Source of the DNA: Candidatus Magasanikbacteria bacterium CG_4_10_14_0_2_um_filter_33_14
GTDB lineage: Bacteria; Patescibacteriota; Patescibacteriia; Magasanikbacterales; UBA922
Reading direction: 5' to 3'
NCBI GenBank assembly: GCA_002793035.1
Contig: PFPL01000045.1
Location: 9,669 to 73,668 of the forward strand
DNA length: 64,000 nucleotides
In this document: positions 1 to 64,000 of the stretch, piece by piece
Numbering within the stretch: the stretch's first letter is position 1
Layout: each line of letters opens with the position of its first letter
Translations under genes and position numbers: made by a program
The notes under the pieces: generated by a model
Database searches by the model: none
Seen by the model: only the letters and a program-made list of their open reading frames with translations
Told to the model about the DNA's origin: nothing

Positions 1-370
1 ATGATAAAACAAAGATTATATAGTAATGCCGTCTAATAATTTCTTTCATTGTCAAATTCCTCAAGAAACTTTTTGAGGAATCTATCAAAAAAAGAAAAAT
101 AAATATCAAAAAACTGTACACAAAACTGTAGATAAACATCAAATAAGACTGTTAACAATAAAAATTAAATACACAGTGAATCCACAGAAAAAATGAACAA
201 AAAAAGTTATCCAAAATCAACCAACATTTTACAACACACATTATAAACAACTACCAACAACAAATTATTGCTCAACAAAAACAAAATAACCACTTTTCCA
301 CTCTGTACACAGGCCCTATAGTTTACTACTGGTTATATAAATATATATATACTAATAAAACAACAAACAT

Positions 371-1498
371 ATGAAATTCACATGCACAAAAGAAAACCTA
401 GAATATTCTTTGAGTCTCGTGAGTTCTCTAGCTAGTAAACATACAAACTTACCAATCCTGAGTAACGTGCTAATAAAAGCAACTGATTCAGGGATAGAAA
501 TAAGTTCCACTAACTTGGAGATAGCTATCAAAACACAGCTACGTGCCATGGTAGAACAAACTGGTTCTTTTACCGTCCCTGCAAAAACTCTGACTGACTA
601 TGTCCGTCTGCTTACCAACGAGCAAGTAGAAATTAGTTTGTCAGAAAATGAACTCTTGGTAACCTGTGGCAATTCAAGTACAAAAATAAAAGGTTCTTCT
701 GATGAAGATTATCCTATTTTGCCCGAAGTAGAAGAAATAAATTCTTATGTTTTGAAAGTAGACGATTTGAAAAGTGCTATCAGCAAAGTAATAATTGCTG
801 TAGCAAAAAATGAAATTCGTCCGGAACTGTCAGGTCTTTTTTGTTCATTTTTTACTGAAAAATTTGAAGGAATGATTTTGGCAGCTACTGATTCTTATCG
901 ATTAGCCGAAGCACGTCTGAAAGTCTCACAAGGGGAAACTAGAGAGGTAAAATGTATTATACCGTCTAGGGTCGCTTATGAGATAAACAGGCTCTTACAA
1001 GCTGCCAAAAGCCATGGAGGTGAAGAAAATGTACGTTTTTGGGTAAGTGAAAATCAGATAGCTATTCGCTATGATAATTTCGAGATGACTAGTCGTCTTA
1101 TCGAAGGTCGTTATCCTGATTATACTCAAATTATCCCAAATGATTTCAAAACCTCAGCTACCTTTCCACTCGACGTCATGGTGAACAAAATAAAAGCTGC
1201 TAGTTTATTTACTTCTTCTGGTGTAAATGCTGTTTCTTTTGATCTAAATGTAAAAGAAAAAAATATAGATGTCTCTTCTTCTAGTACACAAGCAGGTGAA
1301 CATACTTCTGCTATTGATGTAGAAATTGAAGGAGAAGAAAATTCAATATTACTCAATCACAGTTATGTGTTAGATGGACTTTCTCATATGGAAAGTGAAC
1401 ACGTTGTCTTTGGTGTAAATAGCAAAGACTCTCCTTGTATTTTTCGTCCTGAAGGCAAAGATAATTATTTGTATATTGTCATGCCTATTCGTCAGTAA
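371..1498 (+). CDS. dnaN: DNA polymerase III beta subunit (sliding clamp)
   Basis: 375 aa; N-terminal MKFTCTKENL...SNVLIKA, typical three-domain beta clamp length and motifs; ATG start. Confidence 0.9.
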   Translation: MKFTCTKENLEYSLSLVSSLASKHTNLPILSNVLIKATDSGIEISSTNLEIAIKTQLRAMVEQTGSFTVPAKTLTDYVRLLTNEQVEISLSENELLVTCGNSSTKIKGSSDEDYPILPEVEEINSYVLKVDDLKSAISKVIIAVAKNEIRPELSGLFCSFFTEKFEGMILAATDSYRLAEARLKVSQGETREVKCIIPSRVAYEINRLLQAAKSHGGEENVRFWVSENQIAIRYDNFEMTSRLIEGRYPDYTQIIPNDFKTSATFPLDVMVNKIKAASLFTSSGVNAVSFDLNVKEKNIDVSSSSTQAGEHTSAIDVEIEGEENSILLNHSYVLDGLSHMESEHVVFGVNSKDSPCIFRPEGKDNYLYIVMPIRQ

Positions 1499-1512
1499 TT
1501 TTTAAATACTAA

Positions 1513-1545
1513 ATCTTTCCCATCTTGGGAAGATTGTGGTTTTTA
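1513..1545 (+). terminator. hairpin plus T-tract after dnaN
   Basis: AATCTTTCCCA-tct-TGGGAAGATT stem followed by GTGGTTTTT. Confidence 0.45.
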
Positions 1546-1572
1546 AAATTACATTGAAATTTGTTTAAAACA

Positions 1573-1610
1573 AAAACAATTCCAACTTATCGGAATTGTT
1601 TTTGTGGTTT
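1573..1610. terminator. bidirectional hairpin terminator between dnaN (+) and the Qng1-like gene (-)
   Basis: AAAACAATTCC-aacttatc-GGAATTGTTTTT followed by a T-run. Confidence 0.45.
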
Positions 1611-1643
1611 TAATTATGTTTTATATATTAAATAATTTATTAT

Positions 1644-2621
1644 TTAATAAGCAGTTGTTCTTGTTAAGTGATAAGGTCTGTCTTCTGGAAAATCTTTTCT
1701 ACCTTCTAACCATAAAGAATCATTGATTTGAATTGCTGTTATGTTTGGAAAATTTTCTTGTACTTTTTGTTTGATAATTTCATTGGCCCAGACAGTGTTT
1801 GCTCTGATTTCAATTTCTTCCTCACTATTTTTTTCTAATTCAATTTTATTGTCTATCTTGTGACTTAGAGATTCATCATATTCTAAAATACCAAGCCTGC
1901 GTAAAACAAAAGGAACTTTATAATCAGCACAAGCTGTAAGTTTGTTTGTATTTTTTATCTGACAAAATTCTTCTCTACAAACTTGAGATATATCATTGAT
2001 AAGGACTTGTGCTCTTTTATAAAAATATATTTTTTCTCCTTTATAAGTAGCCTCATCTTGAAAAGATGGGAAATATTTTATTAGTAAATCTAATAATTTT
2101 TGTGAATCATTTTGTGTTTGCTTTATTAAATTAGAAAAACTTCCTGAAAAATTTTCTAATAAACTTTTTCCTATCTCTCTAACAATTTGCAATCTTTCTT
2201 TAAATAAAGGTATTTGTATATTACCTTCCAAAATTTTTGCAAAATCATTTTCGTCTATTTCTGATAAATATTTGGCATCTAAAATTGGAAAATTGTTTTC
2301 TAGTGCTTTACCAAGAGAAGTAATCATACAATATGAACCTCCTTTTATTTCTTTGTCTTTGTAAGTTATTTGCCATTTTGGTTTGCCCCAATAAGAAAAA
2401 TTTATGGAATTAAAAATTAATAGAAAATTTAGAAGTTCTTCTGTTTTTATTTTTGTTAGAGTAAAAGGAGAATTAGCAAACCAGTGAGTGACATTTTTTT
2501 GTAAAAAATTATTAGAAAATTCAATTATTTTATTTTCATTTATTTTTACATGTTGTGATTGTTCACTTACAAAGTGACAAGATTCTAATATTTTATTCAT
2601 ATTATTTTTATTATCAATCAA
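1644..2621 (-). CDS. queuosine salvage protein, DUF2419/Qng1 family (queuosine 5'-phosphate N-glycosylase/hydrolase-like)
   Basis: 325 aa. Motifs INFSYWGKP, FYKRAQVLINDI and CADYKVPFVLRRLGIL align with conserved blocks of the human C9orf64/Qng1 family (FVTDTLNFSFWSE, FYKRAQILVADTW, FADYRLPQVL). Confidence 0.65.
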   Translation of the reverse strand: MIDNKNNMNKILESCHFVSEQSQHVKINENKIIEFSNNFLQKNVTHWFANSPFTLTKIKTEELLNFLLIFNSINFSYWGKPKWQITYKDKEIKGGSYCMITSLGKALENNFPILDAKYLSEIDENDFAKILEGNIQIPLFKERLQIVREIGKSLLENFSGSFSNLIKQTQNDSQKLLDLLIKYFPSFQDEATYKGEKIYFYKRAQVLINDISQVCREEFCQIKNTNKLTACADYKVPFVLRRLGILEYDESLSHKIDNKIELEKNSEEEIEIRANTVWANEIIKQKVQENFPNITAIQINDSLWLEGRKDFPEDRPYHLTRTTAY

Positions 2622-2690
2622 TTATAATATAGAGTATTAAATTTGTAAAACAAAACAAAAACCACCGTTTGTACGATGGTTTTTTATTTT

Positions 2691-5531
2691 TTATTTTATC
2701 TCAGTATTCACACTTGTTACACTTATATTATCATCTTGATCTAGAGTTTCTGCTATTAGTTTGTATTGACCTTTGGCAGGAGCTTCTCTCCAGTTTATAA
2801 TCAACTGATTGTTTATTAGATTTCCAAAATTTGTTACTTCTCCAATCAAATTTTTATTTATACCTTGTTCATAATATAGGGATACTTTTTGGAAACTTTC
2901 CAATTTTATTGGTTTGAGTACAATAGCTTTTGGAAAATTGGAAATTTCAATAGAACTATAATCTCCTTGAAAGATGGCTTGAGATTTTACTTCTTCAGCG
3001 CTTAAACTGAATTTTACATCTTGATATCTTTTGTTGCCAATATCATCTTCTACAATTATTGTTAGTTTGTGTTCACCAGGACTTTGTTCTTGCATGTAGT
3101 AGTGTAAGTTGAAAGGGTGTGATGTCTCTACTCCAACATAGACATCATCTATTTTATAACTTACTTTGGCAACACCTCTTGGTGCACTAAAACGAATATC
3201 AGTATCAAGCTGTCTGTCGTACACATTTTGTCCTTCAGTAGGGTACACAACCTCCATACTTGGTATAAGATCTAGACTGTGGGCATCATCATATTCTGTT
3301 GGTGGTTCATCGAAGCTAAAATTCCAATCAGGGTTTGCTTCTTTGTTTCTTGTTATCCAATCTTGTATACCTTGTTCCCAAGCTTCATACTGTGGATCGC
3401 TAGCTGGATTTTCTGGTGCGTCTCCACGAGGATCATCTTTTTTCACGTAGTAAAGAATAGAATGTGGTTGGATAAAAGTCTTTTCTTCTATATATTCGGC
3501 AGGTGTAGAACTTGTTGCAATTTTGCCTGTGGCTTTGTCTACTTGAAGAGTAATTTTACCACCTTCTGATCCTCGGAGTACTGGTTTTTGTGCATCATTT
3601 TCTGGTAAAGCTGGGAAGCTTTCAACAGCAGATCCTTCCAAAGCTTGTTTCATATAACTATTCCAAATTTTGGCAGCGACCATACTACCACCAAAACCAC
3701 GTTTCATAGGAGTATTATCTGTATTTCCTGCCCAGACACCGGTGACAATTGATGGTGTATATCCAATTGTCCAAGCATCTACATAACCATTTGTGGTACC
3801 TGTTTTGGCCGCTACAGGTCTACCTGGCAATGTTAGCACTCCACCTGCTCCAAAAGCATAAGCACGTGCAGGATCATCACTCAAAATGTTGGAGATACTA
3901 TCAGCTACTTTTTCATCGAGCACTCTTTCACCTTTTTGATTTTTCCATTCTTCCAAAACTTTGCCGTTGGAATCTTCCACTTTTAGAATACTATTGATAT
4001 CGTGTCTATAACCTCTATCTGCAAAAACAGCAAAGGCATTTGTATGTTCAATAAGTTTTACTTCTCCTCCACCAAGAACAAGTGACAAACCAAAGTTTCC
4101 ATTACTCAAAGTGGTATAACCCATTTTTTCAGAAAATTTTTCTGCACCACCTTCTCCAACTAGATACATCATTTTGACAGCTGGAATATTTAGAGATCCT
4201 TGTAGTGCTTGGCGAACAGTGATAGGACCATGCTCTTTCAAATCATAATTTTTTGGAATGTAATCTCTTCCAGAAGAAGCAAAATTGGTAACTGTATCAA
4301 AGAGGACTGTGTCTGGTGTATAACCTTTTTCAAACCCTGCGGCATAGACAATTGGTTTGAAAGAAGAACCTGGTTGTCTATTTCCTAGTGTAGCTACATT
4401 GAATTGTCCATCTATTGAATCATCAAAAAAATCTTTGGAACCTATCATGGCTAAAATTTGTCCTGTTTTTGGATCGATAGAAACAAGAGATGTGTTGTCG
4501 GCATCTGCAGCGGATAATATATCGCCAGCTTCTTCGTCTATTACTTTTTGAGCGACTTCTTGTTTGTCCCAATCTAGAGTTGTAATAACTTTTAGACCAC
4601 CTGTGTCTACGGTACTTTCTCCATATTTTGAAACCAATTGTTCTTTGACATAAAGAACAAAGTGAGGTGCTTCAATATTATTGAAAGTTTGTTTTATTAT
4701 CAATTCTTCTGCCTGAGCCTCTTCCATAGCTTCTTTTGTGATGTAGCCTTCAGCTTGCATTCTACTCAATACAAAGTCACGGCGTTTTTTTAGAGCTTCA
4801 TGATTGTTTAGATATGTTGAAGGTGCTTTTGGTAGACCTGCTAAGGTAGCTGATTCAGCTAGATCAAGTTCACTGACATGTTTACCAAAATAACTTTGGG
4901 ATGCGGACTCTACACCATAGTTGCTAGAACCATAAGGAATTTCGTTGAAATAAATTTTTAGTATTTGATCTTTGCTATATTTTTGTTCTAGCTTGATAGT
5001 CATTACGGCTTCTTTTATTTTACGTAAGATAGAATGTTCATTGGTAAGAATAGCATTTTTGACAAGTTGTTGTGTTAGTGTGGAAGCACCACTACCAATA
5101 CTTTTTTTGGTGAAAATACCGACTATAATAGAACGTAAAATGGACATAGGTCTAATACCTTTGTGTTCATAAAATTTTGTATCTTCTGTTGCTACTAAAC
5201 CATTTATTAAATCTTTTGGAATCTTATCTAATTCTACAATTGTACGTTTTTCATCACCAAATATTTCATAGAGAAGATGTTCACCTGTTCTATCATAAAT
5301 CTTGGTACTTTGAGCTACTGTTCTATCTGTGAGTTTGTCTGGATCTGGTAGATCTTTACTAACCCAAGCTGTAAGTATTGTGAGAAATAAAAAACTAAAA
5401 ACAGCAACGAAAAGAGAAAAATATATTACAAATTTTTTGATTTTTCTTTTTAGTTCAGAATCTTTTTTGTTTTTATTTTTTTTATTTTTTAAATAGCCGT
5501 AGGAACGCTTATTTAGTTGTGGAATAGGCAT
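2691..5531 (-). CDS. class A penicillin-binding protein (PBP1A-type glycosyltransferase/transpeptidase)
   Basis: GT51 motifs EDTKFYEHKGI and GASTLTQQLVKN; transpeptidase SSFK (SxxK), SLN and KTGT; N-terminal TM. The ORF track starts at an upstream TTG (5582); the first ATG (MPIPQL) is at 5531. Confidence 0.85.
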   Translation of the reverse strand: MPIPQLNKRSYGYLKNKKNKNKKDSELKRKIKKFVIYFSLFVAVFSFLFLTILTAWVSKDLPDPDKLTDRTVAQSTKIYDRTGEHLLYEIFGDEKRTIVELDKIPKDLINGLVATEDTKFYEHKGIRPMSILRSIIVGIFTKKSIGSGASTLTQQLVKNAILTNEHSILRKIKEAVMTIKLEQKYSKDQILKIYFNEIPYGSSNYGVESASQSYFGKHVSELDLAESATLAGLPKAPSTYLNNHEALKKRRDFVLSRMQAEGYITKEAMEEAQAEELIIKQTFNNIEAPHFVLYVKEQLVSKYGESTVDTGGLKVITTLDWDKQEVAQKVIDEEAGDILSAADADNTSLVSIDPKTGQILAMIGSKDFFDDSIDGQFNVATLGNRQPGSSFKPIVYAAGFEKGYTPDTVLFDTVTNFASSGRDYIPKNYDLKEHGPITVRQALQGSLNIPAVKMMYLVGEGGAEKFSEKMGYTTLSNGNFGLSLVLGGGEVKLIEHTNAFAVFADRGYRHDINSILKVEDSNGKVLEEWKNQKGERVLDEKVADSISNILSDDPARAYAFGAGGVLTLPGRPVAAKTGTTNGYVDAWTIGYTPSIVTGVWAGNTDNTPMKRGFGGSMVAAKIWNSYMKQALEGSAVESFPALPENDAQKPVLRGSEGGKITLQVDKATGKIATSSTPAEYIEEKTFIQPHSILYYVKKDDPRGDAPENPASDPQYEAWEQGIQDWITRNKEANPDWNFSFDEPPTEYDDAHSLDLIPSMEVVYPTEGQNVYDRQLDTDIRFSAPRGVAKVSYKIDDVYVGVETSHPFNLHYYMQEQSPGEHKLTIIVEDDIGNKRYQDVKFSLSAEEVKSQAIFQGDYSSIEISNFPKAIVLKPIKLESFQKVSLYYEQGINKNLIGEVTNFGNLINNQLIINWREAPAKGQYKLIAETLDQDDNISVTSVNTEIK

Positions 5532-5736
5532 AAAATTGTTTTCTAAATTCTTAAAATTGAGAGTCAGAAATTTGACAATCAATTGTTGATATTGTATCAG
5601 ACTATTGACAAAAACACCATATTATGGTACAATAGGGCGTCGGTAAATAAAGGTACTTTGATTATAAGGTATCTTTTTGTTTTAGAGGATTCCATTTCTT
5701 TGAAACAATGAATTTTTACCTAAAATAAGCAAAAAT

Positions 5737-6282
5737 ATGAAATTTTCTTTCAAAAAAGTGCTAAGTAGACAGGTTTTTGAGGTAAGTATTTCGTTTGTTA
5801 TTGTTATCTCTTTCTTTACAAGTACTCTATTACCTCAAGTTGTAGATGCTCAAACTGGATTTTTCGCTAATCTTAGCGGAATATTCTCAAAAGATGATAT
5901 TTCTGAAGAAATTTTAGAAAATTCAGCTCTTTTCCCAGATCTTGAAGACGCTGAACCAAGAAAAATAGTTTATTCTGTCATGACCGCTTACTCTAGTGAA
6001 GCTGCTCAAACAGATGATTCACCTTGTATCCCTGCTGATTATAAATATAATTTGTGTGAACATTACGAACAAGAAGGTGAACAAAATAGTATTGCTGCCA
6101 ACTTTTTGCCTATGGGTACAAAAGTACGTTTTCCAGATCTATATGGTGATAAAATCTTCGTTGTTCGTGATCGTATGAATGCTAGATATGGATATGGTAG
6201 AGGAGATATTTGGATGCCTACCAAGGCTGAAGCTATTTCTTTTGGGGTCAAAAGAGTGAAGATGGAAATCTTTTATAGATAA
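5737..6282 (+). CDS. 3D-domain (MltA/YuiC-like) cell-wall protein with signal peptide
   Basis: 181 aa; signal/TM; the C-terminal MTAYSSEAAQTDDSPCIPADY...YGRGDIWMPTKAEAISFG resembles the 3D (Asp-rich) domain of YocH/YuiC-type proteins. Confidence 0.5.
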   Translation: MKFSFKKVLSRQVFEVSISFVIVISFFTSTLLPQVVDAQTGFFANLSGIFSKDDISEEILENSALFPDLEDAEPRKIVYSVMTAYSSEAAQTDDSPCIPADYKYNLCEHYEQEGEQNSIAANFLPMGTKVRFPDLYGDKIFVVRDRMNARYGYGRGDIWMPTKAEAISFGVKRVKMEIFYR

Positions 6283-6315
6283 AATTCACGAAAACATAAA
6301 AACACTAAAACAAAA

Positions 6316-6351
6316 AAACAATCCCAATAAAATTGGGATTGTTTTTATTTT
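6316..6351 (+). terminator. rho-independent terminator
   Basis: AAACAATCCCAAT-aaa-ATTGGGATTGTTT plus TTTATTTT. Confidence 0.5.
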
Positions 6352-6412
6352 GAAATTTTGATATTAAAAACTGTTTGGAAATTAAAAATTCCTAAATTTA
6401 GGAATTTTTATA

Positions 6413-6470
6413 GAGGTACCGGCGAGAATCGCCCCGCCCTTCGCGAAGGGCGGGGGTTGCAGACTCTGCT
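6413..6470 (-). repeat. partial duplicate of the tRNA-Cys 3' end (T-arm/acceptor) fused to a perfect 24-bp GC palindrome
   Basis: AGGTACCGGCGAGAATCG (18 bp) repeats the 3' end of the adjacent tRNA-Cys. It is followed by CCCCGCCCTTCGCGAAGGGCGGGG (a perfect palindrome). No 5' acceptor complement is present, so it is not a functional tRNA. Confidence 0.5.
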
Positions 6471-6487
6471 TTAATTTTAAGTTTGTT

Positions 6488-6562
6488 TGGAGGTACCGGC
6501 GAGAATCGAACTCACGAATAGAGGTTTTGCAGACCCCTGCCTTACCGCTTGGCTACGGTACC
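6488..6562 (-). tRNA. tRNA-Cys (GCA)
   Basis: Manual cloverleaf: acceptor GGTACCG/CGGTACC, D-arm GCC/GGC, anticodon loop CTGCAAA (GCA), T-arm GTGAG-TTCGATT-CTCGC, discriminator T, CCA encoded. Confidence 0.85.
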
Positions 6563-6827
6563 ATAATATTTTTTACCCAGCTATGATAACACAAAATCTT
6601 TTTAATTTCAATAGTTTACAATTTGTAAAGATAATCTTAACAAAAAGTTATATACATGTTATAGTATGCTGTTCCGTTTTATACGGATAAGTACATTACA
6701 AAAGATAGTTTTAGTGGAGTTTTTTGTCGGTAGGGGATTTTTGTTTCTTTTTTTAAGATATAGAAATCCCCATTCCGACAGGATAATTCTGTTCGGATTT
6801 TACTTTCCAGGGGGAAAGGAGTTTGCC

Positions 6828-7889
6828 GTGATTCTCAATTTCCGTTTCTTGAGCACTCTCGTGCTCATGGCGTTCTTCGTCCTCGTCTCGGCTTGCCGAT
6901 CGGGTGAAGAGGATACTTTCAACAAAGAACTGCTGAGCAACTCGGCTACGGTCGTCAAGCAGCCAAAACCTCAGTGGGGAGGCGCCAAGGAAGACCGCGA
7001 CCAGTGGGGTGAGAGCTCCAAGCCGGAGATGGTTGAGTGCCCTCTCGACCACAATAACCGGTTCAATAAACATTGGGATATGGTGTCCTCTGACACTTGT
7101 CTGGCGCGTGTTCGTCATTCTTCCCCCTCCTACCTCAAGCTACAGCAGGAGAACGACGAGCGTGTCAAGTTGGAGGCACAGCAGAAGACTCATGAAGAGC
7201 ATGAGAAGGCTCGTCGCATCGAAGAAAGGAAGGTGCTCGTAGAGCGTCTCAAGACTTGCTTCGACAAGGAAGATAGTCGTCCTCAGTGGCGACAGGATGT
7301 CGAGTTTGGACTTCGTGCCAAGGACGTTCTTCTCGAGGTGCAGTACGACGACTACGTCGACAGCAAGGTCTATCCCTGCTATGACGACGCGAGGCTCTGC
7401 GTCAAGGATGTCGAGGGCTGTGAGCTCGTCGAGCAGTCCAAGAAGTACAACCTCGAGCGAGACAAGAACTTCGTCGCGCTTATTTGGAAGATTCTCAACT
7501 CCAAGGAGGAGATCGCTCCCCGACAGTTCTGTTGGGATGGATGCTCGGTCTTCTCGCGTGGTGATCTCGCTCGTAAGACGATGGTTGTCATGGAGAAGTA
7601 CGGGTGGACGCCTGAGGACTTCGGCTCCAAGACCGATGACTTCGTGGTGGCCATCAAGAAGAGTTATCAAGAGGCCTTCAAGTTCGCCACCCAGGACATT
7701 GAAGTCGTCTTCAAATGCAAAAAGGACGACCAGGAGGGAGTATTCCTCGACGAGGATTGTCAGTTTCTCGAAACTGAGCAATCCGATGTTTTGTCGGCTC
7801 TCTGTGACGAGTTCTTGAGAACGGCTTCCTTTGCTGGGCTGACCTCTGAGCAGATCAGCAAGCTCCATTGTGAGGGTTTTGACGAGTAG
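6828..7889 (+). CDS. GC-rich, cysteine-rich, acidic putative lipoprotein (compositionally foreign)
   Basis: GTG start preceded by GGGGAAAGGAG; signal peptide ending in lipobox LVSAC; about 14 Cys; coiled-coil segment. GC content clearly far above the flanks by eye (codons ctc/gtc/gac/aag). The overlapping ORFs on the other strand and frame are GC-rich artefacts. Confidence 0.55.
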   Translation: MILNFRFLSTLVLMAFFVLVSACRSGEEDTFNKELLSNSATVVKQPKPQWGGAKEDRDQWGESSKPEMVECPLDHNNRFNKHWDMVSSDTCLARVRHSSPSYLKLQQENDERVKLEAQQKTHEEHEKARRIEERKVLVERLKTCFDKEDSRPQWRQDVEFGLRAKDVLLEVQYDDYVDSKVYPCYDDARLCVKDVEGCELVEQSKKYNLERDKNFVALIWKILNSKEEIAPRQFCWDGCSVFSRGDLARKTMVVMEKYGWTPEDFGSKTDDFVVAIKKSYQEAFKFATQDIEVVFKCKKDDQEGVFLDEDCQFLETEQSDVLSALCDEFLRTASFAGLTSEQISKLHCEGFDE

Positions 7890-8126
7890 ATCGTCGACAT
7901 TCTCCATCTAGACTATCTTTTGGAGGGGAGAACGGTAAACAGTGTAATATCTGTCCCGTTTTCCCATTCCATTCGACTATCTTTTTTATAAATTAGAAAA
8001 GATTGAGAAACAAAAAACTGCCTTAAAAAAGACGGTTTTTTGTTTTAGAGTAATTATTTTCTTTGAATTATTATGTCAATAAAAGGTTGAAAAATATCTT
8101 AAAATGAGTTATACTGCATCTCACTT

Positions 8127-9524
8127 ATGAATAAGACTTTTTACAAGCTATTGTTGTCTTTGTTGAAGGGCTTGGTTTTTTTGAAGAGAGCCTTGTTTTG
8201 GGTACTTGGATTTGTATGGAAGTTTTTACTTCTTATCAATGATTTGTATAAACATACCTTGGGTTTTGCTATTTTTAAAATATTTTTTTATATAAAAAAA
8301 TATTTTAATAAGTTTCGTTTTTTCAAACAAGAAAGTAAAATAGAATTTTTTGGTCGTAGAGGAACACTACAATTAGCTTTTTTTGTAGTGTTTTTTATTA
8401 TTATGATTCCACATACTCGTTTGTATAGTAAAGGCTTGGGAGAAATACCTGGTAGAAATTCTCTTTTTTATAGTGTTATTGATCATGGTGATCAAGATTT
8501 TTATGAAGATGAAATAGTAAATGTAGATATAAATGCTGGTCAAACGTCTATTGGTATTGATTGGAAATCGGGTAGTGTTTCTTCTCAAGATTTGAAAGAA
8601 GCTACAGGACAAAATAATTCAAACCAAGATTTGTTGGCACTCACTTCTGGTGGAACAGCTGTAACCAAACCAACTATAATACCTGGTGCTACTATTGTCT
8701 CAAATAATACTAACAATGATACTCAAATAATAAAAAATGGTTCGACAGAAATAAAAGAATATACCGTCCAAAATGGAGATGTGATTGGTGCTATTGCCGA
8801 AAAATTTGGTATTAGTGTTAGTACTATTTTGTGGGCCAATAATTTAAATAGTCGTTCCTATATTCGACCTGGACAGGTACTAACAATTTTACCAACTGAC
8901 GGAGTCACACACAAAGTAGTTGGTGGAGATACTGTTTCAAAAATTGCGAGACTCTATGATGCAGAAAGTGAAGATATTATAAAATTCAATAAATTAGAAG
9001 AAGGTGGTGCGGATATTGTAATAGGAGAAATGCTTATAATTCCTGGTGGAGAAAAACAAATAGCCGTAGTTGCTCCTTCTAAAACCACTGTGGTAACTCG
9101 TCCTTCTTCTTTTGACAATGTTGTACCTGTTTCTTCTCCGGAGACACCTGCTGGCTCTGGTTATTTGTGGCCAACCGATGCTCGTATTATTACTCAATAT
9201 TTTGGTCTTACTCACAATGCTATTGATATTGCTGGACCTATTGGTACGAGAATTTATGCAACAAAAGCGGGTAAAGTGATTACTTCACAATGTGGTTACA
9301 ATGGTGGTTATGGTTGTTATGTTAAGATTGATCATGGTAATGGAGTAATATCACTTTATGGTCATGCTTCAAAACTTCTGGTTAATCTCGGGGACTATGT
9401 TACTCAAGGTCAAAATATCATGTTGATGGGTTCTACTGGACGTTCTACTGGTCCTCATGTTCATTTTGAAATTCGTGTCAACGGACGAACGCAAAATCCT
9501 TTGTCTTATGTGAGAAAGCCGTAA
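8127..9524 (+). CDS. LysM-domain M23 family metallopeptidase
   Basis: Two LysM repeats (YTVQNGDVIGAIAEKFGISV; HKVVGGDTVSKIARLYD). C-terminal M23 motifs (IDHGNGVISLYGH ... TGPHVHFEIR). Confidence 0.8.
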   Translation: MNKTFYKLLLSLLKGLVFLKRALFWVLGFVWKFLLLINDLYKHTLGFAIFKIFFYIKKYFNKFRFFKQESKIEFFGRRGTLQLAFFVVFFIIMIPHTRLYSKGLGEIPGRNSLFYSVIDHGDQDFYEDEIVNVDINAGQTSIGIDWKSGSVSSQDLKEATGQNNSNQDLLALTSGGTAVTKPTIIPGATIVSNNTNNDTQIIKNGSTEIKEYTVQNGDVIGAIAEKFGISVSTILWANNLNSRSYIRPGQVLTILPTDGVTHKVVGGDTVSKIARLYDAESEDIIKFNKLEEGGADIVIGEMLIIPGGEKQIAVVAPSKTTVVTRPSSFDNVVPVSSPETPAGSGYLWPTDARIITQYFGLTHNAIDIAGPIGTRIYATKAGKVITSQCGYNGGYGCYVKIDHGNGVISLYGHASKLLVNLGDYVTQGQNIMLMGSTGRSTGPHVHFEIRVNGRTQNPLSYVRKP

Positions 9525-9554
9525 CGTGAGTTTATAAAGTTTTAAACTAAAAAC

Positions 9555-9589
9555 AAAGACCACTATATTATTTAGAGTGGTCTTTTTTT
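9555..9589. terminator. bidirectional hairpin terminator
   Basis: AAAGACCACT-atattatttag-AGTGGTCTTT plus TTTTT, between convergent genes. Confidence 0.5.
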
Positions 9590-9607
9590 GTGAAAAATAA
9601 TTTGATT

Positions 9608-9910
9608 TTAACTTTCTTCCAAAATTATTTTGTTTTGAAAGGTTCCTTTTTCTTCAGCTTTTGATTGTCTTGTTTTTTCTATATTTTCTTTGTCTATATT
9701 ATACAAATCGCAAAGAGCTAAAATTACTTCTTCTATATCAGCAAGTTCTTCTACATTTTTATCTGTCAAAAATTCTGTGACTTCTTCTTGTAATTTTTTT
9801 AGAAGTTTTTCTTCGTATTCTTTTTCATCAGCAATATGAATTTTGTATTTTACTTTTTTATCATCCAAAATTTTTGGAATTTTGTCACGGATTAGTTTGT
9901 TGTATTTCAT
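9608..9910 (-). CDS. MazG-like nucleotide pyrophosphohydrolase family small protein
   Basis: 100 aa; KLIRDKIPKIL ... EE..E..E.ADIEEVILAL pattern typical of the small MazG-like/YpjD-type NTP pyrophosphatase fold. Confidence 0.5.
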   Translation of the reverse strand: MKYNKLIRDKIPKILDDKKVKYKIHIADEKEYEEKLLKKLQEEVTEFLTDKNVEELADIEEVILALCDLYNIDKENIEKTRQSKAEEKGTFQNKIILEES

Positions 9911-10018
9911 AAAAATTTAAATTATATAAAAAGTATATCTTTATTTATCTTGATGTGTCAAATAAAATTAAACAAACAAAAAAAGAACTTTTTGGTTCTT
10001 ATATTTTTTATGGGGGTG

Positions 10019-10055
10019 CCTGCGAGGAAAAAGAAAAGTTCTCTTTCCTCGCAGG
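10019..10055. other. GC-rich 12-bp-stem hairpin in a divergent intergenic region
   Basis: CCTGCGAGGAAA-N13-TTTCCTCGCAGG. Confidence 0.3.
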
Positions 10056-10185
10056 ACTTGGTTGTTGGTCCCTGTTTAGTTGTGTGTGATCCACTGGTAG
10101 CAATACTTAATGATTTTTTTGATGTTAAAAAAACTTTGTGTTATAATCAAATAAATTTTACAAATTAATTTTTTAAGGAGGGCAT

Positions 10186-13100
10186 ATGGATAAAAGATTT
10201 TTTGTTATAAAAAAATTTTATTTTTTAATTTTGGTTACACTCTTTTTGAGTGTTTTTTTATTTATTAATTTTGTGCGAGGTTCAAATAATGATATTGTCA
10301 TCACTGAAATTTGTCCGACTGGTTGTGCCAGTAGTGGTGAACAGTGGATAGAAATTTATAACAAAGGTAGTGAAGATGTCGATTTGTCTGGTTGGCGTTT
10401 TTGGGAAGCTGAAACTAACCATACACTAAGTATTAGTGTGAGTAGTACGATTCAAAGTTTTGTTTTGTCACCAGGAAGTTACGCTATAATCTCGCAAAAT
10501 GATATTACATTTTTTGATTTGCACCCAGAAGTTTCAATTTTGGTTTTAGATAGCTCTTGGAGTACTTTAAATAAAAGTGGTGAAGAAATTGGGATAAAAA
10601 TGGGTAGTGGAGATAGTGAATTCATTGAAAAATTTATTTATAAGTCAATTGAAAATAATTTTTCTTTAGAAAAAATTGATTACAATATTAATTCAACTGA
10701 CGAAAATAATTGGAAAGAGCATCCTGATGGAAATACTGTTGGAGGAAAGAATTATTGGTTTGTTGCAAATAATGATAACGACACAAATATTGTACCTGTT
10801 ACCAAAATTATTACCAATGGTACAGATTTTAAAATTGGAGAAGAAATAAATTTTGATGGTAGTCATTCGAGAGATAGTGATGGTCAAATTGTAGATTATA
10901 AATGGATTTTCGATAATAATACTTTGGCGACAAGCTCTGTTTTTTCTTACATCTTTCAAACAGTTGGACAATATGAAATTAGATTAGAGGTAACTGATAA
11001 TGATGGAGCAAAAGCGAGTGATACTTTTAATTTAAATATTTTAGAAGATTCAACTACCTCAACTTTATCAATAGGAACAACGAGTACGGATAATATTTTT
11101 TATAATATTGTTATCAACGAATTTGTGAGCGATCCTGTTTTGGAAGAAGATGAGTGGATAGAAATTTATAATAATTCTACTTCAACAATAGATCTAATAA
11201 ACTGGGAATTACATGAAGGTATCAAAGATAGTACTAGTACAAAAAAAATGAAAACTTTAGATAGTGTTTTGGAGGCTAATAGTTTTCTTGTTATTAATTT
11301 TAGTTCTAGTAAACTGAATAATTCAGGGGATAGAATTGTTTTTTATGATGATTTGGGAAATATTGTTGATCAAGTACGCTATGGAGATTGGATAGATCCA
11401 GATGATGAAAATTTGGCTGACAATGCACCTGCTACTTCAGATCCAAATGCAGTGGCGAGAATTGTAGATGGACAAAATATAGGAAATAATAAAAATGATT
11501 TTGCTGTAACAACTGAAAAAACACAAGGAGAACCAAATATTATCAAAGCACTTGTACCAGAATCAAATAATTCAAGCGGTGGAGGTGGTTCAAATTATAC
11601 ACCAATTAAAACTTACAGTCCGAAAAATATTTTGATAAATGAAATAGTTTCTGATCCTGCCGACGGTGAAGAAGAATTTGTTGAGTTGTATAACAACACT
11701 TCAGAAACTATAGATTTAACAAATTGGAAATTATCTGATGGAAGTGAAGCTGATACAATTTTGGATGGAGAAATATTGGCAAAAAAATATTTTGTTGTAG
11801 AAAAACCAAAAGGTAGTCTCAACAACGCGGGAGACTTAGTATTACTGACCGATCCTAGTGGACAAGAAATTGACAAAGTTGTCTATGGTACTTGGGATGA
11901 CGGAAATATTTATGACAATGCTTCTCCTGCCAATGATCCTTATTCACTTATCAGAAAAGTAGAAGGTCAAGATTCTGACAATGATTATTATGATTTTGTA
12001 ATTACTGATACTATCACCAAAAATGCCAAAAATATTTTTTCGATGAGTGGAGAAGAAAAAAGTTTAAATGAAAATATAATTTTACAAAGTAATATTGTTA
12101 TCAATGAAGTCTTTCCCAATCCAAAAGGTAGTGATAGTGAAGATGAATTCATTGAACTCTTTAACAAAGGGCAAGAGACTTTAGACTTGAAAGATTGGCA
12201 ACTATCTGATTCCACTAAGAAAAAATATACTATCAAGCAAGGAATTTTGAAACCAGGTGACTATTTTTTATTTAAACGTTCGATGACGGGTATTGCTCTC
12301 AATAATACAGGAGGAGACGAAGTAAAATTATATTCAGTGAGTGGCTCTGTAGTTGATCAAGTTAGTTATCCTGGTAGTGCAGAAGAAGACCTTAGTTATG
12401 TAAAAACTGAAGAGGGTAACTGGGTTTGGACGAGCAAAATCACTGCTGGCACTAAAAATATTATTGAAGGAAAAAGTGCTGAACCAATTATTGTAATTGA
12501 TGCTGACACTGAAGTCGCTGTTAACGAGTGGGTAACTTTTGATGCTTCTGATACTGTTAGTCCTGATGGTAAAAAACTTAGTTTCAATTGGGATTTCGCT
12601 GATGGTACTGATGATGAAGGTGCGAGTGTGGAACACAAATTTAGAGAAGAAGGCGTTTACTCTGTAACTTTGAAAGTCGATGATGGCACAAATAGTACTG
12701 AAAAACAAATTATAGTTACTGTAAAACTTAGTAGTGATTTTGTAGGAGGTTACAATGGTATAAGTGATGTTTTCAATTTACAAATTTCAGAAATTTTACC
12801 AAATCCTACTGGTTCGGACACTACAGAATTTATTGAACTATATAATCTAACTGATGAAACTATAGATATTTCAGGTTTGAAACTTGACGATGAAGAAGGT
12901 GGCTCCAAAGCTTATACAATTCCTGATAACACAATTATTCTAGCTCATGAATACAAGGTTTTTGGAAGACAAGATACCAAGTTGGCTTTGAACAACACTA
13001 GTGATTCTGTTCGTATTCTTTATCCTGATGGGACAATAATCAATGAAATAAGATTCGATGATGTGGTAGAAGGGGCCTCTTATGTACGTGATAGCGAGGG

Positions 13101-13959
13101 ATCTTGGCTTTGGACTAGTAACGTGACACCAGGAGCTGAAAATTTTGTAGCTGTTGTGCCACAAGTAAAAGGAACTAAAATTATTAAAGGAAAAAGTAAC
13201 GACATCAAACCTATTATCAACACGACTTTGTCCAAAGTTCGAGATGAAGATATTGGAGACTTAGTCTTTGTGACTGGCACAGTAGCGGTCGAGCCAGGCG
13301 TAATGGGAACACAATATTTTTATATTGTAAATGAAGTGGCAGGGGTGCAAGTATATATGTATAGCAAAGATTTTCCAAAATTAGAAATTGGTGATGAAGT
13401 TGAAATTACTGGTGAAATCACTGAGAGTGGCAATGAAACGAGAATAAAACTGAAAGAAAAAAGTGATATCAAAAAAATAGGGCATACAGATTTACCACAA
13501 GGACAAGTGGTTGAATTGGCGAATATAGGAGAAAGTTTTGAAGGGAGTTTAATAAAAGTAAATGGGGAAATTACTGAAATAAAAACTTCTTATATGTATG
13601 TAGATGATGGAACAGAAGAAATAAAAGTCTATTTCAAAGCTGGATCTGGAATTAAAAAAGATGTTTTTCGTGAAGGTGACTTGGTTGTTGTCACTGGACT
13701 TTTGCACCAAACTAAAACAGAGTATCAGCTTTTACCACGTACACAAAATGATATTATGAAAACTGGTGTAACTGAAGATTTTGTGACAAAACAAGAACAA
13801 GCTAAGAATCAAGATAATGCTGATATGGTCGAAAAATATTTGACTGCGACAGCAGGAGGTGTGACAGCAATATTTTTTGGGTTGTTTGCCAAGAATAGTG
13901 GTGGTAAGTTTTGGGAGAAAGTGAGGGGCTTTTTGAGAAAGATTTTTAGTAAAAAATAA
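10186..13959 (+). CDS. giant surface protein: five lamin-tail-domain (LTD) repeats, two PKD-like domains, two C-terminal OB-fold nucleic-acid-binding domains, C-terminal TM anchor
   Basis: Strong RBS AAGGAGGG. Repeated LTD signature I.INE...G..E(W/F)IE(I/L)YN...DL..W.L.D occurs five times. PKD-like DGSHSRDSDGQIVDYKWIF and FDASDTVSPDGKKLSFNWDF. OB-fold-like LVFVTGTVAVEPG...IGDEVEITGEI and GSLIKVNGEITEIK...GDLVVVTGLL. Hydrophobic C-terminus. Confidence 0.75.
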   Translation: MDKRFFVIKKFYFLILVTLFLSVFLFINFVRGSNNDIVITEICPTGCASSGEQWIEIYNKGSEDVDLSGWRFWEAETNHTLSISVSSTIQSFVLSPGSYAIISQNDITFFDLHPEVSILVLDSSWSTLNKSGEEIGIKMGSGDSEFIEKFIYKSIENNFSLEKIDYNINSTDENNWKEHPDGNTVGGKNYWFVANNDNDTNIVPVTKIITNGTDFKIGEEINFDGSHSRDSDGQIVDYKWIFDNNTLATSSVFSYIFQTVGQYEIRLEVTDNDGAKASDTFNLNILEDSTTSTLSIGTTSTDNIFYNIVINEFVSDPVLEEDEWIEIYNNSTSTIDLINWELHEGIKDSTSTKKMKTLDSVLEANSFLVINFSSSKLNNSGDRIVFYDDLGNIVDQVRYGDWIDPDDENLADNAPATSDPNAVARIVDGQNIGNNKNDFAVTTEKTQGEPNIIKALVPESNNSSGGGGSNYTPIKTYSPKNILINEIVSDPADGEEEFVELYNNTSETIDLTNWKLSDGSEADTILDGEILAKKYFVVEKPKGSLNNAGDLVLLTDPSGQEIDKVVYGTWDDGNIYDNASPANDPYSLIRKVEGQDSDNDYYDFVITDTITKNAKNIFSMSGEEKSLNENIILQSNIVINEVFPNPKGSDSEDEFIELFNKGQETLDLKDWQLSDSTKKKYTIKQGILKPGDYFLFKRSMTGIALNNTGGDEVKLYSVSGSVVDQVSYPGSAEEDLSYVKTEEGNWVWTSKITAGTKNIIEGKSAEPIIVIDADTEVAVNEWVTFDASDTVSPDGKKLSFNWDFADGTDDEGASVEHKFREEGVYSVTLKVDDGTNSTEKQIIVTVKLSSDFVGGYNGISDVFNLQISEILPNPTGSDTTEFIELYNLTDETIDISGLKLDDEEGGSKAYTIPDNTIILAHEYKVFGRQDTKLALNNTSDSVRILYPDGTIINEIRFDDVVEGASYVRDSEGSWLWTSNVTPGAENFVAVVPQVKGTKIIKGKSNDIKPIINTTLSKVRDEDIGDLVFVTGTVAVEPGVMGTQYFYIVNEVAGVQVYMYSKDFPKLEIGDEVEITGEITESGNETRIKLKEKSDIKKIGHTDLPQGQVVELANIGESFEGSLIKVNGEITEIKTSYMYVDDGTEEIKVYFKAGSGIKKDVFREGDLVVVTGLLHQTKTEYQLLPRTQNDIMKTGVTEDFVTKQEQAKNQDNADMVEKYLTATAGGVTAIFFGLFAKNSGGKFWEKVRGFLRKIFSKK

Positions 13960-14073
13960 TTTTATTATTTAGATAGTAGTTAACAATTATTAATTAATAA
14001 TTAGTAATTATTAATTTTTTCTAGAAGTTTTTCTGATTTTTTGTTATAATATGTTTGTGATTTAAAATTTTTC

Positions 14074-15774
14074 ATGATTGATAATATTTTTATACAAATT
14101 TCCGTACTACTTGGCATTACAGTGTCCGTGGCTTTTTTGATGCGTGTTTTGCGCCAGCCTTTACTTATTGCTTATTTGATAGCTGGTATTATTGCAGGGC
14201 CGTTATTTTTGAATTTATTACAAAGTGGTGGTCAGACTTTCGATGCTTTGGCAGAATTTGGTGTAGTTTTGCTTTTGTTTGTAGTTGGTCTTAGTTTGAA
14301 TATACAACATATTAAAAGTATTGGTAAAGTAGCCGTGATTGCTGGACTAGCGCAGGTAATTTTTACAGCATCTTTAGGTTTTCTTATTTTGTTGGCCATG
14401 AAGTTTCCAGCTTCTTCAGCTATTTATTTGGCTTTAGCTTTGACTTTTTCTAGTACTATTATAATTGTTAAATTATTGGCTGACAAAAAGGATACTGAGA
14501 GTGTATATGGGCGCTATACGATTGGTCTCATGGTTGTACAAGACATTGTGGCTATTTTTCTTATGATGATAATTACTTCTCTTGGTCAAGGTAATAATAT
14601 TTGGATAGAAATAGGTGAGCTCGTGGGTAAAATATTTATTTTAGTGGGTTTTGTAGGTTTTACGGCTAGATATATTGTCCCAAAAATTTTGCAAAGCGTG
14701 GCTAAGTCTGGAGAGTTTCTTTTTATTTTTACGTTGACCTGGTGTTTTGGTATTGCTAGTTTACTTTATTGGTTGGGCTTTTCACTAGAAATTGGTGCTA
14801 TAGTGGCCGGACTGACTCTTGGCTCATCACCATTTCAATCAGAAATTTCTAGTCGTATTAAGCCTTTGCGAGATTTTTTTATTGTGATATTTTTTATCAT
14901 TTTGGGTAGTGAGATGGCTTTAAGTAATTTGGGAGATATTTGGTTACCAGGTTTAGTTTTATCTCTTTTTATTTTGATTGGCAATCCTTTTGTTCTTTAT
15001 TGGGCTTTTCGTTCCCAAAAATTTACCAGACGTAATAGTTTTTTAGCTGGTGTTACCGCCGCTCAGGTTAGTGAATTTGGTTTTGTGTTACTTATCGTGG
15101 GTAGAAATTTGGGGCATGTAATGGGAGCAGAATTGGAGGTCTTTACCATTGTGGCGTTGACCACTATTATTGTGTCTTCTTATTTGATTACTTATAGCGA
15201 GAAAATTTTTGAATTTTTGCGACCATTATTTAATCTGTTTGGGCCAGATAAGCATAGACAACGAGAAAAAAAACCAGAAATATTTAGCAACTGGGTTTTT
15301 GGCTACCATCGTATTGGTTGGAAAGTCTGTGAAGCCTTTTCGGAAAAAAATATGAAATATGCAGTAGTGGATTTCAATCCTGAAGCAGTGAAAACTTTGA
15401 AAAACAGAGGAATATCTGTATTTTTTGGGGATGTCAGTGATGTAGAATTTTTGGAGAGTCTTCCTTTGGAAAAAGCCAAGATGATAGTCTGTACTATACC
15501 AAGTGCTGAGGATCAAATAACTTTGTTTAAGCACATTAGAAAAATAAATAAGGGAGTGATTTTGGTGGGTAATTTGTATTATAATACTTATTTGGATGAT
15601 TTGTATGAAGCAGGAGCTAATTATGTTATGATGACTCATTTGTTGGGTGGTAGCTGGATTGCTGAGGTTATCAAAAATAAAACTTGGACAGATAAGACCT
15701 TTCAAGATCTTCGTAAAGATCAAAAAGAAGAAATGAAACTTCACTTCACTTCAGGAATTAATGAGACAAAATAG
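14074..15774 (+). CDS. CPA2-family cation/proton antiporter with C-terminal RCK/TrkA-N domain
   Basis: About 12 TM helices; C-terminal Rossmann-like VVDFNPEAVKTLKNRGISVFFGDVSD. Confidence 0.8.
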   Translation: MIDNIFIQISVLLGITVSVAFLMRVLRQPLLIAYLIAGIIAGPLFLNLLQSGGQTFDALAEFGVVLLLFVVGLSLNIQHIKSIGKVAVIAGLAQVIFTASLGFLILLAMKFPASSAIYLALALTFSSTIIIVKLLADKKDTESVYGRYTIGLMVVQDIVAIFLMMIITSLGQGNNIWIEIGELVGKIFILVGFVGFTARYIVPKILQSVAKSGEFLFIFTLTWCFGIASLLYWLGFSLEIGAIVAGLTLGSSPFQSEISSRIKPLRDFFIVIFFIILGSEMALSNLGDIWLPGLVLSLFILIGNPFVLYWAFRSQKFTRRNSFLAGVTAAQVSEFGFVLLIVGRNLGHVMGAELEVFTIVALTTIIVSSYLITYSEKIFEFLRPLFNLFGPDKHRQREKKPEIFSNWVFGYHRIGWKVCEAFSEKNMKYAVVDFNPEAVKTLKNRGISVFFGDVSDVEFLESLPLEKAKMIVCTIPSAEDQITLFKHIRKINKGVILVGNLYYNTYLDDLYEAGANYVMMTHLLGGSWIAEVIKNKTWTDKTFQDLRKDQKEEMKLHFTSGINETK

Positions 15775-15900
15775 GCTTGTGGAAGGAATAGTTATAAGTA
15801 TTGACTTTTTATTACATTATTGATATAATTTTCTCGTCTAAAAAAGTCTTATATCTCTTATGTAATTCGTAGCTTTTATGAATTATCCAAAGATATATAT

Positions 15901-15973
15901 GGGCCAGTAGCTCATCTGGTAGAGCGCCGCCCTTGCACGGCGGATGTGGCGGGTTCGAGTCCTGTCTGGTCCA
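15901..15973 (+). tRNA. tRNA-Ala (TGC)
   Basis: Acceptor GGGCCAG/CTGGTCC, D-arm GCTCA..AGAGC, anticodon loop CTTGCAC (TGC), T-loop TTCGAGT; CCA not encoded. Confidence 0.85.
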
Positions 15974-16031
15974 CAAGGCTTCGCTACGCTATGCCTTGTA
16001 AACTTATTAGTTTATAATATAGCGTTCGGAA

Positions 16032-16298
16032 TTGATTAAGTTTATCAGTATATTTATGTTATATTTTGTTTATATAATAAAGTGTGCTGATGACTCTTTT
16101 TATATAGGCCTTACTTCAAATTTGAATAGACGAATAAAACAAAATTCCGATGGTATAAAAAGTTGTTTGTCTAGTAAACAAAAACCTGTAAAATTAGTTT
16201 TCTTTTCTGCTTTTCCAAATAAATATATTACTGCTAAGTTTGAGAAGTACTTAAAAACTCATTCTGGCAGGAATTTTCGTGGTAAACATTTTATATAG
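16032..16298 (+). CDS. GIY-YIG nuclease superfamily small protein (UPF0213-like)
   Basis: YFVYIIKCADDSFYIGLTSNLNRRIKQ matches the GIY-YIG signature; start may be the internal ATG (MLYFVY) at 16056. Confidence 0.7.
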   Translation: MIKFISIFMLYFVYIIKCADDSFYIGLTSNLNRRIKQNSDGIKSCLSSKQKPVKLVFFSAFPNKYITAKFEKYLKTHSGRNFRGKHFI

Positions 16299-16329
16299 TT
16301 GCTTGCTCGGCAGAGCGAAGCGACGACGA

Positions 16330-16404
16330 GCCGAGGTAGCTCAGTGGTAGAGCAGTGGACTGAAAATCCTCGTGTCGGGAGTTCAATTCTCCCCCTCGGC
16401 ACCA
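16330..16404 (+). tRNA. tRNA-Phe (GAA)
   Basis: Acceptor GCCGAGG/CCTCGGC, anticodon loop CTGAAAA, T-arm GGGAG-TTCAATT-CTCCC, CCA encoded. Confidence 0.85.
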
Positions 16405-16505
16405 GTCTTCGTCAGGAGTATTTTCTCCTGACTACACCTGGTAAACGAATTTCTTTTTTAGAAATAGTTTACGAGGCGTAGCCTGATGAAATCAGGACGA
16501 AGCCT

Positions 16506-16579
16506 CGGAGTGTAGCTCAGTTGGCTAGAGCACTGCGTTTGGGACGCAGGGGTCGAAGGTTCAAGTCCTTTCACTCCGA
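16506..16579 (+). tRNA. tRNA-Pro (TGG)
   Basis: Acceptor CGGAGTG/CACTCCG, anticodon loop TTTGGGA, T-loop TTCAAGT. Confidence 0.85.
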
Positions 16580-16680
16580 CAAATTTTATAAGAAACTTTC
16601 CAAAGATGGAAAGTTTTTTGTTAGACAAATATTTGAAATTGTTATAAAGTTAATGAAAATAATTTATAAATTTTAAAAAT

Positions 16681-17253
16681 ATGGATATAGAATTTGAAGC
16701 TACGTTTATTGATATAGATTTAGATATCTTTCGTAAAAAATTGAAAAGTGTCGGAGCCGAGTTAATCAATCCAGAACGATTGATGAAAAGAGTTGTTTTT
16801 GATCCACCTCAAGATATGGCGGGAGCTTGGTTGCGTGTACGTGATGAAGGTGACAAAATTACGATGAGTATCAAACAAGTTACAGGAAACAAAATCGATG
16901 AACAAAAAGAGACGGAGTTAATAATTGATAATTTTGAAGAGGGTGTGAAATTTTTGGAATCAATTGGTGGTAAGAAAAAATCTTACCAAGAAAACAAGAG
17001 AGAATCTTGGTTGTATAGAGAGGCTAAGATAGAGATTGATACTTGGCCTGGGCTTGAATCCTTTGTTGAAGTTGAGGCAAAGTCAGAAAAAATGGTAAAA
17101 AGTATTTCTGAAGATTTGGGATTGGACTTTTCAAAAGGACTTTTTGGTTCTGTTGAGATTGTATACAAAATAAAATTAGGAATACCTCCCAAAGTTATAA
17201 ATGATGAAACACCAGAAATAACTTTTGAGAATCCACCATTACAATATAAATAA
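16681..17253 (+). CDS. CYTH-domain protein (class IV adenylate cyclase / triphosphatase family)
   Basis: 190 aa; N-terminal MDIEFEATFIDID and alternating acidic beta-strand pattern typical of CYTH. Confidence 0.6.
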   Translation: MDIEFEATFIDIDLDIFRKKLKSVGAELINPERLMKRVVFDPPQDMAGAWLRVRDEGDKITMSIKQVTGNKIDEQKETELIIDNFEEGVKFLESIGGKKKSYQENKRESWLYREAKIEIDTWPGLESFVEVEAKSEKMVKSISEDLGLDFSKGLFGSVEIVYKIKLGIPPKVINDETPEITFENPPLQYK

Positions 17254-17263
17254 TAATTTTTAT

Positions 17264-17719
17264 ATGTCAGACAAAAATACAAAATCATTATTCAAAGAAA
17301 CCTACTTGTCAGTAATAAAAAATAGTGTTGGAACCAAAAGTTTTCAAAATTTTTATGCTAAAATAAATAATAAAAAACAAGATATTATGAATGGTGGAGA
17401 ATTGTCTTGTGCTTTTTTTGTTTCTTCAATTACAACTATGTTTGGTTTATCTGCTAGAGTTCACGGAACTGTTGATAATGCTGTAAAAGATTTTTTAAAT
17501 TTTGGTTGGGTTGAAATTAAAAAACCTCGTATTGGTGCAATTTTAATTTGGGAAGATTTGAATTTTGAAGGAGAGAAACACAAACATATTGGTTTTTATA
17601 TTACAAAGGATGAGGCCATTAGTAATAATAGTGTGAAAAAAGTTCCACAAAAACACTCTTGGGATTTCAAAGGTAAGAGAAAAGTTGTAAAGATTTTGTG
17701 GAATGAAAAATTGAAATAA
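17264..17719 (+). CDS. hypothetical protein (possible Cys/His hydrolase-like)
   Basis: 151 aa from the internal ATG (MSDKNTKS), avoiding overlap with the upstream gene; no family recognised. Confidence 0.4.
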   Translation: MSDKNTKSLFKETYLSVIKNSVGTKSFQNFYAKINNKKQDIMNGGELSCAFFVSSITTMFGLSARVHGTVDNAVKDFLNFGWVEIKKPRIGAILIWEDLNFEGEKHKHIGFYITKDEAISNNSVKKVPQKHSWDFKGKRKVVKILWNEKLK

Positions 17720-17786
17720 TAATAAAAAAAGATTGAATTATAAATTTAATCTTTTTTTATTTCTTAATTTTATAACACTTAATTTA

Positions 17787-19310
17787 TTATTCCACCTTCG
17801 CTCGATACTGCAAAGCTTCCGCCACATGCTCGGTGGCAATATCTTCTACTCCAGCAAGATCAGCAATTGTTCTGGCTAGTTTTAGGATTCTATGATAACT
17901 ACGAGCAGAAAGATTCATGTGAGTAACAGCTTGTCTGAGTAAATCAATCGAATTATCATTTAGTTTACAAAAGTTTTTGATGTCTTTGTTTTTCATTTCG
18001 CTATTTGAACTATAAGAACTATTTTCAAATCTTTTGTTTTGAATTTCTCTAGCTTTTTCTACACGTTCACGAATTTTTTCTGAAGTCTCGGACATTGTGT
18101 CACCAGAAAGTTTTTCAAAAGGAACACGAGGTACTTCAACATGCAGGTCAATTCTATCGAGTAGGGGGCCACTGATTTTCTTTCTATACTTTTCTATTTG
18201 CAGTGGACTACAACTACAATTTTTATCAGGGTCGCTGGCATATCCACAAGGGCAAGGGTTTTGACTGGCAACTAGTGTAAAGCTCGCTGGGAAGCTCACA
18301 GTGCCTTGTGCGCGAGAAATAGTGACCACACCGTCTTCTAGTGGTTGTCTTAGATTTTCCAATACTAAGCGAGGGAATTCAGGAAATTCATCGAGGAAAA
18401 GTATGCCACGATGAGACAAAGAAATTTCGCCAGGTCTTGGATATTTTCCTCCACCAACTAGGGCGACAGCGGAAGCAGAGTGATGTGGTGTGCGAAATGG
18501 CCTTTGACTTATTATTGGTTTGTCTGGGGGGAGCATGCCCGCCACAGAATAGATTTTGGTGACCTCAATTGCTTCTTTGGTTGTCATTTGTGGCAGTATG
18601 GAAGGTAGAGTTCTTGCAAGCAAAGTTTTACCAGAACCAGGAGGTCCTGATAGTAAAATGTTGTGTCCACCGCTGGCCGCAATTTCCAAACCACGTTTGG
18701 CAAACTCTTGGCCTTTGACATAAGCCATGTCTAGTTCGTTGACAGGATTTTCAAACCATTCTTCTAGAGAAATGTTTTCCATTTTTTTTATTTCAGCTTC
18801 ACCTAGAATATGGTTTATTACTTCTGCAAAAGTTTTTACAGGATAAATATTTATGCCATGAATGATAGCAGCCTCTTTAGCATTGGCTTCTGGGACAAAA
18901 ATATTTTTATAACCTTTGTCTCGTGCGAAAATAGCCAAAGGAAGAATACCGTTGGTGTGTCGCAGAGTCCCGTCCAAAGCTAGCTCACCCACAAAAATAC
19001 TATCTTGCAAATTGATAGTAGTTAGTTTTTCTGAAGAGACATACATGCCGATAGCAATCGGTAAATCATAAGCAGTTCCTTCCTTACGGACGTCAGCAGG
19101 GGCTAGATTGATAATAATTCTACTATTGTTTGGGAAAGAAAGATTGGTGTTTTTCCATGCAGTTCTTATTCTTTCTTTGGCTTCTTGAATGGCCGTGTCT
19201 GGTAATCCTACTATTTGAAAACCTGGCCAACTACCTGAGATATCTACTTCCACTTCAATAGGAGTACAGTCTAAGCCCAAAATAGCGACAGAATTTATTT
19301 TTATAAACAT
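17787..19310 (-). CDS. comM: YifB/ComM family Mg-chelatase-like AAA+ ATPase (competence protein ComM)
   Basis: 507 aa; N-terminal Lon-like domain, Walker A GPPGSGKT, ChlI-type AAA domain, C-terminal helical domain. Confidence 0.85.
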   Translation of the reverse strand: MFIKINSVAILGLDCTPIEVEVDISGSWPGFQIVGLPDTAIQEAKERIRTAWKNTNLSFPNNSRIIINLAPADVRKEGTAYDLPIAIGMYVSSEKLTTINLQDSIFVGELALDGTLRHTNGILPLAIFARDKGYKNIFVPEANAKEAAIIHGINIYPVKTFAEVINHILGEAEIKKMENISLEEWFENPVNELDMAYVKGQEFAKRGLEIAASGGHNILLSGPPGSGKTLLARTLPSILPQMTTKEAIEVTKIYSVAGMLPPDKPIISQRPFRTPHHSASAVALVGGGKYPRPGEISLSHRGILFLDEFPEFPRLVLENLRQPLEDGVVTISRAQGTVSFPASFTLVASQNPCPCGYASDPDKNCSCSPLQIEKYRKKISGPLLDRIDLHVEVPRVPFEKLSGDTMSETSEKIRERVEKAREIQNKRFENSSYSSNSEMKNKDIKNFCKLNDNSIDLLRQAVTHMNLSARSYHRILKLARTIADLAGVEDIATEHVAEALQYRAKVE

Positions 19311-19440
19311 AAAGAAGTTTATTAGTTGATTGGTTTAATAGATTATTTGTTAATATATAAATTATAAAAAAATCTTCCCTTGCTGGAAGACTTTATTTGA
19401 AACTTATCTAATGCCCTCCAGCAAGAAATTGTTTTTTATA

Positions 19441-19878
19441 TTATTTACTTTTTTTATTTTTACTTAATAATAAAACCGCTCCAATTACAATAGTAATATC
19501 AGCTAGATTCATGACAGAAGTTAGAACACGAAAGTAATCGATAGTAATAGAAAAAACAATTCTATCAATAAGATTGGAAATGGCTCCAGCAAAGATAAGA
19601 CAGACTCCTAGATAGAAATGATTTGTTTTGTGTGTATTTTTATTCCACCAATAGGCTAGAGCTAGTAAAATAAGAGGTGTTAATAGTAATATAAAAAACT
19701 GTGGCACAGGTAGTCCAAAGGCAATGCCAGGATTAGGGAAGTATTCCCAGCCAAGCCAAGGCTTCAAGAGATAAAAACGAAAACTTTGATTGTGAAAAGC
19801 CAAGTATTTGAGAAATTGATCTAATACAAACAAAAAACCACTTAGCAGAAAATATATCTTCAAGTGGTTTGATTTCAT
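19441..19878 (-). CDS. lspA: lipoprotein signal peptidase II
   Basis: 145 aa, 4 TM; conserved NPGIAFG and ISNLIDR...LADITIVIGA blocks. Confidence 0.75.
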   Translation of the reverse strand: MKSNHLKIYFLLSGFLFVLDQFLKYLAFHNQSFRFYLLKPWLGWEYFPNPGIAFGLPVPQFFILLLTPLILLALAYWWNKNTHKTNHFYLGVCLIFAGAISNLIDRIVFSITIDYFRVLTSVMNLADITIVIGAVLLLSKNKKSK

Positions 19879-19899
19879 ATTAAAACTTTGAAAAGCTAA

Positions 19900-20286
19900 T
19901 TAAAGCTCTTGAGTGATAGTCTTTTTACAACTAACACAAGAACCAGAAGTAGGTCTTGCACGCAATCTTTTTTCTTCAATAGGTTGTTTACAGTATTTAC
20001 AAATACCATAAGTACCTGCTTTGATAGATTTCAAAGCCTTGTCTACATCTTTCAATTCTTTTTCAAGTTGTAGTTCTACAGGTTTGTTCGCTAAGTATTC
20101 TGTGACTTCTTGGGTGTTTTCGTCCACATCGTCGCCATATTCAGAGTAAGATGTTTCATATTCATCAGCTACATGTGGATCTTTTTTTGCAAATTTATCT
20201 AATTCAGCTACTAATTTAGCTCTTTGTTCGGTAATTAAAGTTTCCATCTCTTTGATAAGTTGTGGATCTAGTGTTATTTTTGTCAT
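19900..20286 (-). CDS. DksA/TraR-family C4 zinc-finger protein
   Basis: C-terminal CKYCKQPIEEKRLRARPTSGSCVSC; coiled-coil N-terminus. Confidence 0.7.
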   Translation of the reverse strand: MTKITLDPQLIKEMETLITEQRAKLVAELDKFAKKDPHVADEYETSYSEYGDDVDENTQEVTEYLANKPVELQLEKELKDVDKALKSIKAGTYGICKYCKQPIEEKRLRARPTSGSCVSCKKTITQEL

Positions 20287-20371
20287 ATTATTTTATTGTT
20301 TTTATAGGAAAATTATATAATAATTTAGCTAAAAAGGCAAGAGGGGAAGTTTTATTTTTAATTTTGGCAAA

Positions 20372-20640
20372 AAAAAAGAGGCAAACCGTGGCCCAAATAG
20401 AATTTAGTGGCTGGTGCCTCTAGTAATCCCAATGTGCCGGTATTGTCCAAGCTTCTTAAATACTTTAATTTCTTAAAATACTTAAATAGCTTGGAAAATG
20501 CCAGGTAAAACCTGGGATTTTATAGCTTTGACCGCTCGCTGGTGGAAGCCTCTGACAAGTTTCTGTTTAGGAACGCTTGTTATGGTAGAGGACACCTGTT
20601 AAACTTTTGTGTTTGTTTTTGGACATTCTCCGAAGAGATT
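20372..20640 (+). ncRNA. GC-rich structured RNA candidate, possibly RNase P RNA (rnpB)
   Basis: A GC-rich island in AT-rich context with no ORF. UGCCAGGUAAAACCUGGG resembles the E. coli RNase P segment UGCCAGGUAACGCCUGGG. GUAUUGUCCAAGC (P4 5' strand-like, cf. AAAGUCCGGGC) is complementary to the downstream UUUUUGGACAUUC (P4 3' strand-like). The conserved ACAGARA was not found, so the call is weak. Confidence 0.3.
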
Positions 20641-20851
20641 GTCTGGGTGCAAGCAGTGCTCTAAGCTGTGAGAGAGATTCCCACGTGTGTCTTCTTACCG
20701 TATATCTCTGATATCCGTTATCGAAGTCTTCATGTTGGAAACTCTTTTGTAATGTTCACAAATATATTATACCATTTTTTTCACTATTTGTCAATAGTGC
20801 GGGGTTATTGGCTTAGTTTAGCGTAAAAATAGTATATATTAGCCAAAAAAA

Positions 20852-20871
20852 TGTATAAACTAGTCTATACA
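20852..20871. repeat. dyad-symmetric motif copy 1 (TGTATAnnnnnnnnTATACA)
   Basis: tgtataaactagtctataca. Confidence 0.5.
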
Positions 20872-20891
20872 ATGTTAAAAAGAATGATAAC

Positions 20892-20932
20892 TTGTCCACA
20901 AAAGCGAAGAGTTTTCCACAGCTTTATCCACA
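20892..20932 (+). promoter_or_regulatory. cluster of three co-oriented DnaA boxes
   Basis: TTGTCCACA (20892-20900), TTTTCCACA (20913-20921), TTATCCACA (20924-20932, perfect consensus); a fourth TTGTCCACA lies at 21224-21232. Confidence 0.45.
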
Positions 20933-20933
20933 A

Positions 20934-20953
20934 TGTATAGGATAATCTATACA
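20934..20953. repeat. dyad motif copy 2
   Basis: tgtataggataatctataca, abutting the perfect DnaA box. Confidence 0.5.
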
Positions 20954-21079
20954 AAAACTAGTTTTCACTTGTGAAAAAACAGTGGATTTGTTGTGACTTG
21001 TTGTATTTTCAAATAGCTTGATCTATGTTTTTTGTGTGTAATACATCTTTTTATTGTTGTTCCCTAAGATTATGTACAA

Positions 21080-21099
21080 TGTATAGGAAAGTCTATACA
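21080..21099. repeat. dyad motif copy 3
   Basis: tgtataggaaagtctataca. Confidence 0.5.
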
Positions 21100-21234
21100 A
21101 ATATCAATATTCATTATGTTTGGGATTATTTTTTAAAAAATATTTGTATTCTCCAAAAAAGATAGATAAAATTTTTCATAAAATTTGACTGTTATACACA
21201 GTTTTTGAGTCTTTTCCCCAGTATTGTCCACATT

Positions 21235-21254
21235 TGTATAGGTTTTTGTAGACA
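21235..21254. repeat. dyad motif copy 4 (left boundary of the GC-rich islet)
   Basis: tgtataggtttttgtagaca; direct repeat of the copy at 22594-22613. Confidence 0.5.
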
Positions 21255-21385
21255 AATTATATAAAAACATTAACTTATAAAAAAAAACACCAATAAATTG
21301 GTGGGTTTGTAATATTGAATAGTATGTTGTGCAGGTTCCCGCGTCTTCCCTCCTTGTTTTAAGAGTTGACGCGGGTTACCTTGTT

Positions 21386-21864
21386 TTATCCCAAGTAGAG
21401 ACCTCTCTTTTTGAGCTTCTCCAGAGTGGTCCAGCCCTGCTTGAAGGCTCTCTGGGTAAACACCTGCCCTAAGCGTTTCAGCTTGTCGGTATATGGGGTC
21501 CAAGTAGAGCAGCGAACCCTTTCCTCTTCGTTGACACCACGCATGATGTCGAAACTATTGAGGGGTGGGCGTAGAGGTTGAGCAGGATGGTCTCGCCATC
21601 TGCTTTGTTTTCGGGGAGGTGGCCGTGTTCGAAGTAGTCGAGGGCTTCCTCTCAGGTGAGCCACTTTTTCTCCAGTCCGTGCAAGAACCAGCTGATCTGG
21701 TTTGTGCCGAGACGTTGGAAGCTCGGCATGATTTGCCGGAGATCTTCAAGAATTCTCTTGAGGATCTGGAAATCCTCACTAGAAATATTCTCGAGATCAG
21801 AGATCAGCTGCTCGCAGTCTCGCAAGGTGCAAGCCAGCTGTTGATATGTCCTGTCAATTGGCAA
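21386..21864 (-). pseudogene. third gene of the GC-rich islet operon, interrupted by an in-frame TGA and a frameshift
   Basis: TTG start 6 nt after GGAGGA. The 70-aa ORF ends at TGA (21652-21654); same-frame read-through gives a plausible RKPLDYFEHGHLPENKADGETILLNLYAHP. A second frame continues as ...EEERVRCSTWTPYTDKLKRLGQVFTQRAFKQGWTTLEKLKKRGLYLG to 21386. Confidence 0.4.
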
Positions 21865-21866
21865 TT

Positions 21867-22130
21867 TCAGTCCTCCTGGTTGCAGTTGCCTTTGCAGCAG
21901 CAGTTATCTCTTGGGTCGCACTTGTTGCATTTGGAACAGTGCCGGTAATGACAATGTTCACATTTGCAGGTGAAGCGTTCGTCGATGATAGCTCGACAGT
22001 AGAAGCAGGTTGTGAAGTACCATCTCTTTCCACAATTGGGACAAAGACGAGCAGGATAGCCGTCTTTTGTTTCGTCCGATGTGGAAATGTGTCCGCATTC
22101 GCAGACGTATTCGTTGGTCTGTCTGTTCAA
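21867..22130 (-). CDS. cysteine-rich zinc-ribbon-like small protein, paralog 2 (novel family)
   Basis: 87 aa, 17 Cys. Shares with the upstream paralog the pattern CxCG-x9/10-GxPARxC-x2-CxKxWYxTTCFxC-x4-DER-...-CDP-x3-CxCxGxC. GC-rich codon usage. Confidence 0.6.
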   Translation of the reverse strand: MNRQTNEYVCECGHISTSDETKDGYPARLCPNCGKRWYFTTCFYCRAIIDERFTCKCEHCHYRHCSKCNKCDPRDNCCCKGNCNQED

Positions 22131-22249
22131 ATTTGTTTCTCCTTTGTAAGTGGACTTATTTTAAGTATAGCTAGGGAAATTGTTAAATGTCAATTTTTTT
22201 TATAAACAATGAAGCCCTCTTGTATTTCACAAGTGGGCTTTATCATTGA

Positions 22250-22519
22250 TCAGCAGGACCCTTCGCAGGTGCATTCACCTGAAGGATCACAGCTTCCGCA
22301 AGTGGGGCAGTGGAGGTTTTTGCAGACATTACAGACCTTGTTGAGACGTTCGTCTAGATGAGTGTCACAGAGAAAACAGGTAGTATAGTACCAAATTTTC
22401 TCGCAACTAAGACAGCGCCTGGCAGGATTACCATGCTTGTAGTCAGCCGTGGTGTATCCTCCACAGTCGCAAATATTTTTTGGATCAATCTTTTTTGCAG
22501 GACCTTCTCTAACACGCAT
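22250..22519 (-). CDS. cysteine-rich zinc-ribbon-like small protein, paralog 1 (novel family)
   Basis: 89 aa, 16 Cys; RBS AAGGAG 6 nt upstream of ATG; first gene of the minus-strand operon. Confidence 0.6.
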   Translation of the reverse strand: MRVREGPAKKIDPKNICDCGGYTTADYKHGNPARRCLSCEKIWYYTTCFLCDTHLDERLNKVCNVCKNLHCPTCGSCDPSGECTCEGSC

Positions 22520-22559
22520 TTTGTAGCTCCTTCTTGGGAAGTGTCAAAGAGATACTTTT

Positions 22560-22587
22560 AGTATAGTACTTTGACATGTTATGTCAA
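22560..22587 (-). promoter_or_regulatory. near-consensus sigma70-type promoter for the islet operon
   Basis: On the minus strand: TTGACA-N16-TATACT, 39 nt upstream of the ATG. The -35 lies within the palindrome TTGACATAACATGTCAA. Confidence 0.45.
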
Positions 22588-22593
22588 TACTTT

Positions 22594-22613
22594 TGTATAG
22601 ATTGTTGTAGACA
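22594..22613. repeat. dyad motif copy 5 (right boundary of the islet, just upstream of the promoter)
   Basis: tgtatagattgttgtagaca. Confidence 0.5.
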
Positions 22614-22822
22614 AAGTGCATGAAAACATTTAAACATAAAAGTATCAAAACAATATAAATAAAAATAACAATAAAAAATTTATTATAAATATAAGTAAAA
22701 TGTTTTTATAATTTTGTTTTCTTGTTCTGGTATTTCATTGTTTTTATGAAATGAAATTATCAACACCTGCCCAATAATAGTAAAAAATGCTATACTACTT
22801 TTGTAACAATTAATCTTTTTAT

Positions 22823-23755
22823 ATGAATAAAAATATTGAAATCTTGCAAAATTTTAATTTGAAAAACATGCCCAATTTGGATGTGGCTGTGTTGGGAGCT
22901 CTGGAACTTTTTATGTCTGCTAAGTTACCAAAGTACACTGTAAAATTCAAAAAACCTTTGGTAGTTGGTAGTGGTAATGCTGCTGTTACTGGTAAGGTTT
23001 TGTTCTCTGATAGAGAAGCCGTCTTTGCTGACGAGAGTACTTATCTTGAAAAATTAAATACCATAAAGGGAATAGACGGAGCTATTCTTTTTTCTGCTTC
23101 TGGTAGTAAACATGCTATTCCAATTGCTAGAGAGCTAAAGAAACGTGGTATCAAAACTTTTTTAATTACTAACAATGGCAATGCTCCTGCAAAAAGATTT
23201 GTTACATCTGAAAATTTTTTTGTATTTCCAAAAAATCGTGAACCTTATACATATAATACGTCTACTTATATGGGAATGATTTTTGGAAAGACTCATGAAG
23301 AGCCAGAGCATATTTATAATTTTCTTTTGAAGAAAACTAGTAAAGAATTAAAAAAGAATTTTTTGAAATACGATGCTTTTTATTTGTTGATTCCTGAAGA
23401 ATTTTCTGCTATGAGTGAGATGTTTATGACAAAGTTTGATGAAATGTTTCAACCGGTTGTATCTGGTAGAGTTTTTACTATAGAGCAAAGCAAACATGCT
23501 AAGAGCGTTGTCAAAAATGATAAAGAACTTTTTATAAGTTTTGGTTATGAAAATAAGACTTTTGGTTTGGCAAAAAATAGACTAAATATTACTTTACCAA
23601 AACATGTGGATTATGCTGGTTTTATGTCTGTAGTTTATTATGTGATAGGTAATATTCAAGCAAGTCATCCTCCATATTTCAAAAAAGGAATTGTCAGTTA
23701 TTGTAAGAATGCTTCAAAGATTTTTGGGTATGAGATTAAGCCTATCGTAGAATAA
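22823..23755 (+). CDS. hypothetical protein (possible SIS-like sugar-phosphate-binding fold)
   Basis: 310 aa; LVVGSGNAAVTGKV...AILFSASGSKHAIPIARELKKRGIKTFLITNN resembles the SIS domain pattern; weak. Confidence 0.5.
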   Translation: MNKNIEILQNFNLKNMPNLDVAVLGALELFMSAKLPKYTVKFKKPLVVGSGNAAVTGKVLFSDREAVFADESTYLEKLNTIKGIDGAILFSASGSKHAIPIARELKKRGIKTFLITNNGNAPAKRFVTSENFFVFPKNREPYTYNTSTYMGMIFGKTHEEPEHIYNFLLKKTSKELKKNFLKYDAFYLLIPEEFSAMSEMFMTKFDEMFQPVVSGRVFTIEQSKHAKSVVKNDKELFISFGYENKTFGLAKNRLNITLPKHVDYAGFMSVVYYVIGNIQASHPPYFKKGIVSYCKNASKIFGYEIKPIVE

Positions 23756-23778
23756 AAACAAATACTTCAGAATAATTT

Positions 23779-23870
23779 CCCCTCCTAGTAGGAGGGGCTA
23801 GGGGAGGTCCACAGAAAATCAAGACGTTTTATTTTACAAAAGACCCCCTCTACCTCCCCCTAATAGGGGG
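23779..23870. other. nested GC-rich hairpin element upstream of the zwf-gnd fusion
   Basis: CCCCTCCTA-g-TAGGAGGGG; TAGGGGAGGT...ACCTCCCCCTA; CCCCCTAATAGGGGG. Confidence 0.3.
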
Positions 23871-23895
23871 AGAATCATTTTTTAAATTATTTATT

Positions 23896-26274
23896 ATGAA
23901 AAAACAAAAACAATTTTTAATTCCCGAAGTCCCAACAATATTTACCATCTTTGGAGCTACGGGAGACTTGATGGAACACAAAATTATTCCATCATTATTT
24001 TTTCTTTACAAACAAAAAAGATTACCAAAACATTTGAAAATTTTGGGCTTTGCGCGTCGTGATCTTAGTCATAAAGATTTTCGCAAAAAAGTATTGTCAG
24101 TTTTGCAAGAAATGAATTTTGTAAAAAATGAAAAACAGGCAGAAAAATTTTTGGAATTTTTTGAATACGTAAGAGGTGATTTTGCTGATGCTAAAAGTTT
24201 TGAAAGTTTGGGAGAAAAAGTAAAAGAAATAGAAGACGTTTGGAAAATTTGTGCTAACAAACTTTATTATTTAGCTGTGCCACCAAACTTCATGTCTGAA
24301 ATTGTGAGTAATTTGAAACGTACCAAACTTAGTGATCCTTGTGGTGGAAATATGGGATGGTCTCGTGTGATTGTGGAAAAACCAATTGGTTATGATAGAA
24401 ATAGTGCACAGGAATTGGAAAAGACATTGTCTATTTTGAAAGATGAACAAGTCTATCGCATTGATCATTATTTTGGTAAAGAAATGGTACAAGGAATTTT
24501 CAATTTTCGTTTTTCCAACAATTTTCTTGAGTCAGATTGGAACAATAAACATATTGAAAAAATTGAAATTAAGTTACTTGAAAGTATTGGCGTAGAAACT
24601 CGTGGAAATTTTTATGATAAAGTTGGTGCTTTGCGTGATGTGGGACAAAATCATTTACTTTCTGTTTTGGCTTTACTTGCCATGGACGATCCTCGTGATG
24701 CAAGTGCTGAAAGTGTGCGTGAGATGCGTGAAAAACTTTTGTCACAAATTACTATCATGAATAGTGAGGAAGTAAAAAAAAATACTTTTCGTGCTCAGTA
24801 CGAAGGTTATGACAATATTGCAGGAGTGGAAAAAAATTCTGAAACAGAAACTTATTTCAAATTGAAATTAAATATTGAATCTTTACGTTGGAGTGATGTA
24901 CCTATATATATTGAAAGTGGTAAGAAGGTTGGTCCTGCCAAAAAAGAAGTAGTAGTCACTTTCAAAGACCGTGAACCTTGTATTTGGTGTCAGCCGACTG
25001 GTCCTGCCAAAAATAAAGTAGTATTTTCTTTTGCACCTAAACAAGAAATAAATATAGATTTTTGGCAACGTAAACCAGGGTTTGAAGATGTACTAGAAAA
25101 ACGGGATTTCAAATTTTTGCTTTATAAAAAACAATCAAAATTTCCTTATGTGGAGGAGTATGCCAAACTTTTTTATGATGCCATACAGGGTCAACAGCGC
25201 TGGTTCATGACACGTGAAGAAGTTTTGCACGAATGGCGTATTGTTGATCCAATACTCAAAGCTTGGGAAAAAAGAAGTGTACCTCTTCATACGTATAAAG
25301 TGGATAATAGAGAAATTGTAGATATTGCTGACGACTTTTTCTTAACTAATGAAAAGAATTTCAAAAAAGAAATTGCTATTATGGGTCTTGGTCGTATGGG
25401 CGGAGGGTTGGCACAAAATTTGTTGGAAAAAGGCTGGAAAGTGGTTGGTCATAATAGAACTTGGGAAGTAACAGAAAAGTTGGAAAGTGTGGGTTTGACT
25501 GGCGCAAAAGAGGTAAAAGAAATGGTGGAAAAATTGATAGCGCCGAGAATAGTGTGGCTTATGTTACCAAACGGTAAACCTGTTGACGAGGCAATTTTTG
25601 ATAAAAAAGACGGGTTAATAAATTATTTAGAAAAAGGTGATATCATAATTGATGGAGGAAATTCTTATTTCAAGGACAGTGTTGAACGTGCTAAAAAATT
25701 GCAAAAATATGGTATTCACTTTCTCGATGCTGGTGTTTCGGGTGGTCCTGGTGGAGCTCGCAAAGGTGCTTGTGTGATGATTGGTGGTGACAAAAAAGTT
25801 TTCGCTAGTATTGAAACTCTTTTCAAAGATATGTCTGTTACCAATGGTTACGAATTTTTCCCTGGTTCTGGTGCTGGACACTTTGTCAAAATGGTTCACA
25901 ATGGAATTGAATATGGTATGATGCAAGCTCTTGGTGAAGGTTTCAATGTCATGAAAAAGTCTAATTACAAACTTGATTTGAAAAAAATCACTAGTGTGTA
26001 TAATAATGGTAGTGTGATTGAGTCCAGACTTGTTGGTTGGCTTTATGATGCTTTTGAAATTTATGGCATTGATCTCAAGAAGATAAGTGGTAAAGTAGAT
26101 AGTAATGGTGAAGGTGCTTGGACAGTAGATACTGCCAAAGCAATGAAATTGAAAGCAAAAGTAATAGAAGAATCTCTAAATTTTCGTAAACAATCACAAA
26201 AAAATCCAGATTATACTGGGCAAGTTGTTTCTGCTTTGCGGGGGCAGTTTGGGCAACACAAAGTAGAAAAGTGA
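23896..26274 (+). CDS. fused glucose-6-phosphate 1-dehydrogenase (Zwf) / 6-phosphogluconate dehydrogenase-like (Gnd) protein
   Basis: 792 aa. The N-terminus has G6PD motifs (FTIFGATGDLMEHKIIP; RIDHYFGKEMVQ). The C-terminal approx 300 aa has the 6PGDH NAD-binding fold (IAIMGLGRMGGGLAQNLLEKGWKVVGHNRT; GGNSYFKDSVERAKKLQKYGIHFLDAGVSGGPGGARKGACVMIGGD). Confidence 0.8.
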   Translation: MKKQKQFLIPEVPTIFTIFGATGDLMEHKIIPSLFFLYKQKRLPKHLKILGFARRDLSHKDFRKKVLSVLQEMNFVKNEKQAEKFLEFFEYVRGDFADAKSFESLGEKVKEIEDVWKICANKLYYLAVPPNFMSEIVSNLKRTKLSDPCGGNMGWSRVIVEKPIGYDRNSAQELEKTLSILKDEQVYRIDHYFGKEMVQGIFNFRFSNNFLESDWNNKHIEKIEIKLLESIGVETRGNFYDKVGALRDVGQNHLLSVLALLAMDDPRDASAESVREMREKLLSQITIMNSEEVKKNTFRAQYEGYDNIAGVEKNSETETYFKLKLNIESLRWSDVPIYIESGKKVGPAKKEVVVTFKDREPCIWCQPTGPAKNKVVFSFAPKQEINIDFWQRKPGFEDVLEKRDFKFLLYKKQSKFPYVEEYAKLFYDAIQGQQRWFMTREEVLHEWRIVDPILKAWEKRSVPLHTYKVDNREIVDIADDFFLTNEKNFKKEIAIMGLGRMGGGLAQNLLEKGWKVVGHNRTWEVTEKLESVGLTGAKEVKEMVEKLIAPRIVWLMLPNGKPVDEAIFDKKDGLINYLEKGDIIIDGGNSYFKDSVERAKKLQKYGIHFLDAGVSGGPGGARKGACVMIGGDKKVFASIETLFKDMSVTNGYEFFPGSGAGHFVKMVHNGIEYGMMQALGEGFNVMKKSNYKLDLKKITSVYNNGSVIESRLVGWLYDAFEIYGIDLKKISGKVDSNGEGAWTVDTAKAMKLKAKVIEESLNFRKQSQKNPDYTGQVVSALRGQFGQHKVEK

Positions 26275-26835
26275 GGTTAATCTGAAAATAACAATCCTGA
26301 TATCCGGATAATCCAGATTTACGGATATTTTTCTCCTATTAAGAGGGGGTAAGGGAAATCTTTAGTAAAGTAAAACATCAAGTTCAAATTTACTAGATAC
26401 TGAGTAAATAAAGATTCAACTATCCGGAAATTCCGGATAACTGAAAATGGCAATAACAAAAAACAATCTCTCAAGATTGTTTTTTGTTATTTATTAAGGA
26501 ATTTCTTTTTTTACATCGGGATCATTTTTCATATACTTCCATAATTCTTCAAAAAGCAGGGAATGTGTAACAATGAAATTCGTTATCCAGCGTTGTAACG
26601 AAATTCGTTCTTTCAGACTCATTTCGTCATTCCTTTTATATTTTAAAAGCTCTTGTTTTTCTCTTTTAACATTGACTAAAAGGTGTTTTTGTAATAGAAT
26701 TGGTTTGATTATGATTTGAAAAAAGTTATTTTCGTTTTCATTATTTTGTTAGAAAAAATTATTTATATTTAAGAAACCTGCCTGCCGGCAGGCAGGGATC
26801 CCTCTGCTTAAGGCTGTTCAGGATGACATAACCCT

Positions 26836-27927
26836 ATGCTATCACTCGCCATCGTCGGACTACCAAACGTCGGGAAATCTACACTTTTTAACGCACTTAC
26901 CAAAAGTAAACAAGCTGATGCTGCCAACTATCCTTTTTGTACTATTGAACCTAATGTGGGAGTGGTAGAGGTGCCTGATGAACGTCTGCAACCTTTGGCT
27001 GAGACTTCCAAAGCTCTGAAGATTGTACCAACCGCGATTGAATTTGTGGATGTGGCTGGTTTGGTGAAAGGTGCTTCAGAAGGTGAAGGACTTGGAAACA
27101 AATTTTTGTCTCATATCAGAGAATGTGATGCTATTATTCAAGTTGTGCGTGCTTTTGAGGATGGAAATATTACGCATGTGCATGGTAAAGTAGATCCAAA
27201 AGATGACAGTGAGGTAATCAATCTTGAACTTATTATGGCTGACTGGCAGACTGTAAGTAAAAGATTGGATAGAGTTCGAAAAGATGCCAAAGGTGTAAGA
27301 GCAAAAGAATTATCCAAAGAGTTGGAACTACTTGAAAAACTTGATGCGCATCTTCAATCTGGGAAACCTGCTAGAACTTTGGAAGATGATGGTTCGTTCG
27401 TTGTTGGTGAAGATGAACAATTGATTTTGCGTGATTTGCATCTTATTTCTATGAAGCCACTTATGTATGTGGTGAACATAGAGGAACGAGGAACGGGGAA
27501 TGAGGAACGAAACTATGATCTTGACGCACCATATATTGAAGTTTGTGCGAAGTTGGAAGCTGAACTTTCAGAGCTTAGCGATGAAGATTCTAAAGATTTT
27601 ATGGCAGATTTGGGAATGACACAAAGTGGTCTAGACAAATTGATTGTGGCTGGTTACAAACTTCTCAATCTCGTAACTTATTTTACTTCTGGTGTGCAAG
27701 AAACTAGGGCTTGGACTGTGACCAAAGGTGCCAAAGGTCCTGAAGCGGCTGGTGTAATTCATACAGATTTTATCAAGGGTTTTATCAAAGCTGATGTGGT
27801 AAACTGGAAAGATTTTGTAGAGCATGGTGGTTGGAATGGAATAAAGGGTACTGGTAAAATGCGTCTCGAAGGAAAAGAATATATTGTCGAAGATGGAGAT
27901 GTTGTTTATTTTCATGTGGCGACATAA
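26836..27927 (+). CDS. ychF: ribosome-binding ATPase YchF (Obg-family GTPase)
   Basis: [33 protein letters not shown]-terminal TGS domain. Confidence 0.85.
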
Positions 27928-28076
27928 AGTGGATTGTGGAACGGGGAATGACATACAGATTACAAATTATACAGATTTACAAAAAAGGATTTACTTACGA
28001 CCAGAGGGAGTAAGTTTGTATCGGATTAACTCACTCTTTTTAGTCGTGAGTATATTCCACATTATTAAATTTTTTT

Positions 28077-28472
28077 ATGCGAATTGGAGTAATTATCTTA
28101 CAAGATAAAAAAATATTATTAATGCATAGATTCAAAAAAGGTAGAGAATTTTTTTCTTTACCAGGTGGTGGAGTAGAGGAAAATGAAAGTGTAGAAGAAA
28201 CGGCAACTCGAGAAGCAAAGGAAGAAACAAGTTTAGATATTATTTTGGGAGAAAAGTTTTTTGAATATTATAATGATTTTGATAAGAGAAAAAACATCGT
28301 TTTCTTAACCAAAGAATTTTTAGGTGAAGTAAAGCTTGGTGGGCCTGAAGTAGATAGAATTTCAAAAGAAAATAAATATATGTTGGAGTGGCATGATTTG
28401 AGTGAATTAAAAAAATTGAATATTGTTCCAGAAATATTGAAAGATAAATTAGTCGAAAAATATGGAGTTTAA
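28077..28472 (+). CDS. NUDIX hydrolase
   Basis: Nudix box GGGVEENESVEETATREAKEETSL. Confidence 0.75.
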   Translation: MRIGVIILQDKKILLMHRFKKGREFFSLPGGGVEENESVEETATREAKEETSLDIILGEKFFEYYNDFDKRKNIVFLTKEFLGEVKLGGPEVDRISKENKYMLEWHDLSELKKLNIVPEILKDKLVEKYGV

Positions 28473-28854
28473 AAAGCTTTTGGAAGAACTAAAGAAATTA
28501 AATTTGCCTGTTGAACAATATGCAATATTTGGTAGTGGTCCAATGGCTATAAGAAGTATAAGAGAATCTAGTGATTTGGATATTGTTGTTTTAGATGAAC
28601 TTTGGCAAAAATTTGTTAGTAAATATTCAACAAAGGAAGGAAACGAAAGTATTATCCAAGTTGGCAACATTGAAATTTGCAAAGACATTTTGCCTTGGCT
28701 TGATGACACGGAAGAGATGATAAAGAGATCCGATATTATTGAGGGGTTACCTTTTTTAACTCTAGAAGATACAATTAATTTTAAAACAAAATTGGGAAGG
28801 GAGAAAGATAAAAAGGATATAGAACTTATAAAAGAGTATTTAGAAAAAAACTAG
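28462..28854 (+). CDS. minimal nucleotidyltransferase-fold protein
   Basis: AIFGSGPMAIRSIRESSDLDIVV (GS...D.D pattern). Confidence 0.5.
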   Translation: MEFKKLLEELKKLNLPVEQYAIFGSGPMAIRSIRESSDLDIVVLDELWQKFVSKYSTKEGNESIIQVGNIEICKDILPWLDDTEEMIKRSDIIEGLPFLTLEDTINFKTKLGREKDKKDIELIKEYLEKN

Positions 28855-28862
28855 CTTGTAAG

Positions 28863-30053
28863 CTAGTTATTTTTTATAAATTTCCAAATCTCTCTCCCAA
28901 CAAACTGAGCAGGTCGGTGATAAAGTAGTGATCTTTCACCATTGGCAAAATTTTCAATTTCAAAACCTAGATTTTTTATTTCATCGAGGCATCTTATATA
29001 TAGCCAGACATTTCCAAACTTGAATTTTGGAATGATGAAAATAACAGTCCCTTCATTTTTCAAAATTTTATAAAAAGTCTTGAAAGTGTTTATATACAAT
29101 TTTGCTAGTTCATCTGTTTGGTTATCAAGCACAATTTTTGGTTCACGTCCGTGGAGAGGTTTGCCCATGTATGGTTCAGCCACGATAGCATCTATACTTT
29201 GTGGTTTTAGTTTGCCAGATAGTTCTGTACTAGGACTTAAAAAAATATTTGTTTTAATCTTCTTTAAATTATCTTTTTCTATCAACCAAGCTACATTTTT
29301 TTCACTATCTGCTACGGCTTTTTCACTGATATCACTACCAATAATATTTTTGAAACCAAGAGAAAGAGCTTCGTTCAAAACAGTACCTGAACCGCAAAAA
29401 GGATCTAATATTACAGCTTCGGTATCTACTTCGGCTAGATTGATCATAGTTCTCGCTAGTTTTGGTGGGAGCATTCCAGAGACATTGTCGGCCACAGGTC
29501 TATCGTAGTCGCGAGCACTAAAGCCTTCGATATCTTGGATATAGATAGTTTTATAAACATTATTTTGAAAAACGGTAAAATGGCTTTTACTTTCTATTAG
29601 TTTATTGTGCAAAATAGTTGCGGTATTTTTGGTCTCGACATAGCGGACAGATTTGCCAAGAGCTTTTAATTCTTTTTTGATAGAGATAGCTAGTTTGCTG
29701 TTGGTAGGAGAAATAGAAAAATTGATTTTGCCAGTTTCTTGTTTTGATAAATAATCGACGATTATGTTTTGAGGATAACCATCACTCTCTACATGGACTC
29801 CGACTTGGATAATAGCCCCAAACTTTTTGGACAATTCTTCGATTTCTTCTTCTGTGGCAATTACGTCTAGAATAAAAAAATCATTTTTGTTTTCGATTTC
29901 TTTGTATTCTATTTGGGCGTGCTTTAAAACCGCCAAGACTTCGGCGGTTGAGATATGAGGTTGATGTCCTAGTTCGAATAAATATTTCATAGATGATTTT
30001 GATACTATTCTTAGTGTATGGTCTAGACTACAGGTATTTGGGGTATATGTCAA
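28863..30053 (-). CDS. THUMP-domain / UPF0020-family RNA (guanine-N2) methyltransferase-like protein
   Basis: MLPPKLARTMINLA...ILDPFCGSGTVLNEA (SAM motif I) and AEPYMG (DPPY-like motif IV). Confidence 0.65.
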   Translation of the reverse strand: MTYTPNTCSLDHTLRIVSKSSMKYLFELGHQPHISTAEVLAVLKHAQIEYKEIENKNDFFILDVIATEEEIEELSKKFGAIIQVGVHVESDGYPQNIIVDYLSKQETGKINFSISPTNSKLAISIKKELKALGKSVRYVETKNTATILHNKLIESKSHFTVFQNNVYKTIYIQDIEGFSARDYDRPVADNVSGMLPPKLARTMINLAEVDTEAVILDPFCGSGTVLNEALSLGFKNIIGSDISEKAVADSEKNVAWLIEKDNLKKIKTNIFLSPSTELSGKLKPQSIDAIVAEPYMGKPLHGREPKIVLDNQTDELAKLYINTFKTFYKILKNEGTVIFIIPKFKFGNVWLYIRCLDEIKNLGFEIENFANGERSLLYHRPAQFVGREIWKFIKNN

Positions 30054-30428
30054 TTAGTTACTATCTGTAGTTGTTGCGAATTGTGTAGTAGAAGTAGGTA
30101 GTATAAGTGTTTTGTTGAATAAATCACGGGATATTTGAAGTTCTTTAGTATCTTGATTTTTATTGTCCCATGCAGCAACGGCATCTTCATAATTTTTGAA
30201 GTTTATTGCTTCAAAATTTTTGATATTATTTACGATAGCTAGGGTATCCAGTTGTCCTAATGTTTTGTAAACATTGTTATAAACGAAATAAGCCGTAGTG
30301 ACAAAAGTACCTAGAAGTATAAATAAGGAAAATAGATTAACTATTTTTATTTTTTTGAAGCGATTATATTCTCTTGATTGAGGTAGTTCAGGCTTTGTAT
30401 TTGATTTTATTTTTTTGAAAAAGTTCAT
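30054..30428 (-). CDS. small membrane protein, last gene of the T4P operon (PilP-like position)
   Basis: 124 aa, single N-terminal TM; operonic with pilMNO. Confidence 0.4.
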   Translation of the reverse strand: MNFFKKIKSNTKPELPQSREYNRFKKIKIVNLFSLFILLGTFVTTAYFVYNNVYKTLGQLDTLAIVNNIKNFEAINFKNYEDAVAAWDNKNQDTKELQISRDLFNKTLILPTSTTQFATTTDSN

Positions 30429-30437
30429 AAGAAGATT

Positions 30438-30977
30438 TTATTTTGTAAATACAGAGGCACTAAAAGACAAAGAAACAGTTTGTTCAGCTGTTTTTGTCCA
30501 GCTAAGAGAGTCTATAATTAAGTAAAAAGGTAATTGTTCTAAAGTAGATAAATATTGCAAGCAATCGTAAAAGGTACCTCTAATACTAAAGTTTAAAATA
30601 AAACTTTTTTCAGCACCTTCTTGGATGGTTAGGCTCTGTGTTACTTTTTTTTCTATAGCCAAGTCTTCAAGGTTTTGTATAAGATTTATAGCTTCATCTT
30701 TTTCTATAATACTTTGTCTTAGCGGGATTACTTTTTCTTTTATAGTGTCTAATTCAGCTATAGATTTTTTTAGAAGTTTTATTTTTTTATATTGATCTTC
30801 TGATTTTTGTTCTATGTTTTGGATATCATTTTTTAAATTTTTTATTTGTTGTATGGCAGGTAAAATAACAAAAATAATAATAGTTGATGCTAAAAAAACA
30901 ACTATCAAAGTAGAGGTTAGTAGCTGTATTGTAGGGTTCTTTTTTTTGTTTGCCATATTATTTGATTTTAGCATCAA
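30438..30977 (-). CDS. type IV pilus assembly protein PilO-like
   Basis: 179 aa, N-terminal TM, coiled-coil, operon position after PilN. Confidence 0.5.
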   Translation of the reverse strand: MMLKSNNMANKKKNPTIQLLTSTLIVVFLASTIIIFVILPAIQQIKNLKNDIQNIEQKSEDQYKKIKLLKKSIAELDTIKEKVIPLRQSIIEKDEAINLIQNLEDLAIEKKVTQSLTIQEGAEKSFILNFSIRGTFYDCLQYLSTLEQLPFYLIIDSLSWTKTAEQTVSLSFSASVFTK

Positions 30978-31503
30978 TATTAAAGGCGATGTTTTCTTTT
31001 TTTGTTAAATCAGAAACAGGTGAGTTTATATTGGACAAATTTTCATTTTTATTTAATGCTTCTTGAAAATCCAAAAAATTTTGTCTAGTTTCTGCAGTAC
31101 CTGAAAATTTTATAGTTTTATTTTTGTAATCAATATTTAAACTAGTTAGTATTATTCCTGGGGGAGTAGAGGATGCCAAGGAAATAATTGTTGGTGTTAC
31201 AATATGATATTTTGATTGAATATCTACTACCTGTTTAGTGAGATTGTTTATATCAGAAATTTCTTTGGTGGCTGAAGTGTAGTTACTGCTTACGACCACA
31301 GTATTTTGGGCAATATTTGTAAAGTATTTTTCTAATAAATTTTGTGAAAAAAGTAAGGTCATTGCTGCAATACTAATACCAATCAAGATCATTTGGAAAA
31401 GACTTTGTACAAACTTAAATTGAGCCGTGTGGAGGTTCTTTTCTTGTTTTTTTTTGTTTAGTAAATTTAATCTAAGAGGATACATATTTTTATATAGAGT
31501 CAC
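30958..31503 (-). CDS. type IV pilus assembly protein PilN-like
   Basis: 181 aa, N-terminal TM, follows pilM with overlap. Confidence 0.5.
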   Translation of the reverse strand: MTLYKNMYPLRLNLLNKKKQEKNLHTAQFKFVQSLFQMILIGISIAAMTLLFSQNLLEKYFTNIAQNTVVVSSNYTSATKEISDINNLTKQVVDIQSKYHIVTPTIISLASSTPPGIILTSLNIDYKNKTIKFSGTAETRQNFLDFQEALNKNENLSNINSPVSDLTKKENIAFNIDAKIK

Positions 31504-32590
31504 TTTTGGTAAAAGGATTGTCTGCTGCTCTGAGAGCTAGTCCAATAGCAACAGAATATTTGATAGATTCTTCATAAGGTATACCTATCATTTTTTTACT
31601 ATTAAGATTTTTCCACATTCTACCTGCTTTGCATTCAATGTTTAGTTCTTTTGATAAAATTTTGTCTAACCCTTTTAAGATTGAGCCTCCTCCACACATA
31701 GTGATATGAGTAATTTTATTCGTTTCAGGGAAATGACTATAATAAAAATAAATATCTTTTTGGATTTGTTCAACAAATTTTTGAGTTTGTCCCATGAGTG
31801 TCAACCAAGCTTTGTTTTTGTTTTTGTATTCCAAACCATTTTCTATTTTTTCTTTCTCGGCTTGTTCATGGGTAAGAGATAATTTTTGGGATAAAGCTGT
31901 TGTGAGTAGTTCTCCAGAATAATTTATAGTAGAACTAAATTGGATTGTTTCATTGTCATAAATTATTATACTACTACGTGTGCCCCCAATGTCTAGTATA
32001 GCTCTAGCTTCGTTTTCATATTTTTTTTCAGCTGTGACCATCGCTCTAGAAATAGCAATTGATTCTAAGTCAATTGCCAATATATTTAATCCTGCCTTTT
32101 CTATTAGGCTTATATAACTATCTGTAATTACTTTTGGTGCTGCCGCTAGGACTACTTTTGTTTTTCCACCTTGAGAAGGTATCGCTTCCCAATCTAGATA
32201 GCGACCATCTTTTTCTTCAAAAGGAATATATTTTTGTGCTTCTATTTCAATATCATCTTGGATTATTTCATCAATATTTTTGTTGATGATAATCAGTTTT
32301 ACAAATGTATGAATCTCTGGCAAATTTATTACTACCCAAGGACTTTTTATTGGTTTTTCTTTTTGATTACTGCCTTTTAATAATTTTTGTATATAGTGTA
32401 TGACCTGTGCTTCTGCCATAATTTCACCGTTTATGATAAGTCCTGGTGGTAGTGAAATGTTTCTGACATTTTTTATATTAAAAGAGGGTTCGCTATTTTC
32501 ATGCGAGACATTTTCTAATTGGACTAATTTGATAGAAAGATCACTGATATCAAGTCCAAAAGCTCCTGGAAAGGGATTAGCACTAAACAT
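31490..32590 (-). CDS. pilM: type IV pilus assembly protein PilM (actin-like ATPase fold)
   Basis: 366 aa; ILAIDLESIAISRAM...ILDIGGTRSSIIIYD blocks typical of PilM/FtsA-like. Confidence 0.75.
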   Translation of the reverse strand: MFSANPFPGAFGLDISDLSIKLVQLENVSHENSEPSFNIKNVRNISLPPGLIINGEIMAEAQVIHYIQKLLKGSNQKEKPIKSPWVVINLPEIHTFVKLIIINKNIDEIIQDDIEIEAQKYIPFEEKDGRYLDWEAIPSQGGKTKVVLAAAPKVITDSYISLIEKAGLNILAIDLESIAISRAMVTAEKKYENEARAILDIGGTRSSIIIYDNETIQFSSTINYSGELLTTALSQKLSLTHEQAEKEKIENGLEYKNKNKAWLTLMGQTQKFVEQIQKDIYFYYSHFPETNKITHITMCGGGSILKGLDKILSKELNIECKAGRMWKNLNSKKMIGIPYEESIKYSVAIGLALRAADNPFTKSDSI

Positions 32591-32592
32591 AA

Positions 32593-33720
32593 TTAAAAAT
32601 TTTGTGTTAGGTTGTACATTGGCATAACGACAGCTACTGCAATACCACCAACACCAAGACCTAATAATAAAATTATGGCTGGTTCAATGATTGTTGAAAA
32701 GTTTTTCATAGTTTTGTCTACTTCATTGGAGTAAAACTTGGAAAGTTCATGTAATAATTTGTCTATTTCACCTGTTTTTTCTCCAACCATAATCATTTCT
32801 GTAACCATTGGTGGAAAAATAGCGTCATACTCTCGTAAACATTGTGACAATGTGATACCTTTTTTAATTTTTTCTGTAGATTCTTTCAATGCTTCTCTAT
32901 ATATTAGATTACTACAAATTTCACTACTAATATCTACTGCTTGTACTATAGGAATGGTACTTTTGAGGAGAGAAGAAAGTGTTAGGGAAAATCTAGCTAA
33001 ATTTATCTGTTTTATTATTTTGCCAGCGATAGGTAAGTTGATATTTATTTTATGAATAAATCTTTTGAAGTTAATAGATTTTTTTAGAGTATAAATATAC
33101 AATGCGAGAAAAGAAGCAATAGATAATAGGACTATTATCATATTGATAGGTTGACTCAAAAAGTCAGTCACGGCGACGAGCACTCTTGTTGGTAGGGGTA
33201 GTTCTGTATCTATGTCTTTGAAAAGTACTGTGATTTTTGGTAAAACGAAAGTTACCATGACAATACCAACTGCTGAAATAGCTATCAAAATTACAATAGG
33301 ATATATCATAGCTCCTTTTATCGTAGAAGTCAGTTCATAATTTTTTTTCATTTGGTTTACTACTTGCCCCAAAGATTCTTCTAGTTTACCAGACAGCTCT
33401 CCTGACGCAATCATTTTTACGTAAATTGGTTGAAATACCTTTGGAAATTCATTTAGTGTTTCACTAAGTTGACTTCCACTTTCTACACCTGCTTTTATAC
33501 TATTTACTACAGATTGCAATTTTTTGTTTTCAATTTCTTTACTTAATACATCTAGACTTTCTAATAGTGATAAGCCTGCACCAAGCATGGTATTTAGGTG
33601 TTCCAAAAAGAAGACTTTATCAATAGCTTTTATTTTTGTAAAATTTTTTATAAAAAAATCATTCATCTTTTTCTCAAAAGCTGACAATTCTTTTTCTTTT
33701 TTCTTTTTCTTAGAAAACAT
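32593..33720 (-). CDS. pilC: type IV pilus platform protein PilC (GspF family)
   Basis: 375 aa; duplicated T2SS-F domains; 3 TM. Confidence 0.8.
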   Translation of the reverse strand: MFSKKKKKEKELSAFEKKMNDFFIKNFTKIKAIDKVFFLEHLNTMLGAGLSLLESLDVLSKEIENKKLQSVVNSIKAGVESGSQLSETLNEFPKVFQPIYVKMIASGELSGKLEESLGQVVNQMKKNYELTSTIKGAMIYPIVILIAISAVGIVMVTFVLPKITVLFKDIDTELPLPTRVLVAVTDFLSQPINMIIVLLSIASFLALYIYTLKKSINFKRFIHKININLPIAGKIIKQINLARFSLTLSSLLKSTIPIVQAVDISSEICSNLIYREALKESTEKIKKGITLSQCLREYDAIFPPMVTEMIMVGEKTGEIDKLLHELSKFYSNEVDKTMKNFSTIIEPAIILLLGLGVGGIAVAVVMPMYNLTQNF

Positions 33721-33818
33721 ATATTCAATAAATTACAAATTTCAAAATCCAAATTATTTTTTTAATAAAACTATTTTATTTTTGATATTTGGATTTTGTT
33801 ATTTAATATTTATTAAAA

Positions 33819-35555
33819 TTATTCTTTTGTTACTCGCAATACTTCTTCTATAGTAGTAGTTCCTTGTTTGGCTTTTATGAGACCATCTTCAAAAAGATTT
33901 ATCATACCGTTGCTTTCTGCATAATTTTTTATATCTTGGGCGGTGCCTCTTTCATTGATCATTTTTGTTAATGGTTCATCTATTACTAATACTTCATAAA
34001 TACCTAGACGACCTTTGTAGCCAGTGTTGCCACACTTACTACAACCTTCACCTCTATAGAACGTCATTTGAGAAATATTGGATGTTATATCTTTGTCCTG
34101 TATATTTTCTGAGGTAAAAAGTTTTCCTAAATTTTGTCCGTGAGTCATCTTTTCTAATTCTTTTATTTCTTCTTTTGATAGCTTGTAATCTTTTTTACAA
34201 TAAGGGCATATTTTTCTTACTAGACGTTGGGCTATAATTATATTGGTAGTAAATCCTACTAAAAAAGGAGGTATATCCATATCTACCAGACGAGGTAGTG
34301 TGGTAGGAGCATCATTGGTATGAAGAGTCGAGAGAACTAAGTGTCCAGTCATAGCCGCGTGGATGGCTACTTCGGCAGTTTCTTTATCACGTATTTCTCC
34401 AACCATAATGACATCTGGATCTTGGCGCAAAAATGCACGTAAACCAGATGCAAAAGTAAATCCTGCTTTTGGATTTATTTGACTTTGATTAATACCGGCG
34501 ACATGGTATTCGATAGGGTCTTCAATAGTACAGATATTTATATTTGGTCTGTTTAAAATTCCTAATACTGAATATAGTGTTGTGGTTTTACCACTACCTG
34601 TTGGACCGGTGACCAAGATCATCCCATGTGGTTTTTTGATAGAGTCTTCAACTAAAACTTTTACTTTTGGTGAGAAACCAAGATTTTCTAGACTTAGAGC
34701 TTTTTGACCTTCGTGCAAAAGACGCATAACTATTTTTTCACCGTCGTATACAGGCATGATGGAAACACGAAAAGACAGTTTTTCATCTCCCAATTTTATT
34801 TTGAAACGACCATCTTGAGGGAGCATGTGCTCATCAATTTTTAGTTCTGACAAAATTTTGATACGTGCTGTGACACCACTTTGTACCAATTTTGGTAAGG
34901 ACATGACTTGTGCTAATAGTCCATCAATACGATAACGTACGATAACTTCTTTTTCTGTTGGTTCAATATGGATATCACTAGCACCTTCTAGCACCGCATG
35001 TTCTAAAATAGAGTTCACGATATTTATGATAGGAAGTTCTTCTGCTATTTTTTTTAGGTTAGCTGGATTGGAAGTATTTTCATCTAAGTCACTATGTAAT
35101 TGCAAAATCACTTTGTCTGTTGAAATATCGGAGTGATATTTTTTTAGAGCATCTTTTATTTGTCCTGGAGTAGATAAGTATACTTTTGGTGTAAGACCTG
35201 TTTTTCTTCTCAAAAATTCTATAGTTTGAATATCATTTGGATCTACCATCGCGACACTAAGTTCATTTTCTGTTTTTTGAAAAGCTACAGTGCCGTGTTC
35301 GTGAGCAAATTCATCTGGGATTAAACTCAAAACATCTTGTCTTATTTCTTTTCCTTTTAGATCTATAAAAGGAGTAGAAAATAGTTGGGCAGCTGCTTGA
35401 TACAGTTCATCTTCTTTTATAATATTTTCAGCAGTAAGATATTCTTCCAGAGAAACTTTTTTTTCTTTGGCTTCTTTTTTGTATTTTTTTAAATTTTTAT
35501 CGTCTATTTTGAAACTATTTTTGAGAAGTGTTTCTAGAATATTTTTGACAAGCAT
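33819..35555 (-). CDS. pilB: type IV pilus assembly ATPase PilB (GspE family)
   Basis: Walker A GPTGSGKTTTLYS; Asp box; C-terminal CxxC tetracysteine (CPYCKK...CSKCGNTG). Confidence 0.85.
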   Translation of the reverse strand: MLVKNILETLLKNSFKIDDKNLKKYKKEAKEKKVSLEEYLTAENIIKEDELYQAAAQLFSTPFIDLKGKEIRQDVLSLIPDEFAHEHGTVAFQKTENELSVAMVDPNDIQTIEFLRRKTGLTPKVYLSTPGQIKDALKKYHSDISTDKVILQLHSDLDENTSNPANLKKIAEELPIINIVNSILEHAVLEGASDIHIEPTEKEVIVRYRIDGLLAQVMSLPKLVQSGVTARIKILSELKIDEHMLPQDGRFKIKLGDEKLSFRVSIMPVYDGEKIVMRLLHEGQKALSLENLGFSPKVKVLVEDSIKKPHGMILVTGPTGSGKTTTLYSVLGILNRPNINICTIEDPIEYHVAGINQSQINPKAGFTFASGLRAFLRQDPDVIMVGEIRDKETAEVAIHAAMTGHLVLSTLHTNDAPTTLPRLVDMDIPPFLVGFTTNIIIAQRLVRKICPYCKKDYKLSKEEIKELEKMTHGQNLGKLFTSENIQDKDITSNISQMTFYRGEGCSKCGNTGYKGRLGIYEVLVIDEPLTKMINERGTAQDIKNYAESNGMINLFEDGLIKAKQGTTTIEEVLRVTKE

Positions 35556-35715
35556 AAAATTTTTTTAGATATTGTAATTATAACATATTTTTTGTAATTA
35601 GGTAACTAGGTCGTAGGTGTGAAAAATAAAACAGAGATACAATTTATATAAAAGGGAGATAATAAAAAAACTAGCTTATGAGCTAGTAGATATTTTTTAA
35701 ATTGTGTGTACCTCT

Positions 35716-35758
35716 CCGTCCCGATCGAATTGACTTCGATCGGGACGGATTGGGGTGG
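35716..35758. repeat. GC-rich hairpin repeat, copy 1
   Basis: CCGTCCCGATCGAA-ttgac-TTCGATCGGGACGG followed by attgGGGTGG; near-identical to the copy at 38309-38346. Confidence 0.55.
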
Positions 35759-36313
35759 TGCGTTCACTTGGGTTCGTCACTATCCTTTTGAGACAGTTTC
35801 TGAAACTCCTCTAATTTCTTTTCCAGTTTCTTGATTCTCTTATTGTCTAGCATTCCTCCTATTCCCAGGAAGATGACAGCTAGCTCGAGTAAGATATGTG
35901 TGAGGGTGTCTGGCACTTTTTACCTTTGCACCCGGGGGGACGTGGGAATCCGGGCGACAGCTGAATTTAGCACATTATTATTATGTCAAGAATTAGAGGT
36001 GAATTTATGGAGTGAAAAAGGTCTGTTTGATTAGTTTCAAAGCTCTTTAAATAAGGCAAACTGACGTTTGCCACTCCTAATTTTTCAAAAAATCTTATTA
36101 ATTAATAAACAAATTAACGAAAAAACCTAAGTTTAGACCTTTTCCTTGACAATTTAGGTCTTTTTTGTTATAGTGTTTTCACCTTTGGTGTTTTGTAAAA
36201 CTTAAAAAATAAGTGTTTTATTTTGAACTTGTTAATAGAAGCTAAAATGTCGAATTTAGCCAAAATTAGCCTTAAAAAAAGACAACATAAAACTTGCAAA
36301 ACAAAAAAAAATT

Positions 36314-36904
36314 ATGAAATATTACGAAATGTTGTGTGTCCTTCCAGGGACAATGACTGAAGAAGAGGTTAAATCTGATGTAGATTTGGTCTCTCAAAGT
36401 GTCGCTAAGTATGAAGCTAGCGATGTTACTATAGAGGATATGGGGAAAAGTCGTTTGGCTTATCCTATAAAACATATTCGCTATGGTTATTTCCAATTGT
36501 ATAGATTCAATTTGGAAGAAGAAAATATCACAAAATTGGAAAAAGAATTACGCCTAATGGACAAAATGTTGCGTATTACTGTTTCTGTTTGTGATCCTAG
36601 TAACACTGTTAGTTATAAATTAGCTTTAGATCCTACTGCTCCTAGTGCTCCACCAAAAGCTGACAAGGAAGACAGACCTAGAACTAATAGAACAAACAGA
36701 ACAGAAGAAAAGAAGGAAGAAAAAACTTCTGATGAGGTAAAAGAAACTGTAGAAGAAAAGAAGGAAGAAGTGAAAGAAGAAGTCGTTGTTGAAAAGACAG
36801 TTGAAAAACCTGTAGAAGAAAAATCTGAAAAAACAAAAATGAGTGTGGAAGATATTGATAAAAAATTGGACGAAATCTTGCAAGATGATATAGATAAGGT
36901 ATAA
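36314..36904 (+). CDS. rpsF: 30S ribosomal protein S6 with long K/E-rich C-terminal extension
   Basis: MKYYEMLCVLPG...; approx 100 aa core plus approx 95 aa charged tail. Confidence 0.85.
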   Translation: MKYYEMLCVLPGTMTEEEVKSDVDLVSQSVAKYEASDVTIEDMGKSRLAYPIKHIRYGYFQLYRFNLEEENITKLEKELRLMDKMLRITVSVCDPSNTVSYKLALDPTAPSAPPKADKEDRPRTNRTNRTEEKKEEKTSDEVKETVEEKKEEVKEEVVVEKTVEKPVEEKSEKTKMSVEDIDKKLDEILQDDIDKV

Positions 36905-36947
36905 AATAATATTATAGTTAAATTTACTTATCTTTAATTAAAAAAAT

Positions 36948-37388
36948 ATGGACCTAAACAGAGCAACCATTATCGGACGTCTTACCCGAGATCCAGAAGT
37001 AAAGACTACTCCTTCTGGACAAACTGTCGCTAATCTTAGCGCCGCTACCAATCGTGTTTGGACTGATAAATCAGGTGTCAAACAAGAAAAAGTAGAATTC
37101 CATAACATAGTTATTTGGGGAAAGCTAGCTGAAATAGCTGGTCAGTATCTAAGTAAAGGACGTCAAGTTTATCTTGAAGGACGTCTTGAAACTCGTGATT
37201 GGACAGGACAAGATGGTGTCAAAAAATATCGTACAGAGATTGTTGCCGATAATATGATTATGCTTGGTGGTAATAATTCTGGTGCTGGTAAAGGTTCTTT
37301 TGGAAATGATACTTCTGTTTCTAATGACAACACTGATCAAAGTAGTTCAGACAGTGATGAAATCAAAGTAGAAGATATTCCATTCTAA
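36948..37388 (+). CDS. ssb: single-stranded DNA-binding protein
   Basis: OB-fold; acidic C-terminal DIPF tip. Confidence 0.85.
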
Positions 37389-37401
37389 GACAATTGTTAT
37401 T

Positions 37402-37635
37402 ATGATTAGAAATAATAATCAAACACAAAAAAAAGAAAAACAATGTTTCTTTTGTGTCAATAAAGACAAACATATTGATTACAAAGACAATGAAACTTTG
37501 CGCAGATTTACATCTTCATATATGAAGATCCAACCTCGTAGACGTAGTGGTCTTTGTGCCAAACATCAACGTCAAGTAGCGAAAGCTATCAAGCAAGCTC
37601 GTATTGCTGGACTTCTAGCTTTTGTTCCTAAATAA
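37402..37635 (+). CDS. rpsR: 30S ribosomal protein S18
   Basis: CFFC...[27 protein letters not shown]. Confidence 0.85.
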
Positions 37636-37922
37636 GACACTGATTACACTGATTAGTGAAAGATTACACAGATTATAAAAAACTCTCGAGAATTCGGGAG
37701 TTTTTTGTTTTGAAAAAATTTAATGTTATGGAGTGACAAGTAAAAGCTTGTCACTTATGCACTAGACAAGCTGTCACTTGTCATTTCTTTTTTTGTGGGA
37801 TGGCGGGAAGCGAGCGAGGATTAGCTTGTTGACATTTTTGGTAGATTATGTTAATTTCAAATGTCCTTTTGGACTGTGTTGCCATGAGGTGACATATTAC
37901 ATAAGTTGAAAAAGGGGATAAA

Positions 37923-38291
37923 ATGTCAGAAAATGCAAAAGTAAGTTGGGTAATATTTTTTATTTTTACCATTGGCTTTGGGTCTGGAGGTATTTTCGAT
38001 AACTGTGTGGTACACAGCGAAAACTGCTTCACGGCCAAGGAGGCCAAGGCTTGTGACATCTTCACGCTCGATGGTAAGACTGTCTACACCGTCAGCTGGC
38101 CCTACCCGGAGGATAAGGAGCACAAGTACTGCTCCGTGCCTGACATCATGGTCAGGTGCAAGGGACCTTCTGGAGAGCCGGCCTGTTTTGAGAAGGTGAT
38201 GATAAACGACGATGTCTACAACTTTCCGGAGTGGGGCATCTGCCCTGCAACACCGCCAGCTCCGAAGGCTGAGGCGGAGCCTGGAAGCTGA
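37923..38291 (+). CDS. small secreted/membrane-anchored Cys-rich protein with a GC-rich mature domain
   Basis: 122 aa. AT-rich N-terminal hydrophobic segment (VSWVIFFIFTIGFGSGG) followed by a GC-rich region with 8 Cys. Terminated by hairpin repeat copy 2. Confidence 0.5.
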   Translation: MSENAKVSWVIFFIFTIGFGSGGIFDNCVVHSENCFTAKEAKACDIFTLDGKTVYTVSWPYPEDKEHKYCSVPDIMVRCKGPSGEPACFEKVMINDDVYNFPEWGICPATPPAPKAEAEPGS

Positions 38292-38308
38292 CAACACGCG
38301 CTGCCAAA

Positions 38309-38346
38309 CCGTCCCTTTCGAATTATATTCGATCGGGACGGGGTGG
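38309..38346. repeat. GC-rich hairpin repeat, copy 2
   Basis: CCGTCCCTTTCGAA-ttata-TTCGATCGGGACGG-GGTGG. Confidence 0.55.
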
Positions 38347-38466
38347 CTCATCAAAATATTTTTGAAAATATAAGTTAGTTTAAAAACTAATTTTTTTATT
38401 TAACTATTTTTCCAAAATAAGGTATAATACACAAGAATAAAAATAATGCTTCAAATTTTTTTAGTT

Positions 38467-38916
38467 ATGGAAAATATTGAAAAAAATAATTTACATGAAA
38501 GAGAAAAAAATCCTGAAATTAATAAAGAAAAAGAAATTACACCTGAAGTAAAAGCAGCCGCGACAATGGAGCGTGCTGATATTTTGGTCAAAGAATTAAA
38601 GTCTAGCAAACAACAATTGCAAAATATCATGATAAACATTACTCAAGTTATGCAGGCCATCCAAGCTCTTCGAAAGCAATTGCAACTAGCGGTTAATGAT
38701 GAAAATATTTCTTCTATTGAACAAGATAAAAAAATGATAGAAAAACTGAAGAAAAAAATAGCAGGACATACTGATGAATTAATCAAGATGAAAGAAAATT
38801 TGATAACTGCCCAAACTATTCAATTGAGTGAAGCTGAAGGTGGTGAAATTACAGAAAATATGAAAAATAAAGCAAGAGAAATGGTTGAAAATATTATTGC
38901 TAAAATTTCTTCTTAA
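38467..38916 (+). CDS. hypothetical coiled-coil protein
   Basis: About 150 aa from the internal ATG (MENIEKNN); K/E-rich helical. Confidence 0.4.
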   Translation: MENIEKNNLHEREKNPEINKEKEITPEVKAAATMERADILVKELKSSKQQLQNIMINITQVMQAIQALRKQLQLAVNDENISSIEQDKKMIEKLKKKIAGHTDELIKMKENLITAQTIQLSEAEGGEITENMKNKAREMVENIIAKISS

Positions 38917-38921
38917 AAAAT

Positions 38922-40745
38922 ATGCAGAGCCTGTCAAAACTCAACAAAAATAAAAAAGCTTTTAGCCTCGTAGAAACTGTGGTGGCTATCGCTATTTTTG
39001 TTATTTTTGCTTTGGGTATTTATGGTAGTATCCAGTATATTTATAAAGTTATTTATAGTTCACGTGTCCAAATTATTGAGACAGCTATTTTAAACGAACA
39101 AATGGAAGTAATTAGAAATATGGATTTCAATGATGTTGGAATTGTTTCTTCGGTTCCTTTGGGTATCTTAAATAGAAATGTTACTGTGACTCGTAATGAC
39201 ATGGATTTTCTCGTTACTAGAAGTATTAGAAATATGGATGATCCGGCAGACGGTCTAATTGAAAATGGTACTGATAGTAATCCAAATGATTACAAATTAG
39301 TTTTTTTAGAAGTGATGTGTGTAAATTGTGCACAGCAAAAACCTCTTTCTATTTCTTCTTATGTGGCTGATTCTTTTCCTGAAAGTACCACCAATGCTGG
39401 AGCACTCTTTGTCAATGTGACAGATTCAAATTATAATCCTATGCAAGGTGCTACTGTTCACATTGTAAGTAATGAACCAAGTATTGATATCGACATGACT
39501 GATACTACAGATAATAATGGACAATTGAAAATATATAGTATCACTTCTTGTTACAAATGTTATGAAATAACAGTGTCTAAATCTGGTTATTTGTCTGATA
39601 GGACTTGGTCTGTTAGTGAATTTACCAGTTCAACTCCAGTAAATGAACATGCTACTGTAAATACTGAGGATGTGACTGATACTTTTTTTCAATTAGATGT
39701 GTCTTCTCAAGTTGATATTCAGACACTTAATCAAGAATGTACACCTGTAGGTAATGTTAGTTTGGATATAAAAGGTGGAGGTATTATTGGAACTGTAGAC
39801 GATGTGTATAGATTGGAAAGTACGATACAAACCGATAGTAATGGCGATTATTCTCTTACAAATTTACATTGGGGAGATTACGATTTTATGGTTAATAATT
39901 TCAATTATCTAGGTTCTATCCCTGCCCAACCTTTGGGTGTGTTGGCTGATTCTACTCAAATTCAAAGTATTATTGTGGCACCAAGTACTGCAAAATCTTT
40001 ATCTATTTTGGTCAAAGATGCTGGTAGTCAGTTGCCAATATCCAATGCCAAAGTGACTTTGACATCAGGGAGCAATGATTATATTAATTATACAGGTCTT
40101 GGTTTTTTGTATCAAAATGATTGGTCAGGTTTGTCTGGACATGAATTTTATGATTTTACTGTTGGTTATTGGTTGGCTAATAATATAGAGTACAATTCTA
40201 GTGAAAATCCTTTTGGTTTGAGATTGTCAGAAGTAAGTTCTGGACTTTATGAAAATTCTGGAACTCTTGAATCTGCTACTTTTGATTTTGGTAGTACAGA
40301 CGTTGATTATATTAATCTTGATTGGCAATATGACCAACCAACAAGTACTACAATTAAGTTTCAAATAGCCACTAGCAATTCTTCGACACCTAGTATTTGG
40401 GATTATTTAGGATCAGATGGTACAGGAGCTACTTATTATGATATTACGACTCAAGATATAAATGATATTCATGATGGTGATCGTTATTTACGTTATAAAG
40501 TATATTTGGACTCAGTAGATGAGGATCCTATTTCTGGTTATTCTCGTTATACTCCTACCGTTTCTGAAGTGGATATTTTTTATGTAAAGATTTGTAGTCT
40601 TCCTGGGCAATCTTATTTTGATACCATTGACCAAAGTTCTGGCAATACTATAAGTATTGAAGCTGATGGTTATGAGATATTAACTATAACGGATGTAGAC
40701 ATTAGTAGTAATATTACTACTTCTACAGAGTTGAATGCTTTATAG
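38922..40745 (+). CDS. large type IV pilin-like protein (prepilin-type N-terminus, big extracellular domain)
   Basis: N-terminal KKAFSLVETVVAIAIFVIF (prepilin cleavage/methylation-like, Ala at -1); 607 aa. Confidence 0.6.
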   Translation: MQSLSKLNKNKKAFSLVETVVAIAIFVIFALGIYGSIQYIYKVIYSSRVQIIETAILNEQMEVIRNMDFNDVGIVSSVPLGILNRNVTVTRNDMDFLVTRSIRNMDDPADGLIENGTDSNPNDYKLVFLEVMCVNCAQQKPLSISSYVADSFPESTTNAGALFVNVTDSNYNPMQGATVHIVSNEPSIDIDMTDTTDNNGQLKIYSITSCYKCYEITVSKSGYLSDRTWSVSEFTSSTPVNEHATVNTEDVTDTFFQLDVSSQVDIQTLNQECTPVGNVSLDIKGGGIIGTVDDVYRLESTIQTDSNGDYSLTNLHWGDYDFMVNNFNYLGSIPAQPLGVLADSTQIQSIIVAPSTAKSLSILVKDAGSQLPISNAKVTLTSGSNDYINYTGLGFLYQNDWSGLSGHEFYDFTVGYWLANNIEYNSSENPFGLRLSEVSSGLYENSGTLESATFDFGSTDVDYINLDWQYDQPTSTTIKFQIATSNSSTPSIWDYLGSDGTGATYYDITTQDINDIHDGDRYLRYKVYLDSVDEDPISGYSRYTPTVSEVDIFYVKICSLPGQSYFDTIDQSSGNTISIEADGYEILTITDVDISSNITTSTELNAL

Positions 40746-40760
40746 TTTAAAATTATTATT

Positions 40761-41378
40761 ATGATCAAAAATAAAAAAGCTTTTACTCTAATTGAAATTA
40801 TCGTTGTGATGGCTATTTTTTCTATTTTGGTGGCAGGATCTTCTTGGTTTGTGATTGGTACCAACAAAGATTTGGCGGTAATGTGGGAGCAACTAATCAC
40901 TCAAAATGAAGGTAAAAAAACTATTGATCATGTTGTCAATTATGTACGTCGTGCTGAGACATCTAGTGTTGGAGCTTATGCTTTGGATACTACAGAAGAG
41001 TACAATTTGGTTTTTTATGCCAATGTAGATGATGATTCTATGATAGAAAAGGTGAAATTTTGGTTGGATACAGATAATATCTTAAAAGAAACTATAACCA
41101 AGCCAAGTAGTACAGCTTCTTCCAATTTATATGAAAATGGATCATCATATACAGTAAATTTAGCTGAAAATGTGAAAAATATGATTGTTGGTAATCCTGT
41201 CTTTTTGTATTATGACGAAAATTATACGGGGATAGGTAGTCCTCTTAGTGGTAATTTCAATTTTACTGATGTACGTGTAGTACAGGTTCAGTTAGAATTA
41301 GAAAAAGATCCTACAAAAACACCAGTACCTTTGCATGTAGAGAGTAAAGCTTTTATTAGGAGTACGAAAACAAATTAA
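40761..41378 (+). CDS. type IV pilin / pseudopilin-like protein
   Basis: N-terminal KKAFTLIEIIVVMAIFSILVAG. Confidence 0.65.
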   Translation: MIKNKKAFTLIEIIVVMAIFSILVAGSSWFVIGTNKDLAVMWEQLITQNEGKKTIDHVVNYVRRAETSSVGAYALDTTEEYNLVFYANVDDDSMIEKVKFWLDTDNILKETITKPSSTASSNLYENGSSYTVNLAENVKNMIVGNPVFLYYDENYTGIGSPLSGNFNFTDVRVVQVQLELEKDPTKTPVPLHVESKAFIRSTKTN

Positions 41379-41417
41379 TTATTTCAATGTAGAATAAATA
41401 TACACGAATAACTTTGT

Positions 41418-42746
41418 ATGAAAGATTTTTTTAAGAAGTTAAAACTAAATAAAAAAGGATCGGCTTTTCTTTTTGTCATGGTTTTTGGTTTTATTGGTTT
41501 TATGACTATTACTATTGGGATGACTTCTTATGCTATTTTCGAGTCCAAGGCTTCGAAACAGACTTATCGAAAAGATCTAGCCTTTCATATTGCGGAAGCT
41601 GGAATAGATTATTATCGTTGGCATCTAATGAGTTCTCCAGAAGATTATTATGATGGACAGGGTAGTGGTGCTATTGGTCCTTATGTTCATGATTATTATG
41701 ATAAAGATGGTAATGTTGTTGGTACTTTTTCTATTGAAATAGATGTGCCTCCACAGGGTACTTATGTTGTGGCTGTTCGTTCGACTGGTTGGTCACTTGA
41801 AAATCCTAATAGTAAACGCACTATAGAAGCTTATTTTGGTTATGAATCTTTTAGTGATTCTTCTTTTGTTGTTAATGCTGATATGCGCTTTAGTTCTACT
41901 AGTTTTGTTCATGGTAAGACATTTGCTAATGGTTGTATAGAGTTTGATGGTACTAGTGATTCTTGGGTAGATAGTGCTAAAGGAGCCAATCAGTGTTCTT
42001 ATGGCAATGATGGCGTTTATGGTACAGGTGGACCAACAGAATTTTGGCGTTATGGTTTGCCGGTAAGAAGTTTTGCTGGTATTGGTGATAATTTTGATAT
42101 GTTAAAAGATATGGCCAATTCACCAGAAGGAATCAATTTAGGATCATCAAGTCGTTGGCATATTGTCTTTTTAGACAATGGTACTTTCAATTTGTATCGT
42201 GTAAATAATTATTCTTCAACTAAATATGATATAACTTCAGAAACTTTTCAAAGTAATCAGAGTTTACCTGAAAATGGTGTTATTTATAGTACTCGTAGTA
42301 TTTGGGTAGAAGGTGTTGTCAAAGGTAGAGTCAGTGTTGTAGCTGATAATGGGGCGGCAATTTTAATCCCGGGTAATCTCTTATATAGTGAAAAACATGC
42401 TGATGATATTTTGGGTTTATTGTCTGACACAAATATCATAATTCCGTATGATGTCCCTAATGATATGGAAATTGATGGAGCTTTATTGGCTAAATCGGGA
42501 AGTATTTCTAGGCCATATTTTTCTTATAGTTATGGAAGCAAATACATTAGAGATTCTTTGAGTGTTTTTGGTTCACAAATACAATATTCTAGCGGTGGTT
42601 TAAAATGGGTTAATAGTTATGGTACAATAATATCTGGATTTATTGATACTATTTATACCTATGATGGAAATTTACTTTATAAACCACCCGTTGGTATTCC
42701 TGTTATTCCGGAATATAAGCTTATTAGTTGGCATGAACTTAATTAG
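41418..42746 (+). CDS. PilX-like pilus-associated protein
   Basis: N-terminal KKGSAFLFVMVFGFIGFMTITIGMTSYAI resembles the PilX N-terminal domain. Confidence 0.45.
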   Translation: MKDFFKKLKLNKKGSAFLFVMVFGFIGFMTITIGMTSYAIFESKASKQTYRKDLAFHIAEAGIDYYRWHLMSSPEDYYDGQGSGAIGPYVHDYYDKDGNVVGTFSIEIDVPPQGTYVVAVRSTGWSLENPNSKRTIEAYFGYESFSDSSFVVNADMRFSSTSFVHGKTFANGCIEFDGTSDSWVDSAKGANQCSYGNDGVYGTGGPTEFWRYGLPVRSFAGIGDNFDMLKDMANSPEGINLGSSSRWHIVFLDNGTFNLYRVNNYSSTKYDITSETFQSNQSLPENGVIYSTRSIWVEGVVKGRVSVVADNGAAILIPGNLLYSEKHADDILGLLSDTNIIIPYDVPNDMEIDGALLAKSGSISRPYFSYSYGSKYIRDSLSVFGSQIQYSSGGLKWVNSYGTIISGFIDTIYTYDGNLLYKPPVGIPVIPEYKLISWHELN

Positions 42747-42826
42747 TTAACAATTTTAAAATTTTTGTTGGTAAAAAAATCAATACTTTGTTATAATATA
42801 GCAAAGTAATTTTATTAAAATATTTT

Positions 42827-43693
42827 ATGCAAAAAGTTCGTAAAGGAGTAATAACTGTGGCTGGGTTTGGGACTAGGTTTTTACCTGCTACCAAAGCCAT
42901 GCCAAAAGAAATGTTGCCTGTTTTAGATAAACCAGTTTTGCAATATATAGTAGAAGAAATGGTGGCTAGTGGAATTACCGAAATTATTTTGGTAACAAGT
43001 TCACAAAAGCGTGCTATCGAGGACCATTTTGATAGAGACAAAGATTTTGAAAATTTTTTAGAGAGTAAAGGAAAGCTAGAAAAAATTAGTTCATTAATTG
43101 ATTTATCAAAAAAAGTAAGATTTTTTTATACTAGACAAGCAGAACCTTTGGGTAATGGTCATGCTTTGTTATGTGCTCGTGAATTTATAGGTGACGAGCC
43201 TTTTGTATTTTCTGATGGGGATAGTATTATCGATTCAAATGTACCTGTAGTCAAACAACTTTTGAAAGTTTTCAAAAAACAAAATGCTTCGGTAATTGGG
43301 GTGCAAAAAATAACAGACACAGAAGCTATGACTAAGTATGGCAATGTCTATGGTAAAGCTATCAAAGAAAAAAAGACATATAGAGTAACAGAATTCATAG
43401 AGAAACCAAGTATAGAAAAAGTATCCAAAGATGGTTTGATTGTGGGTGGAATGCGTTATGTTTTTACCAAAGATATTTGGGCGATGCTTGAGTCACAAAA
43501 GAAGGGAAGAGATGGTGAAATTTGGTTGTCAGATGCTGCCAATGCTTTGGCTCAAAAGAAAAAATTTATGGCTTATGAATATGAAGGTGTTTATTTTGAT
43601 ACGGGAGACAAATTAGCCTTACTCAAGGCCTCCATACATTTCGCCAAAAAAGATCCGGATATTAAAGATAAAATAGACGAATTATTAGTTTAG
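42827..43693 (+). CDS. galU: UTP--glucose-1-phosphate uridylyltransferase
   Basis: GVITVAGFGTRFLPATKAMPKEMLPV... Confidence 0.85.
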   Translation: MQKVRKGVITVAGFGTRFLPATKAMPKEMLPVLDKPVLQYIVEEMVASGITEIILVTSSQKRAIEDHFDRDKDFENFLESKGKLEKISSLIDLSKKVRFFYTRQAEPLGNGHALLCAREFIGDEPFVFSDGDSIIDSNVPVVKQLLKVFKKQNASVIGVQKITDTEAMTKYGNVYGKAIKEKKTYRVTEFIEKPSIEKVSKDGLIVGGMRYVFTKDIWAMLESQKKGRDGEIWLSDAANALAQKKKFMAYEYEGVYFDTGDKLALLKASIHFAKKDPDIKDKIDELLV

Positions 43694-43708
43694 TAATTAA
43701 AATTCTTT

Positions 43709-44440
43709 ATGAAGTTTGGAATTTATAAAATATTTGGAATATTGGTGTTTGTTTTTGTTATATCTTTTTTTAAGATTGATTTGGTTTTTTCTGAAAGTAA
43801 ATATTGTAAGTGTACTTCAGACAAAGGTGTTTGCGAAGAAGGGGCAAAGTTAAAAAGTGATTGTGATAAGATGGTACAAGATTCAAATGGTCAATTTACT
43901 CAATGTGTAATGACAACTACTGATAAAAATTGTTCTGCTCTTGCTACGTCTAGAAAATTCTGTGCTTGTGCTGCTGACAAAAGCGATTGTGGTCCTACTA
44001 TTTATGCTGACTTACCAGAATGTGATAGGAACAAAGGTGCTGTCAATGCTAGTTACCAATGTATTCAAGTTGAAAATGGAAAAGGCTGTAGTTCACTTGT
44101 GGATGCTACCCAAAATGGTGATCAATCTGGTAGTAGTCAAGGAGGTTCAGCTTCTAGCTTTCTAGGTGATTTGGACCCACAAATAAAAGGATTAAATAAA
44201 TTACAAGGTGTAGATAATTTACAACAACTGATTGGTCGTGCCATTTCTGCTCTCTTGGGTATTTTGGGTTCTATAGCTTTGGTTATGATGCTTTTTGGTG
44301 GATTTACTTGGATGACTTCTGCTGGTAATGTTGAAAAAAGGAAAAAAGCTACAGGTATTATAATTTGGTCTGTGTTGGGCGTGTCTATCATTTTTGCTAG
44401 TTACGCTATGGTTAATTTTGTTTTGGATATCTTTAAATAA
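43709..44440 (+). CDS. VirB2/TrbC-like (T4SS-pilin-like) two-TM protein with N-terminal Cys-rich ectodomain
   Basis: Signal peptide, about 10 Cys, then LFGGFTWMTSAGNVEKRKKATGII + second TM (family core). Confidence 0.5.
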   Translation: MKFGIYKIFGILVFVFVISFFKIDLVFSESKYCKCTSDKGVCEEGAKLKSDCDKMVQDSNGQFTQCVMTTTDKNCSALATSRKFCACAADKSDCGPTIYADLPECDRNKGAVNASYQCIQVENGKGCSSLVDATQNGDQSGSSQGGSASSFLGDLDPQIKGLNKLQGVDNLQQLIGRAISALLGILGSIALVMMLFGGFTWMTSAGNVEKRKKATGIIIWSVLGVSIIFASYAMVNFVLDIFK

Positions 44441-44445
44441 ATATT

Positions 44446-45825
44446 ATGTTTAAAAAAATTTCAGTGCTCTCTCTTCTTTCTATATTTTTGTTGACAGCTG
44501 GGTTTGGTTGTAAGAGTGTTTCACAAACTGAGCAAGCATCTATTAAGGCGGTTAAGCTTACTTATTGGACTGTGTATAATGATGTGGATGAGTTACGTGT
44601 TTTGGCACAACAATATACACAGCGTTATCCACATGTGTCTATCAATATAAAACAAGTAAAATATGAGGAATTTGATAGTTTGTTTACCAATGCTTTGGCT
44701 GATGATGTTGGTCCAGATATTGTTTCTCAGCACGTGAGGTGGCTTCGTAAAAATCAATCTAGATTATTACCAGCACCTGGAGTAACAAAGATGCATCGTA
44801 TTGTAATTGCCAATAATTTTTCAAAAGAACAACAATTTTTGACAGATTCCAATGCTTTGCCTTCTGCTAGTTATATAAAAAATAATTATGTTCAAACTGT
44901 TTATAATGATGTTGTGCTCGACAAACAAATTTATGGTTTGCCTTTGTCTATGGATACTCTTTCTATTTTTTATAATCAGGATTTACTTGATAGAGCAGGT
45001 ATTGCCGAAGCCCCAAAAAATTGGAATGCTTTTGCTGAAGATGTCCAAAAACTTACTAAGTTCAATAGTATTGGAGATATCATCCAATCTGGTGCAGCTC
45101 TTGGTACTGCCAATAATATCAATGCCGCTACAGATATCATTGCTATGTTTATTATGCAAAGTGGACTAAAAGTAGCTAGTGGTAATACAGTTACTTTTGC
45201 GGCAGGTATAGACAAAGCTCAAGATAGAAATGTATCTATTTTGAGTGCTCTTGATTTTTATACTGATTTTGCTAGACCTACCAAAGAAGTTTATAGTTGG
45301 AATGAAAAGAAAGGTGATGCCTTAGATGAATTTGTTCGTGGTAGAGTAGGTTTTTATTTTGGTTATTCTTATGATTTTGCAACTATAAAACAAAGATCTC
45401 CTCAAATGAATTTACGTATTATGCCAATGCTACAGCTTGATCCAGAAAATCCAAGCAATGTAGCTAATTATTGGGTGGAGTCAGTCGTCCAAAAAACAAA
45501 ATATCCAAATGAAGCTTGGGATTTTGTAAGGTTTATTACTTCTCCAGAAAATGTAGCCAAGTATACAGAAAAGATTTTTAGTCCAAGTCCAATTCGTGCA
45601 CAAATCACACTTCAACAGGAAGATGAAAATCTTGGACCTTTTGCTACGCAAGCTTTATTTGCTGAAAATTGGTACAAAGGTAAAGATGTGGATGCTGTCG
45701 CTACTTCTTTTGATTCTATGATTACAGAACTTTTGAAACCATCTGATGATGAAAATGATTTATTGAAAAAAGATAAGCAAATCATTATTAATACCGCTGC
45801 CAGAATTCAGCAGACAATGCAATAA
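44446..45825 (+). CDS. orphan extracellular solute-binding lipoprotein (SBP family 1-like)
   Basis: Lipobox LTAGFGC; MalE-like sugar SBP blocks; no adjacent permease or ATPase. Confidence 0.65.
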   Translation: MFKKISVLSLLSIFLLTAGFGCKSVSQTEQASIKAVKLTYWTVYNDVDELRVLAQQYTQRYPHVSINIKQVKYEEFDSLFTNALADDVGPDIVSQHVRWLRKNQSRLLPAPGVTKMHRIVIANNFSKEQQFLTDSNALPSASYIKNNYVQTVYNDVVLDKQIYGLPLSMDTLSIFYNQDLLDRAGIAEAPKNWNAFAEDVQKLTKFNSIGDIIQSGAALGTANNINAATDIIAMFIMQSGLKVASGNTVTFAAGIDKAQDRNVSILSALDFYTDFARPTKEVYSWNEKKGDALDEFVRGRVGFYFGYSYDFATIKQRSPQMNLRIMPMLQLDPENPSNVANYWVESVVQKTKYPNEAWDFVRFITSPENVAKYTEKIFSPSPIRAQITLQQEDENLGPFATQALFAENWYKGKDVDAVATSFDSMITELLKPSDDENDLLKKDKQIIINTAARIQQTMQ

Positions 45826-45828
45826 TAT

Positions 45829-47112
45829 ATGAAAAATTTTTATAAAATTTTATTTTTTACAGTAATATTGTTTGCTTCATTATTTTCTTTGCAGAGTACT
45901 GTTTTAGCAGCTGGTCCTGTAGATGATTTTTTTTCTTCCGTAGACAAAGGTTTGAATTATCAGTGTTGCCTGTTGAAAAGGTCAAATGATCAGACTGTAG
46001 CTTGTGTAAAAAATCATACAGTAGGGGGTGGTTCAAGAATAGGTTGTTATGAAAATTATTCTGATCCTGAAACTGTAAATGCTAGGATTCAAGAAATGTA
46101 TTATAGTGGTGATACTTTGTATGATTTTAGGACTCAAAATATAACAAAGTTAGAGAATGTCGACTGTAATGCTATTGCTGCTTGTGTAGAGTTTTCAGAT
46201 CAAGAAAAAATGTTTTCAGGTACAATAAGTAAAAGTGATTTTGATTTAATTAATATAGCTACTTTCAATGTCAAAGTATCAAAAATGTTGCCTGTTACTG
46301 ATTATAATTTTAGTAAATTAGAATGTATCAATTGTAATATCACGCCAGGATTAAAAGCTACTAGTGGTAGTTTTTCTATATCAAATAGTAATTTGAGTGT
46401 ACATGAACTAACTATGAATTTTGAGTTGACGCCTTACGAGTATATAAAGGGGAGTCAAGACAAAAAGTTGCCAGCTACTGTTAATTTAGAATTTAAGGCT
46501 AGTGGAAAAACATCTGAGGGTAAAGATCTTACAACTTTTTTAAAATTTCCTTTGATTATAAAAGGAGCCAACTGTAAAGATTTTGATAATGATGAAGCAA
46601 AATGTTCTACCAATAGTGGCTGTCTGTTTGTTTCTGCAACCAAAAAATGTGGAGAAGTCGCCGATGCTTCTCTATGTAGTGTCTTGAACAAAAATGAGTG
46701 TGCCGTTTCTATAGCTTGTACACAGGATGCTAACGAAAAGTGTGTAAGCAATGTTTCCAAAGCTGTAGATGAATATATTGCCAAGGATCATCAAATGCCT
46801 AAAGGTTATTCAGGGCCTTTACCTGAGTGTGCTTTTGATGGCTCTTGTCGTGATGTAAACAAGTTGGTAGAGCTAGCGCTAAAAGTAGTTGATTATTTGT
46901 TTTCTATTGTAGCTGGTTTAGCTTTCGTTTTCTTTATTTATGGAGGATTTACTTGGATATTTTCTTTTGGAAATCCCGAAAAAGTAAAAAAAGGTCAACA
47001 GATTTTTGTCTATGCTGTGATTGGTCTTATCATTGTATTTAGTGCTTATATATTGGTTAGTTTCTTGCTCAATGTTTTGGGTGTGAATGATGCATATATA
47101 ATTATAAATTAA
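45829..47112 (+). CDS. VirB2/TrbC-like two-TM protein with large N-terminal Cys-rich ectodomain
   Basis: Signal peptide, approx 330-aa Cys-rich region, then IYGGFTWIFSFGNPEKVKKGQQI + TM. Confidence 0.5.
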   Translation: MKNFYKILFFTVILFASLFSLQSTVLAAGPVDDFFSSVDKGLNYQCCLLKRSNDQTVACVKNHTVGGGSRIGCYENYSDPETVNARIQEMYYSGDTLYDFRTQNITKLENVDCNAIAACVEFSDQEKMFSGTISKSDFDLINIATFNVKVSKMLPVTDYNFSKLECINCNITPGLKATSGSFSISNSNLSVHELTMNFELTPYEYIKGSQDKKLPATVNLEFKASGKTSEGKDLTTFLKFPLIIKGANCKDFDNDEAKCSTNSGCLFVSATKKCGEVADASLCSVLNKNECAVSIACTQDANEKCVSNVSKAVDEYIAKDHQMPKGYSGPLPECAFDGSCRDVNKLVELALKVVDYLFSIVAGLAFVFFIYGGFTWIFSFGNPEKVKKGQQIFVYAVIGLIIVFSAYILVSFLLNVLGVNDAYIIIN

Positions 47113-47119
47113 AAAAATT

Positions 47120-47482
47120 ATGAAAATATCTTTTAAGAGTTCATTTTTTCTTATAATGTCTGTGGCTTTATCATTTTTTGTTTATAATTTGGTACAGGCT
47201 GTGAATTGTGAGGACAATAGAACTTGTCTAGAAAACCCCATAAAAAGTAATACTATTCCGGAAATTTTTGGTAATGGAATTAAGATATCTACTGGTATTA
47301 TGGGTTCACTTGCGTTGTTAGTTTTTATTTATGGTGGGGCTGTTTGGCTTACTTCTGCAGGCAATCCAGAAAAAGTAAAGAAAGGTACGAGTGCTATGGT
47401 TTGGGCTGTGTTGGGTATGGTTGTTATTTTTAGTAGTTATGCTATAATTAACCTAGTTTTGAATGGGTTGGGAGTAAATTAA
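47120..47482 (+). CDS. VirB2/TrbC-like small two-TM protein (paralog)
   Basis: IYGGAVWLTSAGNPEKVKKGTSA. Confidence 0.55.
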   Translation: MKISFKSSFFLIMSVALSFFVYNLVQAVNCEDNRTCLENPIKSNTIPEIFGNGIKISTGIMGSLALLVFIYGGAVWLTSAGNPEKVKKGTSAMVWAVLGMVVIFSSYAIINLVLNGLGVN

Positions 47483-47633
47483 AACATTGATTGCACGGAT
47501 TTAATAAGATTACACTGATATTTACTTAGTAAGAATATAATTACGATAAATAAGTTATAAAATACTTACAATATTTTTTAAAAAAATATAATTATGTTAA
47601 AAAAAACTTTTGCATTGAAGGGAGGTGATACAC

Positions 47634-48083
47634 ATGAATTTGTTATATAAGCTTGCTAAATACAAAACAGTTCTTTCAATTATTTTTGTATTAGCTTTAG
47701 GACTTGTGCTATCACCAAATTTGGCTATGGGTCAAGGTTATGATCCAAATGATCCATTCGGCGTTGACGTCGTTGAACAAGGTGATGGTTCAGAGGGAGG
47801 CGGACTTGCTCTAGGTACTTCAGATTTGAGAGCTACTATCGTTAGAGTAATCAATATCGCTTTGAGTTTACTTGGTATCGTAGCTGTTGTCGTCGTACTT
47901 ATCGGTGGTTTCCAATGGATGACTGCTGGTGGTGATGACGGTAAAGTAGAAACAGCTCGTAAATGGATTTTCTCAGGTATTATTGGTCTTGCTATTATTC
48001 TTAGTGCTTGGGCTATCGCTAGATTTGCTCTTGTCAATCTTGGTAACGCTACCAACACTCCTGGTGCTGAAAATTATCAATAA
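47634..48083 (+). CDS. VirB2/TrbC-like small two-TM protein (paralog)
   Basis: GGGAGGTG RBS then ATG; LIGGFQWMTAGGDDGKVETARKWI. Confidence 0.55.
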   Translation: MNLLYKLAKYKTVLSIIFVLALGLVLSPNLAMGQGYDPNDPFGVDVVEQGDGSEGGGLALGTSDLRATIVRVINIALSLLGIVAVVVVLIGGFQWMTAGGDDGKVETARKWIFSGIIGLAIILSAWAIARFALVNLGNATNTPGAENYQ

Positions 48084-48205
48084 ATTTAAATTTCAGAGCA
48101 GATATTTGCAAAAATATTCTGCTCTGAATATTTATTTTGAGAGGATAAAAAATTATTTTTCACAAAAATTTTTGGAAAATCATCTTTTATTCTTTATAAA
48201 ACATT

Positions 48206-48634
48206 ATGATAAACAAAAAGTTAATTAATTTAGTTTTTGTTTTTTTATTTGCTTTCGCTGTCTTGGTACCAGCTAGTGCACCAACTTTGGCAGCGCCTAG
48301 TTCTACTTGTGATCAAGAAGGGGATTTATTGGGTCTTGGTTGTGTAGGAAGTAATACAGGTCTTAGTGACAAAGATCCTCGTATTATTATTGTCCAAATT
48401 ATAAATGTTATACTTGGTTTATTGGGAATCGTAGTTACTGTGCTTATTGTCTATGCTGGATTTTTGTGGATGACAGCCGGTGGTGAAGAGTCAAAAGTAG
48501 AAAAGGCAAGAAAGATTATTGTTGCAGCCATTATTGGACTTGCTATTATCTTGTCAGCTTTTGCTATTACTAGGTTTGTTTCTTTTGGTCTTTATCAAGC
48601 AACAATGGGTAGTGAATATCCTGTTGCTAAATAA
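48206..48634 (+). CDS. VirB2/TrbC-like small two-TM protein (paralog)
   Basis: VYAGFLWMTAGGEESKVEKARKII. Confidence 0.55.
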   Translation: MINKKLINLVFVFLFAFAVLVPASAPTLAAPSSTCDQEGDLLGLGCVGSNTGLSDKDPRIIIVQIINVILGLLGIVVTVLIVYAGFLWMTAGGEESKVEKARKIIVAAIIGLAIILSAFAITRFVSFGLYQATMGSEYPVAK

Positions 48635-48644
48635 TTTTGTATTT

Positions 48645-49310
48645 ATGAATAATAAAAAATTTTTTTTAACATTTGGATTCCTTACTGGTTTTTTTCTTCT
48701 GGTTATGATGTTTGCTCCAGGTTTTGCTTTTGCTGACAATTATGGTCTAGATGCAACTGCTGGAGCCGCAGGTTTGCCTAGTGGTGTAGATTTGCCAACT
48801 GTTTTGGGTAATGTGATTGGTACAGCACTTTCTATGATTTCTGTATTATTTTTTGGTCTCATGCTTTATGGTGGAATTATGTGGATGACAGCCAGGGGAA
48901 AGAGTGAAAACACTCAAAAAGCACTTGATACTATTATCGCAGCTATCATTGGTGTGGTGATTGTCTTGGCTGCTTATGCTATTACCAATTTTGTTTTTAG
49001 TAACGTTCAATCTGGAGCGGGTGGTGCAGGTGGCGGAACTGGAGGAACTGGAGGCAATAATACTCCACCTGTTTCTCAGTCATGTGTTATTGGTAATACA
49101 GAGGTTTCTAGTTTTTGTTCTACAGCATGTAATGTTGTTCAGGATGCTTGTACAGGAAATGATTACTGTCAAGATTTTTGTAAACCTAATGATACAGGTC
49201 TTCTTTGTATTCCTATGGCTTCTCAATCCTCTTTGTGTTCTGTATATTCTAATGTTATTGCAAATTGTACAGCTGTAGAGTCTGACACAGAATTGTGTAA
49301 AGTACAATAA
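48645..49310 (+). CDS. VirB2/TrbC-like two-TM protein with Gly-rich linker and C-terminal Cys-rich domain
   Basis: LYGGIMWMTARGKSENTQKALDTI; SGAGGAGGGTGGTGGNN linker; 12 Cys in the last approx 85 aa. Confidence 0.5.
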   Translation: MNNKKFFLTFGFLTGFFLLVMMFAPGFAFADNYGLDATAGAAGLPSGVDLPTVLGNVIGTALSMISVLFFGLMLYGGIMWMTARGKSENTQKALDTIIAAIIGVVIVLAAYAITNFVFSNVQSGAGGAGGGTGGTGGNNTPPVSQSCVIGNTEVSSFCSTACNVVQDACTGNDYCQDFCKPNDTGLLCIPMASQSSLCSVYSNVIANCTAVESDTELCKVQ

Positions 49311-49314
49311 ATTT

Positions 49315-49686
49315 ATGCGTAAATTTTTGGTAACAATTTTATTTGTAGGAATTAGTCTATTTTCTGTTTCCAATGTTTATGCAAAAAAAACTTTGAATGA
49401 TGCTGATAGTGCACTAGATACTGTATCTCAAAAAACAGGAATTGATCAAAAAGATTTTTCAGCTGTTACAGGAAATGTAGTGAACATGATTTTTATTTTT
49501 GTAGGGTTGATATTTTTTGCTTTGATGGTCTATGCTGGTCTCCGTTGGATGACAGCTCGTGATCAAGCCGACAAAGTAGAAAAGGCTAGAAATACGATGA
49601 TAGCCGCTGTGATAGGTCTTATAATCGTCGTAGCCGCTTATGCTATTACCAATTTCTTACAAACCAAAATTATAAATGGTGGTTAA
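49315..49686 (+). CDS. VirB2/TrbC-like small two-TM protein (paralog)
   Basis: VYAGLRWMTARDQADKVEKARNTM. Confidence 0.55.
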   Translation: MRKFLVTILFVGISLFSVSNVYAKKTLNDADSALDTVSQKTGIDQKDFSAVTGNVVNMIFIFVGLIFFALMVYAGLRWMTARDQADKVEKARNTMIAAVIGLIIVVAAYAITNFLQTKIINGG

Positions 49687-49695
49687 AATTTTCAT

Positions 49696-50067
49696 ATGAA
49701 AAAAATAAAAAATATTTTTGCAAATTTGTTTATAGCTTTTATATTGGCTTCATCTTTTACTTTGCCGGTATTTGCTCAAGGTATCAAAAATGCTGGTGAT
49801 AATCTAGATCCTATCGCTCAAAAAGCGGGGATTACTGAAGGTGATGTCGGAAATATTACGGGTACTGTTATCTCTGCTATTTTGAGTCTGGTTGGTATTA
49901 TTTTTCTAATTCTCATGGTTTACGCTGGTATTATTTGGATGACAGCCAGAGGTGATGATAGTAAGACTGAAAATGCTAAGAAAACGATTACAGCCTCAAT
50001 AATAGGTCTTTTTATAGTAGTAAGTGCTTATGCTATTACTCAATTTGTAACTAGTAGATTTAACTAA
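49696..50067 (+). CDS. VirB2/TrbC-like small two-TM protein (paralog)
   Basis: VYAGIIWMTARGDDSKTENAKKTI. Confidence 0.55.
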   Translation: MKKIKNIFANLFIAFILASSFTLPVFAQGIKNAGDNLDPIAQKAGITEGDVGNITGTVISAILSLVGIIFLILMVYAGIIWMTARGDDSKTENAKKTITASIIGLFIVVSAYAITQFVTSRFN

Positions 50068-50072
50068 ATTTT

Positions 50073-50480
50073 ATGAAATATATATTTTTTTCTTTTCTAC
50101 TTATTTTTTCTTTTGTTACTTTTGCGCCACAAGCTTTGGCTTTGGATTTGGGAGGTGACACTCTAAAAAATGCTGCTGACAAAGGTGGTTATGACAAAAA
50201 TACCAATGAAACAACTTTGGCTAGCAATATTGGTATGGTAGTGAATATTATCTTGTCTATTATTGGTGTTTTGTTCACTGTTTTGATGGTTTATGCTGGA
50301 TATACTTGGATGGTAGCTAGAGGTGATGAGACAAAGATAGATAAGGCTAAGAAAATTATTACAGCTTCTATTATTGGACTTATTATTACACTTGGAGCTT
50401 ATAGTATTACCAACTTCATTATTCCAAGAATACTTGATCAGACTCTTGCTCAAGTAAATAGTTGGTTATTATTTGTCTAA
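50073..50480 (+). CDS. VirB2/TrbC-like small two-TM protein (paralog)
   Basis: VYAGYTWMVARGDETKIDKAKKII. Confidence 0.55.
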   Translation: MKYIFFSFLLIFSFVTFAPQALALDLGGDTLKNAADKGGYDKNTNETTLASNIGMVVNIILSIIGVLFTVLMVYAGYTWMVARGDETKIDKAKKIITASIIGLIITLGAYSITNFIIPRILDQTLAQVNSWLLFV

Positions 50481-50482
50481 TT

Positions 50483-50899
50483 ATGAATAAATTCTCAAAA
50501 ATTATTTTAACTTTAATTTTTTCAGTGATAATTTTGTCTCCTTCGCTTTCTTTGGCACAGACAAATACCTCTACCAAAAGTACCAAAGACTCAGCTTTGG
50601 AACAACTTCACGCTGGCGCAAATGGAGCAGGCCTTCAAGAACAATCTAGTGATCCTAGAATTATTGCCTCTCGTATTATAAAAACATTCCTTAGTTTATT
50701 GGGTACGATGTCAATTTTCTTGTTTGTATATGCTGGATATCTACTTATAACATCACATGGTGAATCAGAAAAAGTGACAAAAGCCCGAAAGATTATGACT
50801 GGGGCAGTGATTGGTATGCTTTTGATATTACTTTCATTTAGTATTACGAATTTTGTAGGTAACAAATTGCAAGAGAGTATAAATCAGACTTCTAATTAA
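50483..50899 (+). CDS. VirB2/TrbC-like small two-TM protein (divergent paralog)
   Basis: VYAGYLLITSHGESEKVTKARKIM. Confidence 0.5.
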   Translation: MNKFSKIILTLIFSVIILSPSLSLAQTNTSTKSTKDSALEQLHAGANGAGLQEQSSDPRIIASRIIKTFLSLLGTMSIFLFVYAGYLLITSHGESEKVTKARKIMTGAVIGMLLILLSFSITNFVGNKLQESINQTSN

Positions 50900-50904
50900 T
50901 ATTT

Positions 50905-51372
50905 ATGATTAGAAAAAAAATAATTTTATTTTTGTTGGTAATCCTTGGTGTTTTCTGCTTTACAAATTTTTCTTTAGCGGTAAACTCTACTACTGAGAGT
51001 CTTATTGATTCTATAAATTCTCAGAACCAGGCTTTTGAAAATAGTTCAGAAGTGGGTGCCCCACAAGACATTAGAATAATTATAGCTAAAATTATAAAAA
51101 TATTTTTGGGTTTTGTTGGGTTTTTAGCCACTGCCTATTTGGTATATGGTGGTTATTTGTATATGACTTCTGCTGGTAATGAAACTAGAGCAGAGGATGC
51201 TAGTAAAATTATGCTGTATAGTGCTCTAGGTATCTTTATTATTTTGGCTTCTTATAGTATAACCAATTTTGTATATAAATCATTTCAAGCAAGTTTAGAA
51301 CAGACACAGACGACAGGTAGCCAAAATTCTGGTGGAACAAATTTTTCCAATGAAAATTCTTTTAGACCGTAA
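50905..51372 (+). CDS. VirB2/TrbC-like small two-TM protein (divergent paralog)
   Basis: VYGGYLYMTSAGNETRAEDASKIM. Confidence 0.5.
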   Translation: MIRKKIILFLLVILGVFCFTNFSLAVNSTTESLIDSINSQNQAFENSSEVGAPQDIRIIIAKIIKIFLGFVGFLATAYLVYGGYLYMTSAGNETRAEDASKIMLYSALGIFIILASYSITNFVYKSFQASLEQTQTTGSQNSGGTNFSNENSFRP

Positions 51373-51416
51373 CTTGAAAAGAAATTAATTTTTTAGTCTG
51401 ATGAAAAGTCAGACTT

Positions 51417-52223
51417 TTGTTTATAAGTGAAGATATGACCGAAAAAATACAAGGACCTTTATTTTCTATAGTAATCCCAGCCTACAATGAAGAGAAAACA
51501 ATAAGCTCTTGTCTTGATTGTGCCAAAAAAGTCAAAATAGATTTTGACTATGAAATCATTGTTGTGGACAATAACTCAAAAGATAAAACTTCTCAAATTG
51601 CTAAAGATGCAGGAGTAAAAGTATTTTTAGAAACCAAACAGGGTGTGGGAGCCGCTAGAAAAAAAGGTACACAAGAGGCTACTGGTTTTTTTATATTACA
51701 CATAGACGCTGACACTCATTTACCAGAAAATTATTTGGAAGAGGTTTTGAAGAGATTCGAAAAAGATTCGGATTTGGTTTGTGTGGGTGGTCAAATGTTT
51801 TTTTATGATGCTCCTCTTTGGAAAGATATTATGAGAGTTTTTTTGCATCATGCTCTTTGGTTTTTTGCGGTAATTATCTCTCGTAAATCACAAGGTCCTA
51901 TGGGTAACAATATGACTTTTCGTAAAGATGTTTATGATCTGACTAGTGGTTTTGATGAAACTTTGCATTTTGGTGAGGATATGGATATCAGCAAAAAAAT
52001 GTCAGACTTTGGGAAAGTAAAACTCGACATGTCTCTTAAGTGCCCAGTGTCTTCTCGTCGTTATAAGATAAATAAAAGTTTGTTTGATTATTCTATGAAT
52101 TTTTTCAAGATGAGTACCAAAGGGGAATTACACAAAAATGAACTTCCTCCTGCCAATGAAGTGGTCAAAAAACATTTTCCAAAATTGAAAGATATTATAC
52201 ACAAAAATAAAAAAAGGGACTAA
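51417..52223 (+). CDS. family 2 glycosyltransferase
   Basis: FSIVIPAYNEEKTISSCLD...IIVVDNNSKD, DAD motif (HIDADT). Confidence 0.75.
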   Translation: MFISEDMTEKIQGPLFSIVIPAYNEEKTISSCLDCAKKVKIDFDYEIIVVDNNSKDKTSQIAKDAGVKVFLETKQGVGAARKKGTQEATGFFILHIDADTHLPENYLEEVLKRFEKDSDLVCVGGQMFFYDAPLWKDIMRVFLHHALWFFAVIISRKSQGPMGNNMTFRKDVYDLTSGFDETLHFGEDMDISKKMSDFGKVKLDMSLKCPVSSRRYKINKSLFDYSMNFFKMSTKGELHKNELPPANEVVKKHFPKLKDIIHKNKKRD

Positions 52224-52231
52224 GTCCCTTT

Positions 52232-52777
52232 TTATTTTTCCCAAGTAACTTCTGCTATACTTTCTTTTTTATTTAGATATCGTGCCAAAGTAAATAAGTA
52301 ATCACTTAGCCTATTTAAATATTTTGGAATATTTGTTTCTAGTTCGTAGTGTTGATCTAGCTTGATAATCACTCGTTCAGCACGACGACATACCGCTCTG
52401 GCCTGAAAAGCAAGAGAAGCTGTAACAGAACCACCTGGTAATATAAACTGTGTGAGTTCTGGTAGTTCTATCGACATTTCATCAATATTATTTTCTAAAA
52501 ATTCTAAATCATTATCTTTTATTTTTGGTATTTTTACTAAATCTGTTTGTACTGCTGCTAAGTTTGAACCAAGATTAAATAGTTTGTTTTGTATTTTTTG
52601 TAAAGATTTTTTTTCGATGTCAAATTTTTCATCTAAATAAGAAATAAGTGTACCTAAAAAACTATTGAGTTCGTCGACTTCTCCAATAGCTTCCATTTCT
52701 ACACAATTTTTGAAAACTCGTTTACCACCAAGCAGAGAAGTCTCTCCTTGGTCTCCAGTTTTGGTATAGATTTTCAT
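52232..52777 (-). CDS. PduO-type ATP:cob(I)alamin adenosyltransferase
   Basis: MKIYTKTGDQGETSLLGGKRV...; conserved C-terminal helices. Confidence 0.8.
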   Translation of the reverse strand: MKIYTKTGDQGETSLLGGKRVFKNCVEMEAIGEVDELNSFLGTLISYLDEKFDIEKKSLQKIQNKLFNLGSNLAAVQTDLVKIPKIKDNDLEFLENNIDEMSIELPELTQFILPGGSVTASLAFQARAVCRRAERVIIKLDQHYELETNIPKYLNRLSDYLFTLARYLNKKESIAEVTWEK

Positions 52778-52914
52778 ATAATATAGTCTAATGTCGAAAG
52801 TCTATAAAGTCCTTAAAGTCGACAGTGAATTAATTTTTTAGTTTAAACTTTTTATAAATCCATAAAGTAATTTTCATATAAGAAAGACTTTATAAACTTT
52901 ATGAACTTTAGACT

Positions 52915-53331
52915 TTACAAACTCTTGTTTATATATTTTTTTTCATTGAAAAGTAACACTATGAGTATCAGAAATGATGCAATACAAGATTCTATCAACC
53001 AGCCGACACCAATTGCCATACCAATAGCCGCTGTAGCCCAGAGACCTGCTGCTGTAGTCAAACCAACGATTATATCGCCATTTAGTTTGTGTTTGTGTAT
53101 AATGACACCAACACCCAAGAAACCTATTCCTGTGACTATTTGAGCAGCTACACGGCCTGTTTCTACACCAAAGGCATTGATAGAAAGAATTGTAAACAAA
53201 GCAGAACCGACTGAAACTAGTGCATAAGTTCGTGGGCCAGCCATTTTGCCGATAGCTACTCTTTGCCAGCCGAGCATACCACCTAAGATGATTGCTAGTA
53301 ATAGTTGTCCGGTAAAGTACAAATAATGCAT
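52915..53331 (-). CDS. MgtC/SapB family membrane protein
   Basis: LGWQRVAIGKMAGPRTYALVSVGSALFT...GLWATAAIGMAIGVG. Confidence 0.75.
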   Translation of the reverse strand: MHYLYFTGQLLLAIILGGMLGWQRVAIGKMAGPRTYALVSVGSALFTILSINAFGVETGRVAAQIVTGIGFLGVGVIIHKHKLNGDIIVGLTTAAGLWATAAIGMAIGVGWLIESCIASFLILIVLLFNEKKYINKSL

Positions 53332-53467
53332 AGATATTGATTTATTTTGTAATTAAGTATAGTATACCAAATAGTTTATAAAGTAGAAAGTTTATAAAGT
53401 TAATTCAAGCGGAAATGGGAACGGGGAATGAGGAATGAATTTTTTAAATCAGTGAAATCAATGTTTT

Positions 53468-54487
53468 ATGAGCCAAGTTTTTCATATAGCAAAAAATAAA
53501 GAAATTTTGGAAAAACGTTTCGAAATAATTAAGTTAATTCGTGAGTTTTTTTGGTCACGTGATTTTGTGGAAGTCGAAGTTCCACTCATAATCAAACATC
53601 CTGGACAAGAACCAAACATTTCAGCGATTGAAACAATTTTTCATAATGAAATGAAACAAGAATTTAGAGGATATCTACATACTTCACCAGAATATACGAT
53701 GAAAAAAATGTTGGCAGCAGGTTTCACAAATATTTTTTATTTGGGCAAGACTTTTCGTGATGAAGAAAGTTTTGGTGGTACTCACAATCCTGAATTTACC
53801 ATGTTAGAGTGGTACCAAGTAAACTCTAATATGTTTGATATTATGCGAGATGTTGAAGGTTTGTTCAAATTTATAATGGAACGAGGAATGGGGAATCCCG
53901 AAAAGCTTCGCATCGGGACAAGTGAGGAACGAAGTTTTAATTTTGAGCGTATAGAAATGAAGAAATTGTGGAAAGAAATAGTGAATGTTGATTTAGATAA
54001 TTATCTTACTCTAGAAAAAATGTTGGAATTGTGCAAACAAAAAAAATATAATATTGAAGATACTGAAAGTTACGAAGAGTTGTTTTATCGTATTTTTTTG
54101 CAAGAAATTGAACCTGAACTAAAAAATATGGGAGCGGTAATCGTTTACAATTATCCGAGCTCTATGGCTTCACTTTCTAGACTTTCTGAAACTGATCCAA
54201 ATTATGCTGAGCGTTTCGAAGTCTATATCGATGGTTTAGAGCTTGCCAATGCTTTTTCGGAATTGACAGACAAAGACGAACAGTTGAAACGTTTGCAAGA
54301 AGAACAACAAGAACGTGAAAGACAAGGAAAAAAGGTCTATGAAATAGATATGGAATTTATAGAAGCTGTAGGTCAAATGCCAAAATCAGCGGGGATTGCT
54401 CTTGGTGTAGACAGACTTATACAAGTTCTTACATCTTGTCAAAATATAGATAATGTGTTAACATTGCCCTTAAGTAAGCTATTTTAA
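53468..54487 (+). CDS. epmA: EF-P (R)-beta-lysine ligase EpmA (PoxA; truncated LysRS-like class II core)
   Basis: 339 aa; class II motifs (FRDEES, HNPEFTMLEWY, GIALGVDRL); located immediately upstream of efp. Confidence 0.7.
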   Translation: MSQVFHIAKNKEILEKRFEIIKLIREFFWSRDFVEVEVPLIIKHPGQEPNISAIETIFHNEMKQEFRGYLHTSPEYTMKKMLAAGFTNIFYLGKTFRDEESFGGTHNPEFTMLEWYQVNSNMFDIMRDVEGLFKFIMERGMGNPEKLRIGTSEERSFNFERIEMKKLWKEIVNVDLDNYLTLEKMLELCKQKKYNIEDTESYEELFYRIFLQEIEPELKNMGAVIVYNYPSSMASLSRLSETDPNYAERFEVYIDGLELANAFSELTDKDEQLKRLQEEQQERERQGKKVYEIDMEFIEAVGQMPKSAGIALGVDRLIQVLTSCQNIDNVLTLPLSKLF

Positions 54488-54506
54488 TGCTTTAATGTAA
54501 AATCAT

Positions 54507-55070
54507 ATGGGAGATACAACTGATATCAAAAAGGGTGCTGTGATTCGTCACAATAATCAATTATACGTCATCAACACTTTCCAATTTGTGAATCCTGGCA
54601 AAGGCCAAGCTTTTTTCAAATGTAAATTGAAAAGTATTGGTGGTGACAAAGGTATGGAACTTACTTACAAAAGTGGAGAAACTATAGACTCAGTGGAAGT
54701 TCAAAGTCAAAATGTTCAATTTTTATATAAGACTGGTAGTGTCTATTCTTTTATGAATCAAGATACTTATGAAACTATTGAAGTTTCAGAAGATGTTATT
54801 GCTGAAGATGGTAAATATTTGAAGGAAGGTTTAGATGTCGTAGCTTCTATGCACGATGGACAAATCGTAGCTATCAACCTACCAAAAAAAATAAATTACA
54901 AAGTAGTGACTGCTCCACCAGCTGTAAAAGGTGACAGTAGTAGTGGTAATGTTACTAAAGAAATTATTCTTGACAATGGCTTAATAGTTTATGCGCCTAT
55001 CTTTATCAAAGAAGGAGAAGAAATATTGGTCAATACTGAGACGGGTGAATATGGTGGAAGAGTAGTCTAA
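54507..55070 (+). CDS. efp: translation elongation factor P
   Basis: 187 aa; KGAVIRHNNQLYVI...NPGKGQAFFKCKLK loop. Confidence 0.9.
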   Translation: MGDTTDIKKGAVIRHNNQLYVINTFQFVNPGKGQAFFKCKLKSIGGDKGMELTYKSGETIDSVEVQSQNVQFLYKTGSVYSFMNQDTYETIEVSEDVIAEDGKYLKEGLDVVASMHDGQIVAINLPKKINYKVVTAPPAVKGDSSSGNVTKEIILDNGLIVYAPIFIKEGEEILVNTETGEYGGRVV

Positions 55071-55093
55071 AAATTATTCAAAAATTACAAAAA

Positions 55094-55130
55094 AAAGTAG
55101 GGACAGGTCTAGACCTGTCCCTACTTTTTT
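55094..55130. terminator. perfect 15-bp-stem hairpin terminator
   Basis: AAAGTAGGGACAGGTCTAGACCTGTCCCTACTTTTTT. Confidence 0.6.
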
Positions 55131-55152
55131 AGAAAATAATTTATAAAAACAA

Positions 55153-55185
55153 AAAATCCTATGTAGTTTACATAGGATTTTTTTT
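55153..55185. terminator. second hairpin terminator
   Basis: AAAATCCTATGTA-gttt-ACATAGGATTTTTTTT. Confidence 0.55.
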
Positions 55186-55189
55186 AATT

Positions 55190-55468
55190 TTATTTTAAAA
55201 TCAAATAAATTATAAATATTTGCAGCATCAGTATTACCGCCATCATCGCTTGAAAACTTAGTTTTTTAGTTTTGTGTCTAAACATTTTCATGCCGAGTAA
55301 TGCTCCAAGTGACCCTCCAATTAGAGACATAATCCATAGAGTTTTTTCACTTACACGTCTATTGTTGTTTATCGCTTTTCCTTTGTCTATTCCAAAGGTA
55401 ATAAATGTTATCAAATTAATTAGTATAAAATAGATAATTATAAATTGTAAACTCAATGTTTTTAACAT
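55190..55468 (-). CDS. DUF1294 family membrane protein
   Basis: FGIDKGKAINNNRRVSEKTLWIMSLIGGSLGALLGMKMFRHKT. Confidence 0.6.
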   Translation of the reverse strand: MLKTLSLQFIIIYFILINLITFITFGIDKGKAINNNRRVSEKTLWIMSLIGGSLGALLGMKMFRHKTKKLSFQAMMAVILMLQIFIIYLILK

Positions 55469-55574
55469 AGTATAAGTTCATAAAGTTAAAAGCCTGCCTG
55501 CAGGTTCATAAAGTAATTGTAAATTTAAAATACTTTTAACTTTAAAAACTTTATGAACTTTGTAAACTTAGTTT

Positions 55575-56132
55575 TTAATTCATATCAAGTTTAATATCTT
55601 GCATGTGATATTTTCGGTCTTCATCGGCTAGTTTGATAAGTTGTTCACGTACATGATTTGGTCTGTGAACATTTTTAAAAATTATATTAGTATTAGAAGA
55701 GGCTGTTTTGATGAATACATCGCCGTATTGGAAAATAGTAGCAAAAAAACCTTGTACTGTGGCTGTAGCATCTTGAATTCTATACAAATCTAATTCGGTA
55801 ATTTCTCTATGAAAAAGTCCATGTTGTTCAATATCCACTATTCTATCATTGGTTACAATCCACATGTCGAGATAAAAATCTAGGAATCTAACATAAAAAA
55901 ACAGATAAGTAGATAGATAGTAGACACTACCAAATAAAATAAAAGTTGTTTTTATTTCTGTATTCAAAAAAAGTTGAGGGTAAAGACTGTTTATCATGAA
56001 GTACAGTGCTACTGGTGTAAGTAGTAAAACAATGAATAGAAGAACAACAGGAATGAAAGTAAAAGGATGGCGGTGCAATACAAAAATTATTTTTTCATAA
56101 CTTTTTTGTTTGATGACTTTTGAAACGCTCAT
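55575..56132 (-). CDS. membrane protein with bacterial PH (bPH_2/YdbT-like) domain
   Basis: Two N-terminal TM helices then a PH-like beta domain. Confidence 0.5.
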   Translation of the reverse strand: MSVSKVIKQKSYEKIIFVLHRHPFTFIPVVLLFIVLLLTPVALYFMINSLYPQLFLNTEIKTTFILFGSVYYLSTYLFFYVRFLDFYLDMWIVTNDRIVDIEQHGLFHREITELDLYRIQDATATVQGFFATIFQYGDVFIKTASSNTNIIFKNVHRPNHVREQLIKLADEDRKYHMQDIKLDMN

Positions 56133-56187
56133 ATATTTTTATTACGTAAAAAATGTAAAATTTTTGTTGAGTATAATTAATAATATT

Positions 56188-56478
56188 TTATTTGAACCAA
56201 TTAATATCAAGTAAAACAATACTTTGTGACCAATCCACTTGAGCTACAACTTGCCAAGTATAATAGAGTGTAAGCATGGTCAAAGCGAGCATAATAAAGG
56301 TAACACTAAAACTAGTAAAATTGATAGAACTCATGGTGACAATGTGATAAAAATTTATTAGTGAAAAAATAAAAAAAATACAAAGGAATATTAAGTAGGC
56401 GAAGAGTATAATGTAGAAAGGTATACTTATCATAAAATATAAAATTACAATATTTATTATTAATTTACAAATTTTCAA
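56188..56478 (-). CDS. hypothetical hydrophobic small protein (doubtful)
   Basis: TTG start, AT-rich, 96 aa, may be spurious. Confidence 0.2.
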   Translation of the reverse strand: MKICKLIINIVILYFMISIPFYIILFAYLIFLCIFFIFSLINFYHIVTMSSINFTSFSVTFIMLALTMLTLYYTWQVVAQVDWSQSIVLLDINWFK

Positions 56479-56849
56479 TTTTCATTTTTCAAAATTTTTT
56501 TTGTACTTCTTATTATACTAGCAAAAATGAGATTAAGTTCATGAGCTTCTTTCCATAATGTTCGAGCTTTATCTATGTTTGTTTCATTACCGTGTGCAAT
56601 TATTTCCAACTAAAGTTTTGTCTCCTTTATTTCTTTTTTTGCAATATCAATTTTGTGTACAAAATCTTTCTTTGATTCGGCCTCGTTGGCTTCATAGTAA
56701 TTTGCAGCTTGGCTAGTACCAGACTTAATCAGTTGATTAATCATTGTATTATTAATTTGATTAGTACTAATAGATTTGCAAAAGCTAATTATTTCTTTTG
56801 CAAATTGTGCAGTACGTTTTTCTAAGTCATATTCTTTTTTATCCTCCAT
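56474..56849 (-). pseudogene. four-helix-bundle protein (23S rRNA IVS-protein family) with in-frame TAG at a conserved Trp position
   Basis: The 79-aa ORF ends KKEIKETKL-TAG (56610-56612). The same frame continues as LEIIAHGNETNIDKARTLWKEAHELNL, matching the family's ETxYWLEL... block; the TAG sits where W is expected. Confidence 0.45.
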
Positions 56850-56887
56850 AGAAATATTTGAAAATTGTAAATTGTAAAATTGAAAAT

Positions 56888-57961
56888 TTACATAAGTTCA
56901 CTTTGTCTTGGCATTTTCTTTCCCAAGTGTTCGTAAGCTTTTCCTGTTGCTTTTCGTCCTCTTGGAGTTCTTTCTAGCATTCCAATTTGAAGCAAAAATG
57001 GTTCGTAGATAGTTTCGACAGTATCCATCTCTTCAGCTATAGCAGAGGACAATGTGTTTAGTCCTACAGGACCACCAGCAAAGTTGTCAATAATAAAATG
57101 TAATATTTTTCTATCAATTTCATCAAGTCCATATTCGTCAACATTGAGCATGTCGAGAGCTGCCTTTGCAATTTCTATATTTATTATACCATTATGTTTG
57201 ACTTGTGCGTAGTCCCTGACTCTTTTTAACAATCTATTAGCTATACGAGGAGTTTTGCGTGAGCGGATAGCTATTACTTTGTCAGCATTATTTTCAATAT
57301 TCACCTCAAGAAGTTCGGCGTTACGATTTATGATTTTTTCAATGTCGCTGTCTTCATAAAAGTTTAGATGATAAACATGACCAAAGCGATCACGGAGTGG
57401 GGAAGACAACAGGTTTAATTTGGTAGTAGCTCCAATTAAGGTAAATTTTTCAAGAGGCATTCGAAGTGTACGTGCTGTTGGTCCTTTGCCGATGATGATG
57501 TCGAGGGCATAATCTTCCATGGCACTATAGAGTACTTCTTCAACAGATTTGTTGACGCGATGTATTTCATCGATAAACAAAATATCACCTTCTGACAAGT
57601 TTGAAAGAATTGCGGCAAGATCACTGACACGTTCGAGTGCTGGTCCTGCTGTTACTTTTATATTCACACCCATTTCTTTGGCGATGATATTGGCTAGAGT
57701 AGTTTTGCCAAGACCAGGGTTACCATAGAGCAATACGTGTTCTATTGGCTCTTCTCTTTTTTTTGCGGCTTCAATGGAAATGATGAGAGGTTCTTTGATA
57801 TGGTTTTGTCCGACAAACTCAATCAGATTTTGAGGACGCAAAGAATTTTCAATAGATTGTTCCTCTTTATCATCAAGTTCTGTTGGTGTAACCAAACGTT
57901 CCTCTTCATTTTTTAATGAGGGATTCAATTCATCATCTAGTTCGTAAACTTCGTAGGTCAT
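56888..57961 (-). CDS. ruvB: Holliday junction branch migration helicase RuvB
   Basis: [18 protein letters not shown]...[10 protein letters not shown]. Confidence 0.9.
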
Positions 57962-58448
57962 AGGGTGATTTTTACTTGTTTTTATTTAGGAAAAGGTCTG
58001 TATTTTCTTTCGGTATTGGAATAACACAAATTTTACACAAATCGACACAAATATTTTTAAAGACTTTCGACTTTATAAACTTTATGAACTTTTGACTCAT
58101 GTATATTTTACGCTATTTTGTGAACTTAATCAATCTATACAAGGCGGACTAAATTTTTTTTAAAACATTTTTTGGATAACATCTGTACATTTTGTGGATA
58201 ACTTTTTTATTTTTGTGCGTATCTTTTTTGTGCTTGTTTTTTTATGGCTAAACTAAGCCGAAGATAGGTCGTTTTGAGCAATTCAAAACTATGTGTTATA
58301 ATAGTTATTGTCTACAAAAAACACAAGATGTTGTGTGAAAAGATTTATTAGACCACTATATATAGTATTATTTTAATTTAGAATTTTTTAGAAAAGAAAA
58401 ATTAGTTTGTGTGATTTTTGTTTTTTAAATTCTAATTTTTTATAAATT

Positions 58449-61400
58449 ATGAGCGCTGTCAATTTGAAAGTTTTCCAAGGTTTGAACCTAGGACAGGAGA
58501 CTGATGTGCAGTTTTCCTATGAAGAAAATGGTTTGCATTTTCGTCGCGTTTTCAGTCAAGAAGGCAAAAGCCCTTTTGATATGGTAGAGTATGAAAAGAG
58601 GACTTCTATAATCCGTGAGCCAAGTGGTACAGTGGTTTTTGAAATGAAAGATATTGAAATCCCAAAAAACTGGTCACAAGTAGCCACTGATATTATCGCT
58701 CAAAAATATTTTCGTAAAACTGGCGTACCACAATATAATGACGATGGTACAATGAAGCTAAACGCTGACGGGTCACCCATGCTTGGACCTGAAACTAGCG
58801 TAAAGCAGACTGTCCATCGTCTCGCTGGTACTTGGCGTTATTGGGCTGAAAAGTATGGTTATTTTGCTTCGTCCAAAGATGCTGAGATTTTTTATGATGA
58901 AATTATTGTGATGCTTTTGCGTCAGATGGTAGCTCCAAATTCTCCACAGTGGTTCAATACAGGTCTCAATTGGGCTTATGGAATCAATAGTGAGTCTCAA
59001 GGACATTATTATGTAGATAATGAAAGTGGTGAAACAAGACGTTCCGAAGATGCTTATACTCATCCTCAACCACATGCATGTTTTATCCAATCTATCAAAG
59101 ATGATTTGGTAAACGAAGGTGGTATTATGGATCTTTGGGTGAGAGAAGCAAGACTTTTCAAATATGGTTCGGGTACTGGTACCAATTTTTCCAATCTTCG
59201 TGGTCGTGGTGAGCCTTTGTCTGGCGGTGGTAGATCCAGTGGTCTTATGAGTTGGCTTCGTATTGGTGATCGTGCAGCAGGAGCTATCAAATCAGGTGGA
59301 ACTACAAGACGTGCTGCCAAGATGGTAACTCTCAATCTTGATCATCCAGATATTGAAGAATTTATCAATTGGAAAGTAGAAGAAGAAAAGAAAGTGGCCG
59401 CTCTTATCGCTGCGGGTTATCCAAGTGATTACGAAGGTGAAGCTTATCAGACAGTTTCAGGTCAAAACTCCAACAATTCAGTTCGTGTTCCAAACAAATT
59501 CATGACAGCTCTAGACAACGATGCTAGTTGGAATCTTACTTGGCGTATAGACGGAAGTGTTTGTAAGACTATCAAAGCTCGTAAACTTTGGGATGAAATT
59601 GCTTATGCTGCTTGGTCTTGTGCTGATCCAGGTCTTCAATATGATGACAATATCAACGAATGGCATACTTGTCCTCAATCGGGCAGAATCAATGGTTCAA
59701 ATCCTTGTAGTGAATACATGTTCCTCGACAACACTGCTTGTAATCTAGCATCATTTAATCTTGCTCACTTTTTTGAAAATAGTACCAATACTTTTTTGGT
59801 TGATGAATTCAAACATGGTGTTCGTCTTATGACAACAGTATTGGAGATTTCTGTGCTTATGGCACAATTTCCAAGTGAAGAAATTGCTCGTGGTAGTTAT
59901 GATTTCCGTACTCTTGGTCTTGGTTATGCCAATTTAGGTTCAGTACTTATGACAGCAGGAATTTCTTATGAATCAAATGAGGCTTATGGATTTTCTGCAT
60001 CTGTGACAGCTCTTATGACTGCTGAAAGTTATAAGACTAGTGCGGAGATGGCCAAGTTCAAAGGTCCTTTTATAAAATTTGAAAAAAATAGGGAAGACAT
60101 GCTTCGCGTCATGCGCAATCATAGACGTGCTGCTTTCAATTCACCTATTACTGAATATGAAAAACTTGCTGTAAAACCAGTAGCTATCAATCCACAATAT
60201 GCTCCAGCTTATTTGCTTGCCGCTGCTCGTGAAAGTTGGAATGATGCCGTAGACATGGGTGAAAAATTTGGGTTTAGAAATGCACAAACAACTTTGCTTG
60301 CGCCAACTGGTACTATTGGATTACTTATGGATTGTTCTACTACAGGTGTTGAGCCAGATTTTGCTCTTGTAAAATTCAAAAAGCTGGCAGGTGGAGGATA
60401 TTTTCGTATTGTCAACGAAGCTGTTCCAGAAGCCTTGCGCAATTTGAACTATAGTGAAAATGAAATCAAAGATATTTTGAATTACATGCGTGGTACTGCG
60501 GATATCACCAAAGCTCCACATATCAATGCTGAGACTTTGAAAGCAAAAGGCTTCAACAATGAAGATATCGCTGCTATAAACAAAGCTCTCGAAGGTGCTT
60601 TTGAAATAAAATTCATTTTCAATGTTTGGACATTGGGTGAAGAAACATTACAAAGACTTGGTTTCAAAGAAGAAAAATACAATGATCCAAGTTTTGATTT
60701 ATTAAAAGAATTAGGATTCACTGCTCAACAAATTGAAGAAGCAAATGATTATGCTTGTGGTACAATGACAATTGAAGGTGCCCCACACTTGAAAGAATCT
60801 GATTACAAAGTATTTGATACTGCCAACAAAAATGGTAAAAAAGGGACAAGATTTATTCATTATCTTGGTCACATTCGTATGATGGCTGCTGTACAACCAT
60901 TCCTCTCAGGTGCGATTTCAAAGACTATAAACATGCCAAATGAAGTCAGTCTCGAAGATGTGAAGACTGCTTATGAAGAAGGTTGGAAACTTGGTCTAAA
61001 AGCGGTTGCTCTTTATAGAGACGGATGTAAATTGAGTCAACCTCTAGCTACTTCTTCTAAAAACAATGATAAAAAAGAAGATGAAGAATTAGAAGAAACT
61101 GTAGAAGAAAAAATGGCAGAAGAGATTATTGAAAGAAGTAAAGAACAAATCGAGCAAATCGCCAAGATGTTGCCAGTAAGTGAAGAAGATGTGAACGATG
61201 CTGTATTTCAAGCTAGTCAAATCCTTAGTAATCACGCTGGTATTCACACTCCGATGGAATCTTATACCAAAGATGGTCAAGTAGCCGAACGTCGTGTTTA
61301 TCTTCATGGTGAAAAACGCAGACTTCCTTCCAAACGTGGAGGTATCACTGTTGCTACCAAGATTGGTAATCAACAAATCTGGCTTCGTACTGGTGAATAT

Positions 61401-61973
61401 CCAGATGGCAAGCTAGCGGAAATATTTATCGATATGTACAAAGAAGGTGCGACTGTCAGAAGTCTACTAAACATGTTTGCAATTTCTGTTTCTATGGGCT
61501 TGCAATACGGTGTACCTCTTGAGAAATATGTTGAAAATTTTGTCTTTACAAGATTTGAACCTAGTGGTTTCACAGATCATCCAAATGTAAAAAATTCTAC
61601 TTCTATTCTAGATTTCGTCTTCCGTATTTTGGGAATGGAATATCTTGGAAGGACAGATTTTGTCCAAGTACCACCAAAAGGAATTCAAAAAAACAAATTT
61701 GAAAATATGGTGAAGATGAGAGAGGGCATGAAGATGCAAGAAAGTCTAGAATTGAAAAGTGTTGTTGAAGAAAAACCAGTTGTGAACAATGATTTACAAG
61801 CCGAGCTTCCTGTGGTTTCTGAGGTCAGAAACGAAGCTGTGAGTGCTTCAGACGCCGCACTTTCAGAAATGATGGGAGATGCACCCGCTTGTCCGACTTG
61901 TGGGCATATTACTGTACGAAATGGGAGTTGTTATAAGTGTTTGAATTGTGGAGATAGTTTGGGGTGTAGTTAA
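58449..61973 (+). CDS. nrdJ: class II adenosylcobalamin-dependent ribonucleotide reductase
   Basis: 1174 aa; NPCSEYMFLDNTACNLAS active-site block; C-terminal zinc ribbon CPTCG...CYKCLNCG. Confidence 0.9.
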   Translation: MSAVNLKVFQGLNLGQETDVQFSYEENGLHFRRVFSQEGKSPFDMVEYEKRTSIIREPSGTVVFEMKDIEIPKNWSQVATDIIAQKYFRKTGVPQYNDDGTMKLNADGSPMLGPETSVKQTVHRLAGTWRYWAEKYGYFASSKDAEIFYDEIIVMLLRQMVAPNSPQWFNTGLNWAYGINSESQGHYYVDNESGETRRSEDAYTHPQPHACFIQSIKDDLVNEGGIMDLWVREARLFKYGSGTGTNFSNLRGRGEPLSGGGRSSGLMSWLRIGDRAAGAIKSGGTTRRAAKMVTLNLDHPDIEEFINWKVEEEKKVAALIAAGYPSDYEGEAYQTVSGQNSNNSVRVPNKFMTALDNDASWNLTWRIDGSVCKTIKARKLWDEIAYAAWSCADPGLQYDDNINEWHTCPQSGRINGSNPCSEYMFLDNTACNLASFNLAHFFENSTNTFLVDEFKHGVRLMTTVLEISVLMAQFPSEEIARGSYDFRTLGLGYANLGSVLMTAGISYESNEAYGFSASVTALMTAESYKTSAEMAKFKGPFIKFEKNREDMLRVMRNHRRAAFNSPITEYEKLAVKPVAINPQYAPAYLLAAARESWNDAVDMGEKFGFRNAQTTLLAPTGTIGLLMDCSTTGVEPDFALVKFKKLAGGGYFRIVNEAVPEALRNLNYSENEIKDILNYMRGTADITKAPHINAETLKAKGFNNEDIAAINKALEGAFEIKFIFNVWTLGEETLQRLGFKEEKYNDPSFDLLKELGFTAQQIEEANDYACGTMTIEGAPHLKESDYKVFDTANKNGKKGTRFIHYLGHIRMMAAVQPFLSGAISKTINMPNEVSLEDVKTAYEEGWKLGLKAVALYRDGCKLSQPLATSSKNNDKKEDEELEETVEEKMAEEIIERSKEQIEQIAKMLPVSEEDVNDAVFQASQILSNHAGIHTPMESYTKDGQVAERRVYLHGEKRRLPSKRGGITVATKIGNQQIWLRTGEYPDGKLAEIFIDMYKEGATVRSLLNMFAISVSMGLQYGVPLEKYVENFVFTRFEPSGFTDHPNVKNSTSILDFVFRILGMEYLGRTDFVQVPPKGIQKNKFENMVKMREGMKMQESLELKSVVEEKPVVNNDLQAELPVVSEVRNEAVSASDAALSEMMGDAPACPTCGHITVRNGSCYKCLNCGDSLGCS

Positions 61974-61994
61974 TTTGAAAAATTATAGAAAAAC

Positions 61995-62029
61995 AAAACC
62001 AGTTTTGAAAGAGACTGGTTTTTTATTTT
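61995..62029 (+). terminator. rho-independent terminator after nrdJ
   Basis: AAAACCAGT-tttgaaagag-ACTGGTTTTTTATTTT. Confidence 0.55.
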
Positions 62030-62034
62030 ACTAT

Positions 62035-62090
62035 ACAATTGGTTGACAATTATTTTAATTTACCAAAATTATTTATTGTCAACCAATTGT
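62035..62090. repeat. perfect 16-bp inverted repeat pair
   Basis: ACAATTGGTTGACAAT-N24-ATTGTCAACCAATTGT between convergent nrdJ and the kinase gene. Confidence 0.5.
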
Positions 62091-62095
62091 CAACT

Positions 62096-62932
62096 TTAAT
62101 AATTGCTAAACTTTTTCAACAACTTCACAGACTTTTCATATCTTTTTCTATTTACCTTATAAAAATATGGCATCATATAGAGTAAATGTAAAATTGCAAA
62201 GTATTTTATTTTTTTCATGTCCAATTTTTCTTTATATCCTTCCAAAACACTCTTAAACATTTTATTGGATATCTCTAGGTAGAGTTTTCCAAAGTCGTAT
62301 TCTACTGGTCCACAATTTACGTCTCCAAAATCGATGATACCAACCAATTTGTTATTTTTTATCAAAATGTTATCTGGAGTTAGATCAAAATGTAAAAGAA
62401 AAGATTTTTTTTCATCAAAAAAGTTTATATTTTCATAAATAAATTTTTCTAAATGTTTTAGAAGTTTTTTATTAAAAGATTTTATTTTTTTGAGTCTTGG
62501 AAAAGTTTGTTTGATTAAACTGTCTAGAAAATCTCTGGGGTTTTTGTGTTCACCTTTGCCGTTTTTTTGTAATTCTCCAAAACCAGACATTTTTATCTTG
62601 TGGATTTTTTTTAGATTTTTACCCAAAGAAAAAAAGAATTCTTCTGGTTTATTTCTTTCTGGCTTTTTACCGTCTAGAAAACTTTCAATCAAATAATTTT
62701 TGCCTTTGAAAAAAATTTTTGGAATAAATTTTTGATTGAGATTAGAACAAACAAAGTTTTCTCTATAAACCATTATTTCTTTTCCTGCTTGTGGTTTTTT
62801 AAAAATGTATTTTTTACTTTTTGTTTCTACTATTTTTACTATTTGTTCTAAACCGTTTGACGAATCAGTCATTTTAACTACATTTTCATTTAGTTTTTCT
62901 TTGAAAATTTTTATGATTTGTTTGTCGAGCAT
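62096..62932 (-). CDS. aminoglycoside/choline-kinase-family phosphotransferase (APH-like)
   Basis: HFDLTPDNILIKNNKLVGIIDFGDV (Brenner/APH motif). Confidence 0.65.
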   Translation of the reverse strand: MLDKQIIKIFKEKLNENVVKMTDSSNGLEQIVKIVETKSKKYIFKKPQAGKEIMVYRENFVCSNLNQKFIPKIFFKGKNYLIESFLDGKKPERNKPEEFFFSLGKNLKKIHKIKMSGFGELQKNGKGEHKNPRDFLDSLIKQTFPRLKKIKSFNKKLLKHLEKFIYENINFFDEKKSFLLHFDLTPDNILIKNNKLVGIIDFGDVNCGPVEYDFGKLYLEISNKMFKSVLEGYKEKLDMKKIKYFAILHLLYMMPYFYKVNRKRYEKSVKLLKKFSNY

Positions 62933-62941
62933 ATTTTTAAG

Positions 62942-63724
62942 TTAATTTTCTTTAGAAGCTTCCCACAAAGTATCAAAAATACTGCGAAGCATTTGTACTA
63001 CATATTCATCTTCAATGAGTACTACTAGGGGAGCTTTAGGTTGCCAGATAGTTACTTTGTTGGCATAGAGCATGAAGCCAGTAACAAAAGGAAGTTTTCC
63101 TTTAAAAAATCTAGTAGTACGCATTTGTTCTTCGTCGGTGTTTCGTAGAGTTGTGGCATCATCGCCCTGTGTAAGGAGGGCGTTTAGATGTAAATTTTTT
63201 TCTGTTCTCTTTTTTATCCATTGTAATTCAGTATCCCAAGAAATCATATCAATAAAAGCATCTGCTGAACCAAAAAAACTAATTGTATCTTTTGTTTCAT
63301 CAATAACTTGAAAAAATAATTTAAGCCACTCATCTTCACCTTGAAATATTTTTACTTTTGTTGGAGTTTCTCCTTGGTGATAGAGAGCAAGTAAATCTGG
63401 CATTGATCCAACGAGTGTGTGATCGAGATTATTCACTGTTCTTTTTTTATCACGCAATTTTTCTAGTACGGTTGTTGGTGGCTCGACCATGAAAGTGCGG
63501 GTGTATTTTTTTCTTTCCGAAAATTTGGCTAGGCCGTATTTTTCAAGACCAGCAATGACCTTGTAAACATTGGGTCTTGGCATATCTAAGTGTTCTGCCA
63601 AGGAGGCTATAGTAGATGGGCCTAGTGAAAGTGAGATTGTGTATAAGTCGGCTTCATTATCTGTCAAACCAAGCTCTTTTAGGGAAGTGTAGAGATTTTG
63701 TTTCATTTCTATATCTGTAGGCAT
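62942..63724 (-). CDS. TrmB-family transcriptional regulator
   Basis: N-terminal wHTH LGLTDNEADLYTISLSLGPSTIASLAEHLDMPRPNVYKVIAGLE; first ATG (MPTDIEM) taken as the start. Confidence 0.6.
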   Translation of the reverse strand: MPTDIEMKQNLYTSLKELGLTDNEADLYTISLSLGPSTIASLAEHLDMPRPNVYKVIAGLEKYGLAKFSERKKYTRTFMVEPPTTVLEKLRDKKRTVNNLDHTLVGSMPDLLALYHQGETPTKVKIFQGEDEWLKLFFQVIDETKDTISFFGSADAFIDMISWDTELQWIKKRTEKNLHLNALLTQGDDATTLRNTDEEQMRTTRFFKGKLPFVTGFMLYANKVTIWQPKAPLVVLIEDEYVVQMLRSIFDTLWEASKEN

Positions 63725-63879
63725 AGCTGATATTTTTAAGAAGTGTATATAATTATTATACACTATATAATAAATTAAGTCAATATATTGACAGATATGT
63801 ATAAATATAGTATATTCAACTGTCTGAAATCTACAACTAGGTAGGTGGAAGACATGTTCTTTACAAGGAGGTCACAGCA

Positions 63880-64000
63880 GTGAAGATTGATCCTGGAGAG
63901 ATTAAACAGAATTTTGAGAAGAATAATTCGCTGAAGAAGGTCCTTGTTCTTCGCGATATTCTCATCAAGACTTTGTTGTACAACGTCTTTATGACAGGTG
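63880..64000 (+). CDS. partial CDS (5' end only), unknown function
   Basis: AAGGAGGT RBS then GTG; VKIDPGEIKQNFEKNN...; runs off the window edge. Confidence 0.3.
   Translation, partial: MKIDPGEIKQNFEKNNSLKKVLVLRDILIKTLLYNVFMTG

What the first reader, a model, noticed from the sequence alone, without database searches (positions are those of the whole stretch)
21867..22519. Two tandem paralogous approx 88-aa proteins with 16-17 cysteines and a shared novel motif
Both proteins share the pattern CxCG-x(9-10)-GxPARxC-x2-CxKxWYxTTCFxC-x4-DER-...-CxxC-x4-CxxC-x2-CDP-x3-CxCxGxC. They lack a signal peptide. This looks like stacked zinc ribbons or a DnaJ-like CxxCxG finger, but WYxTTCFxC and PAR are not from any family I recognise. 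GC-rich codons mark them as foreign. Small metal-binding duplicated proteins under a strong, operator-guarded promoter could be regulators, anti-defence or toxin-antitoxin components, or RiPP-like precursors.
Basis: seen in the sequence. Interest (0 to 1): 0.7.

Follow-up and report, generated by a model that had tools for sequence, protein, structure and literature searches.

The report
Unnamed multi-zinc domain, two tandem genes
Two neighbouring small genes in a Magasanikbacteria-like (CPR) genome encode cysteine-packed cytoplasmic proteins of a rare, unnamed metal-binding domain family, and in other bacteria the same domain is attached to anti-phage defence proteins such as the Mokosh helicase.

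Summary
Two minus-strand genes, A (21867-22130, 87 aa, 16 Cys) and B (22250-22519, 89 aa, 14 Cys), are 47% identical (E 3e-21). Each has its own near-consensus promoter and ribosome-binding site.

They belong to a real but rare family. No model covers it in Pfam, NCBIfam, PHROGs or PADLOC. There is no significant PDB sequence match, and no fold match to a confident AlphaFold model. The family core is 12 conserved Cys plus invariant Trp, Asp and Arg.

B has a syntenic orthologue in another Magasanikbacteria genome (dN/dS about 0.26). A plus a decaying downstream ORF is absent there.

In other phyla the domain is fused to Mokosh MkoA and MkoB, to cold-shock domains, to a GreA C-terminal-like domain and to a methyltransferase-like region. 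It also sits beside UvrD/GajB-like, IetA-like, AbiTii and HsdR genes.

Best reading, inferred rather than shown: a three- or four-zinc module that binds single-stranded nucleic acid or transcription complexes and is used in phage-host conflict, here as free-standing copies on a small acquired island. RiPP precursor, DnaJ-finger and metallothionein readings are not supported; a toxin-antitoxin reading has nothing in its favour but is not excluded for A plus ORF3.

The parts
22250..22519 (-). Gene B: 89-aa protein with 14 Cys, a member of the new multi-zinc domain family. It is conserved in synteny in another Magasanikbacteria genome.
   Evidence: called as a gene on 14 public contigs; dN/dS about 0.26
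21867..22130 (-). Gene A: 87-aa protein with 16 Cys, a divergent paralogue of B (47% identity). It has a TTG start and is not called as a gene in public assemblies.
22560..22587 (-). Promoter-like site for B: TTGACA, 16 nt, TATACT. Both hexamers are conserved in L057; the spacer palindrome is not.
22164..22193 (-). Promoter-like site for A: TTGACA, 18 nt, TATACT. It lies at the upstream edge of the segment that L057 lacks.
22212..22240 (-). G+C-rich hairpin just downstream of B (AAGCCCACTTGT-GAAAT-ACAAGAGGGCTT). It is conserved in L057 and is a probable transcript end or stabiliser for B.
21386..21864 (-). ORF3 region. A 70-codon ORF (21652-21864) starts 2 nt after A's stop codon, with AGGAGG inside A's last codons. 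An in-frame TGA follows, then 58 more codons (to 21478), then an apparent frameshift into an ORF ending at 21386. GC3 is 0.62-0.64 and no homologues were found. Probably a decaying gene.
21279..21303 (-). Terminator-like hairpin CACCAATTTATTGGTG plus a T run, ending the A-ORF3 unit.
21282..22194 (.). Segment of about 914 bp (A promoter, A, ORF3, terminator) that is present here but is represented by only 47 nt in the syntenic locus of L057. Either an insertion here or a deletion there.
22589..22641 (.). Left copy of the 53-nt direct repeat (79% identical to the right copy) bounding the GC-rich island. It contains the palindromic motif TTGTCTACAACAATCTATACAAA next to B's -35.
21230..21282 (.). 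Right copy of the 53-nt direct repeat bounding the island. Both copies also flank the single B gene in L057.

Best explanation
A and B are two divergent, free-standing copies of an undescribed beta-rich metal-binding domain of about 70 residues.

Shown. Both are real genes in a rare family of at least 52 members. The family has 12 conserved Cys and invariant Trp37, Asp50 and Arg52 (A numbering). No existing family model covers it and no solved or predicted fold matches it. B is vertically conserved under purifying selection. The genes sit on a compositionally foreign island of about 1.3 kb, bounded by 53-nt direct repeats, in a Magasanikbacteria-like (CPR) genome. Each gene has its own sigma-70-type promoter. 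In other phyla the same domain is built into anti-phage or conflict proteins or sits next to them: Mokosh MkoA and MkoB, cold-shock-domain proteins beside a UvrD/GajB-like helicase, a GreA-C-like protein beside AbiTii, and a neighbour resembling IetA.

Inferred. The Cys residues form three Cys4 zinc sites: ribbon 1 from C10/C12/C30/C33, ribbon 2 from C42/C45-or-His/C57/C60, and a cluster from C65/C68/C71/C77. A and B and their subgroup carry a fourth site made of His64 and the CxCxGxC tail. The Trp-Asp-Arg patch on the central hairpin is the working surface. The module binds single-stranded nucleic acid, most likely RNA, or a transcription or replication complex. In defence proteins it would tether or sense. 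As the stand-alone proteins A and B it would act in trans in phage-host conflict, either as a minimal sensor or adaptor or as a competitor for the same ligand.
For: Reality of the family:
- A against B gives E 3e-21.
- A search of 1.84 billion representative proteins found 18 relatives.
- A degenerate-DNA scan of 185,579 species genomes gave 64 loci, and 30 of them hold an ORF matching the family profile at E 1e-7 to 1e-23.
- A and B score about 62 bits against a profile built without them.
- Conserved columns are listed.

Metal sites:
- All 9 members with no Cys in the second knuckle have His three residues before the invariant Asp. Three more keep the Cys shifted by one or two positions (Fisher p 6e-7).
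- His64 is present in 13 of 13 members carrying the CxCxG tail, against 8 of 39 without it (p 3e-7).
- The AlphaFold model has pLDDT 83.9 and consists of beta-hairpins between the Cys knuckles.

Novelty:
- No family model matches.
- The best PDB profile match has E 0.031 and covers only the first ribbon.

Conflict and nucleic-acid link:
- L067 is the domain plus MkoA (E 4e-100).
- L045 is MkoB (E 1e-117) with the domain appended at the C-terminus; its upstream gene is MkoA (1075 bits).
- L068 and P0018 carry an N-terminal cold-shock domain (Pfam hits). L021 and L047 share the same long-form layout, and L047 has a cold-shock-like N-terminal motif by inspection.
- L021 lies beside a GajB/UvrD-like helicase.
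- L026 has a GreA_GreB C-terminal domain and lies beside AbiTii.
- L037 lies beside an IetA-like ATPase.
- L077 lies beside HsdR.

Mobility:
- Family genes often differ from their neighbours in GC3, in either direction.
- No neighbour is conserved across the family.

Local anatomy.
Against: - No experiment or structure shows metal or nucleic-acid binding.
- A and B are near neutral (pI 7.4), not basic as many nucleic-acid binders are.
- The small forms in Patescibacteria lie among housekeeping genes, not in defence islands.
- No defence gene was recognised next to A and B.
- The fusion partners could equally point to a protein-protein adaptor.
- The ligand-swap statistics count related sequences as independent.
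- The last Cys cluster, C-x2-C-x2-C-x5-C, also recalls an Fe-S motif.
- The family survey used a pattern that I designed, so the architecture census is biased and incomplete.
Confidence: 0.4

Rival explanations
1. Anti-defence decoy. A and B are free copies of a defence-protein module, carried on a mobile island, that compete for the ligand or partner of host immune proteins such as Mokosh-type systems and so blunt them.
For: The same domain is part of MkoA and MkoB. The genes are small, have their own promoters, are compositionally foreign, and have no conserved partner. Many small members end in acidic tails.
Against: B has stayed at one chromosomal position across two species under purifying selection, which fits a host gene better than a parasite's weapon. 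No family member was found in IMG/VR contigs or in 50,697 phage records. No Mokosh-type genes appear in the Pfam annotation of the roughly 20 kb around B.
Confidence: 0.15
2. RNA-polymerase-binding transcription factor. The zinc module docks on RNA polymerase, as TFIIS, RPC10 and DksA-type zinc ribbons do, and A and B tune transcription.
For: One architecture joins the domain to a GreA/GreB C-terminal (RNA-polymerase-binding) domain, and others join it to cold-shock domains. Weak partial fold matches go to RNA polymerase III subunit RPC10 and to Rpb9. B lies about 2 kb from a DksA/TraR-type gene in both genomes.
Against: The fold matches are insignificant (E above 1) and cover only about 35 residues of a generic zinc ribbon. 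The adjacency to dksA is seen only in two close relatives. The helicase, MkoB and methyltransferase-like fusions do not require RNA polymerase.
Confidence: 0.15
3. Metal or redox protein. A and B act as a metallothionein-like zinc buffer, or as a small Fe-S or ferredoxin-like electron carrier.
For: Cys makes up 16-18% of the residues. The C-x2-C-x2-C-x5-C cluster gives weak sub-threshold matches to ferredoxin and HdrC motifs (E 1.9-2.6; one NCBIfam FdxA hit at E 0.0099).
Against: The family has invariant Trp, Asp and Arg, fixed spacing and a confidently predicted beta fold. The domain is embedded in helicases and cold-shock-domain proteins. The Cys-to-His swap is typical of structural zinc sites. 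No metallothionein or ferredoxin family reaches significance.
Confidence: 0.07
4. RiPP precursor peptides, or a toxin-antitoxin pair.
For: The genes are small, Cys-rich and duplicated. ORF3 is translationally coupled to A.
Against: No radical-SAM enzyme, cyclase, protease or transporter lies in the neighbourhood. The domain is an internal module of proteins of 200-1548 aa. No partner is conserved across 30 or more loci. ORF3 is interrupted and has no homologues.
Confidence: 0.03

Closest known systems
Zinc-ribbon small proteins, such as the Haloferax 'small CPxCG-related zinc finger protein' (PDB 8q5b) and Thermus ZifS (PDB 8yoz)
   Same: These are small cytoplasmic proteins built from Cys knuckles flanking beta-hairpins. 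The first third of the domain (CxC...CxxC) gives the best, still sub-threshold, matches to them (E 0.031; Foldseek E 1.3).
   Different: They have one Zn site in 56-79 residues. Here there are three core sites, plus a fourth in A and B, an invariant Trp/Asp/Arg signature and a C-x2-C-x2-C-xn-C cluster. No significant sequence or fold match covers the whole domain.
Mokosh anti-phage system (MkoA Upf1-like RNA helicase and MkoB; Millman et al., bioRxiv 10.1101/2022.05.11.491447)
   Same: Homologues of both Mokosh proteins carry this domain: N-terminal in an MkoA homologue (L067) and C-terminal in an MkoB homologue (L045).
   Different: The domain lies outside the regions matched by the PADLOC Mokosh profiles, so it is an accessory. 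A and B themselves match no Mokosh profile, and no helicase or nuclease gene is nearby. The window does not hold a Mokosh system.
Transcription-factor zinc ribbons that reach into or onto RNA polymerase (TFIIS domain III, RPC10/Rpb9) and the DksA/TraR C4 finger
   Same: They share a beta-hairpin zinc-ribbon architecture with conserved acidic and basic residues on a hairpin. One family architecture is fused to a GreA-C-like domain.
   Different: Only insignificant partial fold matches were found. There is no PF01258 or TFIIS Pfam hit. The number of sites and the motif differ.
SSB-type single-strand-binding proteins with acidic C-terminal tips (SSB ...DDDIPF; from my own knowledge, not tested)
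   Same: Several family members end in acidic tails. P0015 ends ...VDNDIPF, L021 ends ...DEDFEILF and L047 ends ...NDTYKILF.
   Different: There is no OB fold in the domain itself. A and B have only a 4-residue (A: NQED) tail or none (B). The resemblance is a lead, not a test.

Membership tests
New Cys12-W-D-R multi-zinc domain family (defined here) | Conserved C10, C12, C30, C33, C42, C45 (or His), C57, C60, C65, C68, C71 and C77, plus invariant W37, D50 and R52, with fixed spacing | tested here: met
   A and B carry all of them. They score 62.7 and 61.1 bits against a profile built without them.
New Cys12-W-D-R multi-zinc domain family, CPR 'DER' subgroup | His64 together with a C-terminal CxCxGxC tail (putative fourth metal site), and GYPA(R) and (I/L)DER(F/L) | tested here: met
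   Both features are present in A and B. His64 co-occurs with the tail in 13 of 13 members.
Generic zinc ribbon fold | Two Cys knuckles flanking a beta-hairpin, binding one Zn | tested here: inconclusive
   The AlphaFold model has hairpins E17-22/E25-29 and E36-41/E48-50 between the knuckles. Only partial, insignificant matches to zinc ribbons were found. Metal binding was not measured.
DnaJ central cysteine-rich domain (CxxCxGxG) | Repeated CxxCxGxG motifs; match to the Pfam DnaJ zinc-finger model | tested here: not met
   No Pfam hit at E up to 10 for A or B, and none among 20 members. The motif spacing differs.
Metallothionein | Cys-rich, essentially without aromatic residues or regular secondary structure; match to a metallothionein family model | tested here: not met
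   No Pfam or NCBIfam hit. The family has invariant Trp, several Tyr and Phe, and a confidently predicted beta structure.
4Fe-4S ferredoxin-type cluster motif | C-x2-C-x2-C-x3-C-P and a match to Fer4 models | tested here: inconclusive
   The spacing here is C-x2-C-x2-C-x5-C. Only sub-threshold matches were found (E 1.9-2.6; E 0.0099 for one member). Spectroscopy is needed.
Mokosh defence system | MkoA (COG1112/Upf1-like helicase) with MkoB, or fused MkoC, in one locus | tested here: not met
   A and B have no PADLOC hit. No helicase or nuclease family appears among the Pfam-annotated genes of the roughly 20 kb around B.
RiPP precursor | Adjacent maturase (radical SAM, cyclodehydratase, lanthionine synthetase and the like), protease and exporter; leader-core organisation | tested here: not met
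   None of these appears among the called genes with Pfam hits around the locus. The domain occurs inside large proteins.
Type II toxin-antitoxin pair | Two co-transcribed small genes that are conserved together | tested here: inconclusive
   Against a pair: A and B have separate promoters, the orthologous locus has B alone, and there is no recurrent neighbour. ORF3 is translationally coupled to A, but it is interrupted and has no homologues, so an A-ORF3 pair could not be tested.

The most novel reading that the evidence does not exclude
The domain is a new kind of phage-sensing zinc module that binds nucleic acid or transcription complexes and is shared by several defence systems (Mokosh and others). 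Its free-standing copies, such as A and B, travel between genomes as promoter-bearing mini-cassettes bounded by repeats of about 53 nt. In ultra-small CPR cells they would serve as minimal immune sensors or as decoys. That would add both a new domain class in bacterial immunity and a new type of tiny mobile gene cassette.
Probability: 0.2. Interest if true: 0.75.

Novelty: new variant of a known kind. Interest (0 to 1): 0.55.

Why it matters
If the inference holds, this is an unmodelled protein domain that recurs in anti-phage systems, including the Mokosh helicase and its partner, whose sensing step is still unknown. A small soluble protein of about 88 residues such as A or B would be an easy handle for finding out what that module recognises. 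It also shows that gene callers miss such genes: A is not called in any public assembly. Finally, reduced CPR genomes keep, and apparently exchange, tiny Cys-rich genes of unknown role. If the domain turns out to be only a structural zinc scaffold, the result is a new Pfam-type family and little more.

Tried and rejected
- The word-indexed homologue search with B found nothing. With ORF3 it also found nothing.
- The search for related loci with the A/B profile found no relatives in genome contigs or viral contigs. In metagenome contigs it found only one contig, identical to the window.
- The broader alignments were too divergent for that tool. I therefore wrote a degenerate DNA pattern instead.
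- The 4 viral-contig pattern hits are false.
- tblastn of A and of P0015 against 50,697 phage records gave no match.
- A plasmid 'nuclease domain-containing protein' downstream of an AAA ATPase gave E 0.2. It scores only 10.6 bits and lacks the Trp, the D-x-R and the CxxCxxC cluster, so it was rejected as a member.
- ORF3 has a marginal hit to Microbacterium phage Cece gp190 (E 4e-3), a hypothetical protein between ribonucleotide reductase genes. This was uninformative.
- ORF3-like sequence is absent from all other family loci.
- No neighbour is conserved across family loci.
- The afdb50 fold library was unavailable.
- An alternative genetic code as the explanation for the in-frame TGA in ORF3 was rejected. 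Long ORFs read through with table 11, and two of 42 long ORFs end in TGA.
- The 'recent tandem duplication' reading was rejected (47% identity; A absent from the orthologous locus).
- Whether A-ORF3 was inserted here or deleted in L057 could not be decided. The GC3 difference between A (0.58) and B (0.44-0.52) is within sampling error for about 88 codons.

Full report
**1. The observation**

- A is 21867-22130: 87 aa, with a TTG start 7 nt after AAGGAG.
- B is 22250-22519: 89 aa, with an ATG start after GAAGGAG.

They align at 47% identity over 75 residues, E 3e-21. A has 16 Cys and B has 14, not 16-17. Both are near neutral (pI 7.4), and neither has a hydrophobic N-terminus.

Third-position GC is 0.58 in A and 0.44 in B, against 0.20-0.29 in the flanking genes. 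Both genes use TGC more often than TGT (10 of 16 Cys codons in A, 8 of 14 in B), whereas the host genes sampled almost always use TGT.

Each gene has its own promoter-like site scoring 11 of 12: TTGACA-16-TATACT at 22587-22560, and TTGACA-18-TATACT at 22193-22164. A G+C-rich hairpin at 22212-22240 separates the two genes.

**2. Are they genes?**

B is called as a gene on 14 public contigs. All six stretches fetched are 100% identical to the window. A is not called in any of them.

A Magasanikbacteria MAG (PFBU01000036.1, locus L057) is syntenic with the window at 75-85% DNA identity. The shared order is lspA, a DksA/TraR-type gene, about 1 kb of conserved non-coding DNA, a B orthologue, and a SIS-like gene of 310 aa. 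So the window comes from a related CPR (Patescibacteria) bacterium.

B against its orthologue gives 54 of 89 identical residues, all Cys kept, dN 0.276, dS 1.06 and dN/dS about 0.26. The neighbouring SIS-like gene gives dS 1.15 and dN/dS 0.13. B was therefore present before the two species split, and it is under purifying selection.

A has no orthologue to compare. It does keep every family-invariant residue, and it scores 62.7 bits against a profile built from 50 other members without A or B.

**3. The locus**

Relative to L057, the window has about 914 extra bp (21282-22194), where L057 has 47 nt. The extra segment holds the A promoter, A, a downstream reading frame (ORF3) and a hairpin plus T-run terminator at 21303-21279.

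ORF3 starts 2 nt after A's stop codon, and its AGGAGG lies inside A's last codons. It runs 70 codons to an in-frame TGA, continues for 58 codons, and then appears to shift frame to an ORF ending at 21386. Its GC3 is 0.62-0.64. It has no homologues. I read it as a decaying gene.

The whole GC-rich island (about 21283-22588) is bounded by 53-nt direct repeats that are 79% identical to each other. The same repeats flank the single B gene in L057.

Each repeat contains a 21-bp near-palindromic motif, TGT(A/C)TA-N7-CTATACAA. The motif occurs five times between 20852 and 22613 and nowhere else in the 64 kb; 0.07 occurrences are expected by chance. One copy abuts B's -35 hexamer in both species.

Whether A-ORF3 was inserted here or lost in L057 cannot be decided from two genomes.

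**4. The family**

No model matches A or B in Pfam, PHROGs, NCBIfam or PADLOC. No significant PDB sequence match exists.

HMMER with the A/B profile against 1.84 billion representative proteins found only 18 proteins at E up to 1e-3.

I then wrote a degenerate DNA pattern for W-[YWFL..]-x3-C...D-x-R...C-x2-C-x4-C-x2-C-x2-C and scanned 185,579 species genomes. Of 64 loci, 30 contain an ORF matching the family profile at E 1e-7 to 1e-23. Hosts include Magasanikbacteria, Berkelbacteria, Saccharimonadales and other Patescibacteria, Chloroflexota, Acidobacteriota, Planctomycetota, Cyanobacteria, Bacteroidota and Gammaproteobacteria.

Conservation in 52 aligned sequences, in A numbering:

| Residue(s) | Conserved in |
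|---|---|
| C30, W37, C42, D50, R52, C57, C60, C65, C68, C71 | 52 of 52 |
| C77 | 51 of 52 |
| C33 | 50 of 52 |
| C12 | 49 of 52 |
| C10 | 48 of 52 |
| C45 | 43 of 52 |

Neither Pfam run on 20 full-length members nor NCBIfam run on 45 domain segments covers the domain.

**5. Structure and metal sites**

AlphaFold with 20 sequences gives pLDDT 83.9 and pTM 0.68. The model is all-beta, with hairpins 17-22/25-29 and 36-41/48-50 lying between the Cys knuckles.

No fold match was found:
- Foldseek against the PDB and BFVD gives nothing at E below 0.3. The partial hits of 30-40 residues are generic zinc ribbons such as NudC, ZifS and RPC10.
- A 45-sequence profile against PDB sequences gives a best E of 0.031, over the first ribbon only.

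Two correlations support metal sites. First, all 9 members with no Cys in the second knuckle have His three residues before the invariant Asp; three more keep the Cys shifted by one or two positions (Fisher p 6e-7). Second, His64 accompanies the CxCxG tail in 13 of 13 members, against 8 of 39 without the tail (p 3e-7). Both tests treat related sequences as independent.

I infer three Cys4 sites in the core and a fourth (His plus three Cys) in A and B. Zinc itself was not tested.

**6. Context elsewhere**

The domain is a module of larger proteins:

| Locus (host) | Architecture or neighbour |
|---|---|
| L067 (Rhodothermales) | Domain at the N-terminus of an MkoA-type SF1 helicase of 1548 aa (PADLOC MkoA E 4e-100) |
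| L045 (Methylobacter) | MkoB (E 1e-117 over residues 14-478) with the domain at 516-589; the upstream overlapping gene is MkoA (1075 bits) |
| L068, P0018 | Cold-shock domain (Pfam hit), helical linker, then the domain |
| L021, L047 | Same long-form layout; L047 has a cold-shock-like N-terminal motif by inspection; L021 lies beside a UvrD/GajB-like helicase |
| L026 | GreA/GreB C-terminal domain plus the domain, beside AbiTii; L035 looks similar by inspection and was not scanned |
| L037, L061 | L037 lies beside an IetA-like double AAA ATPase; the adjacent gene of L061 is a homologue of it |
| L077 | Beside HsdR |
| L049 | Domain plus a methyltransferase-like region |

The long forms share Y-[KR]-x4-G-I-R just before the domain. 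Several share GCSTNPYS just after it.

The small forms have no recurrent neighbour and lie among housekeeping genes. Their GC3 often departs from that of their neighbours, in either direction, which suggests horizontal movement. Many end in acidic tails. P0015 ends ...VDNDIPF, and L021 and L047 end ...EILF and ...KILF, which recalls the SSB C-terminal tip. That comparison comes from my own knowledge and was not tested.

**7. Interpretation**

Shown:
- The two genes are real.
- The family is rare and unmodelled.
- The Cys, Trp, Asp and Arg pattern is conserved.
- B is inherited vertically.
- The island is compositionally foreign.
- The domain recurs in defence proteins and beside them.

Inferred:
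- It is a multi-zinc module.
- Its partners (an Upf1-like RNA helicase, cold-shock domains, GreA-C, UvrD-like helicases) point to single-stranded nucleic acid or transcription and replication complexes as the ligand.
- A and B act in trans in phage-host conflict.

I put about 0.4 on this composite. Rivals are an anti-defence decoy (0.15), an RNA-polymerase-binding factor (0.15), a metal or redox protein (0.07), and a RiPP precursor or toxin-antitoxin pair (0.03).

The window does not hold a Mokosh system, and A and B are not members of any named family.

**8. Verdict**

The function is unproven. Interest is moderate. The finding is an unnamed domain with a defence link and a convenient small representative. 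It is not a new principle.

Noticed in passing
window 20355-20794, minus strand: Candidate non-coding RNA of about 400 nt. It has a perfect promoter (TTGACA-17-TATAAT with an upstream TG, 20794-20766) and no ORF. Long blocks are identical in the Magasanikbacteria locus L057. It ends in a hairpin plus T9. The fold z-score is -5.5 against shuffles. Rfam gives nothing at E up to 1 except microRNA noise.
   Followed up: partly
window 20852-20872, 20934-20954, 21080-21100, 21234-21254, 22593-22613: A 21-bp near-palindromic motif, TGT(A/C)TA-N7-CTATACAA, occurs five times in this 1.8-kb stretch and nowhere else in the window; 0.07 occurrences are expected by chance. It is conserved in L057. It could be a regulator-binding site or a recombination site.
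   Followed up: partly
window 21386-21864, minus strand: ORF3 is translationally coupled to A and is GC-rich (GC3 0.62-0.64). It is interrupted by an in-frame TGA at 21652-21654 and by an apparent frameshift near 21560. No homologues were found anywhere.
   Followed up: yes
window about 20597, 20739 and 21343: Several independent public assemblies of the same organism break their contigs at these points in the non-coding stretch beside the island. This may reflect strain heterogeneity or repeats.
   Followed up: no
window 23896-26274, plus strand: A single 792-aa protein combines glucose-6-phosphate dehydrogenase (G6PD_N, G6PD_C) and 6-phosphogluconate dehydrogenase (NAD_binding_2, 6PGD) domains. 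This is an uncommon fusion of two pentose-phosphate enzymes.
   Followed up: no
window 6666-7889, plus strand, next to tRNA-Cys at 6488-6562: This is a second compositionally foreign spot (GC 0.51 against about 0.32). It holds a 407-aa ORF of unknown function directly beside a tRNA gene, which suggests another acquired island.
   Followed up: no
L032 2287-3475 (Berkelbacteria): A family member lies 104 nt downstream of a heliorhodopsin gene on the same strand. A heliorhodopsin survey (bioRxiv 10.1101/2021.02.01.429150) reports unexplained N-terminal and loop extensions with 8-10 Cys and a conserved Trp. Whether these are the same domain was not checked.
   Followed up: no
P0015 C-terminus; L021 7210-7998 and L047 6094-6966 C-termini: Some family members end in ...VDNDIPF...DEDFEILF or ...NDTYKILF, which resembles the SSB C-terminal interaction tip. 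Many small members have acidic tails.
   Followed up: no
L008 3372-3731 and L048 3229-3600: Two unrelated small-form loci have a 23S_rRNA_IVP (four-helix-bundle) gene within about 3 kb (L008) or 0.5 kb (L048) of the family member. This may be coincidence.
   Followed up: no

What the first reader, a model, noticed from the sequence alone, without database searches (positions are those of the whole stretch)
23896..26274. Single-polypeptide Zwf-Gnd fusion (G6PD fused to a 6PGDH-like NAD-binding module)
This is a continuous 792-aa ORF with no internal stop or RBS. It joins a complete G6PD (Rossmann motif plus the RIDHYFGKE signature) to an approx 300-aa 6PGDH-type module, with no lactonase between them. 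Fusing steps one and three of the oxidative pentose-phosphate branch is, as far as I know, not a standard architecture. It would be notable in a reduced genome that may depend on pentose or NADPH salvage.
Basis: partly seen in the sequence, partly recalled or inferred. Interest (0 to 1): 0.55.

Follow-up and report, generated by a model that had tools for sequence, protein, structure and literature searches.

The report
Fused G6PD–6PGDH enzyme of CPR bacteria

Summary
The 792-aa ORF at 23896..26274 (+) is real. Residues 14-472 are a complete glucose-6-phosphate dehydrogenase (TIGR00871, above the curated cut-off). Residues 492-792 are a complete short-form decarboxylating 6-phosphogluconate dehydrogenase (TIGR00872/NF007161, above cut-off). 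A roughly 19-residue, mostly helical connector joins them, and there is no lactonase domain. It is not an assembly error: the identical protein lies on at least 23 independently assembled contigs. More than 115 cluster representatives of 779-836 aa, 49-89% identical, share the architecture across Patescibacteria/CPR. All catalytic and substrate-binding residues checked in both halves are invariant in 118/118 fusions. Both halves carry NADP+-type signatures, so 2 NADPH per glucose-6-phosphate is predicted. The architecture is not new. A 2024 mSystems paper reports the G6pd–Pgd fusion in one DPANN archaeon and "60 bacterial candidate phyla assemblies", and a G6PDH/6PGDH fusion was described in a diatom in 2008. 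No biochemical study was found. No lactonase gene lies in the window or near the fusion in six relatives. The more interesting side observation is the upstream 310-aa gene. It belongs to an unannotated, highly conserved CPR/DPANN family with a two-SIS phosphosugar-isomerase fold, and it sits next to transaldolase in an archaeal pentose-phosphate gene cluster.

The parts
23896..26274 (+). Zwf–Gnd fusion gene (792 codons plus stop)
   Evidence: ORF; four Pfam domains; NCBIfam equivalogs for both halves above their cut-offs; identical protein on at least 23 contigs.
23935..25311 (+). Glucose-6-phosphate dehydrogenase module (residues 14-472). It contains GATGDL 20-25, A53-R54-R55 (NADP 2'-phosphate Arg), EKP 161-163, RIDHYFGKE 188-196 and the catalytic His253 in QNH.
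   Evidence: TIGR00871 scores 438.4 bits against a cut-off of 400.6. It aligns with solved G6PDs 9emm, 7e6h and 1h93. The motif residues are invariant or nearly so in 118 fusions.
25312..25368 (+). Connector (residues 473-491). Its sequence varies and its length is nearly constant. It is predicted to be a helix (473-487) followed by about 4 residues.
   Evidence: Per-column conservation is 0.12-0.4 with few gaps. The AlphaFold model gives helix H473-487 with pLDDT 93 falling to 78, and pTM 0.81 overall.
25369..26271 (+). Short-form decarboxylating 6-phosphogluconate dehydrogenase module (residues 492-792). It contains GLGRMG 497-502, N520-R521-T522 (NADP-type), Ser615, Lys665, His668, Asn669, Glu672, Arg764, and tail residues Arg782 and His788.
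   Evidence: TIGR00872 scores 323.3 against 297.2 and NF007161 scores 337 against 271. It aligns with short 6PGDH structures 4e21, 6vpb, 8ihe and 10gw. The residues are invariant in 118/118.
22823..23755 (+). Upstream neighbour: a 310-aa member of an unannotated CPR/DPANN family with a two-SIS phosphosugar-isomerase fold. It is the likely supplier of glucose-6-phosphate (inferred).
23779..23873 (+). Structured GC-rich spacer between the two genes. It has hairpins at 23779-23797 and 23854-23872. The second is followed by a T-run (terminator-like) that ends 18 nt before the ATG.
   Evidence: Terminator-like sites. Folding gives -45.7 kcal/mol, z = -3.96. Sequence.
23768..26834 (.). Segment that is present in the window but absent from a syntenic Parcubacteria-labelled relative, where the SIS-like gene is followed directly by ychF.
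   Evidence: Gene order of L092. tblastx synteny: window 22946-23767 matches L092 8130-8951, and window 26835-27927 matches L092 9032-10094.

Best explanation
[quoted passage not shown] It belongs to a family that is widespread in Patescibacteria (CPR); this genome is closest to Candidatus Magasanikbacteria. The N-terminal half oxidises glucose-6-phosphate to 6-phosphoglucono-delta-lactone while reducing NADP+. His253 acts as general base with Asp190, and substrate binding involves His191, Lys195 and Lys162. The lactone is not processed by any domain of this protein. It must hydrolyse spontaneously, which takes minutes at neutral pH (established chemistry), or be hydrolysed by an enzyme encoded elsewhere. 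The C-terminal half then oxidatively decarboxylates 6-phosphogluconate to ribulose-5-phosphate plus CO2 with a second NADP+. Lys665 is the base and Glu672 the acid, and Arg782 and His788 on the free C-terminal tail complete the active site of a partner subunit. The net reaction is glucose-6-P to ribulose-5-P + CO2 + 2 NADPH from one polypeptide. The fusion enforces 1:1 expression of the two dehydrogenases. This would keep 6-phosphogluconate, a known inhibitor of phosphoglucose isomerase, from accumulating, and it saves regulatory sequence in a small genome. The order Zwf-then-Gnd leaves the Gnd tail free, which the 6PGDH dimer mechanism requires. Shown here: the ORF, the domains, conservation of catalytic residues, the distribution and the context. 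Inferred: activity, NADP+ preference, oligomeric state, the fate of the lactone and the selective advantage.
For: The ORF and domains are established. Both halves pass NCBIfam equivalog cut-offs. Residue-by-residue alignment to solved G6PDs and 6PGDHs is collinear. All 30 or so catalytic, substrate and Rossmann positions checked are invariant or nearly so in 118 full-length fusions that are 49-89% identical, which means purifying selection on both activities. NADP-type signatures occur in both halves in 102/118 fusions, including this one: R54 in G6PD, and N520-R521-T522 in Gnd where the NAD+-dependent 8ihe has Asp. The identical protein was assembled independently at least 23 times. The architecture recurs in Magasanik-, Peregrini-, Buchanan-, Levy-, Kaiser-, Portnoy-, Roizman- and Woesebacteria and in Microgenomates. 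The AF2 model is confident, with pLDDT 89.8, pTM 0.81 and a helical connector. The context is sugar-phosphate and redox metabolism: tal–cupin PGI–fusion in L007, FBP aldolase–fusion with MsrA/B, PGK and GAPDH in L094, a ferric-reductase-like NAD(P)H oxidoreductase and cytochrome b5 in L006, and an SIS-like isomerase upstream here and in L093. A two-gene version in the same order and the same frame, 12 nt apart, exists in a Moraniibacteriota genome and is a plausible precursor. The fusion is reported in the literature.
Against: There is no biochemical evidence for this protein or any CPR homolog; none was found in 8 literature searches. No lactonase was found in the 64-kb window or within 6-10 kb either side of the fusion in six relatives, so how step 2 occurs is unknown. 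The rest of the genome could not be examined. The cofactor assignment rests on motif analogy only. The G6PD profile match stops about 19 positions short of the canonical C-terminus (profile positions 3-467 of 486), so its C-terminal segment is remodelled. The hairpins and lack of a nearby Shine-Dalgarno sequence before the ATG leave expression signals unclear.
Confidence: 0.85

Rival explanations
1. Assembly or sequencing artefact: two adjacent genes (zwf, gnd) were merged by a lost stop codon or an indel.
For: A genuinely split version exists in one CPR genome. In L009, zwf ends with TAA, and 12 nt later gnd starts with ATG in the same frame, so a single base error could in principle fuse them.
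Against: The identical 792-aa product occurs on at least 23 contigs from independent ENA and JGI assemblies. More than 115 non-redundant homologs of 779-836 aa have the same continuous architecture at 49-89% identity. Connector length is conserved. There is no start codon or RBS for a separate gnd.
Confidence: 0.01
2. The C-terminal module is not a working 6PGDH. Instead it is a regulatory or differently specific beta-hydroxyacid-dehydrogenase-like domain (HIBADH or tartronate-semialdehyde-reductase type).
For: The NAD_binding_2 fold is shared with that superfamily, and weak hits to TIGR01505, TIGR01692 and others are listed. Pfam 6PGD covers only 116 of 290 profile positions, because the profile models the long form.
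Against: TIGR00872 (323.3 vs 297.2) and NF007161 (337 vs 271) pass their cut-offs over the full profile length, while HIBADH-type models score 50-92 bits against cut-offs of 290-450. The 6PGDH-specific residues Ser615, Lys665, His668, Asn669, Glu672, Arg764, Arg782 and His788 are invariant in 118/118. The best PDB matches are short 6PGDHs.
Confidence: 0.03
3. The polypeptide is a precursor. It is cleaved after translation, or the second half is translated separately, so the cell contains two ordinary enzymes and the fusion has no mechanistic meaning.
For: Kroth et al. note that some diatom fusion enzymes may be cleaved post-translationally. The connector is the least conserved segment.
Against: The connector is short, and it is predicted to be a well-ordered helix continuous with the G6PD C-terminal region rather than an exposed loop. 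No internal RBS or suitable start exists. Bacteria rarely process metabolic enzymes this way (general knowledge).
Confidence: 0.05
4. The fusion is bifunctional, but it does not work as a classical NADPH-producing oxidative pentose-phosphate branch. One or both halves might use NAD+ for fermentative redox balance, or the G6PD half might have broad hexose-6-phosphate specificity like H6PD.
For: About 14% of family members have non-canonical residues at one of the two cofactor positions, for example Asp at 520 or Asp at 54. Characterised short-form 6PGDHs include NAD+-dependent enzymes such as 8ihe. CPR organisms are inferred to be fermenters (PMC5113843).
Against: This protein has the NADP-type residues in both halves: R54-R55 and N520-R521-T522. 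Neighbouring genes in relatives are typical NADPH consumers or thiol-repair enzymes.
Confidence: 0.08

Closest known systems
G6pd–Pgd fusion of DPANN/candidate-phyla bacteria (mSystems 2024, PMC11237513, cluster 1367)
   Same: [quoted passage not shown] The window protein is 83% identical to a Candidatus Magasanikbacteria protein and has more than 115 full-length fused homologs in CPR.
   Different: Nothing substantive. The paper gives one sentence and no sequence analysis, cofactor prediction, context or biochemistry. I could not check directly that its cluster contains this family.
Diatom cytosolic G6PDH/6PGDH fusion protein (Phaeodactylum tricornutum 54663; Kroth et al. 2008, PMC2173943)
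   Same: It fuses steps 1 and 3 of the oxidative branch, has a short spacer (8-25 aa in the diatom fusions), and the lactonase is encoded separately.
   Different: It is eukaryotic, and homology, domain order and 6PGDH form (long or short) were not tested here. It is probably an independent fusion event. It may be cleaved post-translationally.
G6PD–6-phosphogluconolactonase fusions (Plasmodium GluPho, Giardia G6PD::6PGL PMC6165198, human H6PD PDB 8em2)
   Same: They have an N-terminal G6PD fused to the next pathway activity. H6PD matches residues 17-366 of the query.
   Different: In those proteins the partner is the lactonase (step 2, PF01182). Here there is no lactonase domain, and the partner is step 3.
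Unfused zwf plus short-form gnd gene pairs
   Same: They have the same two enzyme families. A Moraniibacteriota genome has zwf, then 12 nt, then gnd, in the same order and frame.
   Different: They are two polypeptides. In most non-CPR bacteria sampled (Chlorobi, Anaerolineae, Acidobacteriota, Actinomycetota and others) the order is the reverse, gnd then zwf, and identity to the window halves is only 31-46%.
Short-form (about 300-350 aa) 6PGDH structures 4e21, 6vpb, 6xeq/10gw, 8ihe (Gnd2, NAD+-dependent)
   Same: They share the fold, the catalytic Lys/Glu/His/Asn and the C-terminal Arg/His tail.
   Different: They are stand-alone proteins. They carry insertions of 13-20 residues that the window protein lacks. 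All four have Asp at the position of N520 (4e21, 6vpb, 10gw and 8ihe; only 8ihe is named NAD+-dependent), where the window protein has the NADP-type Asn-Arg-Thr.

Membership tests
Glucose-6-phosphate dehydrogenase (TIGR00871 zwf; PF00479+PF02781) | Whole-protein score above the curated equivalog cut-off | tested here: met
   438.4 bits against a cut-off of 400.6, residues 14-472, profile positions 3-467 of 486. Pfam G6PD_N scores 187 bits and G6PD_C 254 bits.
Glucose-6-phosphate dehydrogenase (TIGR00871 zwf; PF00479+PF02781) | Dinucleotide-binding GxxGDL, EKPxG, the RIDHYLGKE substrate motif and the catalytic His of the QNH motif | tested here: met
   GATGDL 20-25, EKP 161-163, RIDHYFGKE 188-196 and H253. 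G20, G23, D24, E161, K162, P163, H191, Y192, K195, N252 and H253 are invariant in 118/118 fusions. They align with 9emm, 7e6h and 1h93.
Glucose-6-phosphate dehydrogenase (TIGR00871 zwf; PF00479+PF02781) | G6P-dependent NAD(P)+ reduction | not testable with these tools
   This needs an enzyme assay.
Short-form decarboxylating 6-phosphogluconate dehydrogenase (TIGR00872 gnd_rel / NF007161) | Whole-protein score above the curated cut-off, over the full profile length | tested here: met
   TIGR00872 scores 323.3 against 297.2 (profile 3-297 of 299). NF007161 scores 337 against 271 (profile 2-300 of 302).
Short-form decarboxylating 6-phosphogluconate dehydrogenase (TIGR00872 gnd_rel / NF007161) | Catalytic Lys/Glu pair, the Ser/His/Asn/Arg substrate ligands, and the Arg/His of the C-terminal tail that enters the partner subunit | tested here: met
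   S615, K665, H668, N669, E672, Y673, R764, R782 and H788 are all invariant in 118/118. The residue correspondence to sheep 6PGDH numbering comes from my own knowledge plus the alignments.
Short-form decarboxylating 6-phosphogluconate dehydrogenase (TIGR00872 gnd_rel / NF007161) | NADP+ versus NAD+ preference (the N-R-T 2'-phosphate motif after strand beta-2) | tested here: inconclusive
   The window has H519-N520-R521-T522, like NADP-dependent long forms. NAD+-dependent 8ihe has Asp at that position. The motif is only indicative, and kinetics are needed.
3-hydroxyisobutyrate / tartronate-semialdehyde-reductase-type beta-hydroxyacid dehydrogenases (the rival assignment for the C-terminal half) | Score above the family cut-off | tested here: not met
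   TIGR01692 scores 82.5 against 291.6, TIGR01505 scores 91.9 against 340.75, and NF008592 scores 90.8 against 397.
G6pd–Pgd fusion of candidate-phyla bacteria/DPANN (PMC11237513) | A single ORF containing both enzymes, in a candidate-phyla (CPR) genome | tested here: met
   (the best named homolog is a Candidatus Magasanikbacteria protein at 83% identity), and for the published description. Direct identity with the paper's cluster 1367 was not tested.
G6PD–6PGL bifunctional enzymes (GluPho, H6PD) | Presence of a 6-phosphogluconolactonase domain (PF01182) | tested here: not met
   There is no such Pfam hit at E<=0.01. The only sequence outside the two dehydrogenases is a 19-residue connector.
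Diatom G6PDH/6PGDH fusion (Phatr 54663) | Homologous fusion with the same domain order | not tested
Only the description in PMC2173943 was read.

The most novel reading that the evidence does not exclude
The fusion is more than co-expression. The two obligate oligomers (G6PD dimer/tetramer, 6PGDH dimer/tetramer) build a defined hetero-functional assembly in which the lactone is hydrolysed or handed over within the complex. This would make a dedicated 6-phosphogluconolactonase dispensable in these minimal genomes. Together with the uncharacterised two-SIS isomerase encoded upstream, it would form a compact, lactonase-free fructose-6-P to ribulose-5-P + 2 NADPH module specific to CPR/DPANN.
Probability: 0.12. 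Interest if true: 0.55.

Novelty: already known. Interest (0 to 1): 0.22.

Why it matters
The fusion itself matters mainly for annotation. NCBI labels these proteins simply 'glucose-6-phosphate dehydrogenase', so pathway reconstructions of CPR genomes can wrongly score 6PGDH as missing and the oxidative branch as incomplete. Recognising the second half shows that this organism can make ribulose-5-phosphate and 2 NADPH from glucose-6-phosphate with one gene. That is relevant to how ultra-small symbionts supply reducing power, for example for the class II ribonucleotide reductase in this window and for thiol-repair systems near the gene in relatives. The open biochemical question is how step 2, lactone hydrolysis, is handled. 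That question is testable with a single recombinant protein. The unannotated SIS-fold family next door is the more promising lead for new enzymology.

Tried and rejected
(1) Sequencing or assembly artefact: rejected.
(2) HIBADH-like or regulatory C-terminal domain: rejected.
(3) Lactonase in the window or near the gene. Pfam annotations of all called genes across the 64 kb and within 6-10 kb either side in six relatives show no PF01182, PF10282 or PF08450. Whole genomes could not be fetched, so absence from the organism is not established. One patescibacterium in the literature does have a lactonase (PMC13059738).
(4) Co-variation of cofactor-specificity residues between the two halves: no pattern (102 both NADP-type, 11+4 mixed, 1 both altered).
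(5) The GTDB genome scan was truncated at 600 candidate stretches, so it is a sample and not a census. It mostly returned non-CPR gnd-then-zwf gene pairs. One fused hit (L008) is labelled 'uncultured Gammaproteobacteria', which I did not resolve; it may be mis-binning.
(6) AFDB50 structural search, intended to find eukaryotic or UniProt fusions: the library was unavailable.
(7) Literature searches for a CPR-specific description using 'fusion', 'Patescibacteria' or 'Parcubacteria' gave nothing. The relevant sentence was found only through a broader query.
(8) Rfam search of the flanking intergenic regions found nothing at or near gathering scores.
(9) A profile of the SIS-like family against PDB sequences gave no significant hit. 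Only fold comparison works.
Full report
**Observation.** The window is about 33% G+C, and the probability that 792 consecutive codons stay open by chance is about 4e-28. Pfam finds four domains in order:
- G6PD_N, residues 18-199
- G6PD_C, residues 203-472
- NAD_binding_2, residues 492-647
- 6PGD, residues 661-770

Nothing else is found, and in particular there is no lactonase domain. NCBIfam equivalog models give TIGR00871 (zwf) at 438 bits against a cut-off of 400.6 for residues 14-472. For residues 492/493-792 they give TIGR00872 (short 'gnd_rel' 6PGDH) at 323 bits against 297 and NF007161 at 337 against 271, each over the entire profile length. The C-terminal part is therefore a whole short-form 6-phosphogluconate dehydrogenase, not just an NAD-binding module. 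HIBADH and tartronate-semialdehyde-reductase models fall far below their cut-offs.

**Not an artefact.** The identical 792-aa protein is encoded on at least 23 contigs from separate ENA and JGI assemblies. A search of 5.8 billion proteins returned 120 top hits. 117 of them are 779-836 aa, carry the same four domains and are 49-89% identical. Sources name them as Magasanik-, Peregrini-, Buchanan-, Levy-, Kaiser-, Portnoy- and Roizmanbacteria and Parcubacteria. One JGI entry is already named 'glucose-6-phosphate 1-dehydrogenase/6-phosphogluconate dehydrogenase (decarboxylating)'. At 50% clustering there are about 13-15 fused representatives (730-808 aa, 41-52% identical) before unfused zwf and gnd proteins appear. 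The named divergent representatives are Microgenomates, Woesebacteria and Patescibacteria. The junction DNA has no stop, no Shine-Dalgarno-like motif and no usable internal start.

**Are both halves catalytic?** I aligned 118 full-length fusions.
- In the G6PD half, the GxxGDL fingerprint, EKP, D190/H191/Y192/K195 of the RIDHYxxKE motif and the catalytic His253 (QNH) are invariant or nearly so.
- In the Gnd half, the following are invariant in 118/118: GxGxMG, Ser615, Lys665, His668, Asn669, Glu672, Tyr673, the GEGxWT motif, Arg764, and the tail residues Arg782 and His788.

Alignments with solved G6PDs (9emm, 7e6h, 1h93) and with short and long 6PGDHs (4e21, 6vpb, 8ihe, 10gw, 2w90) are collinear through these motifs. 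Which residue plays which catalytic role comes from established knowledge of L. mesenteroides and human G6PD and of sheep 6PGDH, not from a test here.

For cofactor signatures, the window protein has A53-R54-R55 (the 2'-phosphate Arg) in G6PD. In Gnd it has H519-N520-R521-T522, where the NAD+-dependent 8ihe has Asp. 102 of the 118 fusions are NADP-type at both positions, and the exceptions show no co-variation. I infer 2 NADPH per glucose-6-phosphate.

**Connector and model.** Residues 473-491 are the least conserved stretch, but their length is almost fixed. AlphaFold2 with a 40-sequence alignment gives pLDDT 89.8 and pTM 0.81. It predicts residues 473-487 as a helix followed by only about 4 residues before strand beta-1 of the Gnd Rossmann fold. 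This is a tight join and not a floppy tether. The G6PD profile match ends about 19 positions before the canonical C-terminus, so the connector helix probably replaces the usual G6PD C-terminal segment. No PDB chain spans both halves.

**Origin and distribution.** A capped sample of GTDB species genomes was analysed ORF by ORF. Outside CPR the two genes are usually adjacent but separate, and in the opposite order (short gnd, then zwf). This holds in Chlorobi, Anaerolineae, Acidobacteriota, Actinomycetota and others. Fused ORFs in zwf-then-gnd order appeared only in CPR-like hits: L011 (Paceibacteria) and L008, which is labelled Gammaproteobacteria and remains unresolved. A Moraniibacteriota genome (L009) has zwf ending in TAA, then 12 nt, then an ATG-initiated gnd in the same frame. 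This is a plausible pre-fusion state.

Compared with a syntenic relative labelled Parcubacteria (L092), window 23768-26834 is an indel. In L092 the upstream SIS-like gene is followed directly by ychF. The fusion gene is therefore accessory at this site.

**Context.** The 64-kb window begins near the replication origin (dnaN at 371..1498). It contains typical CPR genes such as type IV pilus genes, many T4SS-pilin paralogs and a class II ribonucleotide reductase. It has no lactonase, transketolase, transaldolase, Rpe or Rpi. In relatives the fusion sits in these contexts:
- after transaldolase and a cupin-type glucose-6-P isomerase (L007)
- after a class I FBP aldolase, with MsrA/MsrB, flavodoxin, PGK and GAPDH nearby (L094)
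- between a ferric-reductase-like NAD(P)H oxidoreductase and a cytochrome b5 protein (L006)

No lactonase lies within 6-10 kb either side in any of them. The 140-nt spacer upstream of the gene carries two GC-rich hairpins, the second followed by a T-run. This suggests the gene is transcribed separately from its upstream neighbour.

It is directly upstream of the fusion in a 62%-identical relative as well (L093). In a Woesearchaeota genome it terminates an rpiB-rpe-tkt-tal cluster, the same position that the cupin PGI occupies in L007. I infer a hexose-6-phosphate isomerase that links fructose-6-P to glucose-6-P (confidence about 0.55). This is a side observation and not part of the finding.

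**Mechanism proposed.**
- Step 1: glucose-6-P + NADP+ gives 6-phosphoglucono-delta-lactone + NADPH (N-terminal half).
- Step 2: the lactone is hydrolysed spontaneously or by an unlinked enzyme. This is not resolved.
- Step 3: 6-phosphogluconate + NADP+ gives ribulose-5-P + CO2 + NADPH (C-terminal half, which needs the tail of a partner subunit, so the protein must be at least a dimer).

The fusion guarantees 1:1 stoichiometry and should limit build-up of 6-phosphogluconate. Placing Gnd at the C-terminus keeps its tail free. These functional statements are inferences.

**Comparison with what is known.** The architecture has been reported. [quoted passage not shown] Kroth et al. 2008 describe a cytosolic G6PDH/6PGDH fusion in Phaeodactylum. 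The better-known fusions (Plasmodium GluPho, Giardia, human H6PD) join G6PD to the lactonase instead. That defining domain is absent here. I found no biochemical or structural study of any G6PD–6PGDH fusion.

**Verdict.** Novelty is low, because the protein and its family are in public databases and the fusion has been noted in print. Interest is 0.22. The residual value lies in annotation (NCBI names only the first half), in the untested fate of the lactone, and in the neighbouring uncharacterised SIS-fold family.

Noticed in passing
[not shown]
   Followed up: partly
L009 7340-7480 (Candidatus Moraniibacteriota JALVQA010000001.1): This is an unfused version of the same gene pair in the same order. 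The zwf gene ends with TAA, and 12 nt later (including an in-frame TAG) gnd starts with ATG in the same reading frame. Loss of two stop codons would recreate the fusion.
   Followed up: partly
protein P0208 (735 aa): This is a different fusion built on the same short Gnd module (51% identical). A classical phosphoglucose isomerase domain (PF00342) is fused N-terminally to NAD_binding_2 + 6PGD. P0264 (606 aa) has an NAD_binding_2 domain in front of a complete G6PD. The Gnd module seems prone to fusion with upstream-pathway enzymes.
   Followed up: no
window 23768-26834 versus L092 8952-9031: There is a presence/absence polymorphism. A syntenic relative labelled Parcubacteria has the SIS-like gene followed directly by ychF and lacks the roughly 3.1-kb segment carrying Zwf-Gnd and its hairpin-rich spacers. 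The NUDIX gene and the 130-aa gene at window 28077-28854 also have no counterpart there.
   Followed up: partly
window 23765-23895 and 26415-26445, 26777-26796: GC-rich perfect hairpins flank the fusion gene, for example CCCCTCCTAGTAGGAGGGG, CTCCCCCTAATAGGGGGAG and CCTGCCTGCCGGCAGGCAGG. The upstream spacer folds at -45.7 kcal/mol (z = -3.96). There is no Rfam match. They could be terminators or a repeated intergenic element.
   Followed up: partly
window about 6750-7950, next to tRNA-Cys (6488-6562, - strand): This 1.2-kb island has 52-56% G+C in a roughly 32% G+C genome. It has long ORFs open on both strands (6666..7889 +, 7140..7907 -), no Pfam hit, no Rfam hit and no tandem repeats. Public gene calls take the minus-strand ORF, whose translation looks like an antisense shadow. 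The plus-strand ORF has a lipobox-like 'LVSAC'. It may be a horizontally acquired gene at a tRNA.
   Followed up: partly
window about 43709-51372 (+): This is a run of about eleven consecutive paralogous genes that all hit PF18895 (T4SS_pilin), interrupted by a solute-binding protein gene. It lies downstream of N-methyl (type IV pilin-like) genes.
   Followed up: no
L008 (CAYIQM010000003.1): A full-length fused Zwf-Gnd (809 aa; 42% and 56% identical to the two halves) lies on a contig labelled 'uncultured Gammaproteobacteria bacterium'. This is either a mis-binned CPR contig or a rare occurrence outside CPR.
   Followed up: no

Follow-up and report, generated by a model that had tools for sequence, protein, structure and literature searches.

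The two GC-rich hairpins that flank the rpsF-ssb-rpsR genes in the 64-kb stretch of Candidatus Magasanikbacteria DNA analysed here (the window) each form the conserved tail of a small gene that faces outward. Both genes belong to a lineage-specific family of GC-rich small-protein cassettes that vary between strains, in an AT-rich CPR genome. Our analysis shows that every member of this small-gene family, restricted to a clade within Candidatus Magasanikbacteria, is closed by the same 3' module, of which the hairpin is the core. The hairpin pair is a real and somewhat unusual feature, and it gives no evidence for a new mechanism.

The hairpin pair around rpsF-ssb-rpsR

A pattern search of the 64-kb window for CCGTCCCNNTCGAA-N5-TTCGATCGGGACGG returned matches only at 35716-35748 (copy 1) and 38309-38341 (copy 2), compared with 0.00 matches expected from dinucleotide shuffles, and these copies are also the two most stable 50-nt folds of the whole window (-32.1 and -29.6 kcal/mol). 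The pair described in the initial annotation is thus genuine. It does bracket, between 35716 and 38346, the genes rpsF (36314-36904), ssb (36948-37388) and rpsR (37402-37635), all three identified by Pfam, and the reported attachment of each copy to GC-atypical sequence is borne out on one side only (GC 0.41 and 0.57 there, vs 0.23 on the opposite side). The sequence of the region is 100% identical across four independent public assemblies, which excludes an assembly artefact.

The relative orientation of the copies had to be revised. Since the hairpin core is palindromic, orientation cannot be read from the core itself. A covariance model built exclusively from the copies of other genomes assigns copy 1 to the minus and copy 2 to the plus strand (34.4 bits, E=2e-7 for both), and the opposite sense was matched for neither. 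Copy 1 is part of a minus-strand gene, and the two copies are therefore mutually inverted, not co-oriented as had been assumed. With both window cassettes transcribed outward, the hairpins form an inverted pair 2.6 kb apart.

Cassette A, upstream of rpsF

The GC-rich patch beside copy 1 (35760-36010) had been taken as non-coding and as a candidate ncRNA. An Rfam covariance scan of the patch returned nothing at gathering thresholds nor at E<=10, and we reject the ncRNA reading: the patch comprises a small minus-strand gene together with its 5'UTR hairpin, both conserved at this locus in four related genomes. The gene (35764..35916, minus strand; GTG start, GC3 0.52), taken from the list of open reading frames, encodes a 50-aa single-pass membrane protein consisting of a TM helix and a charged KRIKKLEKKLEE tail. 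It is homologous to a 55-aa ORF at the same locus in the related genome L090, its architecture matches that of 43-61-aa ORFs in L008, L009, L089 and the paralogous cassette C2 of the sister strain L001, and one public assembly (L169) annotates it as a 50-aa gene.

The 5'UTR of cassette A (35917..35957, minus strand) contains the hairpin CCCGG-N14-CCGGG at 35931-35954 and is the best-conserved block in an alignment of five genomes (A1); the motif was also recovered in a regex census. The same alignment delineates the promoter (35964..35989, minus strand), with a -35 element TTGACA at 35989..35984 and a -10 element TAAATT at 35969..35964. Its spacer contains a (TAA)n tract and is just 14 nt long in the window, as in L090; L009 and L089 have a spacer of 17 nt and L008 one of 11 nt. 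Upstream of the promoter, the terminator scan and direct sequence comparison revealed a terminator-like hairpin GGCAAACGUCAGUUUGCC (36055..36072, minus strand) common to L001-C2. On the 3' side, the element that contains copy 1 spans 35693..35765 (minus strand; pattern search; fold z=-7.7) and reads, in RNA sense, CC-AA-UCCGUCCCGAUCGAA-gucaa-UUCGAUCGGGACGGA-GA-GG-UACACACAAU. An AU-rich intrinsic terminator, ACUAGCUCAUAAGCUAGU followed by U7, was identified from the terminator scan and folds 28 nt past the GC hairpin (35663..35687, minus strand) and is orthologous in L001, L009 and L090. The 3' element of this position recurs in L008, L009, L089 and L090; among these genomes and the window, promoter, 5'UTR and 3' element of the position-A cassette are conserved and the coding sequence is replaced. 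Between L008 and L009, the position-A peptides show a few conservative substitutions, with many synonymous differences.

Cassette B and its Cys-rich protein

Copy 2 lies 17 nt after the stop codon of a 122-aa ORF (37923..38291, plus strand), consistent with the original placement of the hairpin at the end of this gene. The ORF encodes a membrane-anchored, Cys-rich protein, and its description as compositionally chimeric is upheld: GC3 is 0.2-0.3 in the first ~30 codons and then mostly 0.6-0.9. Comparison with its 125-aa allele gave pN 0.20 and pS 0.83; the gene is under purifying selection. Considered together with the mostly synonymous changes between the L008 and L009 peptides, these values identify the cassette ORFs as real genes. 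As regards homology the protein is an orphan, with only three family members among 5.8 billion proteins and 1.84 billion cluster representatives and without a match in Pfam, PHROG, NCBIfam or PADLOC; its AlphaFold2 model has a mean pLDDT of 48.

The promoter of cassette B, read from the sequence at 37829..37857 (plus strand), combines TTGACA, a 17-nt spacer and TAATTT, and is conserved in L001-B. The 5'UTR (37863..37922, plus strand) starts with the hairpin GTCCTTTTGGAC at 37863-37874, continues with GTGTTGCCAYGAGGYGA, and belongs to a Cys-type common to window-B, L001-A, L001-B and L001-C1. The 3'-UTR element covers 38292..38364 (plus strand; fold z=-4.65), with copy 2 as its core and an outer stem GCCA/UGGC spanning 38303-38347 around an AA/GG internal loop. 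Its flanks are orthologous to those of L001-B and the stem sequence is different. The AU-rich intrinsic terminator (38372..38399, plus strand), found by folding as a 9-bp stem followed by U7, is located ~25 nt past the outer stem and is conserved in L001.

The 3' element across the family

At family level, the hairpin is the core of a ~70-nt 3'-UTR element composed of CCAA, a 2-nt internal loop, a 13-17-bp GC stem and GRRGG-YACACA. At every locus it lies 10-25 nt past the stop codon in gene sense, and a separate AU-rich intrinsic terminator follows 20-40 nt downstream. We found the element at seven distinct loci among the window strain, a ~92%-identical sister strain (L001) and four related species, with three loci in the window strain and four in 20 kb of L001. 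The preceding ORF is small and GC3-rich at all of them; its product is a single-pass membrane peptide at some loci and a Cys-rich anchored protein at others. The proposed repeat-associated cassette family, located in intergenic sites beside core genes, is supported. An independent covariance model detected the element exactly three times in 85 kb of window-strain sequence (~8% of the ~1 Mb genome), always in gene sense; a generic repeat, abundant and unlinked to GC-rich segments, is not what these gene-linked copies resemble.

The third window copy is more divergent (21316..21391, minus strand). It has the form GGU-AA-CCCGCGUC...GACGCGGG-A-ACC and was recognized by its fold and by an independent model, R2 (22.9 bits, E=6e-4). 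The GC-rich island at 21.3-22.5 kb ends with this copy, behind which lies an AU-rich terminator of its own. The common theme that the initial annotation had drawn between the hairpin pair and the islands at 21-22 kb and 6.8 kb is thereby supported for the 21-22 kb island. At 6.8 kb the island is likewise GC-rich, orphan and Cys-rich, but model search places its 3' hairpin outside the element family.

In the alignment of 3' elements, 92% of cells are paired, compared with 31-43% in slid controls. Compensatory changes occur in 8 of 13 stem pairs and the covariation score was reached by none of 500 shuffles, although the covariation reflects few independent events, essentially two stem types with minor variants. 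Pairing of the stem is maintained by compensatory changes while the sequence varies. A search of 1.6 Mb of Magasanikbacteria loci with covariance model R1 gave no copies outside a narrow clade. Two degenerate hairpin patterns had 0 matches in 185,579 species genomes and IMG/VR, a census that says little because the window strain is not a GTDB representative. Membership in a known Rfam family was rejected, nothing reaching the gathering threshold over the element; in the window only four tRNAs do so, and the best match within 35.5-38.5 kb (E=0.29) lies outside the element.

Modular variation of the cassettes

All cassettes share one layout. A terminator-like hairpin may be present at the upstream end; it is followed by a promoter of sigma-70 type with TTGACA and an AT-rich spacer, a structured 5'UTR that is conserved, a short ORF with high GC3, the 3' element and finally the AU-rich intrinsic terminator. 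The genes are of two types, 43-61-aa single-pass membrane peptides and 113-132-aa N-terminally anchored Cys-rich proteins with a KAEAEP-like tail. In the window, a cassette of the first type lies on one side of rpsF-ssb-rpsR and a cassette of the second type on the other. Whole cassette transcripts are unusually structured (fold z-scores -5.3 to -7.5). Three full-length folds gave no consistent prediction of long-range 5'-3' mRNA pairing as in hok.

In strain comparison, the cassettes behave as modules whose content is polymorphic between strains at the same sites. The sister strain L001 has a Cys-type gene at site A, a 27%-identical paralog at site B and two extra cassettes, C1 and C2, at a third site. 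The segment transplanted into its site A begins roughly in the promoter/transcription start region and ends 12 nt beyond the hairpin; at site B, homology between the window and L001 ends ~50 nt before the start codon and returns 20 nt before the stop codon. Coding-sequence type and stem type assort independently across cassettes, and at two loci the stem alone was replaced with the flanks still orthologous. Site B is empty in L008, L009, L089 and L090. Synonymous divergence of cassette alleles is saturated, compared with a dS of 0.06-0.23 for core genes; the alleles are far older than the genomes carrying them. An invertible segment between the inverted hairpins was considered and rejected, the rpsF-ssb-rpsR order being identical in all window-type and L001-type assemblies. 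Pfam annotation of the genes within ~85 kb revealed no integrase, transposase, RAYT or reverse transcriptase, and full-text literature searches gave nothing relevant.

Proposed role of the 3' element

By analogy with known systems, the element most likely acts as a stem-loop that protects the 3' end of the mRNA and, in addition, delimits cassette exchange on the 3' side. The terminator scan and folds show that no U-tract follows the GC hairpin and that a canonical hairpin with U7 lies downstream, which indicates that the GC hairpin is itself no terminator. The GC stem-loop would form in the mRNA directly upstream of the true terminator and may there protect the 3' end or act as a barrier, similar to a REP element or a "retroregulator", so as to stabilise the highly structured cassette transcripts. 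Such a stabiliser role is suggested by analogy. In DNA exchange, the conserved 5'UTR and the 3' module would be the boundaries, with recombination replacing the coding segments between them. That the two window stems are nearly identical is most likely due to local gene conversion between the nearby inverted copies. Taken together as a conserved 3'-UTR module of the cassette family, a 3'-end barrier or stabiliser and a recombination boundary, this explanation is the one that we favour, with confidence slightly better than even.

A pure RNA stabiliser would require neither the shared derived stem sequence of the two window copies nor the conserved CCAA and GRRGG-YACACA flanks; both hint at a role at the level of DNA or at a partner that recognises a specific sequence.

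Alternative explanations

Alternatively, the element could be an attC-like or otherwise structure-specific recombination site at which a dedicated recombinase, encoded elsewhere, excises, inserts and exchanges the cassettes. The hairpin that closes each ORF cassette on its 3' side, short conserved flanks around a variable stem, the unlike cassette content of ~92%-identical strains at corresponding sites, with breakpoints close to the cassette, and the swapping of the stem alone all speak for this idea. We nevertheless regard it as unlikely. Integron attC sites require RYYYAAC...GTTRRRY cores, in place of which the window elements have GCCAAAC...GGGTGGC (B) and CCCCAAU...GAGAGGU (A), with no GTT on the 3' side and with mismatched AA/GG positions; AAC/GTT core triplets and extrahelical bases are absent and the stems are perfect or nearly so. 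An attC array is rejected on the further grounds that the cassettes are scattered, not arrayed, each having its own TTGACA promoter and terminator, with no integrase or recombinase within ~85 kb. Moreover, no target-site duplication is seen at site B relative to the empty sites of L009 and L008. Among other mobile classes, a diversity-generating retroelement (DGR) was rejected: the window has no second copy of 37.9-38.3 kb, reverse transcriptase is lacking within ~85 kb, and the 98% allele differs by 3 nt in a pattern that is not DGR-like.

A gene-shuffling system of CPR bacteria, of a kind not described before, is a speculative extension that we consider decidedly unlikely. Compact modules the size of a transcription unit, for small proteins that are secreted or at the surface, would be framed by the conserved 5'UTR hairpin and the 3' stem-loop. 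These frames would be specific recombination handles for an enzyme, or transfer would proceed by a transcript or cDNA intermediate, the high GC3 would be a conversion footprint, and the product would be a hypervariable host-interaction repertoire.

The membrane peptides raise the prospect of type I toxin-antitoxin-like loci, in which they would be the toxins and the 3' stem-loop would pair with a convergent antisense RNA or terminate bidirectionally. ORFs of 43-61 aa that encode a single TM helix and a charged tail, a structured 5'UTR partly occluding the ribosome-binding site, multi-copy intergenic loci that vary between strains and a very stable 3' stem are all in line with such a function. 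Compared against a small hydrophobic toxin ORF (<~60 aa), cassette A (50 aa, one TM) conforms, but cassette B (122 aa, Cys-rich) does not. The same element ends 113-132-aa Cys-rich anchored proteins, unlike type I toxins; a convincing antisense promoter was not found; and neither Rfam antitoxin RNAs nor Pfam/NCBIfam toxin families gave a match. These points make the toxin-antitoxin reading distinctly unlikely as well.

Recent import of foreign DNA, that is, of cassettes from a GC-rich donor with their own terminator hairpins, was the origin envisaged in the initial annotation. Cassette GC3 of 0.45-0.9 vs a host median of 0.23, the absence of a cassette from site B in L008, L009, L089 and L090, saturated allele dS against that of core genes and the orphan nature of all cassette proteins would agree with import. 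However, the cassette at position A has been kept at one locus, still GC-rich, across five lineages (PilB 75-80% identical), the duplicated unit extends to the AT-rich regulatory parts, namely promoter, upstream hairpin and terminator, and the first ~30 codons of the 122-aa gene are host-like in GC3. No donor or homologue emerged from the collections searched: cassette protein homologues beyond the lineage were absent from 5.8 billion proteins and 1.84 billion cluster representatives, the cassettes were not found in phage, plasmid and viral collections (phages and plasmids by blastn; viral contigs by three protein scans), and the GC-rich ORFs gave nothing meaningful against Pfam, PHROGs, NCBIfam, PADLOC and PDB sequences. 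A foreign origin is not supported, and recent import is very doubtful. As for composition, the stabiliser/boundary model leaves the GC3-richness of the cassettes unexplained.

Selfish palindromes of REP/RAYT or MITE-like type that adjoin the cassette genes by chance are highly improbable: an extragenic palindrome of ~35 nt that is restricted to the species and flanked by conserved bases, and the same derived stem in the two window copies as a sign of concerted evolution, would suit them, but just three copies exist in 85 kb, sense and distance relative to the stop codon are constant, no Y1 transposase occurs within 85 kb and terminal inverted repeats and target duplications are absent; the MITE class is rejected also because the units encode proteins and show no duplication vs the empty site B of L008 and L009. 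Equally improbable is an ordinary Rho-independent terminator duplicated by chance, for which a GC-rich stem-loop directly after the stop codon would speak: intrinsic terminators require a GC-rich stem and a U-tract, whereas the stems here continue into GGUGGCUCAUCAAAA or AGAGGUACACACAAU with no T-run after either copy, the terminator scan did not call the hairpins, and a separate canonical terminator lies 25-30 nt downstream at each locus.

Significance

The cassettes constitute an orphan small-protein family that public gene callers have largely missed. Their regulatory RNA frame is better conserved than the coding sequence, and their content varies between near-identical strains. A life attached to other cells is assumed for CPR bacteria, whose variable surface and secreted proteins are still poorly characterised. 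The covariance model of the 3' element offers a handle for finding strain-variable small-protein genes in Magasanikbacteria. The cassettes additionally present a natural case for asking why a few genes hold a GC3 of 0.5-0.9 in a genome with a GC3 of 0.23. If the gene-shuffling reading were true, the high GC3 would be the footprint of very frequent GC-biased gene conversion.

Comparison with known systems

The proposed protective stem-loop at the boundary of cassette exchange has analogies in systems of mRNA 3'-end stabilisation. REP/BIME palindromes act as stabilisers of mRNA 3' ends, as in the E. coli malE-malF REP, and the 'positive retroregulator' of Bacillus thuringiensis cry is a stem-loop stabilising the mRNA 3' end. 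The cassette element resembles both in being a stable, lineage-specific palindromic stem-loop of the 3'UTR, distinct from the terminator, and in its presence at several genes with some sequence homogenisation among copies. Unlike these systems, it is of very low copy (3 in 85 kb), confined to one cassette family, always in gene sense and equipped with the non-palindromic conserved flanks CCAA...GRRGG-YACACA; no RAYT is seen in ~85 kb and the genes beside it are compositionally atypical.

With integron attC cassettes the family has in common a short ORF followed by an imperfect palindrome conserved in structure rather than sequence, short conserved boxes around a variable stem and strain-variable content. 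It differs in lacking the RYYYAAC/GTTRRRY cores and extrahelical bases, in having its own promoter and terminator and in being dispersed singly between core genes, with intI not found in ~85 kb. Small single-TM peptides with a charged tail, structured UTRs and multi-copy, strain-variable intergenic loci recall the Fst/Ldr type I systems, in contrast to which antisense RNA is not evident, the UTR modules also serve larger Cys-rich secreted or anchored proteins, and the sequences match no known family.

In Neisseria pilE/pilS, variable surface-protein loci are framed by conserved recombination sequences, including the 3' Sma/Cla repeat. Every cassette here has its own promoter, so that the silent-vs-expressed hierarchy of pilE/pilS is absent, and ongoing conversion within the population is not evident, the four assemblies being identical. 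The likeness lies in the hypervariable coding segment between a conserved 5' region and a conserved 3' repeat, in the paralogous copies at several loci and in alleles that are older than the strains.

Results

The window (33.6% GC) carries dnaA and dnaN at its left edge, and its PilB is 80% identical to PilB of Candidatus Magasanikbacteria MAGs (CPR/Patescibacteria group). The order pilB(-)/rpsF-ssb-rpsR(+) is kept across the phylum, the pilB-rpsF spacer being typically 150-300 bp long and AT-rich. It reaches ~0.8-1 kb and includes a GC-rich patch in the window, in the sister strain (L001/L002, also NCBI MAG GCA_001784405.1, L180; backbone DNA 91-97% identical to the window) and in four related genomes (L008, L009, L089 and L090); several more distant genomes likewise have an enlarged spacer, of variable length. 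Separately, ~12 tandem paralogous T4SS_pilin (PF18895) genes come after the type IV pilus genes (43709-51372), their run broken only by one solute-binding-protein gene.

A window-wide search places CCGTCCCNNTCGAA-N5-TTCGATCGGGACGG only at 35716-35748 (copy 1, site A, in this spacer) and 38309-38341 (copy 2, site B, after a 122-aa gene), against 0.00 occurrences predicted by shuffles; the two copies are also the most stable 50-nt folds of the whole 64 kb. Between them lie rpsF, ssb and rpsR, as confirmed by Pfam, and each copy has a GC-rich flank on one side and ~23% GC on the other, which bears out the initial annotation of a hairpin pair with GC-atypical neighbours. Four independent ENA/JGI assemblies agree at 100% identity over the 2.9-kb region, which excludes an assembly chimera. 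The copies had been described as sharing one orientation, which proved wrong. The core is palindromic, hence orientation cannot be read from it; for R2, a covariance model of the hairpin-bearing 3' element built from the seven copies outside the window, the hits are copy 2 (plus strand) and copy 1 (minus strand), both at 34.4 bits and E=2e-7, with no match to either in the opposite sense. The copies are thus mutually inverted, each oriented like the outward-facing gene to which it belongs.

Beside copy 1, the patch previously taken for non-coding contains a minus-strand unit, cassette A, consisting of a promoter (TTGACA-N14-TAAATT, 35989..35964), a 5'UTR hairpin (CCCGG-N14-CCGGG, 35954..35931), a 50-aa ORF whose product has a single TM helix and a charged tail (35916..35764) and, beyond copy 1 in the RNA sense, an AU-rich intrinsic terminator (35687..35663). 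An Rfam search of the patch gave no match. The unit recurs at the matching locus in the four related genomes (PilB 75-80% identical to the window's), across which promoter, 5'UTR, CCAAYCCG lead-in, hairpin, GAGGYACACACAWT tail and terminator align. The CDS aligns poorly between genomes, yet a 43-55-aa single-TM peptide is encoded in all four; KRIKKLE is common to the L090 and window peptides, and the differences between those of L008 and L009 are conservative and synonymous. In the TM-type cassette promoter, a (TAA)n tract (window 35970-35983) within the -35/-10 spacer varies in length by steps of 3 nt: L009 and L089 have a spacer of 17 nt, the window and L090 one of 14 nt and L008 one of 11 nt, and in the additional L001 cassette C2 it is 18-21 nt. 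Judged from sequence, this variation looks like promoter spacer-length switching; the four window-strain assemblies are identical there.

The 122-aa protein of cassette B combines an N-terminal hydrophobic anchor, eight Cys and a KAEAEPGS tail. Its gene was suspected to be chimeric in composition, and the GC3 profile agrees: 0.2-0.3 over the first ~30 codons, then mostly 0.6-0.9, with host genes at a median of 0.23 (range 0.13-0.38). Comparison with the 125-aa relative P0002 (pN 0.20, pS 0.83) identifies the ORF as a real gene. Among 5.8 billion proteins, and in 1.84 billion representatives searched exhaustively with a profile, the family comprises three members in all (P0001, 98%; P0002, 63%; P0003, 27%), each from this species group; Pfam, PHROG, NCBIfam, PADLOC and PDB returned no match, and the AlphaFold2 model is unreliable (pLDDT 48). 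Public gene calls often take an antisense 141-aa ORF instead (window 37926-38354 (-); 7205-7630 in the public contig L168) and wholly miss L001 cassette C1 (17420-17915), so these GC-rich small genes are under-sampled in protein databases. Relative to L001, the window has a 118-bp insert (37711-37829) separating the cassette B promoter from the rpsR terminator; it contains two GACAAG/CTTGTC hairpins and may serve as an insulating terminator.

Copies detected by R2 and a second model, R1, are confined to the window strain (A, B and a diverged copy at 21316-21391), the L001 strain (four) and the four related genomes (one each), with no further copy across ~1.6 Mb of Magasanikbacteria loci. A GC3-rich small ORF precedes every copy in the same sense. 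All copies share one fold: 2-4 bp of outer stem, then a symmetric 2-nt internal loop in which AA faces GG or GA, then 12-17 bp of GC stem capped by a 5-7-nt loop, which is larger in the divergent 21.3-kb copy. Over ten aligned sequences, paired cells make up 92% as compared to 31-43% with slid partners, compensatory changes occur in 8 of 13 pairs, and none of 500 shuffles reached the covariation score.

Cassette content varies by strain. At site A, L001 has, instead of the small-TM gene, P0002, a Cys-type gene inverted with respect to the window's site B copy; at its site B it has the 27%-identical paralog P0003, where homology with the window ends ~50 nt ahead of the start codon and starts again 20 nt short of the stop codon. 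The four related genomes have no cassette at site B. Between N6/N4 methyltransferase and NUDIX genes, a site occupied in the window by an unrelated AT-rich 130-aa ORF, L001 carries C1 (113-aa Cys-rich protein with lipobox-like VQGC and KAEAEPN tail; GTCCTTCTGGAC in the 5'UTR) and C2 (61-aa single-TM peptide), the latter being paralogous to cassette A in its promoter, 5'UTR and upstream hairpin. Synonymous divergence between Cys-type alleles is saturated whereas core genes show dS of 0.06-0.23, so the alleles long predate the split of the genomes.

The theme had also been proposed for GC-rich islands at 21-22 kb and 6.8 kb. The former is closed by the 21316-21391 copy. The latter encodes a GC-rich orphan, a Cys-rich 407-aa protein (6666-7889 (+); GC 0.51, GC3 0.65) whose relatives among 5.8 billion proteins are only P0004 (92%) and P0005 (44%), lineage-restricted, but its 3' hairpin differs in sequence and is not detected by R1 or R2. 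Two orphan proteins of 87 and 89 aa, CxxC-rich, zinc-ribbon-like and paralogous to each other, are encoded in the island at 21386-22519 (-); each gene has its own TTGACA-17-TATACT promoter, and two more ORFs come after them. The island's ORFs have no family, phage or defence match. Five DnaA-box-like sites on one strand (20892-21232), including one perfect TTATCCACA, adjoin this island ~20 kb from dnaA-dnaN. A partial tRNA-Cys-like copy (6414-6470, anticodon loop to 3' end), after the real tRNA-Cys at 6488-6562(-), contains hairpin CCCCGCCCTTCGCGAAGGGCGGGG; a near-identical one follows another small TM ORF 10 kb upstream of the window (public contig L172, 2322-2347), making this, at the sequence level, a second repeated GC hairpin type. 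L172 also has two islands of 56% GC there (2720-3653 and 5367-6225) with unannotated ORFs whose strand is disputed between gene callers. GC-atypical islands occur about every 10-15 kb in the window-strain genome.

Discussion

The hairpin is a structurally constrained 3'UTR module of a modular, strain-variable cassette family. A foreign origin, as initially suggested, lacks support. No phage, plasmid or viral relatives were found; no integrase, transposase, RAYT or reverse transcriptase gene was seen within ~85 kb. The hairpin as terminator is rejected, a distinct AU-rich hairpin followed by a U-run being located 20-40 nt beyond each copy. At the RNA level, the hairpin would instead protect or define the mRNA 3' end, consistent with the strongly structured cassette transcripts (z-scores -5.3 to -7.5). 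At the DNA level, hairpin and conserved 5'UTR would frame the segment exchanged through recombination. Independent assortment of CDS and stem types (X/W in the window, X/L in L090, Y/L in L009) shows recombination within cassettes. The CCGCGTCG-type stem occurs in L001 (four loci), the four related genomes and the window's 21.3-kb copy, the CCGTCCCGATCGAA stem only at window A and B. The immediate flanks of the latter are orthologous to matching loci elsewhere while the stem differs, so the stem alone was swapped at two loci (2.6 kb apart, inverted), for which local gene conversion would be the simplest explanation. High cassette GC3 persists over species-level time, and the CCAA and GRRGG-YACACA flanks are conserved. 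The observation is real and has more structure than sequence reading alone had made visible; the feature is understood as a lineage-specific variant of known themes, namely palindromic stem-loops in 3'UTRs and variable loci for small proteins.
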